Program-made: the position numbers and the translations under genes
Shown here: positions 1-64,000 of the stretch, piece by piece
Position numbering within the stretch: the first letter of the stretch is position 1
How the letters are laid out: every line of letters starts with the position of its first letter
Assembly: GCA_965215005.1 (NCBI GenBank)
Contig: CBDCCZ010000039.1
Coordinates: forward strand, 42,572 to 106,571
Length of the DNA stretch: 64,000 nucleotides
Direction: 5' to 3'
From: Kofleriaceae bacterium
GTDB lineage: Bacteria; Myxococcota_A; Polyangia; Haliangiales; Haliangiaceae
The notes under the pieces: model-generated
Told to the model about the DNA's origin: nothing
Seen by the model: the letters and a program-made list of their open reading frames with translations, nothing else
Database searches by the model: none

Positions 1-2
1 AT

Positions 3-500
3 CAGCACGGCGGCAGCAGCGTTGGCCCGGATGTCGATGGTGACGGGACCCTCGATCCGTTCGACCTCGAGGCCGTCATCAGCGATGAGCGCAGCTTCCC
101 GCGTACCTCGCGCGCGCAGATTCGCGAGATCTTTCCCGCCGACTACTTATGGTCATTTAATCGCGTCGACGATGTAAGCGGCGTGCTCGCCCACGAGATC
201 GAGTTCTTCGATCGCGCCGACACCGACTCGGTGACGCCACGCATCACCGCCATCCTCGCTCGCACCGGTGATGAGGGCGCCGGCGGCGCCACGTTCGCCG
301 AGCGCTGCGCGCCGTGCCACGGCGCCGACGGCAGCGGCTCAGGCTGGGCTCCCTCGCTCATCGAACGGCTGCCAAGCCGCCCCGACGATAGCGTGCTGCG
401 CACCCTCATCCAAGGACGCGGCGGAATGCCTGCCTGGGGCGAGGTGCTCGACGATCGAGCGCTCGCCGACCTGCTCGCCTACCTGCGCGCTACGTTCTGA
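3..500 (+). CDS. Partial CDS (5' end outside window) with C-terminal class I c-type cytochrome domain
   Basis: Frame open from position 3 (QHGGSSVGPDVDGDGTLDPFD...). Heme motif CAPCHG, later GxMP.W (GGMPAW) axial Met; DVDGDG Ca-loop-like motif near the start. Confidence 0.8.
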   Translation, partial: QHGGSSVGPDVDGDGTLDPFDLEAVISDERSFPRTSRAQIREIFPADYLWSFNRVDDVSGVLAHEIEFFDRADTDSVTPRITAILARTGDEGAGGATFAERCAPCHGADGSGSGWAPSLIERLPSRPDDSVLRTLIQGRGGMPAWGEVLDDRALADLLAYLRATF

Positions 501-514
501 GCCGCTCTTGATAC

Positions 515-558
515 AAGCGTCGACTCGTCGCGCGAGCTTGCGCGATGAGTCGATGCTT
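515..558 (+). terminator. Long hairpin between convergent genes; probable terminator or 3' stabilising stem
   Basis: AAGCGTCGACTCGTCGCGCG-AGCT-TGCGCGATGAGTCGATGCTT: 20-bp stem whose three non-Watson-Crick pairs are all G-U on the + strand RNA. Confidence 0.65.
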
Positions 559-572
559 TGCAGTCGTGATGC

Positions 573-3500
573 TCATGGCGGGCCAACGGCTGCCGCAGGG
601 AGTGCGATGGCCTGCAGCGCCGCGTCATCAGGTGCTTGAGTGCGCGCCGCGCGCAACAGCTGCGACGCGCGAGCCGCACCGCCGCTGGCTGCCAAACTCG
701 GCAGGCCGACAGCAAGCACCGCGGGATTGTGCGGCGCACTCTGCAGTAGCGGCTCGATCACCGAGGCGGCAAGCGAGCTCTGCCCGTGCTGCGCAAGCCA
801 CCGACTCCAGGCAAGCCGAGCGGTGGCCGCGCGCGGATAACGAACCGTTGCGAGCCCGAAGTCCGCGTCGCTGGCCTCGAGGCCGAGCCAACGCGCCTCT
901 TCGGGATCGAGAGCCTTGCTGGCCAGATCCGCCTCGAGCAGGGCGAGGTGGCCGCGGCGCAGCGATACCAGCGCAGCCGCGCGCCGAGAACTGCTACCGC
1001 GGATGCTAGCGGCGTCGAGATAGGCACGCGCGGCGTTCACCTCGCCAGTGCGCAACGCCAGCCATCCAAGACGCGAGTAGACCTCCGCGCGCTCCGCTGC
1101 TACGTCGCCTTGCAGCCGTCGCCAGCGGGTGAGCAGCGGCATATGTGGCAACAGCGGCTCGACGTCGGCGCCGTTGTCCATCGCCTCCGGCACCAGTCCC
1201 CGCGCCCAGGCCTCGGAGATCGCTGAGGCGGCAAGCTCGAGGCGATTGCGATCCCACCAGAAGCTAGCGACGTTCACCAACCAGCCAGTTTCCTGGCCGT
1301 CTGTCGGCATTCGCTCGGCGACCTGTGCAGCTACCTCATCGAGCGCGCCCGCCAACGTCGCGATGAAACCCGGCTGGTTGAGCAGGAGCCAGGTCATAGC
1401 CACTCCGAGATCTTCATCGGCATAGCCCGCCCGCCAAGCCGCCACGCATGCTGGCGCCGCGGCCATGGGCTCGTCGAGGTCAATGAAGATCCGACACGCG
1501 GCGCGATGGGTGCCGGCGGTATCGAGGGTGAAAAGGCTCGCAGCGGCGGCGTAAGCCTGTTGACGCACTTCCGCGTAGGTCTCGTGCTGCTCGAGCTTCC
1601 ACAGCTTCCACGCGAATTCATCGTCGAGCACGCCGGCTTCGCGCTCCGCTGCGAGCACCTCGATCTGAGTTCCGAGAGCCGTGGGTCGCTGCTGCCGCTC
1701 ATCGCTCGGCACCAGCGCCATCCGCACCGCGTCGACGCCATCACCCGCGAGAAACCGCAGCGCAGCCAGCGGCCACTGCCCCGTCCATGAGCTGCGCCCA
1801 AGCCGCGTTACCGCCTCGCGTGCGAGCGCGACCGCTTCTGCGCCGCTGGTAGCGCTACTGATCGCCTCGCGCAGCTCTTCGTACGCACTCCAGGCGACCT
1901 CGTCGACCTTGGCCACCGGCACGGCCGCGGCACGCTCGGCATCACCGGCTGCGTTGATGTGCACGGCGACCTCAGCGCCGGTCCCCAATGAGCCATCGCG
2001 CAGCGCCGGCAACAGCCAAGGCGGCGCAACGTTAACGAGCTTTGGCAGCCGGCGAGCCAGAAATTGGGCTCCATCGCTTCCAGGCGCGTTGTGCGCGACC
2101 GCCACAGCCCATTCTTGCGAGACGCCGGAACCGTATCGCCAGAGCAGGTCTGCGAAGTGCGTCTTTGCCACTGCCCAGTCACCAGCGCTCGCTGCAGTGC
2201 GCGCCGCATCGAGCTTCTGCCAATGGCTCGACGCGGGCAGCCATCGAGCCAGCTCACGCGCCTGCGCTCGATCGCCGCTGCGACGCGCGGCTTGCGCCGC
2301 CATTGCCATAATCAGTGGTTCGTCGTGCTGCTCGAGCAGCGGCGCCAGCGCCTCGAGCACCTCTCTACTATTGCCACTGGACCACGTCTTCATCGCCCGC
2401 GACAGCTGCGCCACGCGACCGCTGATTGCTGATGCTGGGAGCGTCTCCCGCGACGATGAGCTCGACAGCCGCGGCAACGGCTCGATCGGCCAATCCGCAA
2501 ACCAGAGGTCGGCCAACAGCTGCGCACCATCGACGCCATCTTCGAGATCCGCGGCCGCCTCGCGGTACACCGTGCGGTGCCACGACGCAATCAAGCCGCC
2601 GCGCTCTCGCAAATGGCGCCGCATCGCCACCGCATCGCCACGAACCAGCGCCAGGTGCAGGAGCCCATAGACCACCTCTTCGGTGAGCCCGAGTCGACCG
2701 CGCGCGAGCGATTCGGTGACATCGGCTAGCGAGCGCACCACGTCGGGCTCGCGTGAAGCCAAGACTCGCAGCGCCGAGCTGGGCAGTGCGGGCCAGTCGG
2801 TAATCACGCGCAACGCCCGCGCCTCGGTAGCGCCGTCGTTTTCACTATCGAGCGCATCGAGCGCCTGTAGCCGTCGACGACAGCTCGAGGTGGTCGCTTT
2901 GCGTTGTTTGCAGTCTGCCAGCAATGCGGCCGCATCACGGCTCATCCAATGCAATCGCTGCAGCGCGAGCTCACGCAGCGCCGCCGGCGCCTCGGCATCG
3001 CTGGCAACCTGGCGCAACCGATGCCATTCGACCGGGTTGTCGTAGACCGGCCAGTCGCGCGCGACCAGCCTTTGAATGGCGACCTCGGCCAGCGTCCGCT
3101 GCGCGAGCACCTCGCTCTGCCAATAGCTCGCCTCGACATGCGCGAGATAGACAGAATCGCGGCCACGATTGGCGCGGCGCCACAACCGATACGCGTCGAG
3201 ATCGCCAAGCTGCAGGGCGGCGAGAGCACGTGCTTGTTGCCGCAGCGCCGGCTCCCGCACCTTGGGTAGCATCTCGACGGCATCGCCAGATACACCTGCT
3301 TGAATCGCTGCGAATGCCAGCGCAGCGGGCGCGGCCTGCGATGTGGGAGCCGCGGCGACCAGCCGCTCGAGCCGAACCAGGTTGCCCGGCGCCTCGCTCG
3401 CCAGCGCAAGGTCTGCCAGTACCCCCGCATCCAGCTCGAGCACGCCGCGCTGCGCCTCTGCCAGCGCCGTTCGCACCAGGCTCGCGCGCACGTCGAGCGG

Positions 3501-4187
3501 ATCGACGGCGAGCAACGCAGCGGCAAGTGCATCGAGGTAGCCAGGGTCGAGCGAGTCGGAGGCAAGCGCTGCATGAAGCCGCATCCAAAGAAGCCCGGCA
3601 GCCCGCGGGCCTAGCTTGCGCAAGCTCGTCACCGGCAGCGACGACTCGCTGAAGAAGGCACGCGCGGTTTCGAGCCGCAGCTGGATTTCGGGCTTCTTTT
3701 CCGCGAGCCGCCACGCGGTCTCGTAAAGCGTGGAATCGGTGATGTTGCGAACCCGCCGCGCCGCTTCGAGATACCGCGCCGCCTGCGGATCCCCTTGCTC
3801 GATCGGCGACAGCGCTGCGATCACCAAGTGAACGTTGCCCATGGCGCCAGCAAGCTCGGCAATGCGTACCCGTTGCTGTTTACTCGCGACGCTCGCGCGC
3901 GGCAGCCGCTCGGTTGCCGCCAACCCGCCAAGCACCTCCAGATATCGCCACGCTGCCCACTGTGCCTCGACGGCATTGCCGAGCTCGTACTCCAGCTCGA
4001 ACAGCCGCCGCAGGCGCTCGAGCTCATCGCTAGCGGTGGTGCCAAGCGGCTCCCCCAGCGCTCCCAAGGAAAGCCGCGCCGCCACCTGCTCATCGGCGAC
4101 CGGCGCGCTCGGCCCGACGGCTGCATGGCCACATCCCATGAAAACTATAACGAGAACCGCCGCGGCTCGTCCCGCCGACCTCCGCAT
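573..4187 (-). CDS. Large helical/TPR-like putative lipoprotein, unknown function
   Basis: Long ORF (about 1200 aa). Start 4187 follows AGGAG; signal MRRSAGRAAAVLVIVFMG-C; Ala/Leu/Arg-rich amphipathic helices and TPR-like C-terminus. Confidence 0.7.
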   Translation of the reverse strand: MRRSAGRAAAVLVIVFMGCGHAAVGPSAPVADEQVAARLSLGALGEPLGTTASDELERLRRLFELEYELGNAVEAQWAAWRYLEVLGGLAATERLPRASVASKQQRVRIAELAGAMGNVHLVIAALSPIEQGDPQAARYLEAARRVRNITDSTLYETAWRLAEKKPEIQLRLETARAFFSESSLPVTSLRKLGPRAAGLLWMRLHAALASDSLDPGYLDALAAALLAVDPLDVRASLVRTALAEAQRGVLELDAGVLADLALASEAPGNLVRLERLVAAAPTSQAAPAALAFAAIQAGVSGDAVEMLPKVREPALRQQARALAALQLGDLDAYRLWRRANRGRDSVYLAHVEASYWQSEVLAQRTLAEVAIQRLVARDWPVYDNPVEWHRLRQVASDAEAPAALRELALQRLHWMSRDAAALLADCKQRKATTSSCRRRLQALDALDSENDGATEARALRVITDWPALPSSALRVLASREPDVVRSLADVTESLARGRLGLTEEVVYGLLHLALVRGDAVAMRRHLRERGGLIASWHRTVYREAAADLEDGVDGAQLLADLWFADWPIEPLPRLSSSSSRETLPASAISGRVAQLSRAMKTWSSGNSREVLEALAPLLEQHDEPLIMAMAAQAARRSGDRAQARELARWLPASSHWQKLDAARTAASAGDWAVAKTHFADLLWRYGSGVSQEWAVAVAHNAPGSDGAQFLARRLPKLVNVAPPWLLPALRDGSLGTGAEVAVHINAAGDAERAAAVPVAKVDEVAWSAYEELREAISSATSGAEAVALAREAVTRLGRSSWTGQWPLAALRFLAGDGVDAVRMALVPSDERQQRPTALGTQIEVLAAEREAGVLDDEFAWKLWKLEQHETYAEVRQQAYAAAASLFTLDTAGTHRAACRIFIDLDEPMAAAPACVAAWRAGYADEDLGVAMTWLLLNQPGFIATLAGALDEVAAQVAERMPTDGQETGWLVNVASFWWDRNRLELAASAISEAWARGLVPEAMDNGADVEPLLPHMPLLTRWRRLQGDVAAERAEVYSRLGWLALRTGEVNAARAYLDAASIRGSSSRRAAALVSLRRGHLALLEADLASKALDPEEARWLGLEASDADFGLATVRYPRAATARLAWSRWLAQHGQSSLAASVIEPLLQSAPHNPAVLAVGLPSLAASGGAARASQLLRAARTQAPDDAALQAIALPAAAVGPP

Positions 4188-4418
4188 ATCTGCTCCTAGA
4201 TTCATCACGCCATCACCCTGTTCATCTTCGTCAACGCTGGCCTCGACCGCTGAAACCACTCCGCAGGAGGAGTATCGGGAATCAAGCGTCATCGTTGCGC
4301 ACTCTACGCATCGAGCCGCGACTGCCGCAGCGGGTCAACCACCCGCGCAACCAATTCAATCGCCCGCCGATGCTCTGATCTTGCTCGGGCTCACGAGCTG
4401 ACAACGCGCGCCCGCGGG

Positions 4419-7400
4419 TTAGGCCGCGACGGCTCGCGCGCGCTCGCTGCGGACGGCGAAGTAGTCGTCACTGATGGCGTAGGAGAGCAGGTCGCGCGCT
4501 GGATGATTTTGCGCCAGCCGCGTCGCATCGAGGACGGCACGACCTAAGAGCACGCGTAGCGCGGCATGGAGGTCCTCGCACACTACGAAGGCAGCGCGGG
4601 TCACGGTGGCGTCGACGGCGCGCGACCACGAGGCAACATCGGCGACCTCGGCGCGCAACAGCTCGCGCACCGCAAACTGCAAGTGACGGCGCTCATCGCC
4701 ACGCAGGCCGCTGGCGAACGCTTGCGCATAGGGCGCGGCGAGCGCGTGCTCGCGCTTGGGGATCGGCACGTCGGGGCACGCCGTCGCGATGGCGGCAACC
4801 ACGGCGGCGCGCAGCTCGGCAACACCGGGAATCGCCACGGTGGCGAGGTACTCGGGACGAGCGCGGGCGAGCTCGCGAGCGAAGGCGAACGTGAGCCAGG
4901 CGGGCGACTCACCGCGACCGGCATCGGGGGCGGCGATGAGCGCCGGCGTCGGACCGCTGCGACTGGTCGCGTAGGTCAAGAACACCGGGTCGCGAAAGCC
5001 GCCATCGAGCAACACCGGCGGTGCCGCCACGCCCACCGCGCGAGCAACCTCCCGCAGCACTCGATGCAGCGGCGAAAGCGGCGTCGCGTCGCTCGTAGAG
5101 GGCGCCCGCGCCAGCGCTCGATCAGCCACCACCGCCGCCGCTCGCCACACTGCCGCCATCACCGCGCCCAGATGCGGATCTTCGTCCTGATGACGGATAT
5201 GCGCCCAGTACTGCGGCAGAAGCTCGCTCGGGCCGTTGTGGCCAAACCGGGCCTGGCGACGCTCGACGAAGCTCTTCTCGACGGCCGCCGCTCGACCAGT
5301 GGCCACCAGCGCGCGAAAGACGCACCAGGCCTGTTCTTCGCCACCAGCATCGAGATAAATGCGCCCCAGGTCGCGATAGCTCTGCGCGTGCAGCGGGTCG
5401 TCCCGGAGCAGATCGCGGTGCTGCGCCACCGCTTTATCGACTTGGTCAGCACCGGCGATGACGTAGAGCTCGGCGAGAATCTCGCGCCGCTCGCTGCCTT
5501 TGGGATCGAGATGCTGGGCGACCTCGAAGGCGTCGATCGCATCGCTCAGCCGCGCCAAGCGCGTCCGGTAGATCTCGCCGAGAGAATCCCACAGCGATGC
5601 CAGCGCCGGATGACCTTTGGGCAGTCGCTGAATCATCGCGCGATACGCCCGCTCTTGCCCACTCCAGTCGCGCGCCTCCGTGAGCAGCGCATCGATGTCG
5701 ACGAAGGCCTGCATCGCGCGCGTGACCATGGCGTCGGTGAGCTTGCCGGGATCGGCAAAGAAGCTCGCAAGCGCGCACTCGAATCGCTCTGTAGCGGCTT
5801 TGGGCTCGCCCAGCTCGTCACGCAAGATGGCCGCCGCGGCCTGATGATACGAGCCACAGCGCACCGCGTCCGGCTCGCAGGCGACGAACCGGTCGATGAC
5901 ATCGATTGCCATCTCCCACTCCCCGAGCTCGGCGCATAGCTCGAGCGCGCGCTGCAAGCGGCGGTGATTGCCAGGAGTGAGCTCGAGCGCCTGAAAGTAT
6001 GCATCGAGCGCCTCGCGCGAGTCGCCCAACACGTCGGCAGCCAACTGCCCAATGTCCTCGAAAACCTGCGCTGCGACCGCTCCCTCACTGAGCTGCGCCA
6101 GGCTGCGCTTGGCCTCGATCGCGGCTGCCGCATCGCCGGCCGCCGCGCACAGCTCCGAGGTTGCAACCAGTGCTTCGTAGTGGTTGGGCTCGAGAGCAAG
6201 CGCCTGCGCGAGCACCTCGATTCCGCGGTCACGCTCACCGGTGTTGGCCAGTGCCACTCCGAGACGACAATAGAGGTCGGCACTGGCGGTCGAGCTCGCG
6301 CCGAGATAGGCGCGGTAGCCCGCGACCGCGGCGTGAAATTCGCCAGTGGCGAAGTTTGCCTCCGCCAACCCCAACAACACGGCCGGCGAAGCAGCGATTT
6401 CACGCGCTTCTAGAAAGAAGCGCTTGGCGGAGGCGTGCTCACCACGCGCCGCCGCGCAGCGCCCGGCTCGCTCGCACTGCACCGCGCGCTTCGCGGCATC
6501 CGGCGCCGCGTGTCGCAGGTGGCGAATCACCACCTCCATCACCGGCGCGAGCTCGTCCCAGCGCGAGGCTTCATCGTAGAGCTCGGCGAGCGACTGCGCG
6601 GCATCGATCATGCTTGGTTCTAAAGCAAACGCGCTCGCCATGCACCGGGTGCCATCGTCGGTGCGGCCCAAGCGATCGAGGTGAATGCGGCCGGCTCGAT
6701 GCCAGAGCCCCGGCGCTTCGATCGCGCTGTGCGTGCGCTCCGCGGCTTGCTCGAGCCACATCGCGGTCTGCGCCCACATGCCGCGGCCTTCGTAGAGCGC
6801 CGCTAGCTCCAGGCGCGGCTCGGCAGTGTCCAGCAAGCGAGCCGCGCACAATAGGTGCGATTCGGCGTCGCGATCATGGCCGCCGCGAATGATCACTCGA
6901 CCGAGCGCGAAGTGCAGCGGCCCGCGTTCGGCCTCCGCGGTGAACTCTAGAGCGTGCTCGAGCGCGCTGGCCGCGCGACTCCAGCGCTCGGCGCGTTCAC
7001 AGGCGCGCCCAAGCGCCGCCCACGCCGCGCCACTGCTGGGCGCAAACGCCAGTGCCTCTTCGTAGCTCGCAACGGCAGCGTCGACATCGCCGGCACCGCG
7101 CTCGAGCACCTCGCCAAGCTCGATCAAGCGGGCGATGCGCACCTCTTCGTCGTCGTCATTCGCGAGCTGGCGGCGATATACCCGTGCAAGCTCGTCCCAC
7201 CGCTCGAGCCGACGATAGAGCCGCACCAGCTCGGGATAGAGCTCGTAGCGCTCCGGGGCAAGCTCGAGGAGTCGCTCCCACGCAGCCGCTGCCTCCGCGA
7301 TCGCGCCGGCTCTCTCGCTCACCCGCGCGAGCCGCTCGCAGAGCGAGATGCGCGCGCCGTCATCGTTGGCGGCGGCGAGCTGCAGCGACAGCGACTGAGC

Positions 7401-10400
7401 GACCGCAGCGAGATCGCCCACCCGCTGCCCGAGTCGCTCGGCTGCAACTTGAGCGACTGTCGAGTGTGGAGCGATCGCCAACACCTGACGATAGGCGGCG
7501 AGCGCCTCGGTGGGCGAGCCGAGGTGGTCTTCGCTAACGGTTGCCAGCTCGAGCAACCACGCACTCGCATGGTCGTCAGTGCCGTTCTCGATGAGGCGAC
7601 GCAGCACCGACTCGAGCTCGCGCCACGCCTCGGCGGCGCGACACACAGGCTGTAGCGCCAGCAGCGAGGGCAGATGGTGAGGATCGAGGGTGAGAGCGCG
7701 CTCATGGGCCCAGCGATGCAGCTCGTCGTCGCTAAGGTGCTCGCGGGACAGCGCGCCCAGCTGGGTGTAGAGCGATACCTGGCGCGCTTCATCGTTGGCG
7801 ACCTCGATGGCGTCGACCAAGGTCTCGGCGAGCGTTCCCCACGCCTGCGCACGCCGGTGCGCTGCAATCGAGAGGTCCCAGGCAGCGTGCTCGTAGGGCT
7901 GCGACGCCAAGGCGTGCGCGGCCGCGGTACGCGCCGACTCGGCATCGTCGAGCTCGACCAGATACCAGCGCCCGAGCAACGTCCAAAGCGCAGCGGCTTG
8001 CTCGTGCGCATCGCTAGCAGTGAGCTCTTGCACGTGCTCGAGCAGCTCCTCCAAGAGCCGGTGCCAAGCGCCAAGTACGTGAGCCAACTGCGCCAGCTGC
8101 GCCGCCGCCTCCTGCTGGCGAGCATCCGCGCGCACCACGTCGAGCCAGATTTCCAGCGCCAGGAGCGGCTCTCCCAGCTCGGCCTGCGCCAGCGCCGCCG
8201 CCTGCGAAAGCAGCGCGACACGGTCCTGCGGGCGTTTTGCGGCACGAGCGCGCAACAGCTGGAGCAGGTCTCGCCAGCGCTCGGCGGCGCGATAAATCCG
8301 CTCGAGCTCATCGAGCGCATCGTCGCCGCTGAGGGACTTGCACAATAGCGCTGCGCGGTCGAGCTGCCCGAGCTCACTGCGATACACCACCGCGAGCTCG
8401 AGCTGCAGCTGGTGCCGCAACGCCGGCTCCTGGGTCCAAGAAGCATGGTCTTCGAGCAACGCGGCGCATTCCGGCCAGCGCCGCGCCGCGGCCAGAAGCC
8501 GAGCCAGCTCTTGAGCGGCGGCGTCATCGCGGTCGAGCTCATAGCGGCGCTGGCAGGCAGCGACGGCGCGATCCAGTCGACCGCAGCGCTCCTCGAGCTC
8601 GGCGAGCTCACGAAAGCGCTCGCCGGCGCGCGCGATGGGCTCGTCGGGCAGCCGCAACAGTCGCCAAAGCGTCTCAGCGTGGGCCGAACCATCGGCTTCG
8701 CTGCGATAGTGATCGAGGAGCGCTTCGAGAGCGCCACGGTCCTCCTGATGCTCGAGGCTGCGCTCGAGCGCATCGGCAGCGGCAAGCGCATCACCACAGC
8801 CGCGCACCTGAGCGGCGGCGATCTGCCGCAACAGCCGCGCCTTCGCCCCAGGTCCATCGGTGGCTGCACAAAGCGCTTCGAGCGCCAGCACCAAGTCGGT
8901 TACTCGGCCCGCGCGCCACGCGAGCATGCAGCGCAGCTCGAGCGCACGACAATCGCGCGGCCGGGCCGCGAGCGCCTGCTTGCAATGATCGAGCGCAAGA
9001 CTCTCGTCGAGGACCGCTTGACCATAGACCTCGGCGGCGCGGAGATGCAGCTCGGCGCGCTCCTCGGCGTCTTCCGTGCTGCGCAGACGTTGCTCGTAGA
9101 GCGCGACCAACGCGCGCCAGTCTTCACTGCGCAGATGCAGCCGTTCCAAGGCCTCTAGCGCTTCGAGGTTGCGCCCGTCTTTGTCCAGCACCGCCTCATA
9201 AGAGCTTCTTGCTTTGTCGCGGTCTCCCAGCCAGCGCTCGTAGAGACGGCCCCGACGCAGCTCGCACACCGCTACCTCGGCATCGCTCTTGGCGCGGGGG
9301 AGGAGCTCACTGAGCACGTCGAGCAGCTCGAGTGCATCTTCATCGCTGCCGCACAGGCGCTCGAGCGCAGTGACGCTTTCGGATTGGTTGCCTCCGCACA
9401 GGATGACCTGCCGATAGGCCGCTGCCGCCGCTGCGAGCTCCCCGCGCCGCTCGCACACCAGCGCGATCTTGCGCAAGATCATCGGCTCATCGGGATCGCC
9501 GGCGAGCTGCTCGCGATACAGCGCCTCGAGCAGCTCCCAGCGTTGCGTCTCCGTGTACGCGGCCTCGAGCGCATCGGCGACCTCACGACGCCGGCAGCCG
9601 CGCTGCCAGAGATCCTCGAACATGGCGAGCACGTGGCCTTCGGCGCGCTCATCCGCGAGCAGGCGCGTGAGACACGCCAAACCGTCATCGACCTCTTCGA
9701 GGTGCTCGACGAGCACTTCCGCGAGCCGCAGCTCGAGCTCTCGACGCTCCATCGGCTCCTGTGCGGCTTCGAGCCGGCGCTCGAGAAGCGTCGCCAGGTC
9801 TGCCCACTGCTGTTCCTGCTCGTAGAGCCGCGCCAATGACCACATGGCGTCGCGGTCTTGAGGAACCGCGGCAAGGGCGTTGCGATAAGCGGTCATCGCG
9901 CGGCGAGGAGCTCGCGCTTCTTCCTCGAACAGCTGGCCGGCGCTCAAGAGCAGTAGCCGACGACGCTCGGGGCTCGAGCACTGCTCTGCGACCCAGGCCT
10001 CGAGCTCGGCGAGCTCACGCCAAGCACCGAGCTCGGCACCGAGTCGCTGCAGGTGAGTGAGCAGCGGCTCATCATCGGCATCCTCTGCGAGTGCCCGCGA
10101 CAACGCATCGAATGCCTGCCGCGCACAGCGCAGCCGCCGGTCATAGAGTTGGCCCGCGTGACGCAACAGGGCAGCGCGAACCGCGACGTCGAGACAATCT
10201 TCGGCGGCTTGTTCGAGCGCTGCAGCGATGCGCCACGCGTCGTCGTCAGCGTCGCACGCCGCTTCCAGCACCGCAGCAACCTCGAGCGCGATGTGCGGAG
10301 CTTCGCCAATGAGTGAGCACGCGGCCTCGAATGCGTCGCGATTGCCGGGCATGCGCGCCAATGCCTCGCCAAACTCGGTCAGCGCGCGTGCCGGCTCGAG

Positions 10401-10979
10401 AAGCTCGCGACGATACAGCTCTCCGAGCCGCAGGTGGATCGCGACGCGCCGCTCGCCGTCGCACTCGCTCAGCTCTTCGCGCCACAGTGCGATTGCATCC
10501 TCCCAGCGCCGCGCCCGCTCGTACACTTGACGGAGTGCCTCGCGGTCGCCACCGTTCCAAGAGCCGTCGCGACGCAGCTCGAGATGCATGGCTATCGCGC
10601 GCTCGAGATCGCCAAGCTCCTGGGCGCACAGGCGCGCGGCATCGCGACGCATCGCGCTGGCCTCGGTAGGCTCGGCCCGCGCCGCCCGCCGCTCCAGGTG
10701 CGCGATCAACTCAGAGAAGCGCCCGAGGTCGCGACATAGGCGACGATATCGCGGATCGAGCTCGGCATCGTTTGGATCGTCGGCAAGCAAGGCACCGAGG
10801 ATCTCGAGCACACCACCTTGATCTTCGAGCGACTCGAGCACCGAAGCTGCCTGAAGCAGCAGGCTGCGCCGGCGCCGATCGCTGCGCGTCGCTTCGGCTT
10901 TGGACAGCAGCGCATCGACCTCGGCGGCTCCCGATACTCGTCCTCCCGCCACGCGTCGTATGAGCTCGGCCAACGCCAT
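4419..10979 (-). CDS. Giant TPR-repeat protein resembling myxobacterial AgmK-type proteins
   Basis: 2186 aa with dozens of repeats like 'ALEALERLY...W..LV..YE' and 'A...Y..AL...P'; distinct non-repeat C-terminal domain (IRHQDED...RAAFVVCEDL). Confidence 0.8.
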   Translation of the reverse strand: MALAELIRRVAGGRVSGAAEVDALLSKAEATRSDRRRRSLLLQAASVLESLEDQGGVLEILGALLADDPNDAELDPRYRRLCRDLGRFSELIAHLERRAARAEPTEASAMRRDAARLCAQELGDLERAIAMHLELRRDGSWNGGDREALRQVYERARRWEDAIALWREELSECDGERRVAIHLRLGELYRRELLEPARALTEFGEALARMPGNRDAFEAACSLIGEAPHIALEVAAVLEAACDADDDAWRIAAALEQAAEDCLDVAVRAALLRHAGQLYDRRLRCARQAFDALSRALAEDADDEPLLTHLQRLGAELGAWRELAELEAWVAEQCSSPERRRLLLLSAGQLFEEEARAPRRAMTAYRNALAAVPQDRDAMWSLARLYEQEQQWADLATLLERRLEAAQEPMERRELELRLAEVLVEHLEEVDDGLACLTRLLADERAEGHVLAMFEDLWQRGCRRREVADALEAAYTETQRWELLEALYREQLAGDPDEPMILRKIALVCERRGELAAAAAAYRQVILCGGNQSESVTALERLCGSDEDALELLDVLSELLPRAKSDAEVAVCELRRGRLYERWLGDRDKARSSYEAVLDKDGRNLEALEALERLHLRSEDWRALVALYEQRLRSTEDAEERAELHLRAAEVYGQAVLDESLALDHCKQALAARPRDCRALELRCMLAWRAGRVTDLVLALEALCAATDGPGAKARLLRQIAAAQVRGCGDALAAADALERSLEHQEDRGALEALLDHYRSEADGSAHAETLWRLLRLPDEPIARAGERFRELAELEERCGRLDRAVAACQRRYELDRDDAAAQELARLLAAARRWPECAALLEDHASWTQEPALRHQLQLELAVVYRSELGQLDRAALLCKSLSGDDALDELERIYRAAERWRDLLQLLRARAAKRPQDRVALLSQAAALAQAELGEPLLALEIWLDVVRADARQQEAAAQLAQLAHVLGAWHRLLEELLEHVQELTASDAHEQAAALWTLLGRWYLVELDDAESARTAAAHALASQPYEHAAWDLSIAAHRRAQAWGTLAETLVDAIEVANDEARQVSLYTQLGALSREHLSDDELHRWAHERALTLDPHHLPSLLALQPVCRAAEAWRELESVLRRLIENGTDDHASAWLLELATVSEDHLGSPTEALAAYRQVLAIAPHSTVAQVAAERLGQRVGDLAAVAQSLSLQLAAANDDGARISLCERLARVSERAGAIAEAAAAWERLLELAPERYELYPELVRLYRRLERWDELARVYRRQLANDDDEEVRIARLIELGEVLERGAGDVDAAVASYEEALAFAPSSGAAWAALGRACERAERWSRAASALEHALEFTAEAERGPLHFALGRVIIRGGHDRDAESHLLCAARLLDTAEPRLELAALYEGRGMWAQTAMWLEQAAERTHSAIEAPGLWHRAGRIHLDRLGRTDDGTRCMASAFALEPSMIDAAQSLAELYDEASRWDELAPVMEVVIRHLRHAAPDAAKRAVQCERAGRCAAARGEHASAKRFFLEAREIAASPAVLLGLAEANFATGEFHAAVAGYRAYLGASSTASADLYCRLGVALANTGERDRGIEVLAQALALEPNHYEALVATSELCAAAGDAAAAIEAKRSLAQLSEGAVAAQVFEDIGQLAADVLGDSREALDAYFQALELTPGNHRRLQRALELCAELGEWEMAIDVIDRFVACEPDAVRCGSYHQAAAAILRDELGEPKAATERFECALASFFADPGKLTDAMVTRAMQAFVDIDALLTEARDWSGQERAYRAMIQRLPKGHPALASLWDSLGEIYRTRLARLSDAIDAFEVAQHLDPKGSERREILAELYVIAGADQVDKAVAQHRDLLRDDPLHAQSYRDLGRIYLDAGGEEQAWCVFRALVATGRAAAVEKSFVERRQARFGHNGPSELLPQYWAHIRHQDEDPHLGAVMAAVWRAAAVVADRALARAPSTSDATPLSPLHRVLREVARAVGVAAPPVLLDGGFRDPVFLTYATSRSGPTPALIAAPDAGRGESPAWLTFAFARELARARPEYLATVAIPGVAELRAAVVAAIATACPDVPIPKREHALAAPYAQAFASGLRGDERRHLQFAVRELLRAEVADVASWSRAVDATVTRAAFVVCEDLHAALRVLLGRAVLDATRLAQNHPARDLLSYAISDDYFAVRSERARAVAA

Positions 10980-10996
10980 CGGATTCGCTACTGAAA

Positions 10997-11012
10997 AGCA
11001 AGCCGTACGCCA
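10997..11012 (-). promoter_or_regulatory. Putative sigma-54 (-24/-12) promoter of the giant TPR gene
   Basis: Minus strand TGGCGT-ACGGC-TTGCT with GG-N10-GC spacing; the -12 C lies 19 nt before ATG 10979. Confidence 0.6.
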
Positions 11013-11273
11013 TCACGCTAGCGCAGACGTCTCGCTGAGTTACAGGTGAATGCGGCGCCACCGATGCGATGGATTCTCGCCGCCGTGGGGGTGTAGGCAT
11101 CAGCAAGCGGGGCCCCGCGGTGACGCTTCGGTGCGATCGGTTCCGGTGTCAACTCTACGGTAAAGATCCGTCGTCGCTGACCGATAGCGTCCTAAACGCC
11201 TCGCGCCGGCGGAACCACCCATGCAGACCGTTTCAGCAAAAACTCCAGTCGCCCTCGTTAGAGATGCGGTAGC

Positions 11274-14200
11274 ATGACTGTTTGGGGGGAATCGAGGCGC
11301 TCGTTGCAGTACGAAGGCGGCTTTGAAGAGCTCGAATCGCGACGATTCGACGTCTTGCGCCAGCTCGGCGACGGCGGGATGGGCGTGGTTTACGAGGTGC
11401 TGGATCGCACCACGTCCACGCGTGTCGCGCTCAAGACCCTCAAGGTGCGCGACCCGAACCTACTCTACTACCTCAAGCGCGAGTTTCGCGCCCTGCAAGA
11501 TATCGATCATCCCAACCTGGTTCGCCTCGGAGAGCTCATCGAGGAAGATGGTCGCTGGTATCTCACGATGGAGTTGGTCGAGGGCCAAGCGTTCCTCGAC
11601 TACGTGCGCGTCGGTGCACTGCGCGCCGCCGGCTCGCTTGCCACCGCCGCCACCGGCCGCTTTGATGAACCCGGCGACTTTGCCTTGGTGCGCCCCAGCA
11701 GCCCGTTGCCAAGCATGGTCAACACGCGCTGCGATCACGCGCGGCTGCGTAGCGCGGTAGGCCAGCTGGCCGCCGGTCTTGCGGCGCTCCACGACGGCGG
11801 GCGGGTGCACCGCGACGTCAAACCCTCCAACGTCCTCGTCACCGCCGAGGGTCGCACCGTGCTCGTTGATTTTGGCTTGGTGTTCGACGAATCGCGCGGG
11901 CTTTCATCGGCCACTAGCGTGGTCGGCACCGCTGCGTACATGGCTCCCGAACAAGCCGCCGGAGGCCAGATTACTGGCTCGGCAGATTGGTACGCGGTGG
12001 GGGTGATGACGTATGAGGCGCTCACCGGCCGTTTACCATTCGAGGGCGCGCCGCTCGAAATTCTCATGGCCAAGCAGCGCAGCGAGCCACCGCTGGCGAG
12101 CAGCTTCGCCGATGACGTGCCTGGCGATCTCGACGCGCTGTGCGCTGAGCTGCTCCGCTTCGATCCCAACAGTCGCGCGAACGCCAAGCAGATCCTCGCC
12201 GCGCTCGGAATTACACCGACGGTGACGCGAGTCTCAACCTCTACGGGGACCGAGACCAAGCGCTTCGTCGGCCGCGGCGCCGAGCTCGCGACGCTGGACG
12301 CGGCCTATCGCGAATTAGCACGAGGAACGCCAACGGTCGTGGCGTTGCGCGGCGACTCCGGCGTCGGTAAGTCAGCGCTGGTGAGCCGCTTCACCAACGG
12401 ACTTCGTGGCGAAGAGTCGGCACCGCTGGTTCTCGAGGGTCGCTGCTACGAGCGCGAGATCGTGCCCTACAAAGGCTTTGACGGCGTGGTCGACTCCCTC
12501 GCCGGTCACCTACGGCGCACATTGCCACCAGAGGCCGATCTGATCGGTCCCGACGCCGCGCTTGTCCGGCGTCTGTTTCCCACCCTCGGCCGCGTCGAGG
12601 CGATCGCCCGAGCCAGCGGTGCTCAGGAGCATCGCACCCTCGGCGCCCACGAGATACGCCACCGCGCGTTCGCTGCGCTCCGCGGGCTACTCGCCCACGT
12701 TGCAACCAAACAGCCCCTGATCATCGCGATCGATGACATCCAGTGGGCCGGCGCCGACAGCCTGCGGCTGCTTGCGGAGCTGACCCGAGCGCGCAACGCG
12801 CCGCGCATCCTTTGGCTGCTAACCTCGCGCGTCCCTATCGAGGCGCTTTGGGAGCGAGCCGACGCCGCGGCGGATTTCGACGGAACGATTGCCGTTCGCG
12901 AGCTCGAGGTCGGGGCGCTCGATGAACATACGGCAACTGAGCTAGCGGAATGGCTGCTCGCGCGCGCTGGAGTTTCCGGCAGCGGACGCGCGCAGAGCAT
13001 TGCTGCCGAGGCCGGCGGTCACCCTCTCTATGTCGATGAGCTGGTGCGACACGTGGCAATGTGGCGCCAGCTCGATGGCTCGGTTCGGCTCGACGATGCG
13101 ATGTGGGCGCGTATCAACACGCTCGATGAAGAAGCCGTTCACGTGCTCGAAATCGTCTGCATCGCCGGCACGCCGCTAGCCCGCGAGCCGCTGCAGCGAG
13201 CTGCCGACTTGCAGCCCGAGCGCTTCGCACGGCTGCTCGCGATGTTGCGCGTGAGTAACCTCGTGCGCTCCTCGAGCCATCGCGGCGCCGATCATCTCGA
13301 GCCGTATCACGACCGAGTGCGCGACACGATGCTCGCGCAGATCGACGAAGATACCCGCTCGCGGCATCACGAACGGCTCGCGCTGGCGCTCGAAGCCTCG
13401 GGCGCGTCCACCAGCGAGCCGTATGTGGTGGTCGCGCACTGGGAAGCGGCTGGGCAACCGGAACGCGCGGCGGTGTATGCCGAACGTGCCGCCGATGCCG
13501 CGCTCGAGGCGCTGGCGTTTGGTCACGCAGCCGAGCTCTATGCCACGGCGCTGCGCCTCGGCAAAGCCGATGAGGCCACCCGCAGTCATCTGCTCGCGCG
13601 TCGCGCCGATGCGCTCGGCCATGGTGGCAAGTCGGCCGAGGCCGCCGAGGTCTATCTCGAGGCCGCGAGCAGTCGCGACCCGGCAGTGCGCCTCGAGTGC
13701 CGCGCATTGGCCGCCGAGAGTTTGCTGGTGAGCGGACGCATCGAACGAGGGCTCGCTGCTCTGAGCGACATCCTCGCCGAGGTCGGCATACCAATTCCAA
13801 CCTCGCGCGCCGGCATTTTGTCTTCGCTCCTCTGGCAGCGGTGCAAGCTCGCGGTTCGCGGAACTCGTTGGAAGCCGCGCCACGAGTCAGAGCTGTCGTC
13901 ACAACAACATCTATGGCTGCAGGCGTTCCGCACCGGAACGCTACTGGGCACCGTCGACTTTCTGTGGGGCGCGGAGTTTCAAGCGCGAGGTTTATTGTTT
14001 GCGCTCCGAGCCGGCGAAGAAAAGCAGCTGGCGTATTTTCTCGCCTACGAAGGCACCTTTCGCGCCACGCAAGGGCAGCGCGGAAGGCGCTCCGCCGCGC
14101 GCTGGGTAGCCGCTGCACGCCGCGCCAACGCGGCTCACGCCGATCCGGTCGCAACGGTGTTCATTTTGGGAGCAGAGGGCGCTACGTCTTATTACGACGG

Positions 14201-15089
14201 CGCGTTTGCGCAGGCTGCGGAGCGTCTCGGCGAGGCCGCCCACCACGCCAGCGCGATTCCCGGCGCCAACTGGCACGCAAGCACGTTACGCATTCATCAC
14301 GTGTGGGCCGTGCTTCGCACCGGCGCGCTGCGCAAGCTCCGCCGCTACGTCGATGAGTACGTAGGCGATGCGGTGCGCCGCGGCGATCGCTATCTCGAAA
14401 CCACGGTGCGGCGCTCGTGCAACATGCTCCTGTTGGCGACCGAAGGCGTGGAGGCAGCACGTCGTGACCTCGACCGCGCCACCTGGTCGCCGGCCGGGCA
14501 AGGGTTTCACATCCAGCACTGGCACGCGCTGCGCGCCCGCGCCGAGGTCGCGCTTTTCGAGGGCGAGGCCAACGCCGCTCGCGAAGCAACGGAAGACAGC
14601 TTTGCCGCGTTGCAGGCATCGCTGCTCACCCGCGTCGAGATGGTGCGCGCAGAAGCGCGTTTTCTCAAGGCGCGGCTTGCGCTCGCCAGCTTCGGCGAGA
14701 CCGGCGACCGCAAGCAGCTCGCCATCGCGGGCAAGCTCGTCGGCAAGCTAGCCCGCGAGCGCGTCGCCTACGTCCGCACCTGGGAGCTATTGCTGCGCGC
14801 CGGCCTCGCCACTGCCGATGCCCGAGCCGACCGCGCCTTGCAGCACCTGCGCGCTGCCATCGCTGCCGCCGATGCTCAAGGCACGCAGCTTCTCGCCGCT
14901 ATCGCTCGACTCCGCGCCGCCGAGCTCGGCCCCGCCGATCGCGACGAGCTTGCCCACGCAGCGAATCGCTATTGCGAGCGCGAAGGCATTCTGCACCCGG
15001 ACCGTGTTGCCGACGTGCTGGCGCCGTTCCCAAACCGCGCGATGCCGCAGCTAGCCGCGGGCAGCGGCGCCGGGAATGCGCGGCCCTAG
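11274..15089 (+). CDS. Ser/Thr protein kinase - STAND/AAA ATPase - TPR-like fusion (paralog 1)
   Basis: GDGGMGVVY, VALK, HRDVKPSN, DFG, APE kinase motifs; FVGR..E; Walker A GDSGVGKS; Walker B IIAIDDIQW; GGHPL; helical C-terminus. Confidence 0.93.
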   Translation: MTVWGESRRSLQYEGGFEELESRRFDVLRQLGDGGMGVVYEVLDRTTSTRVALKTLKVRDPNLLYYLKREFRALQDIDHPNLVRLGELIEEDGRWYLTMELVEGQAFLDYVRVGALRAAGSLATAATGRFDEPGDFALVRPSSPLPSMVNTRCDHARLRSAVGQLAAGLAALHDGGRVHRDVKPSNVLVTAEGRTVLVDFGLVFDESRGLSSATSVVGTAAYMAPEQAAGGQITGSADWYAVGVMTYEALTGRLPFEGAPLEILMAKQRSEPPLASSFADDVPGDLDALCAELLRFDPNSRANAKQILAALGITPTVTRVSTSTGTETKRFVGRGAELATLDAAYRELARGTPTVVALRGDSGVGKSALVSRFTNGLRGEESAPLVLEGRCYEREIVPYKGFDGVVDSLAGHLRRTLPPEADLIGPDAALVRRLFPTLGRVEAIARASGAQEHRTLGAHEIRHRAFAALRGLLAHVATKQPLIIAIDDIQWAGADSLRLLAELTRARNAPRILWLLTSRVPIEALWERADAAADFDGTIAVRELEVGALDEHTATELAEWLLARAGVSGSGRAQSIAAEAGGHPLYVDELVRHVAMWRQLDGSVRLDDAMWARINTLDEEAVHVLEIVCIAGTPLAREPLQRAADLQPERFARLLAMLRVSNLVRSSSHRGADHLEPYHDRVRDTMLAQIDEDTRSRHHERLALALEASGASTSEPYVVVAHWEAAGQPERAAVYAERAADAALEALAFGHAAELYATALRLGKADEATRSHLLARRADALGHGGKSAEAAEVYLEAASSRDPAVRLECRALAAESLLVSGRIERGLAALSDILAEVGIPIPTSRAGILSSLLWQRCKLAVRGTRWKPRHESELSSQQHLWLQAFRTGTLLGTVDFLWGAEFQARGLLFALRAGEEKQLAYFLAYEGTFRATQGQRGRRSAARWVAAARRANAAHADPVATVFILGAEGATSYYDGAFAQAAERLGEAAHHASAIPGANWHASTLRIHHVWAVLRTGALRKLRRYVDEYVGDAVRRGDRYLETTVRRSCNMLLLATEGVEAARRDLDRATWSPAGQGFHIQHWHALRARAEVALFEGEANAAREATEDSFAALQASLLTRVEMVRAEARFLKARLALASFGETGDRKQLAIAGKLVGKLARERVAYVRTWELLLRAGLATADARADRALQHLRAAIAAADAQGTQLLAAIARLRAAELGPADRDELAHAANRYCEREGILHPDRVADVLAPFPNRAMPQLAAGSGAGNARP

Positions 15090-15203
15090 CGTCGATCGTT
15101 GGCGCTGATCGCAGCATCGCCGGCGGTGCGCTACTCGTTGCCCGATTCGTCGGCCGTGAGCGCTAACGGCCTCGAGCAGTCAGGCGCCGTGGCGCGTCGA
15201 GGG

Positions 15204-16181
15204 CTACTCCTGAGCAGCGGGCTCGTCGAAGAGATCGGCGGCGACCTCCGCCTCGAGCGCGCGATCGAACCAGCGGTCGAGCCTTGTGCGATCGCGACAC
15301 GCCAAGATGGTCGCGCGCAGCTCGTCTGGGAGACGCACCTGTCGCGCATCGAGAATACGCAGGACCAGCTCGGCTCGCGCCGTGGTCTGTCCTAGCGCTT
15401 GACCTTCGGCGCGGAGTTTATCGGCGGTGGTTTCGATGAGTGCGGGCATGATCGGGTGAATCTGGCGGGTCGCTTCTTGGAGTATTTCTACTCCGATACC
15501 TGCGGTCTGCAACACGTATTCCACCAGCCGATGCAGGGCGCGCAGGCCGGTGCGGGAGTCCAGGGCGACGGCGCGGAGCAGCTCGGTCCATGCAACCAGA
15601 CGTTCCGGCAGCTCGTCGGAGCGAATGTACTTGAAGAGTAGACACACCACTGCTTCGAAGGTTCCTCGCCATAGCCGTTCGTCGGGCACTGCCGAGAGGT
15701 CGGTGAGGAGAAATCGAAAGTGCGGCACGTACGAAGACAGCACAGTGCACGCCGCGGGCGGCATGAGGAGAAGCTCGTCGAGCGACACGGGCGCGCGCCA
15801 GCCGAGCTCACTGTGGTGCAAGACCATGGGCAGCACTGGCGGCAGCTTGCGGCGACTGGTGTCTTCTTCTAGAAAGCGCTCCCAGATGCGAACCATGTAG
15901 CGCAACATCCGAAGCGGCATCAACGGATCCACCGAGCTCTGGTGCTCAAATAGGATGTATAGAAACGCGCTGCCGTCACCGTGGCGAAACGTCGTGGTGA
16001 AGAGCAGATCCGTCTGTCGCTCTTGCAGGTTCTCGTCTACGAACGAACCGGGTCGCGCTACCAGCGAGCTTAAGTCGAGTTGCTCGGCGACCTCTTGCGG
16101 GAGAAACGCGAGGAAGTGCGCCGCTGCATGAACAGGATCACCGAAGACACTGCGAAACAGCTTGTCGTGGGGGTTCGGCAT
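15204..16181 (-). CDS. Rpn/YhgA-family recombination-promoting nuclease (PD-(D/E)xK, 'putative transposase')
   Basis: N-terminal PHDKLF, SFVD..L...TDLL, YILFEHQS, MPLRMLRY, LPPVLPMVL and C-terminal T.A..LR.EG motifs; start moved to MPNPHD. Confidence 0.9.
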   Translation of the reverse strand: MPNPHDKLFRSVFGDPVHAAAHFLAFLPQEVAEQLDLSSLVARPGSFVDENLQERQTDLLFTTTFRHGDGSAFLYILFEHQSSVDPLMPLRMLRYMVRIWERFLEEDTSRRKLPPVLPMVLHHSELGWRAPVSLDELLLMPPAACTVLSSYVPHFRFLLTDLSAVPDERLWRGTFEAVVCLLFKYIRSDELPERLVAWTELLRAVALDSRTGLRALHRLVEYVLQTAGIGVEILQEATRQIHPIMPALIETTADKLRAEGQALGQTTARAELVLRILDARQVRLPDELRATILACRDRTRLDRWFDRALEAEVAADLFDEPAAQE

Positions 16182-16300
16182 GACGGGGCGCGGGACGAGT
16201 CGTCGACGCCAGCCCGATGGTGGCTGGTCACTCGCGCGACCCAAACCGCATCGCAAGACCGATGCCACGCGAAACTACGCCGATCCTCGCGTCCCCGGTC

Positions 16301-16361
16301 CGGCTTCCCGGACGCCGCGGACGGCATCCCGGACGCCGCGGACGGCCCCCGGACGCCGCGG
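16301..16361. repeat. Three tandem 20-21-bp repeats upstream of the Rpn gene
   Basis: CGGCTTCCCGGACGCCGCGGA / CGGCATCCCGGACGCCGCGGA / CGGCCCCCGGACGCCGCGG read directly. Confidence 0.85.
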
Positions 16362-16445
16362 CCCCCCAGAGCCCGCAGGCGCGCCCTCAGACACACGCGA
16401 ACGCCCTACCCCACCGCTGTTGGTGAACGCTTGCGTTCGCCCAAT

Positions 16446-16473
16446 GCGGCGCCTTCGCTGGTGAAGGCGCCGC
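16446..16473. terminator. GC-rich hairpin downstream of the 16494-19253 gene
   Basis: GCGGCGCCTTC-GCTGGT-GAAGGCGCCGC, perfect 11-bp stem; short TTT on the + side, ATT on the - side. Confidence 0.6.
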
Positions 16474-16493
16474 TTTCCACCCGCCGAGACGCG

Positions 16494-19253
16494 CTAAGGG
16501 CGCTCGATGCGGAACGGCACGTTGGGAACGGTGATCCCGGGCGCGGTGATGGTGAGGGTGCCTTCGGCAACGATGGGACCGCCATCGGTGCGCAGCGTGG
16601 CGGTGATCGAGCGGGCATCGGCGAGAGCGCGGGGTCCCAGCGGCATCGCGAAGGACGACATGGTGAAGGATGAAGCATCGATGCGCACCCAGCCGTCTTG
16701 CTGCTGCGTAGGCACCGCAGCAGGACGAATTTCGATGGGCACAGCGCCACCGTTGCCGTCACCAGGCGAGACCTGCAGGCGCATCTCGACGTCGGTCGGT
16801 GGGCCGCCAAAGGCCACTGTCACGAGCATGCGCAAGCTGTCACTCGGCAGTGGCTGGGGCGCCGCGGCGACCTCGAAGTCGATAGTGCGGTCCGCGTTGA
16901 GACTGCCTCCCGTGAGGAACGGCAGCCCTTCGCCCACGACGTAGCGATACCGGCCGGCGGCCAGCGGCTCGGCCGGCACGAAGCCGATGCGCTGGCCCTC
17001 GAGCACCACCGCGCCTGCCACCGGCTGGTCGTCTTCATCAATGAGCTTCACGTGCTGCGCAGCAAGCTCCTCGGCGCTGCTCGACTGCGAGCTATCCACC
17101 GGCTCAGAGAAGGCAAGCCACGGGCGGGCATCGGGATACACCGCGGTGGCGTCTTTCTCCGGCCACTGCCCCAGCGGCGCTGCTCCTTTGGCCGTGAGCT
17201 GGCTGACGAAGGCAAGCAGGTCAGCCTGCTCCTGATCATCGAGCTCTGCCTCGGTGTAATCGATGGCGACCGCGAGGGCCTCGGGAATCCCCTTGGCTTG
17301 GCCGTGAACGAAGTAGATGCCGTGGCGATAGACGCCGAGCAGCGACGGCACATCGGCGGGCACGCCGGACTTGCCTACCTCGATCATTTGACGGCTCGTG
17401 TACAGCGGCGGCGTGTGGCAGAGCGAGCACTTCGCTTTGCCCTCGAACAGCGCCTCGCCGCGCAACGCGGCTTCCGTGTAGCTACCGTCGAGGCGGGTGT
17501 GTTGGTTGGCGGCCGGGGCGCCGATGAGCGATCCTAGAAACGCTTCGAGTGCGGCTGCCTCCTCCGCCGCCACGGGTCGCGCGACAATCGAGGCCGGCCC
17601 TTGGTAAGCGAAGTTCTCATAGCGCGATACGTACCCGGCCCAGCCGATGGGCTCAGTGGCCGCCAGCAGCTGAATCGGCCGCACGTTGGCCCAGTCACGC
17701 GGGCCAAAGCGCCACCGCATCCCCTCGTTCTGTGCCTCGACGTGGCAGCTCGAGCACGAGTGTTGGCTGGCGTAATCGCCGCCAGGACGGGTAAAGATTT
17801 GCTCCCCCGCCGCCACGTCTGCAGGGCGGGCATCGTCGGCGAGCCTCACCGAGGTAACGCCGCTCGAGCCGATGATCCAGAGCTCGAGACTCATGTAGCA
17901 GTGCACCGCCACCGCTCCGTCGCCCAAGTCGATGAGTTGGCGCGGCCCGGCACCAACTTCAAAGCGCGCCCGCTCCTCCAAGGTCTGCCGATCGAGCTGC
18001 ACTACAATGCCCGACGATTCGGCAGCAACCCATATCGAGTCGCCAGCGAGCAACACGCCGGAAGGATTGACCACCACGGCTGCGGCGCTCGGCTGCCGCG
18101 ACAGATCGGCGCGACGCAGCGTCTGGGCGAGATTTTCGGCCTCACCGACCAGCACTTGATGTACGAACGAGCTGCCGTCGGCCTGCGAGGGAATGGGGTC
18201 TCCTGCGGTGCCGACCACCGCCAGCTCGTCACCATCGACATCGATGGCGCGGAGCTCCGCCGATAAGCCGCTCACCCGATCGATCACCTCGGCGGTGGCG
18301 GTGTCGACGATCCACAGATCTTCATCATCGCCTGGGCCATAGTCGCGCATGGTGTCGACGTCTCGGTCGCCGGAGCGATACGAAGCCACAAACAACCGGC
18401 TGCCATCTTCGGAGAGAGCCATCGCGCGCGGATCGAAACCCACCTCGATGCGCTCGCTCACGACCCGCGCCTCCACATCGACCACCGCGACCTCGCCCAT
18501 CGTCGGCAGGCTCACATACGCCCGCGCGCCATCCGGCGACAGCAACACCGCGGTCGGCTCGTCGCCGACCCACAGCGCATCCTCCAACACACCGCGGTCG
18601 CGATCGATGAAGCCCAACGTATCGCTGCCGCGCTGCGCGACCAGGACATAGGGCAATCCGTCATCGCCGGCGACCGAGCTCGGCCACGCGCCCACGGTCA
18701 CTTCGTCGGCAACGCGCCAGCCGTTGTCATTTACCAGCCTAGTGACTGAGTAGGTCGCGCCGTTGGCGACCCAGATCTCGTCGCCGACCCGCGTCGCGCC
18801 GTAGAGCGGCGTTAGATAATGGTTGCGGAACCGCTCCGCCAGGGACCGCGCCACCACCGTGAGCTCGAGCTCCTCGGCCAACCCGGTGACCGCAAACCGA
18901 TATTGCCCGGCGACATCGGGCGTGAAGCGCGGCGACGAAGTGCCTTCGCTGTACACGCGGTTTTCGCTGCCGGCCGGCGCCTCGGTGACGGTCCAGCTGG
19001 CGCCGTCTGGGCAGCTGGAGGCCAGCGAGGGCAGATAGAAAGTTTCGCCGAGCGTATGACTGCGGGGGTTCTGCAGCGGCAAGAGCTCGCCAACACACGC
19101 TGGCGTGGCCCCTGGATCGGTGGGCTCTGTTGGATCCGTGGGGTCGGTCGGGTCCGTCCCAGAGCCATCGCTGCCGTCTCCGCAGCCAGCCGCCAAGCTC
19201 AGGGTGGCGAGCGCGGCAAGCGCGCACAATGTGAAGGTGCTACGGGTGTGCAT
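16494..19253 (-). CDS. Lipoprotein with YVTN-type beta-propeller, di-heme cytochrome c (peroxidase/MauG-like) and Ig-like domain
   Basis: Lipobox LAAG-C, TDP linker repeats, propeller repeats (VGDEPTAVLLSPDG.RAYV; VGFDPRAMALSEDGSRLFV), CSSCH and CSLCH, RGEALFEGKAKC and VPSLLGV peroxidase-like motifs, FSEPVD...F.PAEPL Ig-like segment. Confidence 0.8.
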   Translation of the reverse strand: MHTRSTFTLCALAALATLSLAAGCGDGSDGSGTDPTDPTDPTEPTDPGATPACVGELLPLQNPRSHTLGETFYLPSLASSCPDGASWTVTEAPAGSENRVYSEGTSSPRFTPDVAGQYRFAVTGLAEELELTVVARSLAERFRNHYLTPLYGATRVGDEIWVANGATYSVTRLVNDNGWRVADEVTVGAWPSSVAGDDGLPYVLVAQRGSDTLGFIDRDRGVLEDALWVGDEPTAVLLSPDGARAYVSLPTMGEVAVVDVEARVVSERIEVGFDPRAMALSEDGSRLFVASYRSGDRDVDTMRDYGPGDDEDLWIVDTATAEVIDRVSGLSAELRAIDVDGDELAVVGTAGDPIPSQADGSSFVHQVLVGEAENLAQTLRRADLSRQPSAAAVVVNPSGVLLAGDSIWVAAESSGIVVQLDRQTLEERARFEVGAGPRQLIDLGDGAVAVHCYMSLELWIIGSSGVTSVRLADDARPADVAAGEQIFTRPGGDYASQHSCSSCHVEAQNEGMRWRFGPRDWANVRPIQLLAATEPIGWAGYVSRYENFAYQGPASIVARPVAAEEAAALEAFLGSLIGAPAANQHTRLDGSYTEAALRGEALFEGKAKCSLCHTPPLYTSRQMIEVGKSGVPADVPSLLGVYRHGIYFVHGQAKGIPEALAVAIDYTEAELDDQEQADLLAFVSQLTAKGAAPLGQWPEKDATAVYPDARPWLAFSEPVDSSQSSSAEELAAQHVKLIDEDDQPVAGAVVLEGQRIGFVPAEPLAAGRYRYVVGEGLPFLTGGSLNADRTIDFEVAAAPQPLPSDSLRMLVTVAFGGPPTDVEMRLQVSPGDGNGGAVPIEIRPAAVPTQQQDGWVRIDASSFTMSSFAMPLGPRALADARSITATLRTDGGPIVAEGTLTITAPGITVPNVPFRIERP

Positions 19254-19384
19254 TGCCGCGTAACCTGCCGCCACTCCTACGAGAGTTCGGTGTTGATTTG
19301 GCTGCAATTATGTCGGCTTTTGTCCCGCCAATCAGGCAAGTAAGCTACATCACCCAAATCGCCCTACCACCGCTCTGCCCGGGC

Positions 19385-20503
19385 TCAGCCCCCGCGATGC
19401 TCTCGCACGATGCCGAGCATCCGCCGCAGCGGCTCGGCGGCTCCCCACAGCAGCTGATCGCCCACCGAAAACGCAGTCAGATACTCGGGTCCCATCCGCA
19501 TCTTGCGCAGCCGCCCCACCGGCACCTCCAGCGTTCCCGTCACCGCCGCCGGCGTGAGCTGCGCCAAGGTGGCCTCCTTGGTGTTTTCCACCACCTTCGT
19601 CCACGGATGCGCCTCGGAGATGATCGCCTCCAATTCATCGAGCGGCACGTCTTTGCGCAGCTTGATCGTGAAGCCTTGAGCGTGACACCGCATGGCTCCG
19701 ATCCGAACGCACTGGCCATCCACCGGGATGGGCGTTTTCGTGGCCAAGATCTTGTTGCTCTCGGCAAAGCCTTTCCATTCTTCCCGCGTCTGTCCGCCTT
19801 CCACGGCCCGGTCGATCCACGGCAACAAGTTGCCAGCGAGTGGATAGCCGAAGTTGCCGATGGGAAAGTCCGCGTGCCGCAACCGCTCGGTGATGAGCCG
19901 ATCGAACTCCACCGCGCCGACCGCCGGATCCGCCAGAGCGGTAGCGGCGGCCTGCGACAGCGCGGCCATCTGCGCAATGAGCTCGCGCATATGCGCCGCA
20001 CCAGCGCCCGAAGCAGCCTGGTACGTCATCGTGCTCACCCACTCGACCAGCCCTGCATCGTAGAGACCAGCAAGCCCCATGAGCATCAGGCTCGTGGTGC
20101 AGTTAGGCCCTACGAAGGTCTTGCGGCCCTCGCGAAGGCCGCTGTCGATCACCCGCCGGTTCACCGGATCGAGGATGAGCACCGCCTCGTCTTGCATGCG
20201 CAGCGCCGACGCCGCATCGATCCAATAGCCCTGCCACCCGGCCGCGCGCAGCTTCGGATAGACCTCCTGGGTGTAGTCGCCGCCCTGACACGACACCAGG
20301 ACGTCAAATTTCGCCAGCGTGTCGATGGCGCCAGCGTCGAGCAGCGGTCGCGCTTCGCCAGCCACATTTGGCCCCGGCTTGCCCGGGCTAGAGGTCGAGA
20401 AGAAGCTCGCGTCGAGCCCATCGAAATCGCCTTCCGCGCGCATGCGGTCCAGGAGAACCGAGCCAACCATGCCGCGCCAGCCGATGAAACCGGTCTTCAT
20501 CAT
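19385..20503 (-). CDS. asd: Aspartate-semialdehyde dehydrogenase (beta/gamma-proteobacterial type)
   Basis: GWRGMVGSVL, CQGGDYT, YWIDAASALRM, catalytic NCT, MTYQAASGAG, REEWKG, MRCH, GDQLLWGAAEPL. Confidence 0.97.
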   Translation of the reverse strand: MMKTGFIGWRGMVGSVLLDRMRAEGDFDGLDASFFSTSSPGKPGPNVAGEARPLLDAGAIDTLAKFDVLVSCQGGDYTQEVYPKLRAAGWQGYWIDAASALRMQDEAVLILDPVNRRVIDSGLREGRKTFVGPNCTTSLMLMGLAGLYDAGLVEWVSTMTYQAASGAGAAHMRELIAQMAALSQAAATALADPAVGAVEFDRLITERLRHADFPIGNFGYPLAGNLLPWIDRAVEGGQTREEWKGFAESNKILATKTPIPVDGQCVRIGAMRCHAQGFTIKLRKDVPLDELEAIISEAHPWTKVVENTKEATLAQLTPAAVTGTLEVPVGRLRKMRMGPEYLTAFSVGDQLLWGAAEPLRRMLGIVREHRGG

Positions 20504-20655
20504 GCCCCGTTCCTTACCACAGTCGCTGCGTCTCGCCGGCAACTCCTCGAGCTTGCTCTGCGCCCTCGGCCTACATCGCCGCTCATCAACGCGCGACGCA
20601 GTCGCCTACTTGGCTCGGGTGTCGCTTTTGTCTCCAGAACCGCCGCGCATCGCCG

Positions 20656-23600
20656 ATGCTAAAGCTACTGATGCGTAGCTCCCGGACAGAAGCTCTCGGC
20701 GGTGGCCGATTCGAGCTCCGCCGCATGCTGGGCGAAGGCGGCATGGGCGTCGTGTATGAGGCCTACGACCGCGAGCGCCGGTCCCTGGTGGCGCTCAAGA
20801 CCCTGCGCAGCCTTGAGCCAGATGCCCTGCTGCGCTTCAAGTCCGAGTTCCGCCGCCTCAGTAACCTCGTGCATCCCAACCTGGTGGCGTTTGGCGAGCT
20901 CGTCGATCACGACGGACAGCCGTTCTTCACCATGGAGCTGATCCGCGGCACCGAATTTCTCCGCTACGTGCGGCCGGGCCCCGCCGATGCCCCAGCGGCC
21001 GAGGGCACCGCCGCCGTCGAGCTCCCCGAAGATCTACAAAGCACACAAAGCTCGCTGTTCGCGGTCATGGGCGATGGCGACCATTCCGCCAGCGCCCCGC
21101 TGCCCTGCCGGCCGCTGCGCGCCGCACGATTCGACGAGCTGCGCCTGCGCAACAGTCTCACCCAGCTCGCCTCTGGGCTCGAAGCGCTCCATCAGAGCGG
21201 GATGGTCCATCGCGATATCAAGCCGTCGAATCTGCTCATCACCGACAGCGGCCGGCTCGTGATCCTCGATTTTGGCCTGGTGACCGATGCCGGCACCGAT
21301 CGCATCACCGATCAGGACCAGGTGGTTGGCACCGTCACGTATATGGCGCCAGAGCAGATGCGCTCGGCGGCGGTCGACGCGGCTGCCGACTGCTATTCGC
21401 TCGGGGTCATCTTGTACATCGCCCTCACCGGCGAGCGGCCGTTTTCCGGCAATCTCTATCAAATCCTGCGCAGCAAAGAACGCGAGCTTCCGGCACTGCC
21501 AAGCAGCTATGTCGACGGCGTTCCATCCGATCTCGAGACGCTTTGTATGGCCCTTTTGTCGTCCACGCCGGCGCAGCGTCCAACCGCGTCAGACGTGCTC
21601 GCGAGCGCTACTCGACACCAGCCAGCGCCGACCGTCAATGCCACCACGAGCATCGGCTTCGTAGGCCGCATCGACGAGCTACGCCTGGTGCGTGAAGCGC
21701 TCATGACCAGCCGAAGTCAGCCATGTGGGTGCGTCTTCGCGGGCGTCTCGGGCATCGGCAAATCGGCGCTGCTGCAGCAGGTTGGCGAGCGCGCCCGCGA
21801 GCTCGATGGCGCAGTGGTGTTGCACGGGCGCTGTTATCAGCGCGAGTCGATGCCGTACAAGGGCCTCGATGAGCTCGTCGATGAGCTCGCCGCCTATCTG
21901 CGCGAGCTCGAGCCAGCGGAAATCGACCGTCTCATTCCCAACGATGCCGGACTGTTGCCGCGAGTGTTTTCGGTGCTGCGGCGGATTCCGGCGCTCCGCG
22001 CGAGCGAGAGCGTGCAACCCCTCGGTGGTGCAGGACACGAGCTCCGCAGCGCGGCGTTCGCAGCGATGCGCGAGCTACTCCGCCGCCTCGCCGATGGGCG
22101 CCCCCTGGTGCTGATCATCGACGACGTGCAGTGGAGCGACGCCGATAGCCTGGCGCTGCTCAGCGAGCTTCTCAAAGCACCCGAAGCCCCGGCAGCGCTG
22201 CTGGTGCTCGCGCTGCGCACCGATGCCGACAGCCCGACGCTCACCCTCGAGACCCTGCAGCGCGCGCTTCCCATCGAGCTCCACCGAATCGATCTCGATA
22301 ACCTCTCGCTCGCCGACGCTCATGCGCTGACGCAGCGTTTGATCTCCGAGCATGGCGGCCGCATCGACGCTGCGGCGATCGCCGTCGAGTCGGCGGGCCA
22401 TCCGCTGTTCATCGATTCCTTGGTGCGTTACCGAATCGCTCAACCCGACGAAGAACGTCCGGTTAAGCTCGAAGAAGCCCTGTGGTGGCGAATTCAACGC
22501 CTAGACGCCGCAGCCCGCGAGCTACTCGAGCTGGTGTGCGTGGCCGGGCGTCCTGTCGAACGAGCAACCGCCGCACGGGCCACCAGCCCCGACCCCGCGC
22601 AGCTGGATCGGCTCTGCGGGCTCCTCGCGAGCGCGCATCTCATGCGTCAAGGCGGCGCCGGCGATAGCGGATTGCTCGAGCCATTCCACGACCGGGTTCG
22701 CGCCGCGGTGGTCCATCACCTCTCGGAAACGCAGCGTGCTCACTGGCATGGCCGGCTGGCGCTAGCGCTGGAGAGCACCGGCTCAGTCGATGTCGAGCGA
22801 CTTGGCGATCACTGGCGAGCCGCGGGTGAAGCGCGTCGCGCTGGAGAGTATTTCGAGCGCGCTGCGATCGAAGCCAAAGACGCGTTGGCGTTCGATCGCG
22901 CCGCCAGATTGTTTGCGGCGTGTCTCGAGCTCGCCAGCAATATCACCAGCGAGCGTGAGCGCGAGCTGCGCATCGCCATGGGCGACGCGTTGGTGGCGGC
23001 TGGACGCGGCTACGCTGGCGCCGAGCAATATTTGCGAGCGGCCAGCGGCGCCAGTCCCGCGATGGGGCTCGAGCTGCGCCGGCGGGCGGCGGAGCATCAA
23101 ATTCGCAGCGGGCACATCGACGCCGGCATGCGCGATCTCGATGCGGTGCTCCGCGAGGTCGGCCTCACCCTGCCGCAAACGCCACGGCAGGCGCTGGCGC
23201 ATCTGCTGTGGCGACGGTTGCGGCTCAAGGTGCGCGGGCTCAGATATCGGCTGCGTTCGAGCGACGACTTGACGCCAAGGCAGCGCACGCGAATCGATGC
23301 GTGTTGGTCGGCGGCCGCGTCGCTGGCGCTGGTCGACCCGCTGCGCGGCGTGTTGTTCCAGTCGCACAACCTGGCGCTGGCCCTGCAATGCGGCGAGCCG
23401 TATCGGGTTGCGCGCGCCCTCGCCGTGGAGGCGTGCTTCGTCTCCAACGCCGGTCCGAAGAAACGCAATCGCTGCCGAGAGCTGTGTGAGCAATCGCGCG
23501 CGCTAGCGAACTCGATCGAGGATCCCCACGCGCTGGCGTGGGCACGAACCGCCGAGGGCGCGGTAGCGTACTTGTTCGGCGACTGGCGCGCAGCTGTGGA

Positions 23601-24441
23601 AATCTGCCGCGACGGCGAAGAGAGGATGCGTCGCGTTGCCGGCGGCACGACCTGGGAGATCAACACTCTGCAGCTCTTTGGTCTGGCTTCGTCGCTCATC
23701 ACCGGCGACTTGCAGACCCTCTACGAGCTGCTCCCCGTGCGGCTGCGCGAGGCTGAAGATCGGGGCGATCTTTGGGCCGCTTTCAACCTGCGCACCGGCC
23801 ACGTCAATGCCGCGTGGCTAGCGCGCGGCGACGTCGCCCGCGCGCGCCGCCTTGCCGGCGAAGCGGCCAGCAACTTGTCGACACGGGGATTCTTCGTACA
23901 TCACTATTACGACCTGCTGGCGCACACGCAGATCGCCTTGTACGAGGGCGATGTCGCGGCGGCGCGCCAGCTCGTTCTCGCGCACTGGCCAGCATTTACC
24001 GGCTCCATGCTCACGCGGGTGCACCAAGTGCGCGCGTTTGCCTGGCACTTGCGCGCGCGCACCGCCGTTGCCGCTGCCGCCTACGCTAGCGCCGCCGAGC
24101 AGCCGCCGCTATTGCGCGAGGCGCGACAGATCGCCAAACGACTCCGGCGTGAAGGCGCCGCGTGGTGCACGGCGCTCGCGCTTGCCATCGAAGCCGGAGC
24201 AACCACGGTGAGCGGCCCCGCAGAGGCCGCTCGCGCCGCTCTGGCAACCGCACAACACGCCTTGGAAGCCGCCGACATGCAGCTCCACGCCGCCGCGTTG
24301 CGCCACCTGGCAAGCGCTCACTACGACGGCGAGGTCGGCACCCGGCTCGGCGCCGATACCCACGAGTGGTTTGCCGAGCGAAGCGTGCCCGAGCCGGCCA
24401 AGCTCGCGTTCATGCTGGTTCCGGGCGCGCGTCAACGCTGA
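20656..24441 (+). CDS. Ser/Thr protein kinase - STAND/AAA ATPase - TPR-like fusion (paralog 2)
   Basis: GEGGMGVVY, VALK, HRDIKPSN, DFG, APE; Walker A GVSGIGKS; Walker B LIIDDVQW; AGHPLF; colinear with paralog 1 along its length. Confidence 0.93.
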   Translation: MLKLLMRSSRTEALGGGRFELRRMLGEGGMGVVYEAYDRERRSLVALKTLRSLEPDALLRFKSEFRRLSNLVHPNLVAFGELVDHDGQPFFTMELIRGTEFLRYVRPGPADAPAAEGTAAVELPEDLQSTQSSLFAVMGDGDHSASAPLPCRPLRAARFDELRLRNSLTQLASGLEALHQSGMVHRDIKPSNLLITDSGRLVILDFGLVTDAGTDRITDQDQVVGTVTYMAPEQMRSAAVDAAADCYSLGVILYIALTGERPFSGNLYQILRSKERELPALPSSYVDGVPSDLETLCMALLSSTPAQRPTASDVLASATRHQPAPTVNATTSIGFVGRIDELRLVREALMTSRSQPCGCVFAGVSGIGKSALLQQVGERARELDGAVVLHGRCYQRESMPYKGLDELVDELAAYLRELEPAEIDRLIPNDAGLLPRVFSVLRRIPALRASESVQPLGGAGHELRSAAFAAMRELLRRLADGRPLVLIIDDVQWSDADSLALLSELLKAPEAPAALLVLALRTDADSPTLTLETLQRALPIELHRIDLDNLSLADAHALTQRLISEHGGRIDAAAIAVESAGHPLFIDSLVRYRIAQPDEERPVKLEEALWWRIQRLDAAARELLELVCVAGRPVERATAARATSPDPAQLDRLCGLLASAHLMRQGGAGDSGLLEPFHDRVRAAVVHHLSETQRAHWHGRLALALESTGSVDVERLGDHWRAAGEARRAGEYFERAAIEAKDALAFDRAARLFAACLELASNITSERERELRIAMGDALVAAGRGYAGAEQYLRAASGASPAMGLELRRRAAEHQIRSGHIDAGMRDLDAVLREVGLTLPQTPRQALAHLLWRRLRLKVRGLRYRLRSSDDLTPRQRTRIDACWSAAASLALVDPLRGVLFQSHNLALALQCGEPYRVARALAVEACFVSNAGPKKRNRCRELCEQSRALANSIEDPHALAWARTAEGAVAYLFGDWRAAVEICRDGEERMRRVAGGTTWEINTLQLFGLASSLITGDLQTLYELLPVRLREAEDRGDLWAAFNLRTGHVNAAWLARGDVARARRLAGEAASNLSTRGFFVHHYYDLLAHTQIALYEGDVAAARQLVLAHWPAFTGSMLTRVHQVRAFAWHLRARTAVAAAAYASAAEQPPLLREARQIAKRLRREGAAWCTALALAIEAGATTVSGPAEAARAALATAQHALEAADMQLHAAALRHLASAHYDGEVGTRLGADTHEWFAERSVPEPAKLAFMLVPGARQR

Positions 24442-24446
24442 GATGG

Positions 24447-26138
24447 TCAGCGAACCTCACGCCACAGACCAACCGGCAATAGATAGTCGCGAACCGCGCG
24501 CAGGTGAACTTCGACTCGCGGACTGGTTGCGTCGGGCGTGAGCCGCCGCAACCGCAGCGTGAGATACGGATCGTCGGCAAAGGCCTGGCCGTGCTCGCTC
24601 ATCAACTTGCGGACTGCCGCGCGGAGCTCGATTCGCGGCTCGGCGGCGATGCCGGTAGCGACGATGACGTCAGCCGCTGCGGTGCGGTTCCATCGCAGCT
24701 GCCAGCCGTAACGCTGCTCCAGGGTCCGCAGCCCTGCCATCACCTCCAGATCCTCGAATCGCACCTCATAGCCATTGTCGACGCGCGGCTCATCGAAGCC
24801 GACCATGCGCTCGAAGACGTAGCGCAATACCTTGTTACGCCGGGCCATGAGCACGTCCGTCACCAACGCCGCAGCCTCCTCTCGCTGATAGGCCGCCGTG
24901 CTCACCGCGGCTTCGACGTGCTCACGCTGAAAGTGCGCCATGATCGAAGCAGCCCAAAATTCGTCCTCGGCGGTGACTTCGTCGAAGGCGGGATTGGGCA
25001 TGATCGGGCGCCAGCGCTGGGGATCGAAGTACTCGGACTCGAAGATTCCCACTGATCGATAGGGGCTGCGTTGCGCGCCCAGCCAGTAGGGATACCTCAA
25101 CCCGAGGCCAAACATTCTCTTGAACACCTGGCTCCAGTCGATGCGGTATTCGTAGCCTTCACCGGCGTGCTTCTCGCGATCGCCGACCGCTCCGAGCGAG
25201 TCACCAAAGTCGATGAGGTAGTGGCGCACGTAGCCGAGATTTCGCTCCGCATCGACCTCGATGAACGCATCGATGGTGTTTTGGCTGCGGGTATCGGTGT
25301 TGTTTAGCCAAGCGGAGAAGAGTCGCAATCCGCGGAGGCTACGGCGTCGCTCGTGCGGAATGTTGTCGTTGGGGTCGTCGGCGCGCACGCCGCGATAGCG
25401 AAACGGCCCCACGGCACGCCCAGGTACCTGCCGGCTAAACAACGCATGCACGCGGCCTTCGCTGTTGGCGTTGAGCTGCAGGATGAGGACCCCGAGCGCT
25501 TCCTGGGTGAGCGGAATCGTGCGGTTGTAGTCGTCCACGGTGGTCGCGTTACTGGCCAGTCGCAGCCGCGACAGGTCGAGCTCGAGCAGATATGTCTCGG
25601 GCACCCAATACCCGGCCGCCCACACCAGCCGCGAGGCAGTCATCTCAGCGCCGGTGGTCAGCTGCGGAAAGCCAGGAGGGTCGAATTTGACGAACCAGAC
25701 CACTCCCTGGGAGTCGCGCACAACGGTGCCAGGCGTAGCGCCCTCAGTCTTGCCGCTGATGACGAGCAGCGAACCAGGGGCGGGACCAAATCCGGTGTTT
25801 GGCCCCTTCGCGACTGCCTCTGGGGTCAACACGTAGCGGCCCATCCGATTCGTAAACCACGTCGAGTCGGCAACCTCACCAAAGGCGTTCACATCGAGCG
25901 CGGGCCGCGACTCGGTGGCGGCATCGATCCAGCGCGCCGGGCTCAGTAACTTCGCGAACGGCACCACAGTGGTGTGCAGCGCGGTGTTCCACCAGTCGGT
26001 AGGGATTCCGCTGGTGATCGGTTGCCGGTGCAGCAGCTCCACCGGCGCACGCTGATAGATCTCATCGTGCGGGGATTTCTTCCAGGCGGGAACGCACGCA
26101 GCGACAGTGGTAATGAGCAGAGCTAGAGCGAGCCGCAT
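24447..26138 (-). CDS. Lipoprotein with atypical (HipA/PI3K-like) kinase-fold domain
   Basis: Lipobox VAA-C; GKTEGATP loop, FVKFD Lys, GAE Glu, WLNNTDTRSQN catalytic-loop-like segment, YLIDFG. Confidence 0.7.
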   Translation of the reverse strand: MRLALALLITTVAACVPAWKKSPHDEIYQRAPVELLHRQPITSGIPTDWWNTALHTTVVPFAKLLSPARWIDAATESRPALDVNAFGEVADSTWFTNRMGRYVLTPEAVAKGPNTGFGPAPGSLLVISGKTEGATPGTVVRDSQGVVWFVKFDPPGFPQLTTGAEMTASRLVWAAGYWVPETYLLELDLSRLRLASNATTVDDYNRTIPLTQEALGVLILQLNANSEGRVHALFSRQVPGRAVGPFRYRGVRADDPNDNIPHERRRSLRGLRLFSAWLNNTDTRSQNTIDAFIEVDAERNLGYVRHYLIDFGDSLGAVGDREKHAGEGYEYRIDWSQVFKRMFGLGLRYPYWLGAQRSPYRSVGIFESEYFDPQRWRPIMPNPAFDEVTAEDEFWAASIMAHFQREHVEAAVSTAAYQREEAAALVTDVLMARRNKVLRYVFERMVGFDEPRVDNGYEVRFEDLEVMAGLRTLEQRYGWQLRWNRTAAADVIVATGIAAEPRIELRAAVRKLMSEHGQAFADDPYLTLRLRRLTPDATSPRVEVHLRAVRDYLLPVGLWREVR

Positions 26139-27643
26139 CAGAGCTCCTTGCCGATCGATATCTTGAACTCCAGTCCCTCCGGCGAGCGGCCAAGGGTGAC
26201 ATCGAGGCCGCGTTTGGTCTCGTGAGCACCGCGGAGGCCCACGCCATACGAGTAAAGAAACTCGTCAACGAGTCCACGGGGCGTGTCACCGATGCCGCCG
26301 ACATCGACGAATACCAACGTTGAGAGGATGACGTTGGTCGTCATGTATTCCCACACTTGATACTGATATTCGAGATTACCCCACCAACCCCAGTTGCCGC
26401 GAAATCGGTCTTTGGCGTAGCCGCGCAGATGATTTTCGCGACCTAAGGTGACCAACTGGTGAAGCGGTACCTCTCCATCGCGGGTGAAGGGCTGCGCAAC
26501 AGCACTGCCGAGACGGACGACGAGCGTGCGATGGCGCGGCAGGACCGCAATGTACCTGGCGTACGCGATGCTCGCGGTGAGCGCGTTGAGGTCGGCGCCA
26601 CCGACGTCGGAAGTGATGCCTCCGGCGAGGCTGGCGAGGGCACCACGGGATGGGGTGCCGACGACATCGCGACTGTCATATAGCGCCACCAATTGCAGCT
26701 GCGGATAGTTATGGGTGTCGCCAAATCCGGGCGGGACGCCAGCGACGTCACCCACCATGAAACCGGGGATGTTTCGGTCGGTGCCGGTGGTGAGCGTTTG
26801 CCGACGGAAGCCGAGCTCGACCGAGCCAAATACGTCTTCGACACCGAGTCCAGTGAGATCTAGAGCCGCGACGGCCAACAGAGACTCGCTGCGCAGCACT
26901 CGGCGGTCGTCGAACTCGGTGTCCGCTCCGATGCCAAACCAACGCTGGTTGCCATCGAGCTCCCACTCGGCCTCGGCCGCAAGCTGCCGACCCTCGAGGC
27001 GCGGATACGTGTCTTGATAGCGCCCGCGCAGCTCGTAGTCGCCGTCGAAGCGATACAGCCCGCTGATGTCGACGACGTTGTCTTGGCCAAATAGCGAGTT
27101 CAACGACAGGGTCGCGCCGAGCCCGAGACCGTCGCCAAGGCCGAGCTTGAGGCGAGGCGACAGCTCGATCTTGCCGCCGTAGAACTCGGTCAAGTCTTTG
27201 TAGCGCTTGTCGAGGCGATAGCGCTCGGTGGTGATAACGAGCAGTCCGATGGGCGAAAACGCCACCTCGATCAATCGCTCGGGGAGCGCCAGGAGGTGCC
27301 AGACGAGCTCAAACGGCGGCCGCGGCTCATGCCACACATTCGTGGTGAGCTCAGCAGGCGGTGTATCGGGTCGCGTCCGCGGCGCCGGCTGCTCGAGCCA
27401 GCGCGGGTCGGAGACATCGGCTCCCGTGGTCGGCGCAGGTGGCGCGGCATCGCGCGGGGACGGCGGGCTTGCGGCGGGCGGGTTGGCCGTGGCAGGAGCC
27501 TGTGCGTCAGAATCGACGGCAGCCGGCGGCGCCTGCTCCGGCGGCGCCTGCTCCGGCGATTGCGCGACGACCTGTGGCGCGACGCCAAAAATGAATACGC
27601 CCAAGGCGGCCGCAACCCGCGCCTTACCGACCGATGATGGCAT
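26138..27643 (-). CDS. Omp85 (BamA/TamA-family) outer-membrane beta-barrel, no evident POTRA domains
   Basis: Signal peptide, Pro-rich linker, YDSRD, LG...LRGY..DRFRG, FVDVG, YSYGVGLR motifs. Its stop overlaps the next start (TGATG). Confidence 0.85.
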   Translation of the reverse strand: MPSSVGKARVAAALGVFIFGVAPQVVAQSPEQAPPEQAPPAAVDSDAQAPATANPPAASPPSPRDAAPPAPTTGADVSDPRWLEQPAPRTRPDTPPAELTTNVWHEPRPPFELVWHLLALPERLIEVAFSPIGLLVITTERYRLDKRYKDLTEFYGGKIELSPRLKLGLGDGLGLGATLSLNSLFGQDNVVDISGLYRFDGDYELRGRYQDTYPRLEGRQLAAEAEWELDGNQRWFGIGADTEFDDRRVLRSESLLAVAALDLTGLGVEDVFGSVELGFRRQTLTTGTDRNIPGFMVGDVAGVPPGFGDTHNYPQLQLVALYDSRDVVGTPSRGALASLAGGITSDVGGADLNALTASIAYARYIAVLPRHRTLVVRLGSAVAQPFTRDGEVPLHQLVTLGRENHLRGYAKDRFRGNWGWWGNLEYQYQVWEYMTTNVILSTLVFVDVGGIGDTPRGLVDEFLYSYGVGLRGAHETKRGLDVTLGRSPEGLEFKISIGKEL

Positions 27644-27646
27644 CGC

Positions 27647-28801
27647 TCACTCCGGTCGCGGCGGGTTTGGCTCGATGACCGTGGTATCGAAGACGTCGCC
27701 GTCGAGGTTCACTGCACGCAGCGTCATGCGCTTGTCAGCGACATCCACCAGCACGTAATGCGGCTCCGTGCGCGCCTGCGCGGTGAACGCTCTCGGCGTG
27801 ACAGGGCGAATCGGCGCCCCCGCCGATCCGCTCACGATATACGTGGTGCCGTCTAGCGGCTTGGTGCGCTCGTAATCGTGATCGTGCCCGGTGAGCACCA
27901 GCTCGACGCCATGCTTCTTGGCCAAGCCGGCAATCGGCCGTTGCACTTGCTCATTCGACCCGTGCCACCCCGATGAGTAGGGTGGATGGTGCAGCATCAT
28001 CACGATGAACATGTCCTTTTTAGCGGCCTCGCGCAGGACCCGATCGATGTAGCCGAACTGGGCGCAACCGTCGCGGCACTCGATTCCACTATCGACGGCA
28101 ACGAAACGCACGTTGCCCCAGTCGTGATAGAAGTACCGGCGGCCGTTGGTCCAGCGATCGAGCAGCCAATAATGGCCGAAGTAGTCGCGGGCTCCCATGT
28201 CGTGGTTGCCGATGGCGGGGATGATCGGGGTCTTGACCAGCAGCGGTCGCTCGATCTGAAAAAAGCGATCCCACTGCGCTTTGATCCCGCCGCGCTCGAC
28301 CATGTCACCGGTGTTGATCACCACGTCGAGCTCCTCGCGCGCCATTGCCTCGATGAGATCGCGATGAACGCGGTGACCATTGCGAGTGTCGCCAAATGCT
28401 GCGAAGCGCAGCGGCTGACCCGCGGCCACACCGAGTCGAAAGGTGTACGCTTGCGTGGCCCCCTTCTGCGAGACCACCCGATAGCGGATCTTGGCGTGCG
28501 GTGGCACGTCGGTGAGCTTGGCTATCCACAAATCGCCATCGGGCTCGGCCTCGACCTCGACCGCCGTCGACGGGTCGGCGTCGGCAAGCCACCACTCCAC
28601 GCGGGGCGCGCTAATCAGCGACGCTTTGAGCGCGACATAGGCGGTGGTCTCATCGCCTACTAGAATGTATGGACCGGTGGTGAACAGTGCCGGCTCGGGC
28701 TCACTCCAGCCGGCGCGCTCCTGCGGAGGAACGCCGCACCCCGCGGCAAACAATGCGAGCCCAGCGCAAACGGCAAACCATGAACCAGTGCGATACTGCA
28801 T
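27647..28801 (-). CDS. Purple-acid-phosphatase-like metallophosphoesterase, lipoprotein
   Basis: Lipobox AAG-C; FN3-like N-domain; FGDTR, TGDMV, GNHD, HHPPYSSG, GHDHDYER metal motifs. Confidence 0.9.
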   Translation of the reverse strand: MQYRTGSWFAVCAGLALFAAGCGVPPQERAGWSEPEPALFTTGPYILVGDETTAYVALKASLISAPRVEWWLADADPSTAVEVEAEPDGDLWIAKLTDVPPHAKIRYRVVSQKGATQAYTFRLGVAAGQPLRFAAFGDTRNGHRVHRDLIEAMAREELDVVINTGDMVERGGIKAQWDRFFQIERPLLVKTPIIPAIGNHDMGARDYFGHYWLLDRWTNGRRYFYHDWGNVRFVAVDSGIECRDGCAQFGYIDRVLREAAKKDMFIVMMLHHPPYSSGWHGSNEQVQRPIAGLAKKHGVELVLTGHDHDYERTKPLDGTTYIVSGSAGAPIRPVTPRAFTAQARTEPHYVLVDVADKRMTLRAVNLDGDVFDTTVIEPNPPRPE

Positions 28802-28865
28802 GACGGGGGTCACGACCGCAGGCGCTGGCCGCGATATCCTCATCGGATAGACTGCCGCGACCAGC

Positions 28866-29903
28866 ATGCGGTTGCACGCGCTCACGGCAGGTTTTCTCAC
28901 GCTGCTCGTCTCGATGAGCTGCGGGGCACCGCAGCCGCGCGAGGCTCAACCTGCCGTTGACGGCACCTCGCCGCAGCGCGAGCCTGCCGGCTGCAAGGCC
29001 GGCGACGTCGCCGACTGCGTCAGCCGCGCACGAGCGCAATGCGAAGCCAGTCGCGCAACCGTTTGGGAAGTTCACAGCGACGGCTTTCCCGATCTGGTCG
29101 TGGCACCGCCGCTGGTGCGCGCGCGCTATCTCGGGTCCACGATCTATTCCGTCGACGGCCAGCACTGGCTGGCCTGCGTCGAGCAGTGCCCCGAGTCGTC
29201 ATCGCCGCAGCCGAGCTGCTTTCCGCTGCATGCACCGATCTCGATGATGCTGCGCTACGACGCCACCTGCCGCGTACAGGATCGCGCCGATGAGCCATGG
29301 CAGGAGCAGCTGGCTCGCCAGCTGGTCGTCGACTGCGGCGCCGCGCCGAGCTCGATTCGCTACGTGCCGGCGTACGAAGCGGTGGCGCGAGCGCTAGTCG
29401 AGACGGGGGTCATCGCCGCCGACTCACCGCTAGCTCGGCTCGGCGGCTTGCCGGTCGCAATGGTCTCCGAGGGCGCGCCAGTGTTCGAGGTAACCGAGGT
29501 GACTCCGGCGAGCTGCGATGCCTTCGCGTTGCCGCCAAGCGCCACTATCGTGTCCTCGCCGGCGGCCCATCGCGAGCTGGGGGAGCTGTATCCGCGGTTT
29601 CGCGCCCGCGCCGACGCGGCCGCCGCGGCGTTGACGGAAACCCGACTCGGCGAAGCGGAGGATGCGTTGCTCGCCCAAGCGAGCTCGGACCTAGCCGAGC
29701 GCTGCGCCGGCGCTGGCCTTGCAGCCAGCAGCGAGGCTGAGCTGCAACGATGTTTGCGCACCCAACCCGACATCCGCGGCTGGATCGCAAACCTGCTCGC
29801 CGACCGTCTTGCTCAGGCCCGGCGCGGCCTTTCGGACGAGCTGACCGAGCTGCGCCGGCGCGAGTACCTCGGGCCGCTATGCCGCCACTTCTCAACGCCG
29901 TAA
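28866..29903 (+). CDS. Cys-containing hypothetical lipoprotein
   Basis: 345-aa ORF with GC3-rich codons; signal ending LVSMS-C; several spaced Cys; helical C-terminus. Confidence 0.65.
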   Translation: MRLHALTAGFLTLLVSMSCGAPQPREAQPAVDGTSPQREPAGCKAGDVADCVSRARAQCEASRATVWEVHSDGFPDLVVAPPLVRARYLGSTIYSVDGQHWLACVEQCPESSSPQPSCFPLHAPISMMLRYDATCRVQDRADEPWQEQLARQLVVDCGAAPSSIRYVPAYEAVARALVETGVIAADSPLARLGGLPVAMVSEGAPVFEVTEVTPASCDAFALPPSATIVSSPAAHRELGELYPRFRARADAAAAALTETRLGEAEDALLAQASSDLAERCAGAGLAASSEAELQRCLRTQPDIRGWIANLLADRLAQARRGLSDELTELRRREYLGPLCRHFSTP

Positions 29904-30078
29904 CGCTGACGTGCTCGCGGCAAACAGGCCGAAATTCTGGCCCTAGCGACTCCTACTTCATCGCACAAAGGGCGCGCGCGGCGCTGGGGGTGGTGACCGC
30001 CGCCTGCAACCGAACGTATGCACACCAAAGCTAGCCATGCCGGGCCCGCCGCACCGAAATACTGCCGATCCAGAACTG

Positions 30079-30091
30079 TAAGTGACTGATT
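30079..30091 (-). promoter_or_regulatory. Possible IHF binding site
   Basis: Minus strand AATCAGTCACTTA matches WATCAR-N4-TTR, in an AT-richer patch about 30 bp upstream of a sigma-54 box. Confidence 0.4.
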
Positions 30092-30119
30092 TAGAAGCCG
30101 GCAACTCGGTAGGCCAGCC

Positions 30120-30135
30120 TGGCTCTGCCCTTGCA
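30120..30135 (+). promoter_or_regulatory. Putative sigma-54 promoter of the M15 peptidase gene
   Basis: TGGCTC-TGCCC-TTGCA, GG-N10-GC; -12 C is 17 nt before ATG 30151. Confidence 0.6.
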
Positions 30136-30150
30136 CAATGGCGCCTCCGC

Positions 30151-31518
30151 ATGCCTGTACAGAACTCGTTCTCGTGGATGTATCGCGGCGCCCTCCTCGC
30201 GCTGGCCCTCACCTCCGCCTCGGGTTGCCTTCTCGGCGACACCGGCGCCTACGAGCCGATGGACGACAGCGTCGACGCCGGCATCGATGGAGATTCTCAC
30301 GATCATCATGACGACCTGCTCGTGGATCCGAATGAGCCTGAGCCCGATGTGCTGTACGCGCCGTCGCTCACGGTGGACCAGGTGATGTGGAACTACTGCA
30401 GCACGGCGCCGGTGCGCGGACTGTCCGAGCAGATCGCCGAAGAAATCGAATGCCTTCGCCCCGGCACGATGGCCTCGCTCAGCGGCATTCCGGGCGTCTC
30501 GGTGAACTCCGGCACGTTGCCGTACCTGCAGCGCGAAGCAGCCGCGAGCCTCGGACGGGTTACGGCCGGTGGCGGCACGATCAGCATCAACTCGGGGCTG
30601 CGCAGCACCGCGCAGCAATACATTCTGTATCGCTGGGATCAGCTCAATCGCTGTCGCCACGTCGTCATCACCGCGGCCCCTCCAGGCGGCTCGAATCACG
30701 AGTCGGGGTTGGCCATCGATGTCTCCGATGCCTATAGCTGGCGCTCGCGGCTGGGGAGCCGCGGGTTTCGTTGGTTTGGCAGCGGCGACGCGGTGCATTT
30801 CGATTACGTCACCGGCGGCACCGACATTCGCCACTTGGCCGTGCAGGCGTTCCAGCGGTTGTGGAACCGCAACAACCCCGGTGACCGCATCTCCGAAGAC
30901 GGCGACTACGGCGGCACCACCGAATCGCGCCTCAAGCGCGCACCGGCTGCGGGGTTCGCGCGCGGCCCGAGCTGCTCACCCATGCCATCGGCCAACGCCG
31001 CCGCCATGGAGGTCTTCTGGCAACGCGAGCGCGACGGCAGCTACGCGCTCCGGGCATTGGCGCCGCAGCAGGTGAACCGCGTCGAATACTATGTCGACGG
31101 CTATCCGGTTGGCGAAGCGACGCGCGGCGCGGAAAACAACTTCCCAACCAGCTATCGATTCACCTCCAATGGCAGCGAGCGGCGCTTCGAGGCGCGCGGC
31201 TTCGACGGCAGCGGCGAGCTCGTGGCCCGCGGCGTGGGTCTGATGGACGTGACCGACGGAGCTGCTATCTACATTCGCCAAATGGGCAAGCGGCTGTATG
31301 AGATCGGCATGGAAGGCGCGCCTGAAGCGATCGCGGCGATCGAGGTCGATGCCGACCAATGGACCCTCACGGACAGCGTCACCGGCCAGGCGCGCTCCAC
31401 GCGGAAGGCGGTTCGCTCGACGTTCACGATGCTCGGCGAGCGGACGTTCAAGATCACCACGTTCAACGCCGACGGCTCGTCGCGCGGCTCGCTCTACCGA
31501 ACGTTCACCCTCGAGTAA
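30151..31518 (+). CDS. M15-family (VanY-like) Zn peptidoglycan peptidase lipoprotein with peptidoglycan-binding-like and two Ig-like repeats
   Basis: Lipobox ASG-C; SGLRS..QQ, SNHESGLAID (SxHxxGxAxD), DAVHFD; AFQRLWN...EDGDYG PG-binding-like; duplicated C-terminal beta domain. Start may be 30178. Confidence 0.85.
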   Translation: MPVQNSFSWMYRGALLALALTSASGCLLGDTGAYEPMDDSVDAGIDGDSHDHHDDLLVDPNEPEPDVLYAPSLTVDQVMWNYCSTAPVRGLSEQIAEEIECLRPGTMASLSGIPGVSVNSGTLPYLQREAAASLGRVTAGGGTISINSGLRSTAQQYILYRWDQLNRCRHVVITAAPPGGSNHESGLAIDVSDAYSWRSRLGSRGFRWFGSGDAVHFDYVTGGTDIRHLAVQAFQRLWNRNNPGDRISEDGDYGGTTESRLKRAPAAGFARGPSCSPMPSANAAAMEVFWQRERDGSYALRALAPQQVNRVEYYVDGYPVGEATRGAENNFPTSYRFTSNGSERRFEARGFDGSGELVARGVGLMDVTDGAAIYIRQMGKRLYEIGMEGAPEAIAAIEVDADQWTLTDSVTGQARSTRKAVRSTFTMLGERTFKITTFNADGSSRGSLYRTFTLE

Positions 31519-31534
31519 CGAGTCGGCCGAGGCA

Positions 31535-31628
31535 CCGAGTGGCGCGCGACGACAATCGTGAGCCACTCGGATTGCGCGATCGATGCAGAGACGAAGCGCC
31601 GGGAGGGGAGCCAACTCTGGCTCCCCTC
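31535..31628. other. Two adjacent intergenic hairpins
   Basis: CCGAGTGGC...GCCACTCGG (31535-31570) and GAGGGGAGCCA-ACTC-TGGCTCCCCTC (31603-31628); no U tracts. Confidence 0.6.
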
Positions 31629-31784
31629 GCCGCGATTGGGTCGGCCAGGCTTCCGTCACGGATCGTTTAACGGCGGAGAAGAGGCTTGGACGCAGCGCAG
31701 CTCGCGGTATTCTCGCGGCCGCCGCGGACACTCCCACGGCAGCTCGTTTCGAACATCTTGGGCGCTCGCGCGTTGAACTCATCT

Positions 31785-32735
31785 ATGACTCGTCTCTTAT
31801 CGCTTTTGTTTGCGTGTGCGCTCGGCGCCGCGCCTGCGTGCATCATCGTCCCCGATAGCGACACGCCGGCGTCGCGTCCGCCTCCGCAGCCGCAGCCTGC
31901 TCCGCAGCCGCAGCCAACGCCGCAGCCGCAGCCGCAGCCGCAGCCGCAGCCAGCTCCATCGCCGCAGCCGGCTCCGCAGCAGCCGCCCCCGAGCGCGCGG
32001 TGCCAGCTCAGCGGCGCGCCGCTGTATCGCGCCTCCACCGCTCGTGGCGGCGCGGCAAGCCGCAACATCATCATCTATGAAAGCGGCGGCTGGCAGATCG
32101 ATACCCCCGAGCTACGCGCCGCCGGTTGCCTCGATGACAGCGCTACCCAGGCCATCGCCGCCGCGGCCGCCGCCGCCGACTTCACACCACCGCCGCCGCC
32201 GCGGATGCAGTGCCGCGCCGTTCCAATCTTCGAGACCCGCGTCGAATCGGCTGGAAAGCTGGCTCGCTTCACCCATCCCTGCGGCACGCCCGTGAGCGCC
32301 GGCGTCGTCGAGCTGCAGCGGTTGGTCGACCAGACGCTAGAGGCGCCGTCGCTGCCCGCGCCGGCTCCGCAGGCGAGCTGCACGGCGGATGGGCCGCTCC
32401 TGGTCGAGCATCGGGTCTTGCCGATGCCGCGTGGCAGCCGCGACTTGCGTCTGCAGCTCCGCATCACCGGCGCCTGGCAGCGCCTCGATGACAAGCGCCA
32501 GACCGCGAGTGGCTGTCTATCGAGCGAGCAGCTGGCGCGTTTGCAAGCCGCCGTTGCCGCTGCCGATTTGCGTCCGCCACCACGCGCCGAAATCACCTGC
32601 ATGGCGCTGCCGAATCAACACGACATCCTGACCACCGCCAAAGGCAGCATCGGCTTCGATAGCCCGTGCGGCAAGCAAGCGCCCAGCGACTCGGCGCGGC
32701 TCCTCATCGAGCTGGCGCGCGAGCTCGCCAAGTAG
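31785..32735 (+). CDS. Lipoprotein with Pro-Gln linker and a tandem-duplicated Cys-conserved domain
   Basis: Signal MTRLLSLLFACALGAAPA-C; PQ linker; two copies of C...G.W...GCL...AAAAD..PPP...C.A.P...F..PCG. Confidence 0.75.
   Translation: MTRLLSLLFACALGAAPACIIVPDSDTPASRPPPQPQPAPQPQPTPQPQPQPQPQPAPSPQPAPQQPPPSARCQLSGAPLYRASTARGGAASRNIIIYESGGWQIDTPELRAAGCLDDSATQAIAAAAAAADFTPPPPPRMQCRAVPIFETRVESAGKLARFTHPCGTPVSAGVVELQRLVDQTLEAPSLPAPAPQASCTADGPLLVEHRVLPMPRGSRDLRLQLRITGAWQRLDDKRQTASGCLSSEQLARLQAAVAAADLRPPPRAEITCMALPNQHDILTTAKGSIGFDSPCGKQAPSDSARLLIELARELAK
31884..31982 (+). repeat. (CCGCAG)n coding hexamer repeat (Pro-Gln)
   Basis: Imperfect CCGCAG array with five perfect units at 31920-31949. 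Confidence 0.85.
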
Positions 32736-32763
32736 AAGCGCTCGCCTCTACCCCACCTCTGCG

Positions 32764-34170
32764 TTACATCTGCGCGGCGCGGATGACCCCCGTGAGCTCG
32801 GTACCCCGATAGAACTCGCTCACGCGCCGCATATCGCCGCGAGCGACGGCGTAGGCGATCGCTGCCGAAGCGGCCATCGCCGTCTGCTCGCTGGGCATCG
32901 CCGCCGCCTCGCCGGTGCGCGGATCCCACGCACTGGCGTTGCCGGCGCGATCGATCCCGCCAAACCAACCGGTCTTTAAATGCCCGTTGCCGAGCACGTA
33001 CACCCAATTGCTGTTGCCGGGGGTGCCATCAGGCCAACCGTTGCGATTGAGCGGCGTCTTGGGGGTGTCGCCGTGAATCGAGATGACCACGCTATCGGCC
33101 AGCGTCTGACCTGCGCAGCTGGCGTCTTCTAGTGTCATCAAGTCGTCGTAGAACGCTTGCAAGATCTGCCCTATCCCCAGCGTCGTGCTGCGCAAGTTGT
33201 TCATGTCGTTGAACGCACCGTGCGGATCATCGCGAAGCACCGGCACCATCACCGAGCTGGTGAGGCCCATGGCAAAGGCTTTTGCGGTGATGATCAGCGC
33301 CGTGGCCATCTCGCTGAGCTTGGTTTGCGTCGCCGGGCCGATGCCATACCGAGCGCGGTCGGCGTCGTTGACCTGCAATGCACTGGCGAGGTTGGTGCCG
33401 AGCAAGCTCGACGCCGTCTTGCCCGTTGCGAAGGGCCGCAAGGTAGTGGGCATGCCAGCAGCCGCATTGAGCGACAACAGCGCCTTGTAGCTCGCATCGT
33501 AGAGCTCGGCGTCGGCGCGCTGCTCGAGAACCCCACCGGCGCGCGACGCGGCGCTGTTGAACAGCGAAACGATTTGCTCGGCAGCACCCACGCGGGAGAC
33601 GCGCGGAGCTCCCGGCGCTGCACCAAACGGCGCATTGTCGATGGCGATCGCCGGCACCAAGGTGGGATTGGTGGTCTGCATCGCGGCACACGCCGCAAAC
33701 AGCGACGTACCGGCGCCGATGGTCGAGCTCGTCGAAGGAGTTTGCGTGTGGGTCTCGTTGGAGCCCGACATCAAAGCGGTCACTTGCTTGCGGCCATCAA
33801 GGCCGCGCCACGGCGCTTCGGGACCCAACGTGAGCGGCCGATCGGTCCCCGGCGCCAGCGTCTCCTCGCCGATGGCATGCCATGCAAACCCCGCATTTCG
33901 CGCCGCGGCGACGTCATTGTGCGGCCACAGCAGCTGAAACCACGCCAAGCCGCCGTTGCCGCCGATCAGGTGCACCGAGCGGTTGGTTGGATGACACGCG
34001 GCTTCATCGGCCAACGCCACGCCGCCGGCACCGCCGAGGAGCTCGTAGACCTTCCAGCGGGGGATCGCCAGCGCCGCGCCCGCCGCGACGCTCCACTTGA
34101 TGAGGCTCCGACGCGACAGCTGGCGGCGTTCTTCGCGCTCGCGGCGCTTGTTACTTCCAAAGAGTCCCAT
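32764..34170 (-). CDS. Tat-exported protein resembling DUF1501/DUF1552-type proteins
   Basis: Twin-arginine SRRSLIK; GGNGG; DPH; GDTPKTP; GWPD motifs; last gene of the cytochrome cluster. Confidence 0.65.
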   Translation of the reverse strand: MGLFGSNKRREREERRQLSRRSLIKWSVAAGAALAIPRWKVYELLGGAGGVALADEAACHPTNRSVHLIGGNGGLAWFQLLWPHNDVAAARNAGFAWHAIGEETLAPGTDRPLTLGPEAPWRGLDGRKQVTALMSGSNETHTQTPSTSSTIGAGTSLFAACAAMQTTNPTLVPAIAIDNAPFGAAPGAPRVSRVGAAEQIVSLFNSAASRAGGVLEQRADAELYDASYKALLSLNAAAGMPTTLRPFATGKTASSLLGTNLASALQVNDADRARYGIGPATQTKLSEMATALIITAKAFAMGLTSSVMVPVLRDDPHGAFNDMNNLRSTTLGIGQILQAFYDDLMTLEDASCAGQTLADSVVISIHGDTPKTPLNRNGWPDGTPGNSNWVYVLGNGHLKTGWFGGIDRAGNASAWDPRTGEAAAMPSEQTAMAASAAIAYAVARGDMRRVSEFYRGTELTGVIRAAQM

Positions 34171-34184
34171 GGCACTTGTCCTCG

Positions 34185-34874
34185 CTATTCACAGGTGTGA
34201 GCGGCCGCCAGCAGCGCTGCGACGGCCATGTGCTTGCCCTTTTCGACAGAGCTGCCGCGGGTCACCATCTGATTGCAGACCTCGAGATGGCCCGCGGTGG
34301 CCGGCACGCCGACCAGGCACGTGATGCCATCGACGGAGCACTGATTCGAGTCGTTGAATAGCCGCGCCCCCACGCCACCAACTTGGCATTCCGGTCGATT
34401 GGGCAGCTGCGCGATGATCTCAGGCGCAGCCTGCACGAAGATGTCGAACAGCTTCGAAGCACTGGCCGTGGTGAGCTCGAGGTTCTCGCGCGACCGCGCC
34501 GCATAGCTAGCGGCGCCAAGCGCTTGGTCACTGGTTCGCCACAGCTGCCCAGCGGCGAGCTCACCGGCGGCCGCCAGGTCCACACCGCGCGACGCCAGCA
34601 GTCGGCCGATGGTCGCGTAACGCATTTTTGGGCACGAATGAATTCGCGCGGTGAAGCTCGGCGGCCCCTCTTCTTGCAACCGATCGAGCAGCTCCCACAC
34701 ATCCGGCATCGAGTCGGGATGATCGTACGTATTGTCCTGCCCACCGCTCGCGGCACCACTGGGGGTGTCTGCGGCAGCGCCCGAGTCATCGGCATCGGGG
34801 TCATCAATCTCACCGGCACATCCGATTACCAGCGTAAAGAGCACCGCCCACAGCACCAAACCGAGCTTGTTCAT
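34185..34874 (-). CDS. Cys-rich hypothetical lipoprotein
   Basis: Start after GGAGG; signal MNKLGLVLWAVLFTLVIG-C. The upstream extension in the ORF track overlaps the previous gene and is discarded. Confidence 0.75.
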   Translation of the reverse strand: MNKLGLVLWAVLFTLVIGCAGEIDDPDADDSGAAADTPSGAASGGQDNTYDHPDSMPDVWELLDRLQEEGPPSFTARIHSCPKMRYATIGRLLASRGVDLAAAGELAAGQLWRTSDQALGAASYAARSRENLELTTASASKLFDIFVQAAPEIIAQLPNRPECQVGGVGARLFNDSNQCSVDGITCLVGVPATAGHLEVCNQMVTRGSSVEKGKHMAVAALLAAAHTCE

Positions 34875-34906
34875 CGTTGCCTCCTGGACGCGCGCTGAGC
34901 TCATTT

Positions 34907-36079
34907 CTAAAACCTCACGAAGTCGTCGCTGGTGAAGATGGCGAGCAGCGCATCTCGCAGCTGATAGTTGTTCGACTCGAAAGCGCTCACGTGCTGCGCG
35001 ATCACCTCGGAGGGAACCACCGCGAGCGAATCGACGATGTCGGCTTTGCCCAGCGCCCAGTTCCACACCCGCGCGATAAGGCACTCGTGCACCGCCGGAT
35101 CCGCGGCCATTGCCGCACCCAAGCTCGGCAGGTCTAAGGCCGGCACCCCGAGTCGCCACGCCGTCGCTTCTCCCGCTGGCAGCCAATCCGTGGGTGCCGT
35201 GCGCGGGCTGCCTTCGGTTGGGTTGCTCACCGCGATGTCCGCCGTCCACGCGCCGCTCTCGTCAAAGGTGCCAAACAGCGGCGCCAGATGATTCATGCTC
35301 GAGTGGCAGTTGGCGCACACCACCGATGAGGTGTCGAGGAAGTCGACGGTGCCGCCGTTGGCGGTCCCAGCGATGCTCTCGAGCGGCCATGGAGAGGTGT
35401 ACGCAGCGCCTCCGCCGACCTCGGTTGACTCGCTCACCTCGGCAGGAAACGCGCCGCAGGCGAACGTCTCCTGCACCCAACGCACCCGCCGAAACGCCAT
35501 GTTCGAGAAGAAGTGCGCTTGCACACCGGGATTGCTGAGCACCCCCGCGTGCGCCGGCACTCCATTGCCGCAGTCGCCGGCGGCGAAGCTGCCCGTGGCG
35601 GGATCGAAGCTTGGACAGGTGCCGACGGTGGCGGTGAACAGCTCGGTCATCGGCCGGTTCTCCACCACCAGCTGCGCAGCAAACGCCGGAGCGCTGTCGA
35701 GCAGCGGCGAGCCGCCCATCTTGAACGTGTCGCGCCAGAAGTCGAGCATCTGGCCCGCGAACCGCGGATCTTGCAAATACTGCGCAATCAAAGCCTCGTA
35801 GGCGGCCTTTTGGTCGACCGCGTCGGCGACGAACTTGATTTCCGCCAGGGTCGGCAGCTGCCCGGTCAGTCGCAGCGCCGCGATGCGCAGCGCGGCGCTG
35901 TAATCGACCGTGCGCATCGCTAGCAGCGCCGTCCACTCGTCGGTGGTGGTCGACGGGTCATCCGGTTGCGAGTCATCGACGTCGGCCAAACCGCTGTCGT
36001 CGGCGTCGCCACCGCAGCCGGGTGCCATCGCCATCCACAGGCACGCGCCGACTCCAAGCCAGGTGCCAAAGCGTTTCAT
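34907..36079 (-). CDS. Monoheme lipoprotein with planctomycete-type PSD/PSCyt (DUF1549/DUF1588/DUF1585-like) segments
   Basis: AAGGAG RBS; lipobox APG-C; LR...L.LTG.LPT; HAGVL; R.R...ETFAC; CANCH..M..LA..F..FD..G; C...VWNWALG. Confidence 0.7.
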   Translation of the reverse strand: MKRFGTWLGVGACLWMAMAPGCGGDADDSGLADVDDSQPDDPSTTTDEWTALLAMRTVDYSAALRIAALRLTGQLPTLAEIKFVADAVDQKAAYEALIAQYLQDPRFAGQMLDFWRDTFKMGGSPLLDSAPAFAAQLVVENRPMTELFTATVGTCPSFDPATGSFAAGDCGNGVPAHAGVLSNPGVQAHFFSNMAFRRVRWVQETFACGAFPAEVSESTEVGGGAAYTSPWPLESIAGTANGGTVDFLDTSSVVCANCHSSMNHLAPLFGTFDESGAWTADIAVSNPTEGSPRTAPTDWLPAGEATAWRLGVPALDLPSLGAAMAADPAVHECLIARVWNWALGKADIVDSLAVVPSEVIAQHVSAFESNNYQLRDALLAIFTSDDFVRF

Positions 36080-36123
36080 GAGGCTCTCCTTTGCTCTGCC
36101 AAAAGCCACTTCGCTGCGCGCCA

Positions 36124-37233
36124 TCACGGTGCTGCGACCTCGGTGTTGATCCACACCAGGACCTGGTCGCGAAACGCCGTGAATGCGGCCGGGTCGCCGC
36201 CAAACTTGAACGGGTGACCGGCCCCCGAGAGCGGATCGGGCGCGACGAACAGGCCGCTGTTGGGAGGATCCGCCAAGTTCACTCGGCTGAGAATCTGGCC
36301 ACAGGCCGCCGCTTGCGCTTCGGGAGCCAAATCGCCGAGCCGAGACATGTCGGTGGCCGCGGTTGCCGAGGCATCCGCCCCCGCGTGGCAGCTGGCGCAA
36401 TTGGCGGCTAACGCTGGCTGCGCGTTGGTGGTGAACGAAGCGACGTCTTTGCACCCAGCGGCCGTTGGCACCTCGCCGCCGGCCGCTGGTTCGGCCAGCG
36501 AAAAGTGCAGCGACAGCATCGCCTCGACCGGCACATTCACCAGCACCACGGTGCCGCCACCGATCATGGCGCTGGTCGCCGGCTGCAGGCTCAGCTCGAC
36601 GTCTGCGAAGCGGTCGATTGGATCTGGAGTTGGCAGGCCATCGCTCCACGTGACCAGCAGCGGATGGGTTAGATGCGCGCCAGCGGGGCCGGCGTTGACC
36701 ATCAGCTCGGAGAGATAGATGCCGACCTGAAGCCGCTCGAGGCGAAACGTAACGGTCGAGCCCGGCAGGCCAATTTGCGCCAAATCAATGGTGTTGATGC
36801 CGACCACAGGCGCAAAGGCAGCAGTCTGCGAGATTGCCGCCGGCTCGACCGCCCGGGCGTCGGCTTCCAAGCCAATCCAGGCCTCGACACTTGCCTGCTG
36901 CGCCGCCGTCCACGCTGGGCCGTCGTGGGACCCTTTAGCCAAGAGACGACTACTCGCCGGAGACTCGAGGTTGACTAACCCCGGCCACGCCATCACCGCG
37001 GTGTAGACATCGGGATCGGGCGCCACGAAGCCAATGCTGCCCGGGGTCGAGTGGCACGCCGCGCAGAAGCCATTGAGCAGCGGCGTGATGTCGCTGTCGA
37101 ACATCGCCCGCGCTTGCGCCGCGCCATCCGCGCCTGCATCGGCGCCGCCGGGATTGAAGGTTTCGATACCGCCCGTACAACCCGCCGCGGCAACAAGCAG
37201 GGCGGCAGCGGCTGCCGAACCAAGGACATGCAT
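36124..37233 (-). CDS. Di-heme c-type cytochrome lipoprotein (planctomycete cytochrome c-like)
   Basis: Lipobox AAG-C; two repeats F...I.P.L...C..CH (CAACH, CASCH) each followed by VNL..P..S.L...H....W. Confidence 0.8.
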   Translation of the reverse strand: MHVLGSAAAAALLVAAAGCTGGIETFNPGGADAGADGAAQARAMFDSDITPLLNGFCAACHSTPGSIGFVAPDPDVYTAVMAWPGLVNLESPASSRLLAKGSHDGPAWTAAQQASVEAWIGLEADARAVEPAAISQTAAFAPVVGINTIDLAQIGLPGSTVTFRLERLQVGIYLSELMVNAGPAGAHLTHPLLVTWSDGLPTPDPIDRFADVELSLQPATSAMIGGGTVVLVNVPVEAMLSLHFSLAEPAAGGEVPTAAGCKDVASFTTNAQPALAANCASCHAGADASATAATDMSRLGDLAPEAQAAACGQILSRVNLADPPNSGLFVAPDPLSGAGHPFKFGGDPAAFTAFRDQVLVWINTEVAAP

Positions 37234-37245
37234 ATCCGGCCACAG

Positions 37246-37261
37246 AGCAGCCTGCGTGCCG
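37246..37261 (-). promoter_or_regulatory. Putative sigma-54 promoter of the cytochrome cluster
   Basis: Minus strand CGGCAC-GCAGG-CTGCT; -12 C is 14 nt before ATG 37233. Confidence 0.6.
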
Positions 37262-37285
37262 GTCGACGGCGGCGTGCGTTATGGC

Positions 37286-37307
37286 AGTGCAATCGCCGAG
37301 TTGCACT
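37286..37307. promoter_or_regulatory. Palindromic operator candidate
   Basis: AGTGCAA-N8-TTGCACT perfect 7-bp inverted repeat just upstream of the sigma-54 box. Confidence 0.45.
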
Positions 37308-37412
37308 CTACCGGTGGCGCAAATGAGGCCTTTAGGCCTGGGGAGGCGGGCCCGCGCACGGGGCGAGGCGGTGTCGAGAGACTCCACCTCGTGCGCCCGC
37401 TGCGGCCGGCGG

Positions 37413-38411
<999 letters not shown>

Positions 38412-38423
38412 GTCGGCTGCGGC

Positions 38424-38439
38424 AGCAATGATTACGCCA
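38424..38439 (-). promoter_or_regulatory. Putative sigma-54 promoter of the UDP-glucuronate decarboxylase gene
   Basis: Minus strand TGGCGT-AATCA-TTGCT; -12 C is 14 nt before ATG 38411. Confidence 0.7.
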
Positions 38440-38577
38440 ACGTGTCGGTTGTCTCTGCAGATGTTTCGGCCGCGAAATGACGCCTCTTTGCCGCCATTAG
38501 GGCAAAACGTGTGCGTCACAGTGGGGCAACCTGCCCCTCCGGAGTCCCGTCATCGTCCCACGTGGCGGAGTCACCCG

Positions 38578-38593
38578 CGGAACAGCGGTTGCA
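38578..38593 (+). promoter_or_regulatory. Putative sigma-54 promoter of the glycan operon
   Basis: CGGAAC-AGCGG-TTGCA; -12 C is 14 nt before GTG 38606. Confidence 0.6.
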
Positions 38594-38605
38594 CCACGCG
38601 CGGCT

Positions 38606-39721
38606 GTGGCAACAACAGCGCTTATCACCGGCGGCGCGGGCTTTATCGGCTCGCATCTCGCGGATGAGCTCGGACGACGCGGCTGGAACGTCCGCGCGCT
38701 CGATAGCTTGATCCCGCAAGTACATGGGGACGATGGCAAGCGACCTGCGTATCTCGATCCGGCGGTCGAGCTCCAGGTCGGCGACGTGCGCGATCCGCAA
38801 GCGGTGCAGCGCGCTCTTGCGGGTGTCGATGCAGTCTTTCACTTTGCCGCGCGCGTCGGCGTCGGCCAAAGCATGTATCGCGTCGCCGACTACACCAGCG
38901 TCAACGACGTCGGCACAGCGGTTCTCATGGAAGCGCTTTCCGAGCGACCGGTCGAGCGTTTGGTAGTTGCCTCGAGCATGAGCATCTACGGCGAAGGCCG
39001 CTATCGCCGTCCCGATGAAACCACCTTCGACGCTGCCAGTCGGCAGCGCCGCGAGCTCGAAAATGGCCAATGGGAGCCTACGGATCCAGACGGCATTGCG
39101 CTCACGCCGGTGCCGACGCCCGAGGACAAATCGCCAACGCTCGAGTCGGTGTATGCCCTCAACAAGTACAACCAAGAACGCCTCGCGCTCATCCTCGGGC
39201 GCGCCTACAAGATTCCCACCGTGGCGCTGCGCTTCTTCAACGTCTATGGCACCCGCCAGGCGCTGTCCAATCCGTACACCGGCGTGTTGGCGATTTTCGC
39301 CTCGCGCCTGCTCAACGGCCGACCACCGCTGATCTTCGAAGATGGTGCGCAGAAGCGCGACTTCGTCAGCGTCAAAGACGTGGCTCGCGCCTGCTGCGCG
39401 GCGCTCACCGCCGATGCCGATGGCCACGTGTTCAACATCGGCAGTGGCAACGCGTATACGGTCACCGAGGTGGCCGAGCGGCTGGCGCGCGTGATGGGGC
39501 GCGGCGAGCTGACTCCAGAGATCACCGGCGAGTATCGCGTGGGCGATATTCGCCACTGCTACGCGGATATCGGCGCTGCCCGGCAGCGACTCGAGTATCG
39601 CCCCAGTGTCGACTTCGACGCTGGGCTCACCGAGCTGGCAGGTTGGCTCGAAACCCAAGTTGCCGTCGACCACGTGGCGAGCGCCCGGCAAGAGCTTTCG
39701 GCTCGGGGGCTCACGGTATGA
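38606..39721 (+). CDS. NAD-dependent epimerase/dehydratase (extended SDR)
   Basis: ITGGAGFIGSH, ASSMSIYGEG, YALNK, LRFFNVYG, RDFVSV.D. Confidence 0.92.
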   Translation: MATTALITGGAGFIGSHLADELGRRGWNVRALDSLIPQVHGDDGKRPAYLDPAVELQVGDVRDPQAVQRALAGVDAVFHFAARVGVGQSMYRVADYTSVNDVGTAVLMEALSERPVERLVVASSMSIYGEGRYRRPDETTFDAASRQRRELENGQWEPTDPDGIALTPVPTPEDKSPTLESVYALNKYNQERLALILGRAYKIPTVALRFFNVYGTRQALSNPYTGVLAIFASRLLNGRPPLIFEDGAQKRDFVSVKDVARACCAALTADADGHVFNIGSGNAYTVTEVAERLARVMGRGELTPEITGEYRVGDIRHCYADIGAARQRLEYRPSVDFDAGLTELAGWLETQVAVDHVASARQELSARGLTV

Positions 39722-40785
39722 GCGGTCCCATCGTCATTCTCGGCGGCGCCGGTTTCGTCGGCACCAATCTCGCCGATGCCCTCGCTCGCGACGGCACACG
39801 GGTTCGCATTTTCGATAATCTTTCCCGCCCCGGTGTCGTCGCGAACGCCAACTGGTTGCGCGAGCAACACGGCGACCGCGTCGAGCTGATCGTCGGCGAC
39901 ATTCGCGAACCCGCCGCGGTGCAAGAAGCACTGCAAGGAGCGCAGGCTGTCTACCATCTTGCCGCGCAGGTCGCCGTGACCACGAGCCTCGCGGAGCCCT
40001 TGCTCGACTTCGACGTCAACCTCAGAGGCACGATGAACGTGCTCGAGAGCCTCCGTCGCATGCGGGTGCCGCCGCCGCTCGTCTTCACCTCGACCAACAA
40101 AGTGTACGGCGATCTCGACCTGCGCTTCGTCGAGGGGCCGCAGCGCTACGTGCCTGGCGAGCTGCGCGTGGCCGAGCAAGGCGTCGACGAGCAGCAGCCG
40201 CTGAGCTTTCACAGCCCCTACGGCTGCTCGAAAGGCGCCGCCGACCAATACGTGCTCGATTACGCGCGCTGCTATGGCCTGCCCACCGTTGTTTTCCGCA
40301 TGAGCTGCATCTACGGCCCTCATCAAATGGGTACCGAGGATCAGGGCTGGGTGGCGCACTTCTGCATTCGCGCGCTTCGTGGCGAAGACATCACGATCTT
40401 CGGCGATGGCAAGCAGGTGCGCGATGTTCTGTTCGCCAGCGACCTAGTCGCTGCGCTGCGTCTGGCTGGCGACAACGCCGCCGCGTTGGCAGGGCGCGCT
40501 TTCAACATCGGCGGCACACCCGCCAATAGCTTGAGTCTCCTCGAGCTGCTCGCGCTCATCGAAACCCATGTCGGTCGCGCGCCGCAGCTGCGCTTCGAAG
40601 ACTGGCGCCCCAGCGATCAGCGCTACTACACCTCCGACGTCCGCGCCTTCACCGGCGCAACCGATTGGCGCCCGCAGATCGCACCGGCCGAAGGCGTCGA
40701 GCGGTTGCTCGCGTGGCTAGCCGAACAAGCCACGCCAACCGCGGCGCCCTACGCGGTCGCCGGCGCCGTGCGGAGGTCCTCGTGA
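39718..40785 (+). CDS. NAD-dependent epimerase, CDP-tyvelose epimerase-like
   Basis: ATGA overlap start; GGAGFVG, HLAAQVAVTTS, STNKVYG, SPYGCSKG, FRMSCIYG, EDQGWVAHF, GDGKQVRD. Confidence 0.9.
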   Translation: MSGPIVILGGAGFVGTNLADALARDGTRVRIFDNLSRPGVVANANWLREQHGDRVELIVGDIREPAAVQEALQGAQAVYHLAAQVAVTTSLAEPLLDFDVNLRGTMNVLESLRRMRVPPPLVFTSTNKVYGDLDLRFVEGPQRYVPGELRVAEQGVDEQQPLSFHSPYGCSKGAADQYVLDYARCYGLPTVVFRMSCIYGPHQMGTEDQGWVAHFCIRALRGEDITIFGDGKQVRDVLFASDLVAALRLAGDNAAALAGRAFNIGGTPANSLSLLELLALIETHVGRAPQLRFEDWRPSDQRYYTSDVRAFTGATDWRPQIAPAEGVERLLAWLAEQATPTAAPYAVAGAVRRSS

Positions 40786-41750
40786 TTCCCGAGCGCATGC
40801 GCGCCGCGGTGCTCACCGGGCCGCGCCGCGTGGAAGTGCAGCACGTGCCGACGCCGCAGCCGGGGCCAACGCAGGTGCTGCTTCGCATCGAGGGCTGCGG
40901 GTTGTGCGGCTCCAACCTGCCGCCGTGGGAAGGACGGCCGTGGTTCGAATATCCCTTCGCGCCTGGTGCTCCTGGGCATGAAGGTTGGGGTCGCGTGGTG
41001 GCCGTTGGCTCGGAGGTCAACGACGTTGCCGTTGGCGACCGGGTCGCGGCTCTCACCTACAATGCGTTTGCTGAGTACGACGTTGCTGAAGCCAGCGCCA
41101 CGGTGGCGCTGCCGCCTGCACTTGATGGTGTTGATGTGCCCGGCGAGCCGCTGGCGTGCGTCATGAACGTCTTCCGTCGCAGCGACATCGCCGCCGGTCA
41201 GCACGTCGCCATCCTCGGTATCGGCTTTCTCGGAGCGGTTCTCACCCAGCTCGCCAGCCGCGCCGGCGCCAACGTCATCGCCATCTCGCGCCGCGGCACC
41301 GCGCTCGACACCGCCCGCGCAATGGGTGCTAAGCACGTCCTCGAGCTCGAAGCTGGCGATCAAGTCGTGGCAGCGGTCGAGGAGCTCACCCAAGGTGCCC
41401 TCTGCGATCGAGTGATCGAGGCGACCGGCTATCAACAGCCCCTCGAGCTCGCAGCAAAGCTCACTCGCGTGCGCGGCCGGCTGATCATCGCGGGGTTTCA
41501 TCAAGATGGGCACCGGCAGGTCGACATGCAGCTGTGGAACTGGCGCGGGATTGACGTCATCAACGCCCACGAGCGCGACCCGGCGATCTACATCGAAGGG
41601 ATGCGGGCCGCGATCGAGTCCATGGCCGAGGGAACTCTCACAATCGACCCGCTCCTCACGCACAAAGTCACCCTTGATCGGCTCGACGAGGTGTTCGACG
41701 CCCTCGAGCAGCGGCCGCGGGGATTCTTGAAAGGCCAGGTCGCGCCATGA
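40782..41750 (+). CDS. Zn-dependent medium-chain (MDR) dehydrogenase
   Basis: GTGA overlap after GGAGG; GLCGS, PGHEGWG, GEPLAC, GIGFLG; lacks the 4-Cys structural zinc lobe. Confidence 0.88.
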   Translation: MIPERMRAAVLTGPRRVEVQHVPTPQPGPTQVLLRIEGCGLCGSNLPPWEGRPWFEYPFAPGAPGHEGWGRVVAVGSEVNDVAVGDRVAALTYNAFAEYDVAEASATVALPPALDGVDVPGEPLACVMNVFRRSDIAAGQHVAILGIGFLGAVLTQLASRAGANVIAISRRGTALDTARAMGAKHVLELEAGDQVVAAVEELTQGALCDRVIEATGYQQPLELAAKLTRVRGRLIIAGFHQDGHRQVDMQLWNWRGIDVINAHERDPAIYIEGMRAAIESMAEGTLTIDPLLTHKVTLDRLDEVFDALEQRPRGFLKGQVAP

Positions 41751-42760
41751 AGCCCCGGCTGGGGTTTGTCGGCGTTGGCTGGATCGGCCGAAATCGCCTA
41801 GAAGCGCTGCTGCAAGATGACGCCGCCGAGGCCTGCGTCATCGTCGATCCGGTGCGCGAGAATCGCCTCGCGGCCGCCGAGCTCGCCCCGAAAGCCGTTC
41901 AATACGGCAGCCTTGAGGAAGCGCTGACGCATGAGCTAGACGGGGTGGTGCTTGCCACGCCCAGCGCGCTCCACGCCGCGCAAACCATCACCGCGCTCGA
42001 GCACGGCGTCGCGGTGTTCTGCCAGAAGCCGCTGGCGCGAACCGCCGGCGAGACCCGCGTCGTGGTCGAGACCGCGCGCACCGCCGATCGCCTGCTTGGA
42101 GTCGACTTCTCGTATCGCCACACCGCGGCCATGCAGGCAATCGCAGCGCATGCTGGCAGTGGTGAGCTCGGCAGCATCTACGCCCTCGACTTGACGTTTC
42201 ACAACGCCTACGGCCCCGACAAGCCGTGGTTCTACGATCGAGCGCAGTCCGGAGGCGGCTGCGTAATGGATCTGGGCGTGCATCTGGTCGACTTGGCGCT
42301 TTGGCTCACCGGCTTTCCAAGCGTCGAAAGCGTTGAAAGCCATCTTTACGCCGGCGGAACGCGATTGCCCGCGGGCGCTGCGCACGGTCCCTGTGAGGAT
42401 TACGCGGCCGTTCAGCTGGCTCTCGACGGCGGCATCAGCGTGCGCCTCACCTGCTCCTGGAACCTGCCCGCGGGTCGCGATGCGGTGATTTCGGCAACCG
42501 TGTGGGGAACCGGCGGCGGCCTCGCCATGCGCAACGTCAACGGCTCGTTTTTCGACTTTGTTGCCGAGCGCTACGCGCGAACCCAGACCTTCGTCCTCAG
42601 CGAGCCACCCGATGATTGGGGCGGCCGCGCCGCGATTGCCTGGGCGCGCGAGCTCGGCCGCGGGGCCAGATTTTCAGCCACTGCCGAGGAGCACATTCGG
42701 GTCGCCGAGGTAGTCGATGCCATCTACGGAGCGCCGGGGAGCATATCGTGCGTGTCTTGA
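41747..42760 (+). CDS. Gfo/Idh/MocA-family oxidoreductase
   Basis: GVGWIG, ATPSALH, VFCQKPL, GGGCVMDLGVHLVD. Confidence 0.92.
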   Translation: MKPRLGFVGVGWIGRNRLEALLQDDAAEACVIVDPVRENRLAAAELAPKAVQYGSLEEALTHELDGVVLATPSALHAAQTITALEHGVAVFCQKPLARTAGETRVVVETARTADRLLGVDFSYRHTAAMQAIAAHAGSGELGSIYALDLTFHNAYGPDKPWFYDRAQSGGGCVMDLGVHLVDLALWLTGFPSVESVESHLYAGGTRLPAGAAHGPCEDYAAVQLALDGGISVRLTCSWNLPAGRDAVISATVWGTGGGLAMRNVNGSFFDFVAERYARTQTFVLSEPPDDWGGRAAIAWARELGRGARFSATAEEHIRVAEVVDAIYGAPGSISCVS

Positions 42761-43851
42761 TGACCACCGACACGGTCGGCGGCGTGTGGACCTATGCCCT
42801 CGACTTGATCCGCGCGCTCGAGCCAGCGGGCGTTGAAGTCTTGCTCGCGACCATGGGGCCGCCGCCAAGCGTCGAGCAGCGCGCCGCCGCCGCCGCGCGG
42901 GGCAACCTGCGACTGGAAACCTCGAGCTATCAGCTCGAGTGGATGCCAGAGCCGTGGGACGACGTCCGCCGGGCAGGCTCATGGCTGCTCGGTCTCGCAG
43001 ACGCCTTCGACCCGACGCTCATCCACCTCAATGGCTACGTGCATGCCGCGCTGCCGTGGCAACGCCCCACCGTGGTCGTCGCCCACTCGTGCGTGCTGTC
43101 GTGGTGGCGCGCGGTTCATCGCCAACCGGCGCCGGCGCCGTGGCGACCGTACTGGCGAGCGGTGGCGCGCGGTCTTGCAGCCGCCGATGTGGTCGTAGCG
43201 CCAACCGCGGCCATGCTCGAAAGCGTTGGCACCCTCTATGGCGTTCCCATCGAGGGTCGCGTCATCTACAACGGCCGTGATCAAACCGAGCTGATCGCAG
43301 CCGCCAAACAGCCCTACGTATTCAGCGCCGGACGCGTGTGGGATGAGGCCAAGAACATCGCGGCGCTCGATGCGGCGGCGGCCGAGGTGCCGTGGCCAGT
43401 TTACGTTGCCGGCTCGCTCGCCCACCCTTCGGGACGGCAGCTGCAGCCGAGCAACGTGACGGCGCTGGGCCACCTCACGCCTGCCGAGCTCGGCAGTTGG
43501 CTCGCGTCTGCGGCTATCTATGCGCTGCCGGCACGCTACGAGCCATTTGGCCTCTCGGCAGTCGAAGCCGGACTCGCGGGTTGCGCGCTGGTGCTCGGCG
43601 ACCTGCCGAGCCTGCGAGAAGTCTGGGACGACGCCGCCGTGTTCGTCGAGCCAACCGATAGCCGAGCACTCGCCGCAGCGATTCGTGGACTCATCGACGA
43701 TCCCCGCCGCGTCGCGGCCATGGCGCAACGAGCTCATGCGCGCGCCGCAACCTACACTCTCGAGCGGATGGCCAGCGCGTATCTGGCTTTGTATCGCCAG
43801 CTGTACGCTGAACGGCCGCTCGCGCACCGAGGAGCCCGATGCGCATCGTAA
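42748..43851 (+). CDS. GT4-family glycosyltransferase
   Basis: VLMTTDTVGGVWTY, AGRVWDEAKN, PARYEPFGLSAVEA (ExFG...E). Confidence 0.9.
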   Translation: MRVLMTTDTVGGVWTYALDLIRALEPAGVEVLLATMGPPPSVEQRAAAAARGNLRLETSSYQLEWMPEPWDDVRRAGSWLLGLADAFDPTLIHLNGYVHAALPWQRPTVVVAHSCVLSWWRAVHRQPAPAPWRPYWRAVARGLAAADVVVAPTAAMLESVGTLYGVPIEGRVIYNGRDQTELIAAAKQPYVFSAGRVWDEAKNIAALDAAAAEVPWPVYVAGSLAHPSGRQLQPSNVTALGHLTPAELGSWLASAAIYALPARYEPFGLSAVEAGLAGCALVLGDLPSLREVWDDAAVFVEPTDSRALAAAIRGLIDDPRRVAAMAQRAHARAATYTLERMASAYLALYRQLYAERPLAHRGARCAS

Positions 43852-44951
43852 TGTTCTATCACTCACTGGTTTCCTGCTGGAACCACGGCAACGCGCACTT
43901 CCTACGCGGTCTGGTGAGCGAGCTCGCGGCTCGCGGGCATGACGTCGTGGTGTACGAGCCGAGCGACGGCTGGAGCCGAACCAATCTAGTGCGCGAGCAT
44001 GGCGAGGCTGCGCTCGCCGACCTCACCGCGGCCCTGCCGAATCTGCAGAGCCACGGCTATGACTCCAAGAGCCTCGAGCTCGATCGTGTTCTAGACGGTG
44101 CAGACCTCGTGCTGGTGCACGAGTGGAACGAGCACGACCTGGTGGCGCGCATCGGCGCGCATCGGCGCGTGAGCCGCTATAAGCTGCTGTTTCACGATAC
44201 CCATCACCGCGCGGTCACCGACCCGGCCGCCATGGCCCGCTACGAGCTGCGCGACTACGACGGCGTCTTGGCATTTGGCGAGGTTATTCGCGAGCTCTAT
44301 CTGCGGCAGGGTTGGACAGCTCGTGCCTGGACCTTTCACGAAGCCGCCGACGTGCGCCGCTTTCACCCGCTGGGTGGTGAAAACGAGCTTGGCGAGCTGG
44401 TGTGGGTGGGCAACTGGGGCGACGGCGAGCGGGATGCCGAGCTTGCCGAGTTCTTACTCGAGCCGGTGCGGGCACTTGCCTTGCGCGCATCCATCTACGG
44501 AGTGCGTTATCCCGACCACGCGCTCGGCGCACTGCAGCGGGCCGGCGCTACGTATCGCGGTTGGCTGCCAAACCACCGGGTCCCGCGCACCTTTGCGGCT
44601 CATCGCGTGACCGTCCACGTGCCGCGCCGGCCGTATGTCGAGGCCCTGCCCGGGATTCCCACGATCCGCCCCTTCGAGGCCATGGCCTGCGGCATTCCGC
44701 TGATCTCGAGCCCCTGGGATGACTGCGAAGGCCTGTTCAGCGCGGGTCACGATTACCTCGTGGCGCGCGATGGCGTCGAGATGCAGCGCCAGCTGCGCGC
44801 GGTGCTGCACGACTCCGCCCTCGCTTCGTCTTTGGCCGAGCACGGCCGCCGCACCATATTGACCCGCCATACGTGCGGCCACCGTGCCGATGAGCTCCTG
44901 GCCATCTACGCGCAGCTCGATGCGCCGGCCAAGGCCGCAGCGTCTGCGTGA
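43839..44951 (+). CDS. CgeB-family glycosyltransferase-like protein
   Basis: SCWNHGNAHFLRG, HDTHHR, IRPFEAMACG.PLIS, HT..HRA. Confidence 0.88.
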   Translation: MRIVMFYHSLVSCWNHGNAHFLRGLVSELAARGHDVVVYEPSDGWSRTNLVREHGEAALADLTAALPNLQSHGYDSKSLELDRVLDGADLVLVHEWNEHDLVARIGAHRRVSRYKLLFHDTHHRAVTDPAAMARYELRDYDGVLAFGEVIRELYLRQGWTARAWTFHEAADVRRFHPLGGENELGELVWVGNWGDGERDAELAEFLLEPVRALALRASIYGVRYPDHALGALQRAGATYRGWLPNHRVPRTFAAHRVTVHVPRRPYVEALPGIPTIRPFEAMACGIPLISSPWDDCEGLFSAGHDYLVARDGVEMQRQLRAVLHDSALASSLAEHGRRTILTRHTCGHRADELLAIYAQLDAPAKAAASA

Positions 44952-44964
44952 AAGGAACCCGACG

Positions 44965-47181
44965 ATGAAGGTCGCATTCTTTGGCTCGAGCCTGGTCTCG
45001 GCATATTGGAACGGCGCAGCCACATACTATCGCGGAATCATACGAGCGCTGAACGAGCGCGGCTTTCGCACCACCTTCTATGAGCCCGACGCCTTCGACC
45101 GCCAGCAGCACCGTGATATCGATGCGCCATCGTGGGCGCGCAGCGTGGTGTACGAAGCGACCGAGGAAGGTGTGCATCGCGCCCTGCAAGACGCTCGCGA
45201 CGCCGACCTCGTCGTCAAGGCCAGCGGCGTGGGCGTGTTCGATGCGCTTCTCGAAGAAGCGGTGTTGGCGCTGCAAGGATCAAAGACGCTAGTCGCCTTT
45301 TGGGACGTCGACGCCCCGGCGACGCTCGGCCGCGTACGCAGCGACCCTCGCGACCCGTTTCGCGCCCTCGTGAGCCGCTACGACCTCATCCTCACCTACG
45401 GCGGGGGCCCGCCGGTCATCGCTGCCTATCGAGCGCTCGGCGCCAGAGACGTGGTGCCCATCTACAACGCGCTCGATCCCAGCACGCATCATCCCGTCGC
45501 TCCCAATCCAGACTTTGCTGGCTGCCTCGGCTTCCTCGGCAATCGGCTGCCCGATCGCGAAGCGCGGGTAGAGCAGTTCTTCCTCGCAGCGGCCGCGACG
45601 TTACCTGAGCAGCGCTTCCTTCTCGGCGGCAGCGGCTGGGCCGATAAGTCGATGCCGAGCAATGTCCACTACCTCGGTCACGTCTACACCGCGGACCACA
45701 ACGCGTTTAACTGCACGCCGCTCGCGGTGCTCAACATCAGCCGCGACAGCATGGCCAGCATGGGCTTCTCGCCAGCAACGCGTGTGTTCGAGGCCGCCGG
45801 CGCCGGCGCCTGTCTCATCACCGATGCATGGGAAGGAATCGAGCAGTTCCTCGAGCCGGATCGCGAGGTGCTGGTGGCGACTGGCGGCGCCGAGGTCGCC
45901 GCGCACCTCGATCGTCTCGACCCAGCCAGCGCTCGCGCGATTGGCCAACGCGCGCTCGCCCGAGTGCTTGCCGAGCACACGTACGCCCATCGCGCAAAGG
46001 ACGTGGAAGACGTACTCGGGGCCGGGCGCTGCCGTCCGACGCCGCTTCGGAGCGAGGTTACGAACGTGCATAACTCGCAGCGCGCTCTGGACATCGTGAT
46101 CCTCGGACTTTCGATCACCTCGTCGTGGGGCAACGGCCACGCCACCACCTATCGCGGCTTGGTTCGTGAGCTGGAAGCGCGCGGCCATCAGGTGCGATTT
46201 CTCGAGCGCGACGTGCCTTGGTACGCAGCGCATCGCGACCTGCCGCAGCCGCCCTATGGCAGCACGTCCCTGTACGGCAGTCTCGAAGAGCTGCGTGAGC
46301 GTTACGCCCAAGCTGTCGCCAGCGCCGATCTCGTCATCGTCGGCTCGTATGTGCCCGATGGCATCGAGGTTGGGCGCTGGGTCACCGCCACCGCCACCGG
46401 CGTCACCGCCTTCTACGACATCGACACGCCGGTCACGTTGGCGCGCCTGCAGGCAAGCGACTGCGCCTATCTCAACCGCGAGCTCATCGGCCGCTATCAC
46501 CTGTATCTGTCGTTCTCCGGCGGTCCCATCCTCGCGCGAATCGAAAGAGACTGGGGCTCGCCGGCGGCCAAGCCGCTCTATTGCTCGGTCGACCCCACGC
46601 TGTACTTCCCGCAAGAGCACGCCGTGCGGTGGGATCTCGGCTACATGGGCACCTACAGCGACGATCGCCAGCCGCCGCTCGAGGAGCTCCTCTGCGAGCC
46701 CGCGCGACGATGGCCCGACGGCCGTTTCATCGTCGCAGGGCCGCAATACCCAGAGAGCATCGCGTGGCCGGCGAACGTCGAGCGACGCGAGCACCTGCCG
46801 CCGGCGGAGCATCGCCAGTTTTACAATCAGCAGCGCTTTACCCTCAACATCACCCGCCGCGACATGATCGAAGCGGGCTACTCACCGAGTGTCCGGTTAT
46901 TCGAAGCGGCGGCCTGCGGCACCCCCATCATCAGCGACGCGTGGGACGGCTTGGGCTCGTTCTTCGAGCTCGACAGCGAGATCTTCGTGGCCAGAAATTC
47001 GGCTGAGGCGCTCGAGCTAGTTCGCTCTACGTCCGAGGCGGAACGCATCGCCATGGGTGAGCGGGCTCGACAGCGCGTGCTCTGCGAGCACACCGCCGCG
47101 CATCGCGCCAAGACCCTGGAAGACTACGCCGCCCAGATGCTGCAAACCCTCGGTACCCGCACCCGGAGCCACGCCTCATGA
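44965..47181 (+). CDS. Tandem CgeB-CgeB fusion (two complete CgeB-type modules in one frame)
   Basis: Module 1 SAYWNGAATYYRG...RVFEAAGAG...HTYAHRA; module 2 SSWGNGHATTYRG...RLFEAAACG...HTAAHRA; no stop between them. Confidence 0.85.
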   Translation: MKVAFFGSSLVSAYWNGAATYYRGIIRALNERGFRTTFYEPDAFDRQQHRDIDAPSWARSVVYEATEEGVHRALQDARDADLVVKASGVGVFDALLEEAVLALQGSKTLVAFWDVDAPATLGRVRSDPRDPFRALVSRYDLILTYGGGPPVIAAYRALGARDVVPIYNALDPSTHHPVAPNPDFAGCLGFLGNRLPDREARVEQFFLAAAATLPEQRFLLGGSGWADKSMPSNVHYLGHVYTADHNAFNCTPLAVLNISRDSMASMGFSPATRVFEAAGAGACLITDAWEGIEQFLEPDREVLVATGGAEVAAHLDRLDPASARAIGQRALARVLAEHTYAHRAKDVEDVLGAGRCRPTPLRSEVTNVHNSQRALDIVILGLSITSSWGNGHATTYRGLVRELEARGHQVRFLERDVPWYAAHRDLPQPPYGSTSLYGSLEELRERYAQAVASADLVIVGSYVPDGIEVGRWVTATATGVTAFYDIDTPVTLARLQASDCAYLNRELIGRYHLYLSFSGGPILARIERDWGSPAAKPLYCSVDPTLYFPQEHAVRWDLGYMGTYSDDRQPPLEELLCEPARRWPDGRFIVAGPQYPESIAWPANVERREHLPPAEHRQFYNQQRFTLNITRRDMIEAGYSPSVRLFEAAACGTPIISDAWDGLGSFFELDSEIFVARNSAEALELVRSTSEAERIAMGERARQRVLCEHTAAHRAKTLEDYAAQMLQTLGTRTRSHAS

Positions 47182-47891
47182 AATCCACCCCCGATACCGA
47201 CACGATTCGCCAGCGCATTGCGGAGCTCGGCCCTTGGTTTCACAACCTCGAGCTCGGCGGCATTCAAACCGCGCCGGAGCACTTTCTTGGCGACTATCCG
47301 CGCTTCAAGTGGCGCCGCTTTGCCCATGCGATTCCCACGGACCTCACTGGCAAGAGCGTCTTGGACATCGGTTGCAACGCCGGCTTCTACTCCTTGGAGA
47401 TGAAGCGGCGCGGCGCCGCGCGGGTGGTCGGCATCGACAGCGACGAGCGATACCTCGAGCAGGCCCGCTTCGCGGCGCGGGTAGAGGGGCTCGAAATCGA
47501 GCTCCGCCAGCTCGACGTCTACGACGTAGGCGCGCTCAAAGAACGCTTCGATCTAGTGCTGTTCATGGGAGTTCTCTATCACTTGCGCCATCCGCTGCTC
47601 GCGCTCGACCGGCTCGCCGAAGTGGTCGACGACACGTTGGTCTTTCAAAGCATGCTGCGCGGCAGCACCGAGGTCCCGCCGGTCGCCAGCGACTACGACT
47701 TTTCGCAGTCTGAGCACTTCGAGGTCGAGGGATATCCGCGGATGGTCTTCGTCGAGCAACGCTACGCCGGCGATCCAACCAACTGGTGGATTCCCAACCG
47801 CGCCTGCGTCGAAGCAATGCTGCGCAGCGCCGGCTTCACCATCGTAGAGCGCGCCGAAGACGAGGTCTACGTGTGCCGCCGAAAGGACTAG
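47178..47891 (+). CDS. SAM-dependent methyltransferase, TIGR04290 (Rta_06860)-like
   Basis: LGPWFHN, TAP.HFLGDYP..KW, VLDIGCNAGFY, MGVLYHLRHPLLALD, DPTNWW.PN. Confidence 0.9.
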   Translation: MKSTPDTDTIRQRIAELGPWFHNLELGGIQTAPEHFLGDYPRFKWRRFAHAIPTDLTGKSVLDIGCNAGFYSLEMKRRGAARVVGIDSDERYLEQARFAARVEGLEIELRQLDVYDVGALKERFDLVLFMGVLYHLRHPLLALDRLAEVVDDTLVFQSMLRGSTEVPPVASDYDFSQSEHFEVEGYPRMVFVEQRYAGDPTNWWIPNRACVEAMLRSAGFTIVERAEDEVYVCRRKD

Positions 47892-47892
47892 G

Positions 47893-48888
47893 ATGCCTGC
47901 GTTTGGCCCTCTGGACATGAAAGACAAGCTCGGCGTCTGCCAATGGTTTCACTATGAAGCGTTCGAAGACGTCGAACGCGCCGTCGACGAGCTGCGGGCG
48001 CTGGGCGTTCGGCATCTTCGCACCGGCGTCTCATGGGCCGATTACCATCGCCCGCGCGGCCAAGCCTGGTACGACTGGCAGATGCGCATGCTCGAAGAGT
48101 TCGAGGTGCTGCTGTCGGTGTGGCATACGCCGCCGTCCATTGCCGAAGGCAGCCGTTGCGCTGGTCCTCCTCTGCGGCTCGATGACTACTCGGGGTTCAT
48201 CGCCCAGCTCACACGCCGGTACGGCCACCAGTTTGCCGACTTCGAGCTGTGGAACGAGCCCAACAACCGGCTCAAGTGGGACTTCATCCACTTTGATCCC
48301 GAGTGGATGAAGTTCGGCGAGATGATTCGTTTGGCGGCCAAGCAAGCCCGCTCGATGGACAAGCGCACGGTGCTCGGCGGCATGATCCCCGTGGATCATC
48401 ATTGGCTACAGCTCGTCGCCTCGCATGGCGCCCTCGAAGACATCGACGTGGTCGCGATCCATGGCTTCCCCGGCATGTGGTGGAGTCAATCGCCCAATTG
48501 GGACTGGTACTCGCACTGGCAAGGTTGGGAGCAGAAGCTCGCTTACATCGCGCCGCACGCGCAGGACCGCCCGATTTGGATCACCGAAACCGGGCTCGCA
48601 ACCTGGCACCTCGAGCGCGGCGTACGCGACTTCGAGGCCCAGCAGGTCGAGCGGCTCAAGGATGCAGCGCGGGCACCGACGGAGCGCGTTTACTGGTACA
48701 GCCTCATCGATCTCGATCCCGCACGAGAAGCGATCGAGGGTTTCCACGTCGATGAGAACGAATACCACTTGGGGCTGGTGCAGTACGACGGCACGCGTAA
48801 ACCGGCGTGGCGAGTGATGCGCGAGCTGCTAGCCGAGGAGCACGGTCGTCGAAGCGGCGTGCTAAAGGTAAGCGGCGCCGCCGGCTGA
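47893..48888 (+). CDS. Clan GH-A glycoside hydrolase-like protein (often annotated beta-xylosidase)
   Basis: ELWNEPNN acid/base motif and IWITETG nucleophile motif; no signal peptide. Start may be 47917. Confidence 0.75.
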   Translation: MPAFGPLDMKDKLGVCQWFHYEAFEDVERAVDELRALGVRHLRTGVSWADYHRPRGQAWYDWQMRMLEEFEVLLSVWHTPPSIAEGSRCAGPPLRLDDYSGFIAQLTRRYGHQFADFELWNEPNNRLKWDFIHFDPEWMKFGEMIRLAAKQARSMDKRTVLGGMIPVDHHWLQLVASHGALEDIDVVAIHGFPGMWWSQSPNWDWYSHWQGWEQKLAYIAPHAQDRPIWITETGLATWHLERGVRDFEAQQVERLKDAARAPTERVYWYSLIDLDPAREAIEGFHVDENEYHLGLVQYDGTRKPAWRVMRELLAEEHGRRSGVLKVSGAAG

Positions 48889-48922
48889 AGAGCGCTGGAG
48901 TAGGGGCTTGGGATGGCGCCCT

Positions 48923-49741
48923 CTACGACTGCCAGTCGGGCCCCCACTCGGGCCCCCAGTCGGGATCGATGAGTCGCTCGCCGCGCGCCAGGCCGTCGAT
49001 CTCGGCAAGCTCTTCTTCCGTTAGTGCGAAATCAAATATATCGAGATTAGACCGCAAATGCTCGCGACTCGAGGCCTTCGGCACAGCGGCCACTCCGCGC
49101 TGCAACAGCCAGCGCAAGGTCACCTGCGCGGCGGTCTTGCCCCGGCGCTTCGCCAGCAGCCCCAGCGTCTCGTCTTGCGACGCGCCGCCGCGTGCTAGCG
49201 GGCTGTAGGCGGTGATCATCACGCCGAGCTCGCGCGCGCAGTCGCGGAGCCGCCGCTGATCGAGATACGGATGATATTCGACTTGGTTGCACGCAATGGG
49301 CGCCCGCTTCACCGCTTCTGCGAGCAAGCCCGGCGGGAAGTTGCTAACGCCGATGACAGCTGCCTTGCCAGCTTCTCGAGCAGCGAGCAGCGGCTCGAGA
49401 GTCCGCGCCAGAGGCAGCGTCGGGCTCGGCCAGTGCATCAGCAGTAAGTCGACCCGCTGCACGCGAAGTCGCTCGAGGCTGGCATCGATGCAACCGGCAT
49501 CCTTGACCATGTCGTCGGGCCACACCTTGGTGGTGACGAAGATGTCTTCACGTGCGACTGCGCTCGCCTCGATGGCCCGGCCAACCTCCGCCTCGTTCTC
49601 ATACCCTTGCGCGGTGTCGAGGTGGCGATAGCCGAGCTCGAGAGCCATCGCGACTACCTGCTGGCAGTGCTCGCCCTGGAGCTGCCAGGTGCCCAGGCCC
49701 AGGGCCGGCATCTGGCGGTCATCGAGCGCGACGTAGTTCAT
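48923..49741 (-). CDS. Aldo/keto reductase (2,5-DKG reductase-like)
   Basis: LGLGTW, DTAQGYENE, TTKVW, HWP, IGVSNF, NQVEYHP, AYSPL, PKAS. Confidence 0.93.
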   Translation of the reverse strand: MNYVALDDRQMPALGLGTWQLQGEHCQQVVAMALELGYRHLDTAQGYENEAEVGRAIEASAVAREDIFVTTKVWPDDMVKDAGCIDASLERLRVQRVDLLLMHWPSPTLPLARTLEPLLAAREAGKAAVIGVSNFPPGLLAEAVKRAPIACNQVEYHPYLDQRRLRDCARELGVMITAYSPLARGGASQDETLGLLAKRRGKTAAQVTLRWLLQRGVAAVPKASSREHLRSNLDIFDFALTEEELAEIDGLARGERLIDPDWGPEWGPDWQS

Positions 49742-49743
49742 GG

Positions 49744-50028
49744 CTAGCTCGAGCTCTCGCGGCTCACCAACTTGTTGAATCGGCTCGTGCTGCCGTCGCT
49801 GGTCTCGTCTTGGTGCAGAAACGCCAGCTTCTGATCCTCGAATTTCTCGAAGAAATCCTCCCAGCTGATCGCCTCGAGCTTGTCGTCGTCGCCAACATCG
49901 GGAAACTCGATGCGCAACAGGCCCGCGTCGTTGTCACCGGTGCCCATGACGTGCGCCGGGCGGCCGTCGCGCTCCTCTACCCAACGGCGGATCGCATCGT
50001 GGTCGGTGGTCGTCTGTGCACTCGCCAT
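49744..50028 (-). CDS. Small acidic conserved hypothetical protein
   Basis: Strong AAGGAGG RBS; TTDH..IRRW.EER.G.PA.V...GLLRI.FP...I.W..FF.KF....LAF..Q motif recalled from a widespread small family of unknown function. Confidence 0.8.
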   Translation of the reverse strand: MASAQTTTDHDAIRRWVEERDGRPAHVMGTGDNDAGLLRIEFPDVGDDDKLEAISWEDFFEKFEDQKLAFLHQDETSDGSTSRFNKLVSRESSS

Positions 50029-50062
50029 AATTTCCTCCTTCTAAAGGTGAGCAGCGTGGGTT

Positions 50063-50078
50063 TGCAAAGGCCGCGCCT
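50063..50078 (-). promoter_or_regulatory. Putative sigma-54 promoter of the small protein/AKR pair
   Basis: Minus strand AGGCGC-GGCCT-TTGCA; 36 nt before the start, leaving room for the RBS. Confidence 0.45.
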
Positions 50079-50203
50079 GCCGCTCACGACGCGGGTCATC
50101 CGCGGCCAGCGCGGGTTGCGGCTCGATGAGCGCTGGCAGACAATGCCTCGCTCGAGCCCGAAAACAGTCGCGCCCCAGCGCGGCATTTAGTAGAGAGGCA
50201 CAC

Positions 50204-51391
<1,188 letters not shown>

Positions 51392-51396
51392 ATCCC

Positions 51397-52545
<1,149 letters not shown>

Positions 52546-52700
52546 ACCGTCGGCATGCGGCCTGCAAGCTGCTATGGTGGCCTCCTCATGACGATCGTGG
52601 TCTGCGCTCGCTGCTGGCTCGTCGACGATAAAGCGAGGGCGTGCTATCACGCCGCCGGCATGTTGAGCAGCTCCGCCTTCCCTCACCCTAGGACGCTCGC

Positions 52701-53687
52701 GTGATCGCCTGGGGTGGTTTCCTGCTCCTTGTGATGGCCCTGTTGGCGCTGGATTTGGGCGTGTTCCATCGCCGAGACCACGCTATCCATTTCAAGGAGG
52801 CGCTCGGCTGGAGTGCGTTCTGGATCTCCTTAGGAGTCTCCTTCACCGGGCTCGTCTACCTCGCTTACAACCATCAATGGTGGGGGCTGGGAGCAAGCTC
52901 TTCCGGCAGCGAAGCCGCGCTGGAGTACATCAGCGGCTACTTGATCGAGAAATCGCTCAGCGTCGACAACATCTTCGTCATGGCCATCGTGTTCGCGCAG
53001 TTTCAGGTGCCGAACAAGTATCAGCACCGGGTGCTGTTCTGGGGCATCTTGGGGGCGCTGATCTTTCGCGGCCTCATGATCGGCGTGGGCATCGCCGCGC
53101 TCAATCGCTTTGGCTGGATGACCTATGTCTTCGGCGGCTTGTTGGTGGCCACGGCGATCAAGATGTTCGTCGAGAAGAACCAACCTCCCGACCCGAAGAA
53201 CAGCCGGATGGTGCGCGTGGTTTCGCGGCTGCTGCCGATTTCTAGCGAGCTCGACGGCCACGCCTTCACCACTCGTCAAAATGGCCGTTTCAAATTCACG
53301 CGGCTCGCCCTGGTGCTGCTCATCATCGAAGTCACGGACGTGCTGTTCGCCTTCGACTCGATTCCGGCGGTGTTCGCCGTCACCCGCGATCCCTTCATCG
53401 TATTCACCTCCAACGTCTTCGCGATCTTGGGGTTGCGCTCGCTCTACTTCGCGCTCGCCGGGCTCATCGAGAAGTTCCGCTACCTCGAGCTGAGCCTGGT
53501 CTTCATCTTGTTGTTCGTGGGCGTGAAAATGATCCTCGAGCCGTTCATGCACATCTCCACGGCGATCTCCCTCGGGGTCATCGCTGGCATCCTCGCTGCT
53601 GCGTTGCTCGGCTCGATCATTGTCGTCAAGCGCGACAACCCCGAGGGCGCGCTCGAGCGCGACGAGCACGTTCCGCCTCTCGACTAG
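52701..53687 (+). CDS. TerC/Alx-family membrane protein
   Basis: GYLIEKSLSVDNIFV, QHRVLFWGILGA, DVLFAFDSIPA, TSNVFAILGLRSLYF; multiple TM helices. Confidence 0.95.
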   Translation: MIAWGGFLLLVMALLALDLGVFHRRDHAIHFKEALGWSAFWISLGVSFTGLVYLAYNHQWWGLGASSSGSEAALEYISGYLIEKSLSVDNIFVMAIVFAQFQVPNKYQHRVLFWGILGALIFRGLMIGVGIAALNRFGWMTYVFGGLLVATAIKMFVEKNQPPDPKNSRMVRVVSRLLPISSELDGHAFTTRQNGRFKFTRLALVLLIIEVTDVLFAFDSIPAVFAVTRDPFIVFTSNVFAILGLRSLYFALAGLIEKFRYLELSLVFILLFVGVKMILEPFMHISTAISLGVIAGILAAALLGSIIVVKRDNPEGALERDEHVPPLD

Positions 53688-53697
53688 CCGTTTGCGG

Positions 53698-53715
53698 GCG
53701 GAAGCTGACTTCCGC
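53698..53715. terminator. Small hairpin between convergent genes
   Basis: GCGGAAG-CTGA-CTTCCGC, 7-bp stem. Confidence 0.35.
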
Positions 53716-53743
53716 GGCATGCGCTCGGTGGCGGCGTACTTAG

Positions 53744-54121
53744 CTACAAGTCCTCGTCCTCGGGCCAGTCGCCCCCGTCGTCGCCCTCATCGTCATCGCC
53801 ATCGTCCTCGCGCCCGAGGTCGCCGTCCTCTCCACTCGCATCGTCGCTGTCCTCGCCGAGGTCTTCCGCTTCATCCTCGGCGTCTTCGGAGCTGTCATCG
53901 TCAGCATCATCGAACAGCTCGTCTTCAGACGGCGCTTCGTCGTCGAATGAGTCCTCTGCGTTCTCTGATTCTTCCGCGTCATCGCCGTCACCCATGTCGG
54001 GCATCTCGCCGCCGTCCTCGAGCCCACCGGCGGGCGCTGGCAGCGCAGGATGCTCGACCGGCACGTCACTGCCGCCGCACGCCGTCGCTCCCAGCAACAT
54101 CATTACGAGCCAGTGCTTCAT
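53744..54121 (-). CDS. Small, extremely acidic lipoprotein
   Basis: Signal MKHWLVMMLLGATA-C; mature tail roughly half Asp/Glu; AAGGA upstream. Confidence 0.75.
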   Translation of the reverse strand: MKHWLVMMLLGATACGGSDVPVEHPALPAPAGGLEDGGEMPDMGDGDDAEESENAEDSFDDEAPSEDELFDDADDDSSEDAEDEAEDLGEDSDDASGEDGDLGREDDGDDDEGDDGGDWPEDEDL

Positions 54122-54298
54122 GTGAGTAGTCCTTTGCAGGTCTTTCGCCGTGTAGGTGTTATGGCATGGGTCAAAGCTCCGCACGGGTCAAAAACACCCA
54201 CCCCAAAGCGATGGCGGCGCACGCGAGCCCGCGTCGATAGGCGGCTCGAGCCGCAGCCGCAATCGCCCGTGCCGCCGCGTTCCATTTCGGCCAAGCCG

Positions 54299-54314
54299 TG
54301 GCACTTCGGTTGCA
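54299..54314 (+). promoter_or_regulatory. Consensus sigma-54 promoter
   Basis: TGGCAC-TTCGG-TTGCA; -12 C is 15 nt before ATG 54328. Confidence 0.8.
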
Positions 54315-54327
54315 GTCGGCTGCGGCC

Positions 54328-54753
54328 ATGCCCGTCGATTCGGACCTGCGCGTCGCTATCGCCAGCGGCCCCGGTACCGGTCGGTTTCTCGCCGCCGCTC
54401 TCACCGATGCGCTGGGTGGTGCCGGCCTTGCGGCGATCATCGTGCCGGCGCGACCGCCTGCAGGCAGTCGTTGGGGCATCGAGTTCGTGTTCCACGGCGA
54501 AACCGACAGCGAAGAGGTCATTTGTGTCGGCCTCGATGCCTCCGGTACCGTCGTGACCGCTGAAATCCTGCGCCGTCCCAGCCGCCCGGTGCTGGGCTCC
54601 TCGCCGTCTCCGGCGGCTCTCACCGAAGCCTTGGCGGGCGGTGACGCGGTGTCGTCTATTCAGTGGTCGGAGGCGCCCGACGGCAGCTGCATGCCGATCT
54701 TGCACATCACGATGCGCTCGGATCAGTCGTTCATCGTCGACCTCGAGGCCTAG
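54328..54753 (+). CDS. Hypothetical protein
   Basis: 141-aa ORF directly after a consensus sigma-54 box. The ORF-track start at 54298 lies inside the promoter and is discarded. Confidence 0.6.
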   Translation: MPVDSDLRVAIASGPGTGRFLAAALTDALGGAGLAAIIVPARPPAGSRWGIEFVFHGETDSEEVICVGLDASGTVVTAEILRRPSRPVLGSSPSPAALTEALAGGDAVSSIQWSEAPDGSCMPILHITMRSDQSFIVDLEA

Positions 54754-54863
54754 TGGTTCACGGCAAAAGTCGTGAACCGCTTCTGCGTGTGAATCCCGCG
54801 GCCTGCACGCCGCTCGCGGCTGGGCCGATGCCGCCATCGCCGATTCGGCTACTATCGGCCCCG

Positions 54864-56249
54864 ATGCGCGGCAGAGTGATGGTTCTCGATGCCGGCGGGA
54901 TGGCTCGCCAGCGCGCGGTGCTCCTGAGAGATCGCGGCTTCGCCGTGCTCGTGCGCGAAGATCCCCATCAGGCAATCCTTGAGCTCACCGCCAACGGCAC
55001 ATCCGACGAATCGGAGGTCCTGCTGGTCGGGCTTCAGCTCGAGCAAGCCAGCGGCATCGAGCTGTGCCGACACCTCGCGGCCGTGCGGCCCGAGCTACGC
55101 GTCATCATCGTGGGGACCGAGCGCTCGTTCGAGCACGCGGTGGCGGCGATGCGCGCCGGCGCCTTCGACTTCTTCGCCGAGCCCGTTGCCGACGACGAGC
55201 TCGCGTCTGCTATCGACCGAGCGCTGCGCAACCGAGCGCTGCGCGCGCAGGTCAAGCATCTGCGGCTGGCCCTGGCCGAGGCTCGCGGCTTCGAAGAGCT
55301 CATCGGCGGCAGCGCCTTGATGCAGGAGCTCTACGATCTCATGGAGCGCGCTGCGGCCAGCAACGCTTCGGTGCTCATCACTGGCGAGAGCGGCACCGGC
55401 AAAGAGTTGGTTGCCCGCGCCTTGCACCGCAAGAGCATCCGCCGCGAAGGCCCGTTCGTCGCCGTCAATTGCTCCGCCATTCCCGAGCCGCTCCTCGAGA
55501 GCGAGCTCTTTGGCCACGTCAAAGGTGCCTTCACCGACGCCAAAGTGGCTCGCGCGGGCTTATTCGTGAAGGCTAGCGGTGGCACGCTGTTTCTCGACGA
55601 GATCGGCGATATGCCCATTGCGCTGCAACCCAAGCTACTGCGCGCGCTGCAAGAGCGGCGCGTTCGTCCGGTCGGAGGCGATCTCGAGAGCCCGTTCGAC
55701 GTCCGCGTCATCGCCGCGACCAACGTCAATCTCGAGACTGCGGTGACCGAGAGAACGTTTCGCGAGGATCTCTACTACCGCATCAACGTGATTCACGTGA
55801 ACGTGCCGCCGCTGCGCGAGCGCGCCAGCGATGTTTTACTACTCGCGCAGCACTTCATCGAGCACTACGCCTTGGCCACCGACAAGAGCGTGGTCGCGCT
55901 CTCCGCCGAGACCGCCGAGAAGCTGTTGGCGTACACCTGGCCGGGAAACATCCGCGAGCTGCAAAATTGCCTTGAGCGCGCGGTGGCTCTCACCCGCGAG
56001 CACCAGATCCAAGTGGTCGACCTCCCCGACAAGGTTCGCAACTTTCGCCGCTCGCACGCGGCGATCCTGCAAAGTGAACCGGCCGAGCTGGTGCCCATGG
56101 AAGAGATCGAGCGCCGCTACATCGCGCGCGTGTTGCAAGCGGTCAACGGCAACAAGAAGGAAGCAGCGCGCGTGCTCGGGCTCGATCGCAAGACTCTCTA
56201 TCGGCGCCTCGATCGCTATGGGCTCGCAACCAGCAGAGACGCGAAGTAA
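54864..56249 (+). CDS. Sigma-54-dependent activator (NtrC/AtoC family) with degenerate receiver domain
   Basis: GESGTGKE, ESELFGHVKGAFTDA, LFLDEIG, LQPKLLR, FREDLYYR, WPGNIREL, Fis HTH. Exact start uncertain. Confidence 0.93.
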   Translation: MRGRVMVLDAGGMARQRAVLLRDRGFAVLVREDPHQAILELTANGTSDESEVLLVGLQLEQASGIELCRHLAAVRPELRVIIVGTERSFEHAVAAMRAGAFDFFAEPVADDELASAIDRALRNRALRAQVKHLRLALAEARGFEELIGGSALMQELYDLMERAAASNASVLITGESGTGKELVARALHRKSIRREGPFVAVNCSAIPEPLLESELFGHVKGAFTDAKVARAGLFVKASGGTLFLDEIGDMPIALQPKLLRALQERRVRPVGGDLESPFDVRVIAATNVNLETAVTERTFREDLYYRINVIHVNVPPLRERASDVLLLAQHFIEHYALATDKSVVALSAETAEKLLAYTWPGNIRELQNCLERAVALTREHQIQVVDLPDKVRNFRRSHAAILQSEPAELVPMEEIERRYIARVLQAVNGNKKEAARVLGLDRKTLYRRLDRYGLATSRDAK

Positions 56250-56261
56250 GACGGCGCGTGC

Positions 56262-56738
56262 TCAGGCCGACTCGTCAGTCGCCGCCGCCATGAAGCTCTC
56301 AACCTCCGGCGGCACCGTGCCGCGGGCCAGACGGGTCGGCGCCTCGGCGGCCGCACGAATCCATCCTGGTGCGCCACAGGCGATGTTTGCCCCTAGCACT
56401 GCCAAACACAAGCGGCGCACCGCCGGCCTCGGGTCCATCGCCCACGACGCCAGCCAATACGTCGCTTCCAGCGGTCCCGCGGCGTGGAGCGAGCGCGCCA
56501 CGCTGCTCGCAAGACCGTAGAGCTCAGGATCGGTGGGCTCGCTACTCGCCGCCGCCGTTATTGCCTCGAGCAGAGGGCGCGCAGCAGCCGCTGCCGCGAC
56601 GCGGGCAGCACCTCGCGCGGGCAGCGTTTCGTCTCCGAGTTCATTCCAAGATCGGCTCACAAGCGACTCCTCGTCGAATGCGACCTGGCCGCATGAGCTC
56701 CTGCTTGCGGCAGAAGCGGCGGGCGGCGCGCGGCCCAT
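56262..56738 (-). CDS. Hypothetical protein (uncertain)
   Basis: 158-aa Ala-rich ORF filling the gap between convergent genes; no recognised motif. Confidence 0.35.
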   Translation of the reverse strand: MGRAPPAASAASRSSCGQVAFDEESLVSRSWNELGDETLPARGAARVAAAAAARPLLEAITAAASSEPTDPELYGLASSVARSLHAAGPLEATYWLASWAMDPRPAVRRLCLAVLGANIACGAPGWIRAAAEAPTRLARGTVPPEVESFMAAATDESA

Positions 56739-56907
56739 GGACCGGCCAAACCATGCCGATTGAGGCAGCGAAGGTCTTCCAGCAGACCCAGGCGCGCATC
56801 CGCTCGTCCATCCAGCTGCAACTATACCCTGCGCTCCTCGCGATTCAGCCGGCTATTTTTGCCTGCGCGCTGCGTCATACGGCCTCTGGGCCGACGCAGG
56901 CAATGAT

Positions 56908-57990
56908 TCAAAGCCCTTCGTCGCCCTCAAAATCGTAGATGGCAACGTCGGTCGCCTGAGCGCGCTGCACGTGACGGTGCAGGGTCGTGCGTCTGGCCGC
57001 GGCAATCTCGCGGCGAATGTCGGCGCAAGAACGCGAGGGTACGGCGATATGGCAGATGGGGTCGCCGGGTTTGACGGCAGGCATCGTCGGCATGCCGATG
57101 ATGATGCCTTCGATCGGCGACTTCACCGTATGCGCCGATCCGGTGGCCAGATTTTCCACCGTTGCTACCGCCGCGCCGCGAGCGAGAATCGCGCCCGGCC
57201 CGACGTGAAAACGCAACAGCCCGCCGCTCGGCGAGCGCACCCACAACGTCTTGGTCGCAACGGTTTGATACGCGGGCGGCTCGAGCGGTCCTTCGAGCAT
57301 GCCGAGGTGGCGCAGCACGTTGTGCACCCCGCGGACGCCGATGCGCACCACCCACGGCTCGATCTTTAGCGACTCGCCGCCTTCGAGCAAGATCGTCAAG
57401 CAACCGGACCGGCACGCAACAGAGCGCAACGTTGCCGCGTTGCCGCGTTGATTGACGATGACCTCGCAGCCAAAGGCACGTGCCAGCGGCTCAATCCCCT
57501 CAATCGCCAAGTTGGCGCGGATATGGGGAAAGTTGGTCCGTCCCGTCGCCGCCGTGTGCAAGTCGATCCCGTAGTCGCAGTTGGTGATGATCTCGCGCAT
57601 GAGCGTCGCGGCGATACGTGAGGCCATGCTGCCGCGCGGGCTTCCGGGGAATGAACGATTGAGATCGCGGCGATCGGGCAAGTACCGCGCGTGGGCTTCG
57701 AACCCCAATACATTGATGATCGGCGCCAGCACCACCGAGCCGCGCGTGAGCTCGAGCTGCTCGTTCATCAAGTCGCGAACGATGCCGGTGCCGTTGAGCT
57801 CATCGCCATGCACGGCCGCCGAGACGAACACCGCGGGACCGAGCTCGCGGGCGCGGATGACGCGCAGTGGAATCTGCACCGGCACTCCGGTGTAGCGCTC
57901 GCTCACCTCCAAGCGCAGATCGTTCGTAGTGCCCGGCTCGATTTCCGTGCCTGCAATCCGCAACACGCGTTGCGCCTTGACCGGACTCAC
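56908..57990 (-). CDS. Succinylglutamate desuccinylase/aspartoacylase (M14-like) family deacylase, copy 2
   Basis: AAVHGDELNG, DLNRSFPG, GIDLHT, LEGG; C-terminal barrel-sandwich; AGGAGG RBS and GTGA overlap. Confidence 0.92.
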   Translation of the reverse strand: MSPVKAQRVLRIAGTEIEPGTTNDLRLEVSERYTGVPVQIPLRVIRARELGPAVFVSAAVHGDELNGTGIVRDLMNEQLELTRGSVVLAPIINVLGFEAHARYLPDRRDLNRSFPGSPRGSMASRIAATLMREIITNCDYGIDLHTAATGRTNFPHIRANLAIEGIEPLARAFGCEVIVNQRGNAATLRSVACRSGCLTILLEGGESLKIEPWVVRIGVRGVHNVLRHLGMLEGPLEPPAYQTVATKTLWVRSPSGGLLRFHVGPGAILARGAAVATVENLATGSAHTVKSPIEGIIIGMPTMPAVKPGDPICHIAVPSRSCADIRREIAAARRTTLHRHVQRAQATDVAIYDFEGDEGL

Positions 57991-58985
57991 AGCACCTCCT
58001 CGAGCGGCGTTGCGCGAACGACTCCCAGGTGAAGGATGCGCGCCCCGGTTTGCGCGACTGGATTGGTGCTCTTGCCGACCACGATGCCGTCTTCGGGGGC
58101 GTGATAGGTCCGCACTACGCGACCAAACAAGTCATAGATTTGCGCAATGACGTCGCCCTGCCGGACGATATCGGTGATGCCGGGAAACACGTGCAGAATG
58201 CCGCCGGTGTCGGTATAGAGCCAAAACGAGCGCGCGCACTCCACCGTTGGCTCATCGTCTTCGTCGCCGCTCGAGCGCTCCTCGATCATCTCGAGGTGTG
58301 CGAGCGCCGCGAGAATTCCGCGCCGGGAGGCGCGAATGAGACTGCGCTGAAATCGCTGCGGATCGCCCACCTCCACGGTGATGGCGTGAATGCCCATGTC
58401 AGCAGCGGCGCTGCGCAGCGTGCCGTCGCGACCGCGATTGTGCACGATGATTTGCGCGCCAATCAGGCGCGCCAGCATCGCCGGCACCGGCAGCGATAGA
58501 TCGGCGCGCACGTAAAGCGAGTTGACGCGCCCAAAGCTGGCGGTGTGCAGGTCGATGAGATAATCGAAGCGCCGCACGATGCGGGTGAGAAAACGGCTCG
58601 CGTAGACCTCGGCTTCGTTGCCGCCTTCGCGTCCTGGCATGACCCGGTTGATGTCCATGCCATCGCTGAACTCGCGTTGCTGCTGCAAGAATCCGGGCAA
58701 GTTGACCACCGGAATCGCCACCACGTCACCGCGCAGCTCCGTGGGATCGATGGAACGAAACAAGCGATGAATGGTGGGAATGCCGTTGAGCTCATTGCCG
58801 TGCACGGCGGCGGTGATTCCCACGACCGGCCCCGCCTCGCTCCCACGCGCCACCATCACCGGCACGGCGATGGGATTGGCAGTGCCATCACGGGCGATTT
58901 CGATGGTGAAGTGGTGATAGGTGCCGCGGGCGAGGGGCTCGAGCTCCAGGCGGCTATGCATGGGTATCGGCTCGTCGAGGCTCAA
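57987..58985 (-). CDS. Succinylglutamate desuccinylase/aspartoacylase (M14-like) family deacylase, copy 1
   Basis: [28 protein letters not shown]; start overlaps the upstream stop (TTGA). Confidence 0.92.
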
Positions 58986-60448
58986 CCGCAGAGCTCCTTG
59001 AGTAGCAGCTCATCATCGTTTAGCGACTTGAAGAGCCGCGTCTTGAGGCGGCCTTTTTGCGTGATGAGATCTTGCGCCAGCCGATCGATGGCGATCACCG
59101 ACAGCACGGTCTGGATGAAGCCTTCGATGAGGTCGTCGAGGCCGATTCCCAGCAAGTTGAAGTCGCGCCGATCCATGAGCATCAGGCGGTCTGCATCGCT
59201 TTGCCAGCCGCCATCGGCGAGCTTGTGCGAAAGGTTGGTGCCGAGCATGTCCCACGATGAAGCAGCAGGACTGAGCGTTTGCGCCAATGGCAAGCGAGCA
59301 CGGCGGGCGTAGATCGCCAGCGGCCTGAAGCCCTCTTCGGAAGAACACACCATCATGCGAACGTCGGCCACGTAAATCTCACCGCGTTTACTCGGCACCG
59401 TGCCCACGTGATAGAAGCGGCCGCGGCGCGACAGTGAGCTCCAGTTGTGGTTGCCGATCAGGCTCTGCACGATGAACCGCTCGTAGCGGTAATCGGTGTC
59501 CATGAACGCGGCAAGCTCGTCTTCATTGGTGATGGTAAAGACGCCCTGCCCGGCATTGGCGTACGGCACTTTGACCACGGCGTGACCACCGAAGCGCTTG
59601 ATCCACAGCGGTATCTCCTCGCGCTGCAGATCGCGAATCGTCTCCGGCGTGCGGATCTCAAGGCCCGAGCGAATTAGCTCGGCGTTGTAGAGGTCATAGG
59701 CCTTGGCGGCAACGAGCTTATTGCGCCCCCCGGCCAGACAGCCGATGACGGGATTAAAGATGAGTGTCTTGGTTTGGACGGGAATGCGATCCCATGGCCG
59801 CTGGGTCACGTATCGCAGCGCCGCCCGCACCGCACGCCACTGGCCCTCGTCGTCGCGCACTTGCAACACGCCGTCGTCGAACCGTGCGGGTGCATTTGCC
59901 TCACCGGTGGGAAACGGGGTGAGCCACACCGGCTCTTGCATCAGGTCGGCCAAGACCGCGGCGTAGCCCGAGGCTTCCGTGCTGTTCTTGTCGTAGAGCA
60001 CCGCGAGCTCGCCCCGCGGCAGCGCGCGGCCCTTGAGCAGCGGAACGAAGGCATGCTCGAGCAGCAGCCGATAGCCGCCCTGCTCCTGATCGTCACTGAT
60101 GAGCGGCATCGACTTGTTGCCCGAGGGGCACGAGTTGGTCTCGATGACGATCATCTGGCGATTGCCAGAGGCGGTGGTGACGTGAAAGAGGTCGGCGCCT
60201 GCCCAGCGCAGAAACTTGGCCTTGTACGCCAGAATCTGCTCGAGATGCTCCGGCACCACGCGCGGGTGCAGGTGGCAGAAGCGACTCACCACCCGCTCGG
60301 TGCTCATGCGCATGAAGAACCCGACCAGCGGATGCACCTGCGCGTTGAGAACCCGCGGATAAAAGTGCGCGCGCGGCTCGAAAGCACCCGGGTCTACGCG
60401 GCGCGCGTGGGCGGCATACAGATCTGTCGCGGAGAGATTGGTCTCCAT
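58982..60448 (-). CDS. Circularly permuted ATP-grasp amide/peptide ligase
   Basis: N-terminal GADLF...IETNSCPSG, then [39 protein letters not shown]...TNLS. Confidence 0.8.
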
Positions 60449-60563
60449 AGAAGGCTCGTCGGCAAGCTCGTGGGCAGGACGCGCGCAAGATACCGCGACC
60501 GGCGCGCCAGGTACAGCCGGTGGCTGCCACGGCGGTTAATCGCCGCAACACCAGCCACTCGAT

Positions 60564-62132
60564 TCAATCGCGCGACGCGGTAGCAGCCGGCTCGATCGCT
60601 GCTGCGGAGCTCCAGTCGAGATGCAGGCGTCCGTCTGGGAAGATCTTACCGGTCTTGCCGAGCGCCGTGGAGCCGTTGCCATCGATGCGGGCGTGGACGC
60701 GTGTTGCCGGTTGCAACACCGCATCGCGCCCGCGCACGAAGCTCTGCTCGCGAACGATCGCCAAATATGCCTTGTTGAGCGCCATCGCGCGCTCACGACT
60801 GGGAAACAACAGCCAGGCAAGGTCGCGGTCGCCACCGCTGGCGGCGCGCCCAACCGCGGCTTCGTCGAGAACGTCGTCAGGAAAGAATCGCGTCAGCAAT
60901 TCGGCATTGGCGCGGGTTTCGTCACCGCCGCGCACGCGGCGAAAGTAGGTGAGGATCTCGGGCACCAAATGCCCAGCCTGCGGCCGATCGACGAGCCCGC
61001 GCAGGTCGTGAACCCGCCAGCCATCGGCGCCGGGCACTTTGCGCGGAAACGCGAACGTGCCGTCGACGAGCACTCCAATGCCGCCGTGACAGCCCATGCA
61101 GAACCGATGCTCTTCTTCCGTCTGCAAGCGCAAGCGACCCGAGGCATCTTCGATGAAGCCCTGCAGCTGCCAGCCGTACTTGGTGATGAGCCCCGCCATC
61201 TCCGAGCCGCGATAGACCGGCGTGCGACCGGCTTCTTTGTCGTCGATCTCGCGCTCCGAGCGGTTCTGCAGCCCCCAATCGTCGTGCAGCTCGACCTTGC
61301 GCGAATAACGCAGCTCTTTCATGCGATGCGCCATCTGCGTGGGCGCATCGGGATCGAGGTACCGCACCGAGTGGAGAAACTCAGTGCCTTTGGGATACAG
61401 CGACCAAATCACGTCTACCGATGCAGCGCCACCTACGAAGTGCGTGGGCAGCTCCGCGGGTGGCTCGGCAGTCGCAATGGCCCGCTCGAGGATCGCGAGA
61501 TTCTGCCGATATACGGCCTGTGACGGCAGCCCCGCCGCCGTTCGCCGGAACGGCGCAGGCAGGCGGATGAACACATCATCGGTGCTGCCGTTGGTCGGCC
61601 AGAAGCTGCCCAAGAATGGCTGATAGCGGATTGCGCGCCAGCCAGAGCCGTCGCGGGCAAAGCCTTCGGCATCGAAACCGCGCGAGAAATCGAGATCAGG
61701 AACGTAACCGGTGAAGTCTGCGCGGGCAGACAATGCCTCACGCAGCGGCGCATAGTTGTCGCCGCGAACGTACTCGAGCATGGCCGCGTCGCTCATCGAG
61801 GCGATGAACGGCCGCCGGTCAGCAAACAGGTTGGTCCAGTGATTGGTGAGGGCTACGTCCGAGAACGCGTACTCCTCCTGCAGCTCGACGTCGGTCCAGA
61901 AATGCTTGCCAACGGGTTTAGTGTGGCATACCCAGCACGGGTTGGAGTCGCCACCGGTCTGCGTGTAACACATCGGCGGAACCGCGGCTTCGAGGTTGCC
62001 GACCTGGCCGTGCATCGACGCCGCGAAGGCGAGCGGATCGTAAGATCCGCCCGCCGCGGGTTGGGGAGAGGCCTGCCGGCATCCGCTCACGAGAGCAGCG
62101 CTGCAGAGGACCAAGAGCAGGATCGGCTTCAT
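60564..62132 (-). CDS. Hypothetical lipoprotein with two CxxCH motifs, downstream of PhoX
   Basis: Signal MKPILLLVLCSAALVSG-C; CWVCH and CMGCH; 16 nt after the PhoX stop. Confidence 0.8.
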   Translation of the reverse strand: MKPILLLVLCSAALVSGCRQASPQPAAGGSYDPLAFAASMHGQVGNLEAAVPPMCYTQTGGDSNPCWVCHTKPVGKHFWTDVELQEEYAFSDVALTNHWTNLFADRRPFIASMSDAAMLEYVRGDNYAPLREALSARADFTGYVPDLDFSRGFDAEGFARDGSGWRAIRYQPFLGSFWPTNGSTDDVFIRLPAPFRRTAAGLPSQAVYRQNLAILERAIATAEPPAELPTHFVGGAASVDVIWSLYPKGTEFLHSVRYLDPDAPTQMAHRMKELRYSRKVELHDDWGLQNRSEREIDDKEAGRTPVYRGSEMAGLITKYGWQLQGFIEDASGRLRLQTEEEHRFCMGCHGGIGVLVDGTFAFPRKVPGADGWRVHDLRGLVDRPQAGHLVPEILTYFRRVRGGDETRANAELLTRFFPDDVLDEAAVGRAASGGDRDLAWLLFPSRERAMALNKAYLAIVREQSFVRGRDAVLQPATRVHARIDGNGSTALGKTGKIFPDGRLHLDWSSAAAIEPAATASRD

Positions 62133-62148
62133 TACTTCAGCGTGCCGG

Positions 62149-63999
62149 TTAGCGTGCCGGCCAGGTCGAGTACGCGCTCTCCCCCGGATGCTGCACGTTG
62201 AAGAACACCGTGCGCATGCTCGGCGAGAACGCCGGACCAGTGGCCTCCGAGTCGCTCGGGCCCGCGATGACGCGGAATGCGCGGCCATACGCTGCAGTGG
62301 CCGCATGAGCGGGGTCGAGGTCGAGGTAATAGACGCCGTCGGCGTGGCCGTTGGTGCCCACATTGCCGTCAGTGCCAAACCACACCCCGCCATCGCGGTC
62401 GATCATCAGGTTGTCGGGGTCGGCGGCCTCGAAGGTCGGGTCGCCGTCGCCGCTCGTCCCATTCCAGGCAGCCCAAAACTCGAATGTCGTGGAAGCGCCA
62501 GGATCGGCCGGATTGGCCTCTTCGATGGTGAAGATGGCGCCGGTGCGATCGTTGCGCTTGGGCGAGCTCTGCTCATGCTCCGCGGGGTCGAAGACCACAC
62601 CGTCTGCATCGAGCGCTACCTTGCGCGTGTGATTGGTGAACGCCACATAGAGGCGCGGGGTGCCGCTCGGGTCATTGGGATTCCACTCGACATCCTCGGG
62701 TCGATTGAGCTCGCGAATACCGAGCTTGTTGGCAGTGGTGAACAGCGCCCGACGCGCGTCGTCTTCGCTGGCATAGGCACCGAGGCGGTTCCACGAGACA
62801 TCTTGCAGCGCCTGCCCCACTGTCTTGCCGGGCTCGCCCAGGGCATCGGCATTGGGAACTACGTCGGTGCTGTCAAAGCTCACGTGCACCCAGCGGCCCG
62901 CGCCACGACGTGCCTCGGTCGGTAGCGAGTCGGTGCCGGCGAGATTCATCCCGGTGGCGTTGTCGAGGTCGGCAAAGTGGGCAACGTATAGATCACCGTC
63001 GGCGAGCAAGTTGCGAATCTCTGCTTTGCTCATGCCTGCGGTGAACGGCGCGCTCGAGACGAACTTCCAGATCCGGCCACCGCGGCGGTCATCGCCGCTG
63101 TACATCACGATCGGCTGTCCGGCGACTAGATCAAAGCTTCCGTCGACCGCGAAGGTCGCGTTCTCCCAGCGAGCGCGGCCGATGGCGCCAAGCTTTTGAT
63201 GACCCTCGCCGCTCGCGCCATCGTACGCCGCATCACTGGTCATCCCGGGATCCATCTCCACGAGATAGCCATAGAAATCACGGCGATGGCCGGCGTTGGG
63301 GTCGGTGCTGCGCGAGAAGTCGCCCGACGGCGAGGGCTCGGCGGCGAGCTCGATCGTCGAGCCTGCGTCAAACCCTTGGCCGGTCTGCAGCTGCTGATCA
63401 CCATTCCAAGCGGTCTCTAGGTCGCCGTAGTAGTACTGGACGTTCTCTTCGGCGGTGATGATGGTGCCCCAGGGCGTCTGCGCGCCGGAGCAATCGCCCA
63501 TGATCCCGGCGACCACGCCCGGAGCGAGCTCATTGCCCTCATCATCGTGATCTCGTGCCGCTAGCTGCATTCCCGTGACGGCGACGAGGGTGCTACTGCT
63601 CGCGTCGTAGCGCGTTGCCGAAGCGCTGCGATCCACCGTCCACTCGGCGGTGGCCGGGTCCATGACGATGCGAAACCACGAGCCTCCCACTTCGCGTTTT
63701 GATTGCGCGATATAAGTATTGACCTCGTCCTGCGGCCAGCTCGAGGCGCCAATCTGGTTCATCAACACGCCCATGAAGCGCAGCCACTGCGCGAACGTGC
63801 GCTGCTGCCCCGTCGGCGCGCTGGAGGTGGTCGGCTGGTCATTCGAGATGTACTCGTGATTGACCCACACCCATCCCGCGGTGTCGTCGCCACGCCATTG
63901 CGGCGCCATGCCCTCTTGTTGCCAGCCCTGCCCAAAGAAGGCGATGTAGTCGCCGTTGGCGCCGTACCGAGGCGACTCCACTGTGTTGTCCCAGGTCAG
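62149..63999 (-). CDS. phoX: PhoX (DUF839) family alkaline phosphatase, partial (5' end outside window)
   Basis: WVNHEY, DCSG..TPWGT..TAEEN, GR..WEN, GDD, NRPED, PDN, TDG, EATGP.FSP, NVQHPGE; frame open to the window edge. Confidence 0.88.
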   Translation of the reverse strand: MTWDNTVESPRYGANGDYIAFFGQGWQQEGMAPQWRGDDTAGWVWVNHEYISNDQPTTSSAPTGQQRTFAQWLRFMGVLMNQIGASSWPQDEVNTYIAQSKREVGGSWFRIVMDPATAEWTVDRSASATRYDASSSTLVAVTGMQLAARDHDDEGNELAPGVVAGIMGDCSGAQTPWGTIITAEENVQYYYGDLETAWNGDQQLQTGQGFDAGSTIELAAEPSPSGDFSRSTDPNAGHRRDFYGYLVEMDPGMTSDAAYDGASGEGHQKLGAIGRARWENATFAVDGSFDLVAGQPIVMYSGDDRRGGRIWKFVSSAPFTAGMSKAEIRNLLADGDLYVAHFADLDNATGMNLAGTDSLPTEARRGAGRWVHVSFDSTDVVPNADALGEPGKTVGQALQDVSWNRLGAYASEDDARRALFTTANKLGIRELNRPEDVEWNPNDPSGTPRLYVAFTNHTRKVALDADGVVFDPAEHEQSSPKRNDRTGAIFTIEEANPADPGASTTFEFWAAWNGTSGDGDPTFEAADPDNLMIDRDGGVWFGTDGNVGTNGHADGVYYLDLDPAHAATAAYGRAFRVIAGPSDSEATGPAFSPSMRTVFFNVQHPGESAYSTWPAR

Positions 64000-64000
64000 C

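Follow-up and report, generated by a model that had tools for sequence, protein, structure and literature searches.

The window (the whole stretch of Kofleriaceae DNA that was analysed, 64,000 nucleotides) contains a gene for a predicted exported protein with an atypical kinase fold, which is coupled to its own Omp85 barrel in a near-invariant genomic linkage. Barrel and kinase form the core of the module and a phosphoesterase is its variable partner. The genomic evidence leads us to a candidate system in which exported ATP feeds a periplasmic kinase associated with the barrel; we consider the chances of this reading to be even. The kinase-fold lipoprotein would act in the periplasm, docked on its partner barrel. 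Its ATP would probably be delivered by an exchanger of the NTT family encoded elsewhere in the source genome, moving ATP out and ADP plus Pi back in. The neighbouring phosphoesterase would likely take the phosphate off again, and the most likely acceptor would be a component of the envelope that sits at the barrel or passes it.

The locus comprises three minus-strand open reading frames: a lipoprotein-type metallophosphoesterase (27647-28801, 384 aa), a POTRA-less ('noNterm') Omp85 barrel (26138-27643, 501 aa) and the kinase-fold lipoprotein (24447-26138, 563 aa). The first two are separated by a 3-nt gap and the last two share a TGATG overlap. The original prediction of three tightly coupled genes, all with export signals, agrees with this order and with the export-type N-termini found on the three products. 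The convergent gene at 20656-24441, for a cytoplasmic Ser/Thr kinase-AAA protein, was not counted as part of the module: it is on the other strand, and genes of its type are unspecific neighbours.

AlphaFold2 yields a confident model of the kinase lipoprotein (pLDDT 94.7, pTM 0.93) with a bilobal PKL fold. The fold had been proposed beforehand, and the model is indeed Fam20/CtkA/PI4KII/CotH-like, its best matches being secreted kinases. The catalytic domain spans about residues 116-445 (24804-25793, minus strand) and contains the K130-P136 loop, K151 at the end of a strand, E165 in the following helix, D282-N287 and D310-F-G. It is followed by an Ig/FnIII-like beta-sandwich at the C-terminus (about residues 445-551; 24486-24806, minus strand). 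The Lys, Glu, Asp, Asn and Asp claimed earlier, in that order, are kept across phyla: among 146 diverse homologs K151 is conserved in 144, D282 and N287 in 140 each and D310 in 143, while the helix-C position 165 is acidic in 135 (Glu in 102, Asp in 33).

At the sequence level the protein stands apart. Searches against Pfam, NCBIfam, PDB and plasmids yielded no informative hit, and the family HMMs of Fam20C (PF06702), CotH (PF08757) and HipA (PF07804/PF20613) did not match at E<=0.1. Identity to any solved kinase among the fold matches is 8-17%, and 9-15% to the fold relatives Fam20C/A/B (secretory-pathway kinases), CtkA, CotH, PI4KII-alpha and HipA. It differs from the Fam20-type relatives in being a bacterial lipoprotein, in having an Ig-like domain at its C-terminus and in its ties to an Omp85 barrel and NTT carriers. 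Atlas scores of 0.78-0.80 for kinship with Fam20C, CotH or HipA are leads only. The family is large (1160 clusters at 50% identity, E<=1e-30) and has no Pfam entry. It might be argued that the fold performs other chemistry, such as nucleotidyl transfer, ATP hydrolysis that gates the barrel, or nucleotide binding only. PKL folds can AMPylate or glutamylate, according to the accessible text of PMC10870513; the low identity to solved kinases would allow this, and a fused family discussed below has Arg and Gln at the positions expected to be Lys and Asn. We nevertheless hold this to be highly improbable, given that the family retains the usual Lys, Glu/Asp, Asp, Asn and DFG residues and that phosphatases with two unrelated folds (PF00149 and PAP2) accompany the kinase.

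The N-terminus of the kinase carries a lipobox-like motif at Cys15. A hydrophobic N-terminal stretch occurs in 142 of the 146 homologs, against 1 in a control window. Lipobox-like patterns were found in 89/119 close homologs (shuffled mean 6) and 77/145 diverse ones (shuffled mean 8), these counts of export signals coming from a pattern test rather than a trained predictor.

The barrel gene product matches PF01103 (E 5e-11, 43 bits against a cut-off of 24) and no POTRA Pfam domain, as expected from the earlier claim of a POTRA-less Omp85 protein. It starts with a signal-like N-terminus and a Pro/Ala-rich linker; a short segment at about residues 105-160, to which no domain could be assigned, precedes the barrel, which begins at about residue 164. 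The loop-6 RGY..R motif is a functional feature of the Omp85 superfamily. Here it appears as LRGY at residue 406, and R407 and R413 are invariant in 74 barrel homologs. In having neither POTRA nor another annotated N-terminal domain, the protein fits the noNterm subfamily (Heinz and Lithgow 2014). The Omp85 gene lies directly upstream of the kinase in 76 of 80 genome loci and in all 63 metagenome loci with room for it. The four exceptions are two truncated contigs, locus L049 and one tandem-kinase locus, where the barrel precedes the first kinase copy. The source genome encodes four kinase paralogs, each with a barrel directly upstream (4/4).

PlpD of the patatin-like Omp85 subfamily offers a parallel, as it too links an enzyme domain to an Omp85 barrel (PMC4104836). 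PlpD, however, has POTRA and is a hydrolase without need of ATP, whereas the present module joins a transferase fold to a putative energy supply. The barrel might instead move the kinase, and the phosphatase, to the surface or into prey as effectors, in a manner like two-partner secretion (compare CtkA and CotH). Omp85/TpsB barrels translocate partners from the same operon according to the accessible part of PMC11358297, the top fold matches are secreted kinases, and a C-terminal Ig-like domain suits surface proteins. We regard such export as decidedly unlikely, though. TpsB/TpsA systems pair a POTRA-bearing TpsB with a TPS-domain passenger, but at this locus ShlB stays below threshold (13.6 bits against 22.7), and neither POTRA nor a haemagglutination-type domain was found. 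In addition, lipobox-type anchors are common in the kinase homologs, many of the lineages with the family are not known to be predatory, and a periplasmic enzyme makes the linkage to an inner-membrane carrier easier to understand. The surface display suggested in the original prediction gained no support from the tests run here.

The gene at 27647-28801 encodes a metallophosphoesterase (PF00149, 65.9 bits against a cut-off of 21.5, E 8.3e-18) with all calcineurin-like motifs (D, GD, GNH, H and GHxH). Its start is ATG 28801, with an upstream GTG at 28900 as a possible alternative, and it has a lipobox-like motif at Cys22. The ligand set of purple acid phosphatases consists of seven residues, including the Tyr of GDxxY. 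The protein had been said to possess all of them but has six (D138, D166, N199, H271, H306 and H308), the Tyr position being Glu169; among 29 aligned phosphoesterase partners the Tyr is found in 7.

The three genes do not form a fixed unit: the barrel-kinase core recurs in relatives, but the phosphoesterase varies. A phosphoesterase on the same strand is seen in 29/80 genome loci and one is present in 7/80 metagenome loci, which are mostly short. The phosphoesterase gene precedes the barrel in 16 of 19 loci with room in the source gene's clade, while beside the paralog on contig C12 it is divergent and not co-oriented. Overall, the phosphatase partners are of several unrelated types, including the two unrelated folds PF00149 and PAP2, and most loci have none. 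A writer/eraser pairing of kinase and phosphatase would be plausible, with a partner that varies.

Single-chain fusions of PF00149 and Omp85 do exist, as the original prediction suggested. We reached them through a short sequence motif followed by a homolog search. Their layout is an optional phosphatase, then an unannotated kinase-like middle domain, then the Omp85 barrel. A kinase-like domain precedes the barrel on one chain in 15 of 16 motif-selected loci and also in the PF00149+PF01103 family. The whole barrel of our locus aligns to that of the fused Metallo type (E 1.3e-24), in line with the reported similarity of noNterm and Metallo barrels (PMC4104836), and the phosphoesterase aligns to the PF00149 domain of the fusions (E 2.4e-19). 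The middle domain matches the kinase weakly (hhalign E 0.00095, probability 22%, 269 collinear columns; E 0.0067 in a second alignment), and hmmsearch with the kinase profile did not match it. The description of the locus as a split version therefore stands as a parallel in architecture and not as orthology of the kinase parts; by its sequence, the fused kinase-like domain appears to be a distant family.

At the locus itself phosphoesterase, barrel and kinase are separate genes, and PF00149 and the barrel are not on one chain, since their reading frames have stops and signal-like N-termini of their own. A PF00149 search of five genomes did not find fusions of about 1240 aa. Longer forms of the kinase were absent among 8000 candidates searched with the alignment of close homologs, which is weak evidence. 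PMC4104836 names PF00149 a metalloprotease, and the word 'kinase' occurs zero times in it.

NTT carriers are the commonest other neighbours of the kinase loci. PF03219 was found in 12/12 linked carriers checked, which are homologous to the solved ATP/ADP carriers 9J3N/9J3J (E 2e-43). Residues that bear on ATP/ADP specificity give a mixed picture: the Lys aligned to that of GKAAID, which may correspond to K527 of AtNTT1, is kept in 56 of 63 short carriers, but Gly replaces the Glu of the AELW motif in 42 of them. An NTT was detected by HMM in 24/80 genome loci (not 26, as two BLAST-cluster members are HEAT-only fragments) and, among the 32 metagenome loci that span 9 kb or more, in 16, with a profile that was built from these kinase loci and so favours linked carriers. 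In one phylum of 167 genomes, related genomes not being independent, an NTT is present in 41/43 kinase-positive genomes versus 14/124 others, and lies within 5 kb of the kinase in 30/43, where about 0.9 would be expected; the kinase is present in every one of the 33 genomes that have a single-domain NTT. The phylum of the source genome shows the same proximity in 9 of 11 genomes. The fused type in the 167-genome phylum goes without NTT (0/16 loci, 3/17 genomes). All three fused genes in the sample of the source phylum directly follow NTT genes, but they belong to one family and hence represent about one event.

The source gene's clade differs from its sister group, which has the order NTT-phosphoesterase-barrel-kinase: no NTT was found beside the locus or in the cassette in 22 loci of the clade. 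Here the carrier would act in trans. A close NTT is encoded elsewhere in all 15 tested genomes of the clade (E<=1.5e-106; background 23/151 at 1e-100), and contig C38 of the source genome holds a paralogous NTT-barrel-kinase cassette whose NTT has PF03219 and is homologous to the solved carriers. In 2 of the 22 loci an NTT occurs elsewhere in the fetched stretch, each time with a second kinase cassette there, and the carriers in trans may serve other kinase paralogs instead. NTTs of any kind are common (86/151 genomes of the source phylum), and in 11 of 20 NTT loci chosen away from known kinases neither an exported kinase nor any other candidate consumer of ATP could be recognised.

Because the kinase family adjoins ATP/ADP-carrier genes in many relatives, phosphorylation in the envelope is likely ATP-driven. 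NTTs exchange ATP for ADP plus Pi (accessible text of PMC2606016), which fits the products of a kinase-phosphatase cycle. The polyphosphate or scavenged nucleotide suggested earlier as donor is less favoured than ATP exported by NTT-family carriers. Scavenging could still explain the locus as a whole: the barrel would admit phosphorylated compounds (nucleotides from lysed cells, polyphosphate), the kinase would phosphorylate ADP or other acceptors, the NTT would import nucleotide and the phosphoesterase would free Pi. All characterised ATP/ADP NTTs import ATP, as far as the available portions of PMC5381601 and PMC2606016 go; some carry NAD or other nucleotides and one transported none (PMC5381601). 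A Na/Pi cotransporter plus PhoU lies within the operon in 2 of 20 selected loci, and sixteen alignment columns of the kinase family with at least 80% basic residues would suit a polyanionic substrate. These residues may equally be structural, and we know of no PKL enzyme that uses polyphosphate. Moreover, since the cytosol of a free-living cell has a high ATP/ADP ratio, the exchanger would be expected to carry ATP out of the cytosol, unless its level in the periplasm were the higher one. We therefore consider scavenging unlikely.

Carriers like these are known from free-living bacteria (Major et al. 2017, PMC5381601): the kinase-linked ones are likewise PF03219 proteins, single-domain and HEAT-fused, with cNBD genes following. 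In its consulted sections, that study describes neither a kinase nor an Omp85 gene next to the carriers and assigns them no role in free-living cells. Export to the periplasm, as proposed here, would differ from the direction of known NTTs, and the carrier gene is outside the window. Operons often run NTT, NTT-HEAT, cNMP-binding protein and response regulator, with PAS histidine kinases nearby. Kinase and barrel might form a sensor in the envelope, with NTT-HEAT reading its nucleotide turnover and passing this on to cNMP-binding, receiver and histidine-kinase proteins; phosphorylation of a structural substrate would then be secondary. This signal relay seems improbable to us: NTT-HEAT plus cNBD is widespread without the kinase (accessible text of PMC5381601; a kinase gene is close by for 17 of 62 long NTT genes), the locus is flanked by none of these genes, and genomes of this kind are rich in signalling genes.

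Returning to the ATP-fed kinase, a lipid or glycan head group is our tentative first choice of substrate, with a protein nearly as likely, a small solute slightly less so and anything else improbable. Each part of the module has a known fold, and the novelty, which rests on genomic inference, lies in the system. A search of mainly open-access texts returned no paper on the combination of kinase, barrel, phosphatase and NTT; the supplements of PMC4104836, PMC5381601 and a bioRxiv PKL survey, and the KINtaro database, could list the kinase family.

In a broader view, to which we give somewhat less than an even chance, free-living diderms of many phyla would run a periplasmic ATP line, in which parasite-type NTTs work in reverse and power Fam20-like kinases docked at the outer membrane, and in which phosphatases and the return of ADP plus Pi close the cycle. 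Such a line would be the bacterial equivalent of phosphorylation in the Golgi lumen. In this picture a carrier in trans would supply the present locus, a satellite cassette of writer and eraser, and the fusions of the Omp85 'Metallo' type would be unrecognised phosphatase-kinase-barrel machines. According to the accessible text of a 2020 review (PMC7432876), the route of ATP into the periplasm is unknown and Gram-negatives are not known to encode an ATP/ADP translocase. The module joins this question with two others, as posed in the available text of the respective papers: the role of NTTs in free-living bacteria (PMC5381601) and the function of the noNterm and Metallo Omp85 proteins (PMC4104836, PMC11358297).

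The operon lies on the minus strand and encodes, in order, a PF00149 metallophosphoesterase (27647..28801), a PF01103 Omp85 barrel (26138..27643) and the 563-aa kinase-like lipoprotein (24447..26138). As originally predicted, the window sequence shows three coupled ORFs separated by a 3-nt gap and then a TGATG overlap. Their GC content does not stand out within the window, and most named relatives of the kinase gene belong to Kofleriaceae and other Myxococcota. Family HMM searches returned no POTRA match in the barrel and no family match for the kinase. Several neighbouring genes were also recorded. A convergent plus-strand gene (20656-24441) encoding a Pkinase-AAA_16 protein of ~1265 aa ends 5 nt from the kinase gene's stop, and a second large kinase gene (11274-15089, plus strand, ~1265 aa) resembles it by eye. 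Divergent from the operon is a 345-aa lipoprotein-like ORF (28866-29903, plus strand; no match in a Pfam search), and 30082-31518 (plus strand) combines a VanY D,D-carboxypeptidase-type domain with a lipoprotein-like N-terminus. On the minus strand, 15204-16268 looks by eye like what we take to be an Rpn/YhgA-type transposase-like ORF, and the stretch 32764-37233 encodes clustered exported proteins of myxobacterial type in which CxxCH and Tat-like motifs can be seen by eye.

The proposed atypical PKL fold of the third gene product is practically certain. An alignment-based AlphaFold2 model (pLDDT 94.7, pTM 0.93) finds Fam20 proteins in all of its best ten Foldseek matches against the PDB (E 3e-4 to 8e-4), and the top 14 VIA-align matches among 48,161 chains are all PKL structures. 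PKL matches include CtkA and Hydra Fam20 (both 13.9), Golgi casein kinase (13.6), PI4KII-alpha (12.9), CotH (12.2), actin-fragmin kinase (11.9), HipA (11.2) and MavQ (10.6); residues 445-551 match FnIII-like domains. The catalytic-type residues named in the prediction are likewise conserved in diverse homologs (K151 144/146, D282 140/146, N287 140/146, D310 143/146), and position 165 is acidic in 135/146. The protein is probably an active enzyme, and a non-kinase chemistry on the same fold seems highly improbable. The export signal was also borne out: a hydrophobic N-terminal stretch occurs in 142/146 homologs against 1 in a control window, and a lipobox-like pattern in 89/119 close (shuffled mean 6) and 77/145 diverse homologs (shuffled mean 8). 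An extracytoplasmic location is very probable. The family is large, ranging over Myxococcota, Acidobacteriota, Zixiibacteriota, Latescibacterota, Ignavibacteria, Marinimicrobia and others.

The three genes were expected to occur together elsewhere, which is largely true for barrel and kinase but not for the phosphoesterase. The barrel gene is directly upstream of the kinase in 76/80 genome loci, in 63/63 metagenome loci with room (one of these contigs duplicates a genome locus) as well as in each of the home genome's four paralogs, which include cassettes at C38:106982-111691 (NTT carrier gene upstream), C12:35528-40231 (phosphoesterase divergent) and C58:34895-38138 (bare). We are highly confident that the kinase is a functional partner of the barrel; that the barrel serves to export effectors is quite unlikely. 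A same-strand phosphoesterase is found in only 29/80 genome loci, directly upstream of the barrel in 18 of those 29, but upstream in 16 of the 19 loci with room in the window kinase's own clade. Phosphoesterases near the cassettes are of several sequence types, and PAP2-family phosphatases recur near others in two clusters (7 and 3 loci). The purple-acid-phosphatase ligand set had been thought complete; the window protein has Glu instead of Tyr at the GDxxY position and by that feature is not a purple acid phosphatase. That differing phosphatases were recruited again and again agrees with a write/erase function or with Pi release, without proving either, and it is possible, if somewhat doubtful, that the phosphoesterase erases the kinase's own mark. 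At the loci L161:10224-12027 and L162:6991-8725, Na/Pi cotransporter and PhoU genes lie between the operon's phosphoesterase and NTT genes.

When all remaining neighbours were clustered, one family dominated: NTT/TLC carriers, with PF03219 in 12/12 tested and E 2e-43 against the solved carriers 9J3N and 9J3J. They occur in 24/80 genome loci (by a profile built from the same loci), 16/32 long metagenome loci and 19/80 metagenome loci in all. In a second phylum (167 genomes), NTT genes are present in 41/43 kinase-positive genomes versus 14/124 others (41/43 versus 13/124 with the independent Pfam model) and lie within 5 kb of the kinase in 30/43 (~0.9 expected). The kinase is encoded in every one of the 33 genomes that carry a single-domain NTT. 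NTT is widespread in the home phylum (86/151 genomes), where it lies within 5 kb in 9/11 genomes with a full-length kinase. The typical operon, derived from 20 loci picked mostly for a nearby NTT, reads barrel, kinase, optional phosphoesterase, NTT, HEAT-fused NTT, cNMP-binding protein and receiver; a signal relay is very unlikely.

No NTT gene adjoins the window kinase locus. The home genome does carry the C38 NTT-barrel-kinase arrangement and three further NTT genes. In a quick tree the window clade, a satellite group whose cassettes come without a carrier, has support 100, and its sister group (97) consists of two loci arranged NTT-phosphoesterase-barrel-kinase; a close NTT is encoded elsewhere in 15/15 genomes tested from this clade of 22 loci (background 23/151). 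Of 20 NTT loci chosen at a distance from known kinases, 11 have no recognisable partner. The kinase-NTT link is strong but not exclusive. In kinase-negative genomes, ~1000-aa PPDK_N (PF01326) proteins lie between or beside NTT genes (L266:11067-14192, L267:10956-14027, L268:11042-14452), two with a signal-peptide-like N-terminus by eye; they may represent a further exported consumer of NTT-supplied ATP.

The operon had also been viewed as a split version of single-chain Omp85 fusions. A short motif hit 18 sites in 17/167 genomes of the second phylum, and 15 of the 16 sites fetched are single chains with a C-terminal Omp85 barrel. One, of 1242 aa with a phosphoesterase-like N-terminus, has PF00149+PF01103 homologs corresponding to the 'Metallo' Omp85 subfamily of PMC4104836, in whose accessible text the word 'kinase' does not occur. 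Across L136-L150 and P0272-P0391 there are kinase-like-Omp85 chains (~860 aa) and metallophosphoesterase-kinase-like-Omp85 chains (~1240 aa). Their middle domain carries no family annotation and has Arg and Gln where Lys and Asn are expected; in the Metallo fusions its kinase-type motifs are invariant. The outer domains give good alignments with the window phosphoesterase and barrel, but the kinase aligns to the middle domain only weakly, though collinearly and motif on motif (E 0.00095, probability 22%). We interpret these alignments as two distantly related kinase-like families, coupled to barrels that are themselves related, rather than as an established simple split. The fused type has NTT in 0/16 loci and 3/17 genomes of the second phylum; in the home phylum sample all three fused genes, one family, directly follow NTT genes.

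No description of the kinase, Omp85 barrel and NTT combination was found in the literature searched, and the accessible part of bioRxiv 10.64898/2026.09.18.752743 mentions neither BamA nor metallophosphoesterase. NTT carriers move ATP in counter-exchange with ADP and Pi (PMC2606016). In a free-living cell a high cytosolic ATP/ADP ratio would drive this exchange outward, we infer; scavenging, with the carrier importing, is unlikely. Outward exchange would supply a periplasmic kinase, and that its ATP arrives through NTT is moderately probable. The PI4K- and Fam20B-like fold neighbours, together with the PAP2 phosphatases and the example of PlpD, make a lipid or glycan acceptor slightly more likely. 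Taken whole, there is about an even chance that in these bacteria a periplasmic kinase is fed by NTT-exported ATP, with the products of the kinase-phosphatase cycle being taken back by the same carrier.

Follow-up and report, generated by a model that had tools for sequence, protein, structure and literature searches.

A predicted circularly permuted ATP-grasp ligase of an undescribed family and its co-inherited M14 hydrolase: a possible module for making and breaking a small acyl-glutamate

Eukaryotic glutathione synthetase, GspS/TryS, YgiC/YjfC, Mfla_0391 (3n6x) and Cp1B are circularly permuted ATP-grasp amide ligases, and the permuted relatives that have been characterised act on small molecules; GspS couples synthesis with an amidase. 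A further permuted ATP-grasp protein, the PF08886 GshA of Methylobacillus flagellatus (3k1t), carries its metal-binding strand pair at the N-terminus, and RimK, LysX-ArgX, MptN and CofF are unpermuted ligases of about 300 aa. PMC12568646 describes Cp1B, YgiC and YjfC as acting on small molecules, and PMC10092738 describes RimK N262 and R189 as holding the terminal glutamate. Hydrolases of the AstE/AspA type hold the substrate by its free C-terminal carboxylate, in CphZ through R102, N112 and R113 (PMC9974463). Literature searches found no paper on the ligase family described below or on a RimK-aspartoacylase operon.

The window (the whole 64-kb stretch of DNA that was analysed) contains a ligase gene (LIG) and two hydrolase genes (M14a and M14b) joined by 4-nt stop/start overlaps, as the preliminary description had reported; the overlaps read TTGA and GTGA on the minus strand (Table 1). 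Both gene junctions were spanned by contigs of run X1; since X1 may be the source sample, this support is not independent. No sigma-70 promoter-like sites were found at the locus, and the number of terminator-like sites (6 vs. 3.6 expected) was at chance level.

Table 1. Coordinates and key residues of the three-gene locus (window positions for genes and overlaps, protein numbering for residues).
Feature	Position or residues	Strand	Remarks
LIG, 488 aa, ATG start	58982..60448	-	ORF list; circularly permuted ATP-grasp protein, unnamed family
M14a, 332 aa, TTG start	57987..58985	-	AstE/AspA-type zinc amidohydrolase (predicted); conserved LIG partner
M14b, 360 aa, GTG start	56908..57990	-	AstE/AspA-type hydrolase (predicted), RimK-operon clade; local operon addition
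TTGA 4-nt overlap, LIG stop/M14a start	58982..58985	-	Sequence
GTGA 4-nt overlap, M14a stop/M14b start	57987..57990	-	Sequence
LIG metal-site motif	D86, E103, N105		
LIG, other key residues	K244, K293, Q328; D362-x-R364, R382, T404-N405		
M14a residues	zinc H62, E65, H147; R104, N113, R114; R191; E205		
M14b residues	zinc H61, E64, H145; R102, N111, R112; R189; E203		

The LIG structure was predicted with high scores (pLDDT 92.8, pTM 0.93), and the top ten Foldseek rows for the model were 3k1t, yeast glutathione synthetase, 3n6x, E. coli GspS, and Cp1B. The best structural match was 3k1t (Z 16.7, rmsd 4.2, 327 aligned residues, 12% identity, model residues 55-462), whose aligned span includes the long helix at 437-460 and whose fold and break point are similar to those of LIG. 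The other permuted ligases share 9-16% identity with LIG and were aligned only up to model residue ~424-438; judging from these ranges, the break point of the eukaryotic glutathione synthetase/GspS group appears to be different. The unpermuted ArgX, RimK, and GshB aligned to the model only between residues ~145 and 459/460, via chain residues 1-230, 1-242, and 1-266, respectively, and TTL/TTLL chains (Z 8.2-10.7) only from residue 145 onward. The profile-profile blocks were crossed: LIG 78-109 corresponded to RimK 240-266 and LIG 240-334 to RimK 96-183, with D86/E103/N105 aligned to D248/E260/N262 in the C-terminal segment of RimK. Fold search on the model and the crossed blocks both show LIG to be a circularly permuted ATP-grasp protein, the topology proposed in the preliminary description. 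From its motif, R364 would be the counterpart of RimK R189; global profile alignment of the LIG substrate pocket onto RimK or GshB yielded no mapping. A permuted TTL/YheCD relative, suggested by the motifs, was rejected because the fold search places TTLs below 3k1t, ArgX, and GspS. A fold search of the model against viral structure models returned no matches at E ≤ 0.001.

The metal-site segment (GADLF 84, IETNSCPSG 102-110) precedes GGRNK 240, PET 268, VVKVPY 291, GQGV 300, IVQ 326, and DVR 362, in the order given earlier; YARR 380 and GTNLS 403 had been overlooked. RimK-type ligases have the same catalytic motifs in crossed order. The nucleotide, metal, and acyl-phosphate residues D86, E103, K244, K293, Q328, D362, R364, and R382 were invariant in 56/56 diverse homologs, and N105 was kept in 54 of them. 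In profile searches, LIG scored above the cut-off of no Pfam or NCBIfam model, including the RimK, CP_ATPgrasp_1/2, and GSP_synth models named in the preliminary description. Its RimK scores were 13.6 bits against a cut-off of 21 (Pfam) and 15 against 143.4 (TIGR00768). The Pfam models CP_ATPgrasp_1/2, GSP_synth, and TTL matched neither LIG nor 53 homologs, and PF08886 matched neither LIG (E ≤ 0.1) nor the 53 homologs (E ≤ 0.01). LIG, unlike the GspS group, gave no match to the CHAP amidase domain or to the Pfam models of that group, and the CHAP domain was likewise not listed for any of 13 longer homologs. Intein-like inserts matched no intein model of Pfam or NCBIfam, and neither LIG alone nor a 42-sequence profile found a significant match among PDB sequences. 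Diverged family members gave weak matches, mostly to glutamate ligases of the RimK, MptN, and CofF types; the best had an E of 3e-8, and every one was far under cut-off.

The family comprises at least 3,573 relatives, including members from fungi, amphioxus, rotifers, nematodes, Naegleria, a red alga, and a giant-virus contig; the eukaryotic members were missed in the preliminary description. LIG is 41-57% identical to 12 named eukaryotic homologs, a level compatible with a substrate that is small and fixed. Deep branches of the ligase tree have poor resolution, and no direction of transfer is drawn from it.

The two hydrolases, 35% identical to each other, scored 118 and 121 bits with AstE_AspA_cat (Pfam, cut-off 25). 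They share the zinc H-E-H triad, the R/N/R carboxylate site, and the catalytic Glu with DoeB/EutE (6twm), 3cdx, CphZ/AotO, and aspartoacylase, and fall under the DoeB, AstE, and aspartoacylase cut-offs (78 and 89 bits against 402.7 for the DoeB model TIGR02994). A weak profile match (E 2.4e-4) was to 8ein, which we take to be CphZ; in CphZ/AotO, D222/E223 make up the pocket for Arg/Lys. Among 88 M14 proteins, H62, E65, H147, R104, N113, and E205 (M14a numbering) were invariant; R114 is present in both window proteins, and by sequence the zinc and catalytic residues of both are intact. At the carboxylate-binding Arg position of the NR motif, just 35 of 74 a-type proteins have Arg and 33 have His, a point against the acyl-glutamate reading preferred below. 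A further Arg (M14a R191), invariant in 74/74 a-type and 14/14 b-type proteins, aligns to the Asp of DoeB 6twm, the substrate of which has a basic side chain, and probably lies in the side-chain pocket. This Arg in place of Asp hints at a substrate ending in Glu or Asp, and R191 presumably corresponds to Arg168 of aspartoacylase. Arg168 stabilises NAA binding in that enzyme (PMC5412892).

Gene neighbourhoods were counted in 80 related loci, a set lying outside the divergent bacterial LIG members, and co-occurrence in 251 genomes (41 with LIG and 210 without), among which kin are not independent. M14a was present in 38 genomes, all of which carry LIG; at E ≤ 1e-75 it was found in 0/210 genomes without LIG. 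An M14 gene lies within 1.5 kb of LIG in 55/80 loci and is absent from the covered stretch in 24/80. Its tie to LIG sets the a-type clade apart from the other AstE/AspA hydrolases compared. The linkage of ligase homologs to M14 genes anticipated in the preliminary description is therefore real (55/80 loci, 38/41 LIG genomes) and fits its make-and-recycle reading; what escaped it is a GshB-like second ligase, the recurrent third member elsewhere (22/80 loci, and 14/18 loci from the order of G041). Three such partners were scanned and scored under the GshB cut-offs, and no GshB-like paralog was found in the present genome. At four loci M14a is paired with a GshB-like ligase away from LIG, and at G000:C42 it occurs by itself; M14a may thus act on what the GshB-like ligase makes. 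Neighbours of the alpha-E, transglutaminase, or NTN peptidase type were not spotted by eye in the recurrent clusters of the 80 loci.

The history of M14b is separate. In the tree, M14a and M14b fall into different clades (support 0.976 and 1.0) at a distance of 3.1 substitutions per site. M14b is sister to two proteins (L141 and L142; support 0.997), both adjoining rimK; its two closest relatives (54%) adjoin RimK in genomes without LIG, and rimK is present in 8/12 b-type loci.

We therefore tentatively prefer, at somewhat short of even confidence, a reading in which LIG and M14a form a module for making and breaking an acyl-glutamate, with M14b drawn from the RimK clade. LIG would likely use ATP to activate a small carboxylic acid, which it would likely couple to glutamate or, less probably, another acidic amino acid; M14a, a predicted zinc hydrolase, would release that C-terminal acidic residue. 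In operons with a GshB-like ligase as third gene, that enzyme would attach one further residue. M14b was likely brought into the operon within this lineage and would remove glutamates from C-terminal ends. The leaving residue is thus expected to be acidic and the substrate to be a small molecule rather than a protein.

The foremost alternative, which we consider unlikely, is that LIG extends the tail of a protein with glutamates, in the manner of RimK on RpsF and of TTLLs on tubulin, with the M14 enzymes serving as deglutamylases in a reversible modification. It would accommodate the coupling of M14b, of RimK-operon origin, into the LIG operon, the higher frequency of M14b-type genes in LIG genomes (9/41 vs. 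7/210 others), and RimK within 6 kb of LIG in 4/80 loci. The recurrent PP2C (13/80), SET (7/80), and Ser/Thr kinase (6/80) neighbours would also fit protein modification. However, no small target gene recurs among the neighbour clusters of the 80 loci, there is no obvious protein target that myxobacteria, fungi, and amphioxus would share, and the permuted top fold matches act on small molecules where characterised.

Somewhat less probable still is that LIG serves as an alternative gamma-glutamyl ligase catalysing a GshA-like first step, with the GshB-like neighbour finishing a tripeptide akin to glutathione that M14a would break down. The closest structure, 3k1t, was deposited as a putative gamma-glutamylcysteine synthetase and has the longer aligned span, a GshB-like gene recurs at the frequencies given above, and the Atlas relates LIG to a PF08886 cluster at 0.91 with 159 shared features, which is no more than a lead. 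On the other hand, LIG differs from PF08886 GshA in sequence, with 12% identity and no Pfam match, and in its M14 hydrolase partner. LIG as the missing GshA of this genome was rejected, since a plant-type GshA candidate (402 bits vs. a cut-off of 463) is present beside a GshB above cut-off; a PF08886 search of the genome was uninformative, as it gave no signal in any control genome. A thiol product is accordingly unlikely, given the missing PF08886 match, the genome's own GshA candidate and GshB, and the sub-cut-off GshB-like partners. The non-thiol version, a gamma-glutamyl peptide, overlaps the acyl-glutamate reading.

A polyamine conjugate, by analogy with glutathionylspermidine synthetase and YgiC/YjfC, is improbable. 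The fold matches include GspS, YgiC, and YjfC, carboxyspermidine dehydrogenase/decarboxylase genes lie 4.4 kb away in the window, and arginine decarboxylase-like, agmatinase, and deoxyhypusine-synthase-like genes occur near LIG in 2/18 loci (L118 by HMM, L121 by eye). Nevertheless, carboxyspermidine genes were found in none of the 80 other loci or the 18 further loci, the DoeB pocket position holds Arg rather than Asp, and a polyamine amide would be without the free C-terminal carboxylate that AstE/AspA enzymes bind (PMC9974463).

The least probable proposal, that of the preliminary description, is that M14a and M14b are a dedicated diverged pair acting sequentially or as a heteromer on the LIG product: both are translationally coupled and keep all catalytic residues, a ligase-M14a-M14a tandem exists in one other genome (L155), and, as the invariant pocket Arg is common to both, M14b could share this product in the present operon, but their separate clades, the RimK-adjoining kin of M14b, and the lack of the LIG-M14a-M14b tandem elsewhere (0/80 related loci and 0/9 loci of close relatives) argue against it. 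Of that earlier interpretation, the permuted ligase, its position under every family cut-off, and the M14 linkage stand, and the concerted hydrolases are not supported.

The two-hydrolase arrangement is thus a local rearrangement that adds little in itself. It does draw attention to the rimK operons of these bacteria, which carry an M14 hydrolase, a candidate exo-deglutamylase; the RimK/RimB papers searched make no mention of one. It is rare for a single-domain enzyme family to count thousands of members and lack a family model while a bacterial member keeps 41-57% identity to proteins of fungi, animals, and protists. With slightly more reserve than for the module itself, we propose that LIG represents an undescribed permuted ATP-grasp family whose product may be a metabolite yet to be discovered, either a small acidic peptide or an acyl-glutamate, the family being common to myxobacteria, Bdellovibrionota, Saprospiraceae, Planctomycetes, early-diverging fungi, amphioxus, bdelloid rotifers, clade I nematodes, Naegleria, a red alga, and a giant virus. 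Turnover would fall to an M14 hydrolase clade specific to the family, which at this locus is possibly also wired to RimK glutamylation. The spread of the family points to a conserved metabolite or modification, and the near-perfect co-inheritance of LIG and M14a offers a direct way in to its function.

The operon encodes LIG, a permuted ATP-grasp protein, followed by the AstE/AspA-type zinc hydrolases M14a and M14b. The gene junctions are overlaps (TTGA for LIG/M14a and GTGA for M14a/M14b), both bridged by contigs of sequencing run X1, which may be the source sample. No shift in GC content was found across the region. The three coupled minus-strand genes and the motif positions reported in the preliminary description were confirmed. 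The lipoprotein-like gene downstream of the PhoX phosphatase gene ends about 115 bp upstream of LIG; it had no match in Pfam and NCBIfam searches and was absent from the recurring LIG neighbours at other loci.

Features of the operon, its surroundings, and related loci (G000, the window's genome; C, contigs; L, loci)
Feature	Location	Strand	Remarks
LIG	window 58982-60448	-	ORF, 488 aa
M14a	window 57987-58985	-	ORF, 332 aa
M14b	window 56908-57990	-	ORF, 360 aa
Lipoprotein-like gene	window 60564-62123	-	~519 aa, two CxxCH motifs, unannotated
PhoX phosphatase	window 62149-64000	-	precedes lipoprotein-like gene
Carboxy(nor)spermidine dehydrogenase-like gene and decarboxylase	window 50204-52545	+	nspC exceeds cut-off; 4.4 kb from operon
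Second M14a-type gene	G000:C42:218156-219094 (L081)		54%, no adjoining ligase
Long RimK-like gene and GCS2	G000:C6:200072-202758 (L085)		separate cluster
287-aa Cys-motif protein	L082:5340-6203; L097:8553-9413		unannotated
Giant-virus LIG family member	L106:572-1924		intact, 450 aa

The AlphaFold2 model of LIG (input of 63 homologs) had a pLDDT of 92.8 and a pTM of 0.93. The top Foldseek ranks were 3k1t (E 2.9e-9), yeast glutathione synthetase, 3n6x, GspS, and Cp1B, all of them circularly permuted ATP-grasps, and a wide structural search also gave 3k1t as the best match (Z 16.7, rmsd 4.2, 327 aligned, model residues 55-462). Chain residues 1-230, 1-242, and 1-266 of the unpermuted ArgX, RimK, and GshB, respectively, covered only model residues ~145-459; therefore, nothing in LIG pairs sequentially with the ExN segment at their C-terminus. 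Profile-profile comparison with 13 RimK proteins yielded two crossed blocks, RimK 240-266 with LIG 78-109 (E 2.4e-4) and RimK 96-183 with LIG 240-334 (E 5.9e-4), each weak singly and both in agreement with the model. Structure prediction, fold search, and crossed blocks bear out the proposed circular permutation, and LIG is almost certainly a permuted amide ligase, with catalysis predicted. Since 3k1t aligns to model residue 462 and GspS, YgiC, and eukaryotic glutathione synthetases only to ~424-438, the aligned ranges suggest a 3k1t-like break point. In its predicted mode of action, the LIG-M14a pair resembles the permuted amide ligases already described and synthesis/cleavage systems like GspS; however, membership tests for these ligase families and GspS-type pairs were negative.

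LIG is a very conserved family without an established name. It reached no Pfam or NCBIfam family cut-off, and the ATP-grasp cut-offs were reached by none of 53 homologs in Pfam and none of the 8 scanned in NCBIfam. At least 3573 homologs were found among 8000 scored candidates, and 792 representatives (50% clustering) passed E 0.001. Every named protein among the best 120 homologs was titled 'hypothetical'; the closest titled matches were Myxococcota-type records (65-73% identity), which makes a relative of the myxobacteria the probable host. Residues D86, E103, K244, K293, Q328, D362, R364, and R382 were invariant in 56/56 diverse homologs. Named eukaryotic homologs, 41-57% identical to the window LIG, came from Podila, Ramicandelaber, Rotaria, Trichinella, Trichuris, Entophlyctis (tandem duplicate), Bifiguratus, Fonticula, Cyanidium, Naegleria, Scutellospora, and Branchiostoma. 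The giant-virus member (IMG/VR GVMAG contig) shows 42% identity, and none of the contig ORFs examined is an M14 gene. The deep branching order of the LIG tree was poorly supported; one clade (support 0.999) united the 13 included GTDB loci, the window LIG, Cyanidium, and one unnamed sequence. Many carriers belong to Myxococcota, Bdellovibrionota, Bradymonadia, and Saprospiraceae, which are predatory lineages, in a list biased to the query's close relatives.

Two family members (P0295 and P0296) carry long intein-like inserts, with Cys at the start and Asn at the end before Ser/Cys, within the motifs of highest conservation (at the N105/S106 junction and ahead of C237); Pfam and NCBIfam searches gave no intein match for them. 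Some family members are apparently fused to other domains, namely CTF18 in Trichinella and Trichuris and Sm/B56 in Bifiguratus; these proteins (P0150, P0155, P0294, and P0297-P0300) may be merged gene models. Protein P0301, eukaryotic by title, resembles a merged bacterial LIG-GshB-like-M14a operon.

Among the best 80 of 557 GTDB LIG loci, a set skewed to close relatives, an M14 gene was present at 56 and lay <1.5 kb from LIG at 55, upholding the expected linkage of LIG homologs to M14 genes; among loci with ≥3 kb on both sides of LIG, this was so at 41/58. GshB-like ligases occurred at 22/80 loci (three scanned were nearest to PRK12458 or GshB, under cut-off) and RimK at 4/80. In the order of genome G041, whose locus L025 is titled Saprospiraceae, 19/201 genomes had a strong LIG match, and 18 loci examined contained M14a (16/18) and a GshB-like gene (14/18). 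Close relatives of the window carried LIG in 10/41 genomes; at nine loci, M14a adjoined LIG in eight and M14b was absent from all. For the window's class, 251 genomes were compared (M14a called at E ≤ 1e-75): LIG was found in 41 and M14a in 38, all within the 41; kin are not independent in this co-occurrence, and the pattern is patchy across families. The exceptions were G353, G387, and G417, the last with a partial LIG match. LIG and M14a very probably belong to one pathway. Extra M14a copies paired with a GshB-like ligase, apart from LIG, were found at four loci (L156, L157, L159, and L160), with LIG elsewhere in the same genomes. The second M14a-type gene of the window's genome was the sister of the window M14a (support 0.76). 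The RimK-like and GCS2 pair also lies close to LIG in L015 and L051.

The two hydrolases had been proposed as a diverged pair that may act sequentially or as a heteromer, which the analysis did not support. In a tree of 88 M14 proteins, typed by the better score to either window hydrolase, 74 a-type and 14 b-type proteins formed separate clades (support 0.976 and 1.0), and the window M14b was sister to two rimK-linked genes (0.997). The two closest M14b relatives (54%) adjoin rimK in genomes without LIG. At 12 of 15 M14b loci, which were examined, the stretch contained rimK in eight, only rimB in one, and neither in three; LIG was absent from all 12. M14b-type genes occurred in 16/251 class genomes, nine with and seven without LIG, an enrichment mildly favouring some link. 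Two M14 ORFs were present at 3/80 LIG loci (at one, a single gene is split; at the other two, an M14b-type gene lies several kb off), and one genome had a LIG-M14a-M14a arrangement (L155). In the window's genome, contig C9 carries rimK as well as a rimB-like gene, neither adjoined by an M14 gene, and the operon's M14b was the only M14b-type gene found. The simplest reading is that a rimK-linked hydrolase was relocated into the LIG operon. The 287-aa protein, which has a conserved Cys motif at its N-terminus, precedes rimK in the window's genome and directly follows M14a in close relatives; it is possibly a cysteine peptidase linking the RimK and LIG systems.

In ATP-grasp ligases, ATP phosphorylates a carboxylate, which an amine then attacks; LIG would activate a carboxylate with ATP and then form an amide with an amine. 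Profile alignment placed RimK D248, E260, and N262 at LIG D86, E103, and N105, and K293 within the block that matches the lysine strand of RimK. In P. aeruginosa RimK, ADP contacts K141, E178, S212, and N213, and the last glutamate is held by N262 and R189 (PMC10092738). By motif, LIG R364 may equal RimK R189, and T404-N405 may equal S212-N213. The zinc triad, R104, N113, and the catalytic Glu are intact in both hydrolases. According to PMC9974463, CphZ R102, N112, and R113 bind the C-terminal carboxylate of the substrate, whose Arg/Lys residue is selected by an acidic pocket. Because these residues match the hydrolase R/N/R site, the hydrolase substrate should, by analogy, be an N-acyl amino acid whose carboxylate is free. 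R191 was invariant in 88/88 M14 proteins; the aligned DoeB residue is Asp and the DoeB substrate has a basic side chain, and this charge swap therefore points to a Glu or Asp side chain. M14a R191 presumably matches aspartoacylase Arg168. The latter stabilises N-acetylaspartate binding (PMC5412892). From these sequence comparisons we lean towards an acidic released C-terminal residue, although Arg occupies the R114 position in only 35/74 a-type proteins and profile mapping gave no placement of the LIG substrate pocket.

The LIG substrate is probably a small molecule rather than a protein. Glutamylation of protein tails by LIG is unlikely, and is retained because of the RimK link of M14b and the recurring neighbours PP2C (13/80), kinase (6/80), and SET (7/80), many of which come from a single group of close relatives. 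A glutathione-like route via LIG and the GshB-like ligase is weakened, since a true GshB and a plant-type candidate for GshA are present in the window's genome, and the GshB-like paralog was not found in this 92.8% complete genome. Synthesis of a polyamine conjugate by LIG has thin support, from the carboxyspermidine genes near the operon and polyamine genes close to LIG in 2/18 loci, against 0/80 LIG loci with carboxyspermidine genes.

No paper on the LIG family or the RimK-M14 link was found in the literature searched, mostly outside subscription journals; Iyer et al. 2009 may list the family. The terms desuccinylase, deacylase, and carboxypeptidase did not occur in two RimK/RimB papers. For LIG and M14a as predicted partners in amide synthesis and hydrolysis, the window newly provides a genome-level LIG-M14a profile, a separate RimK-linked origin of M14b, and a pocket-charge hint.
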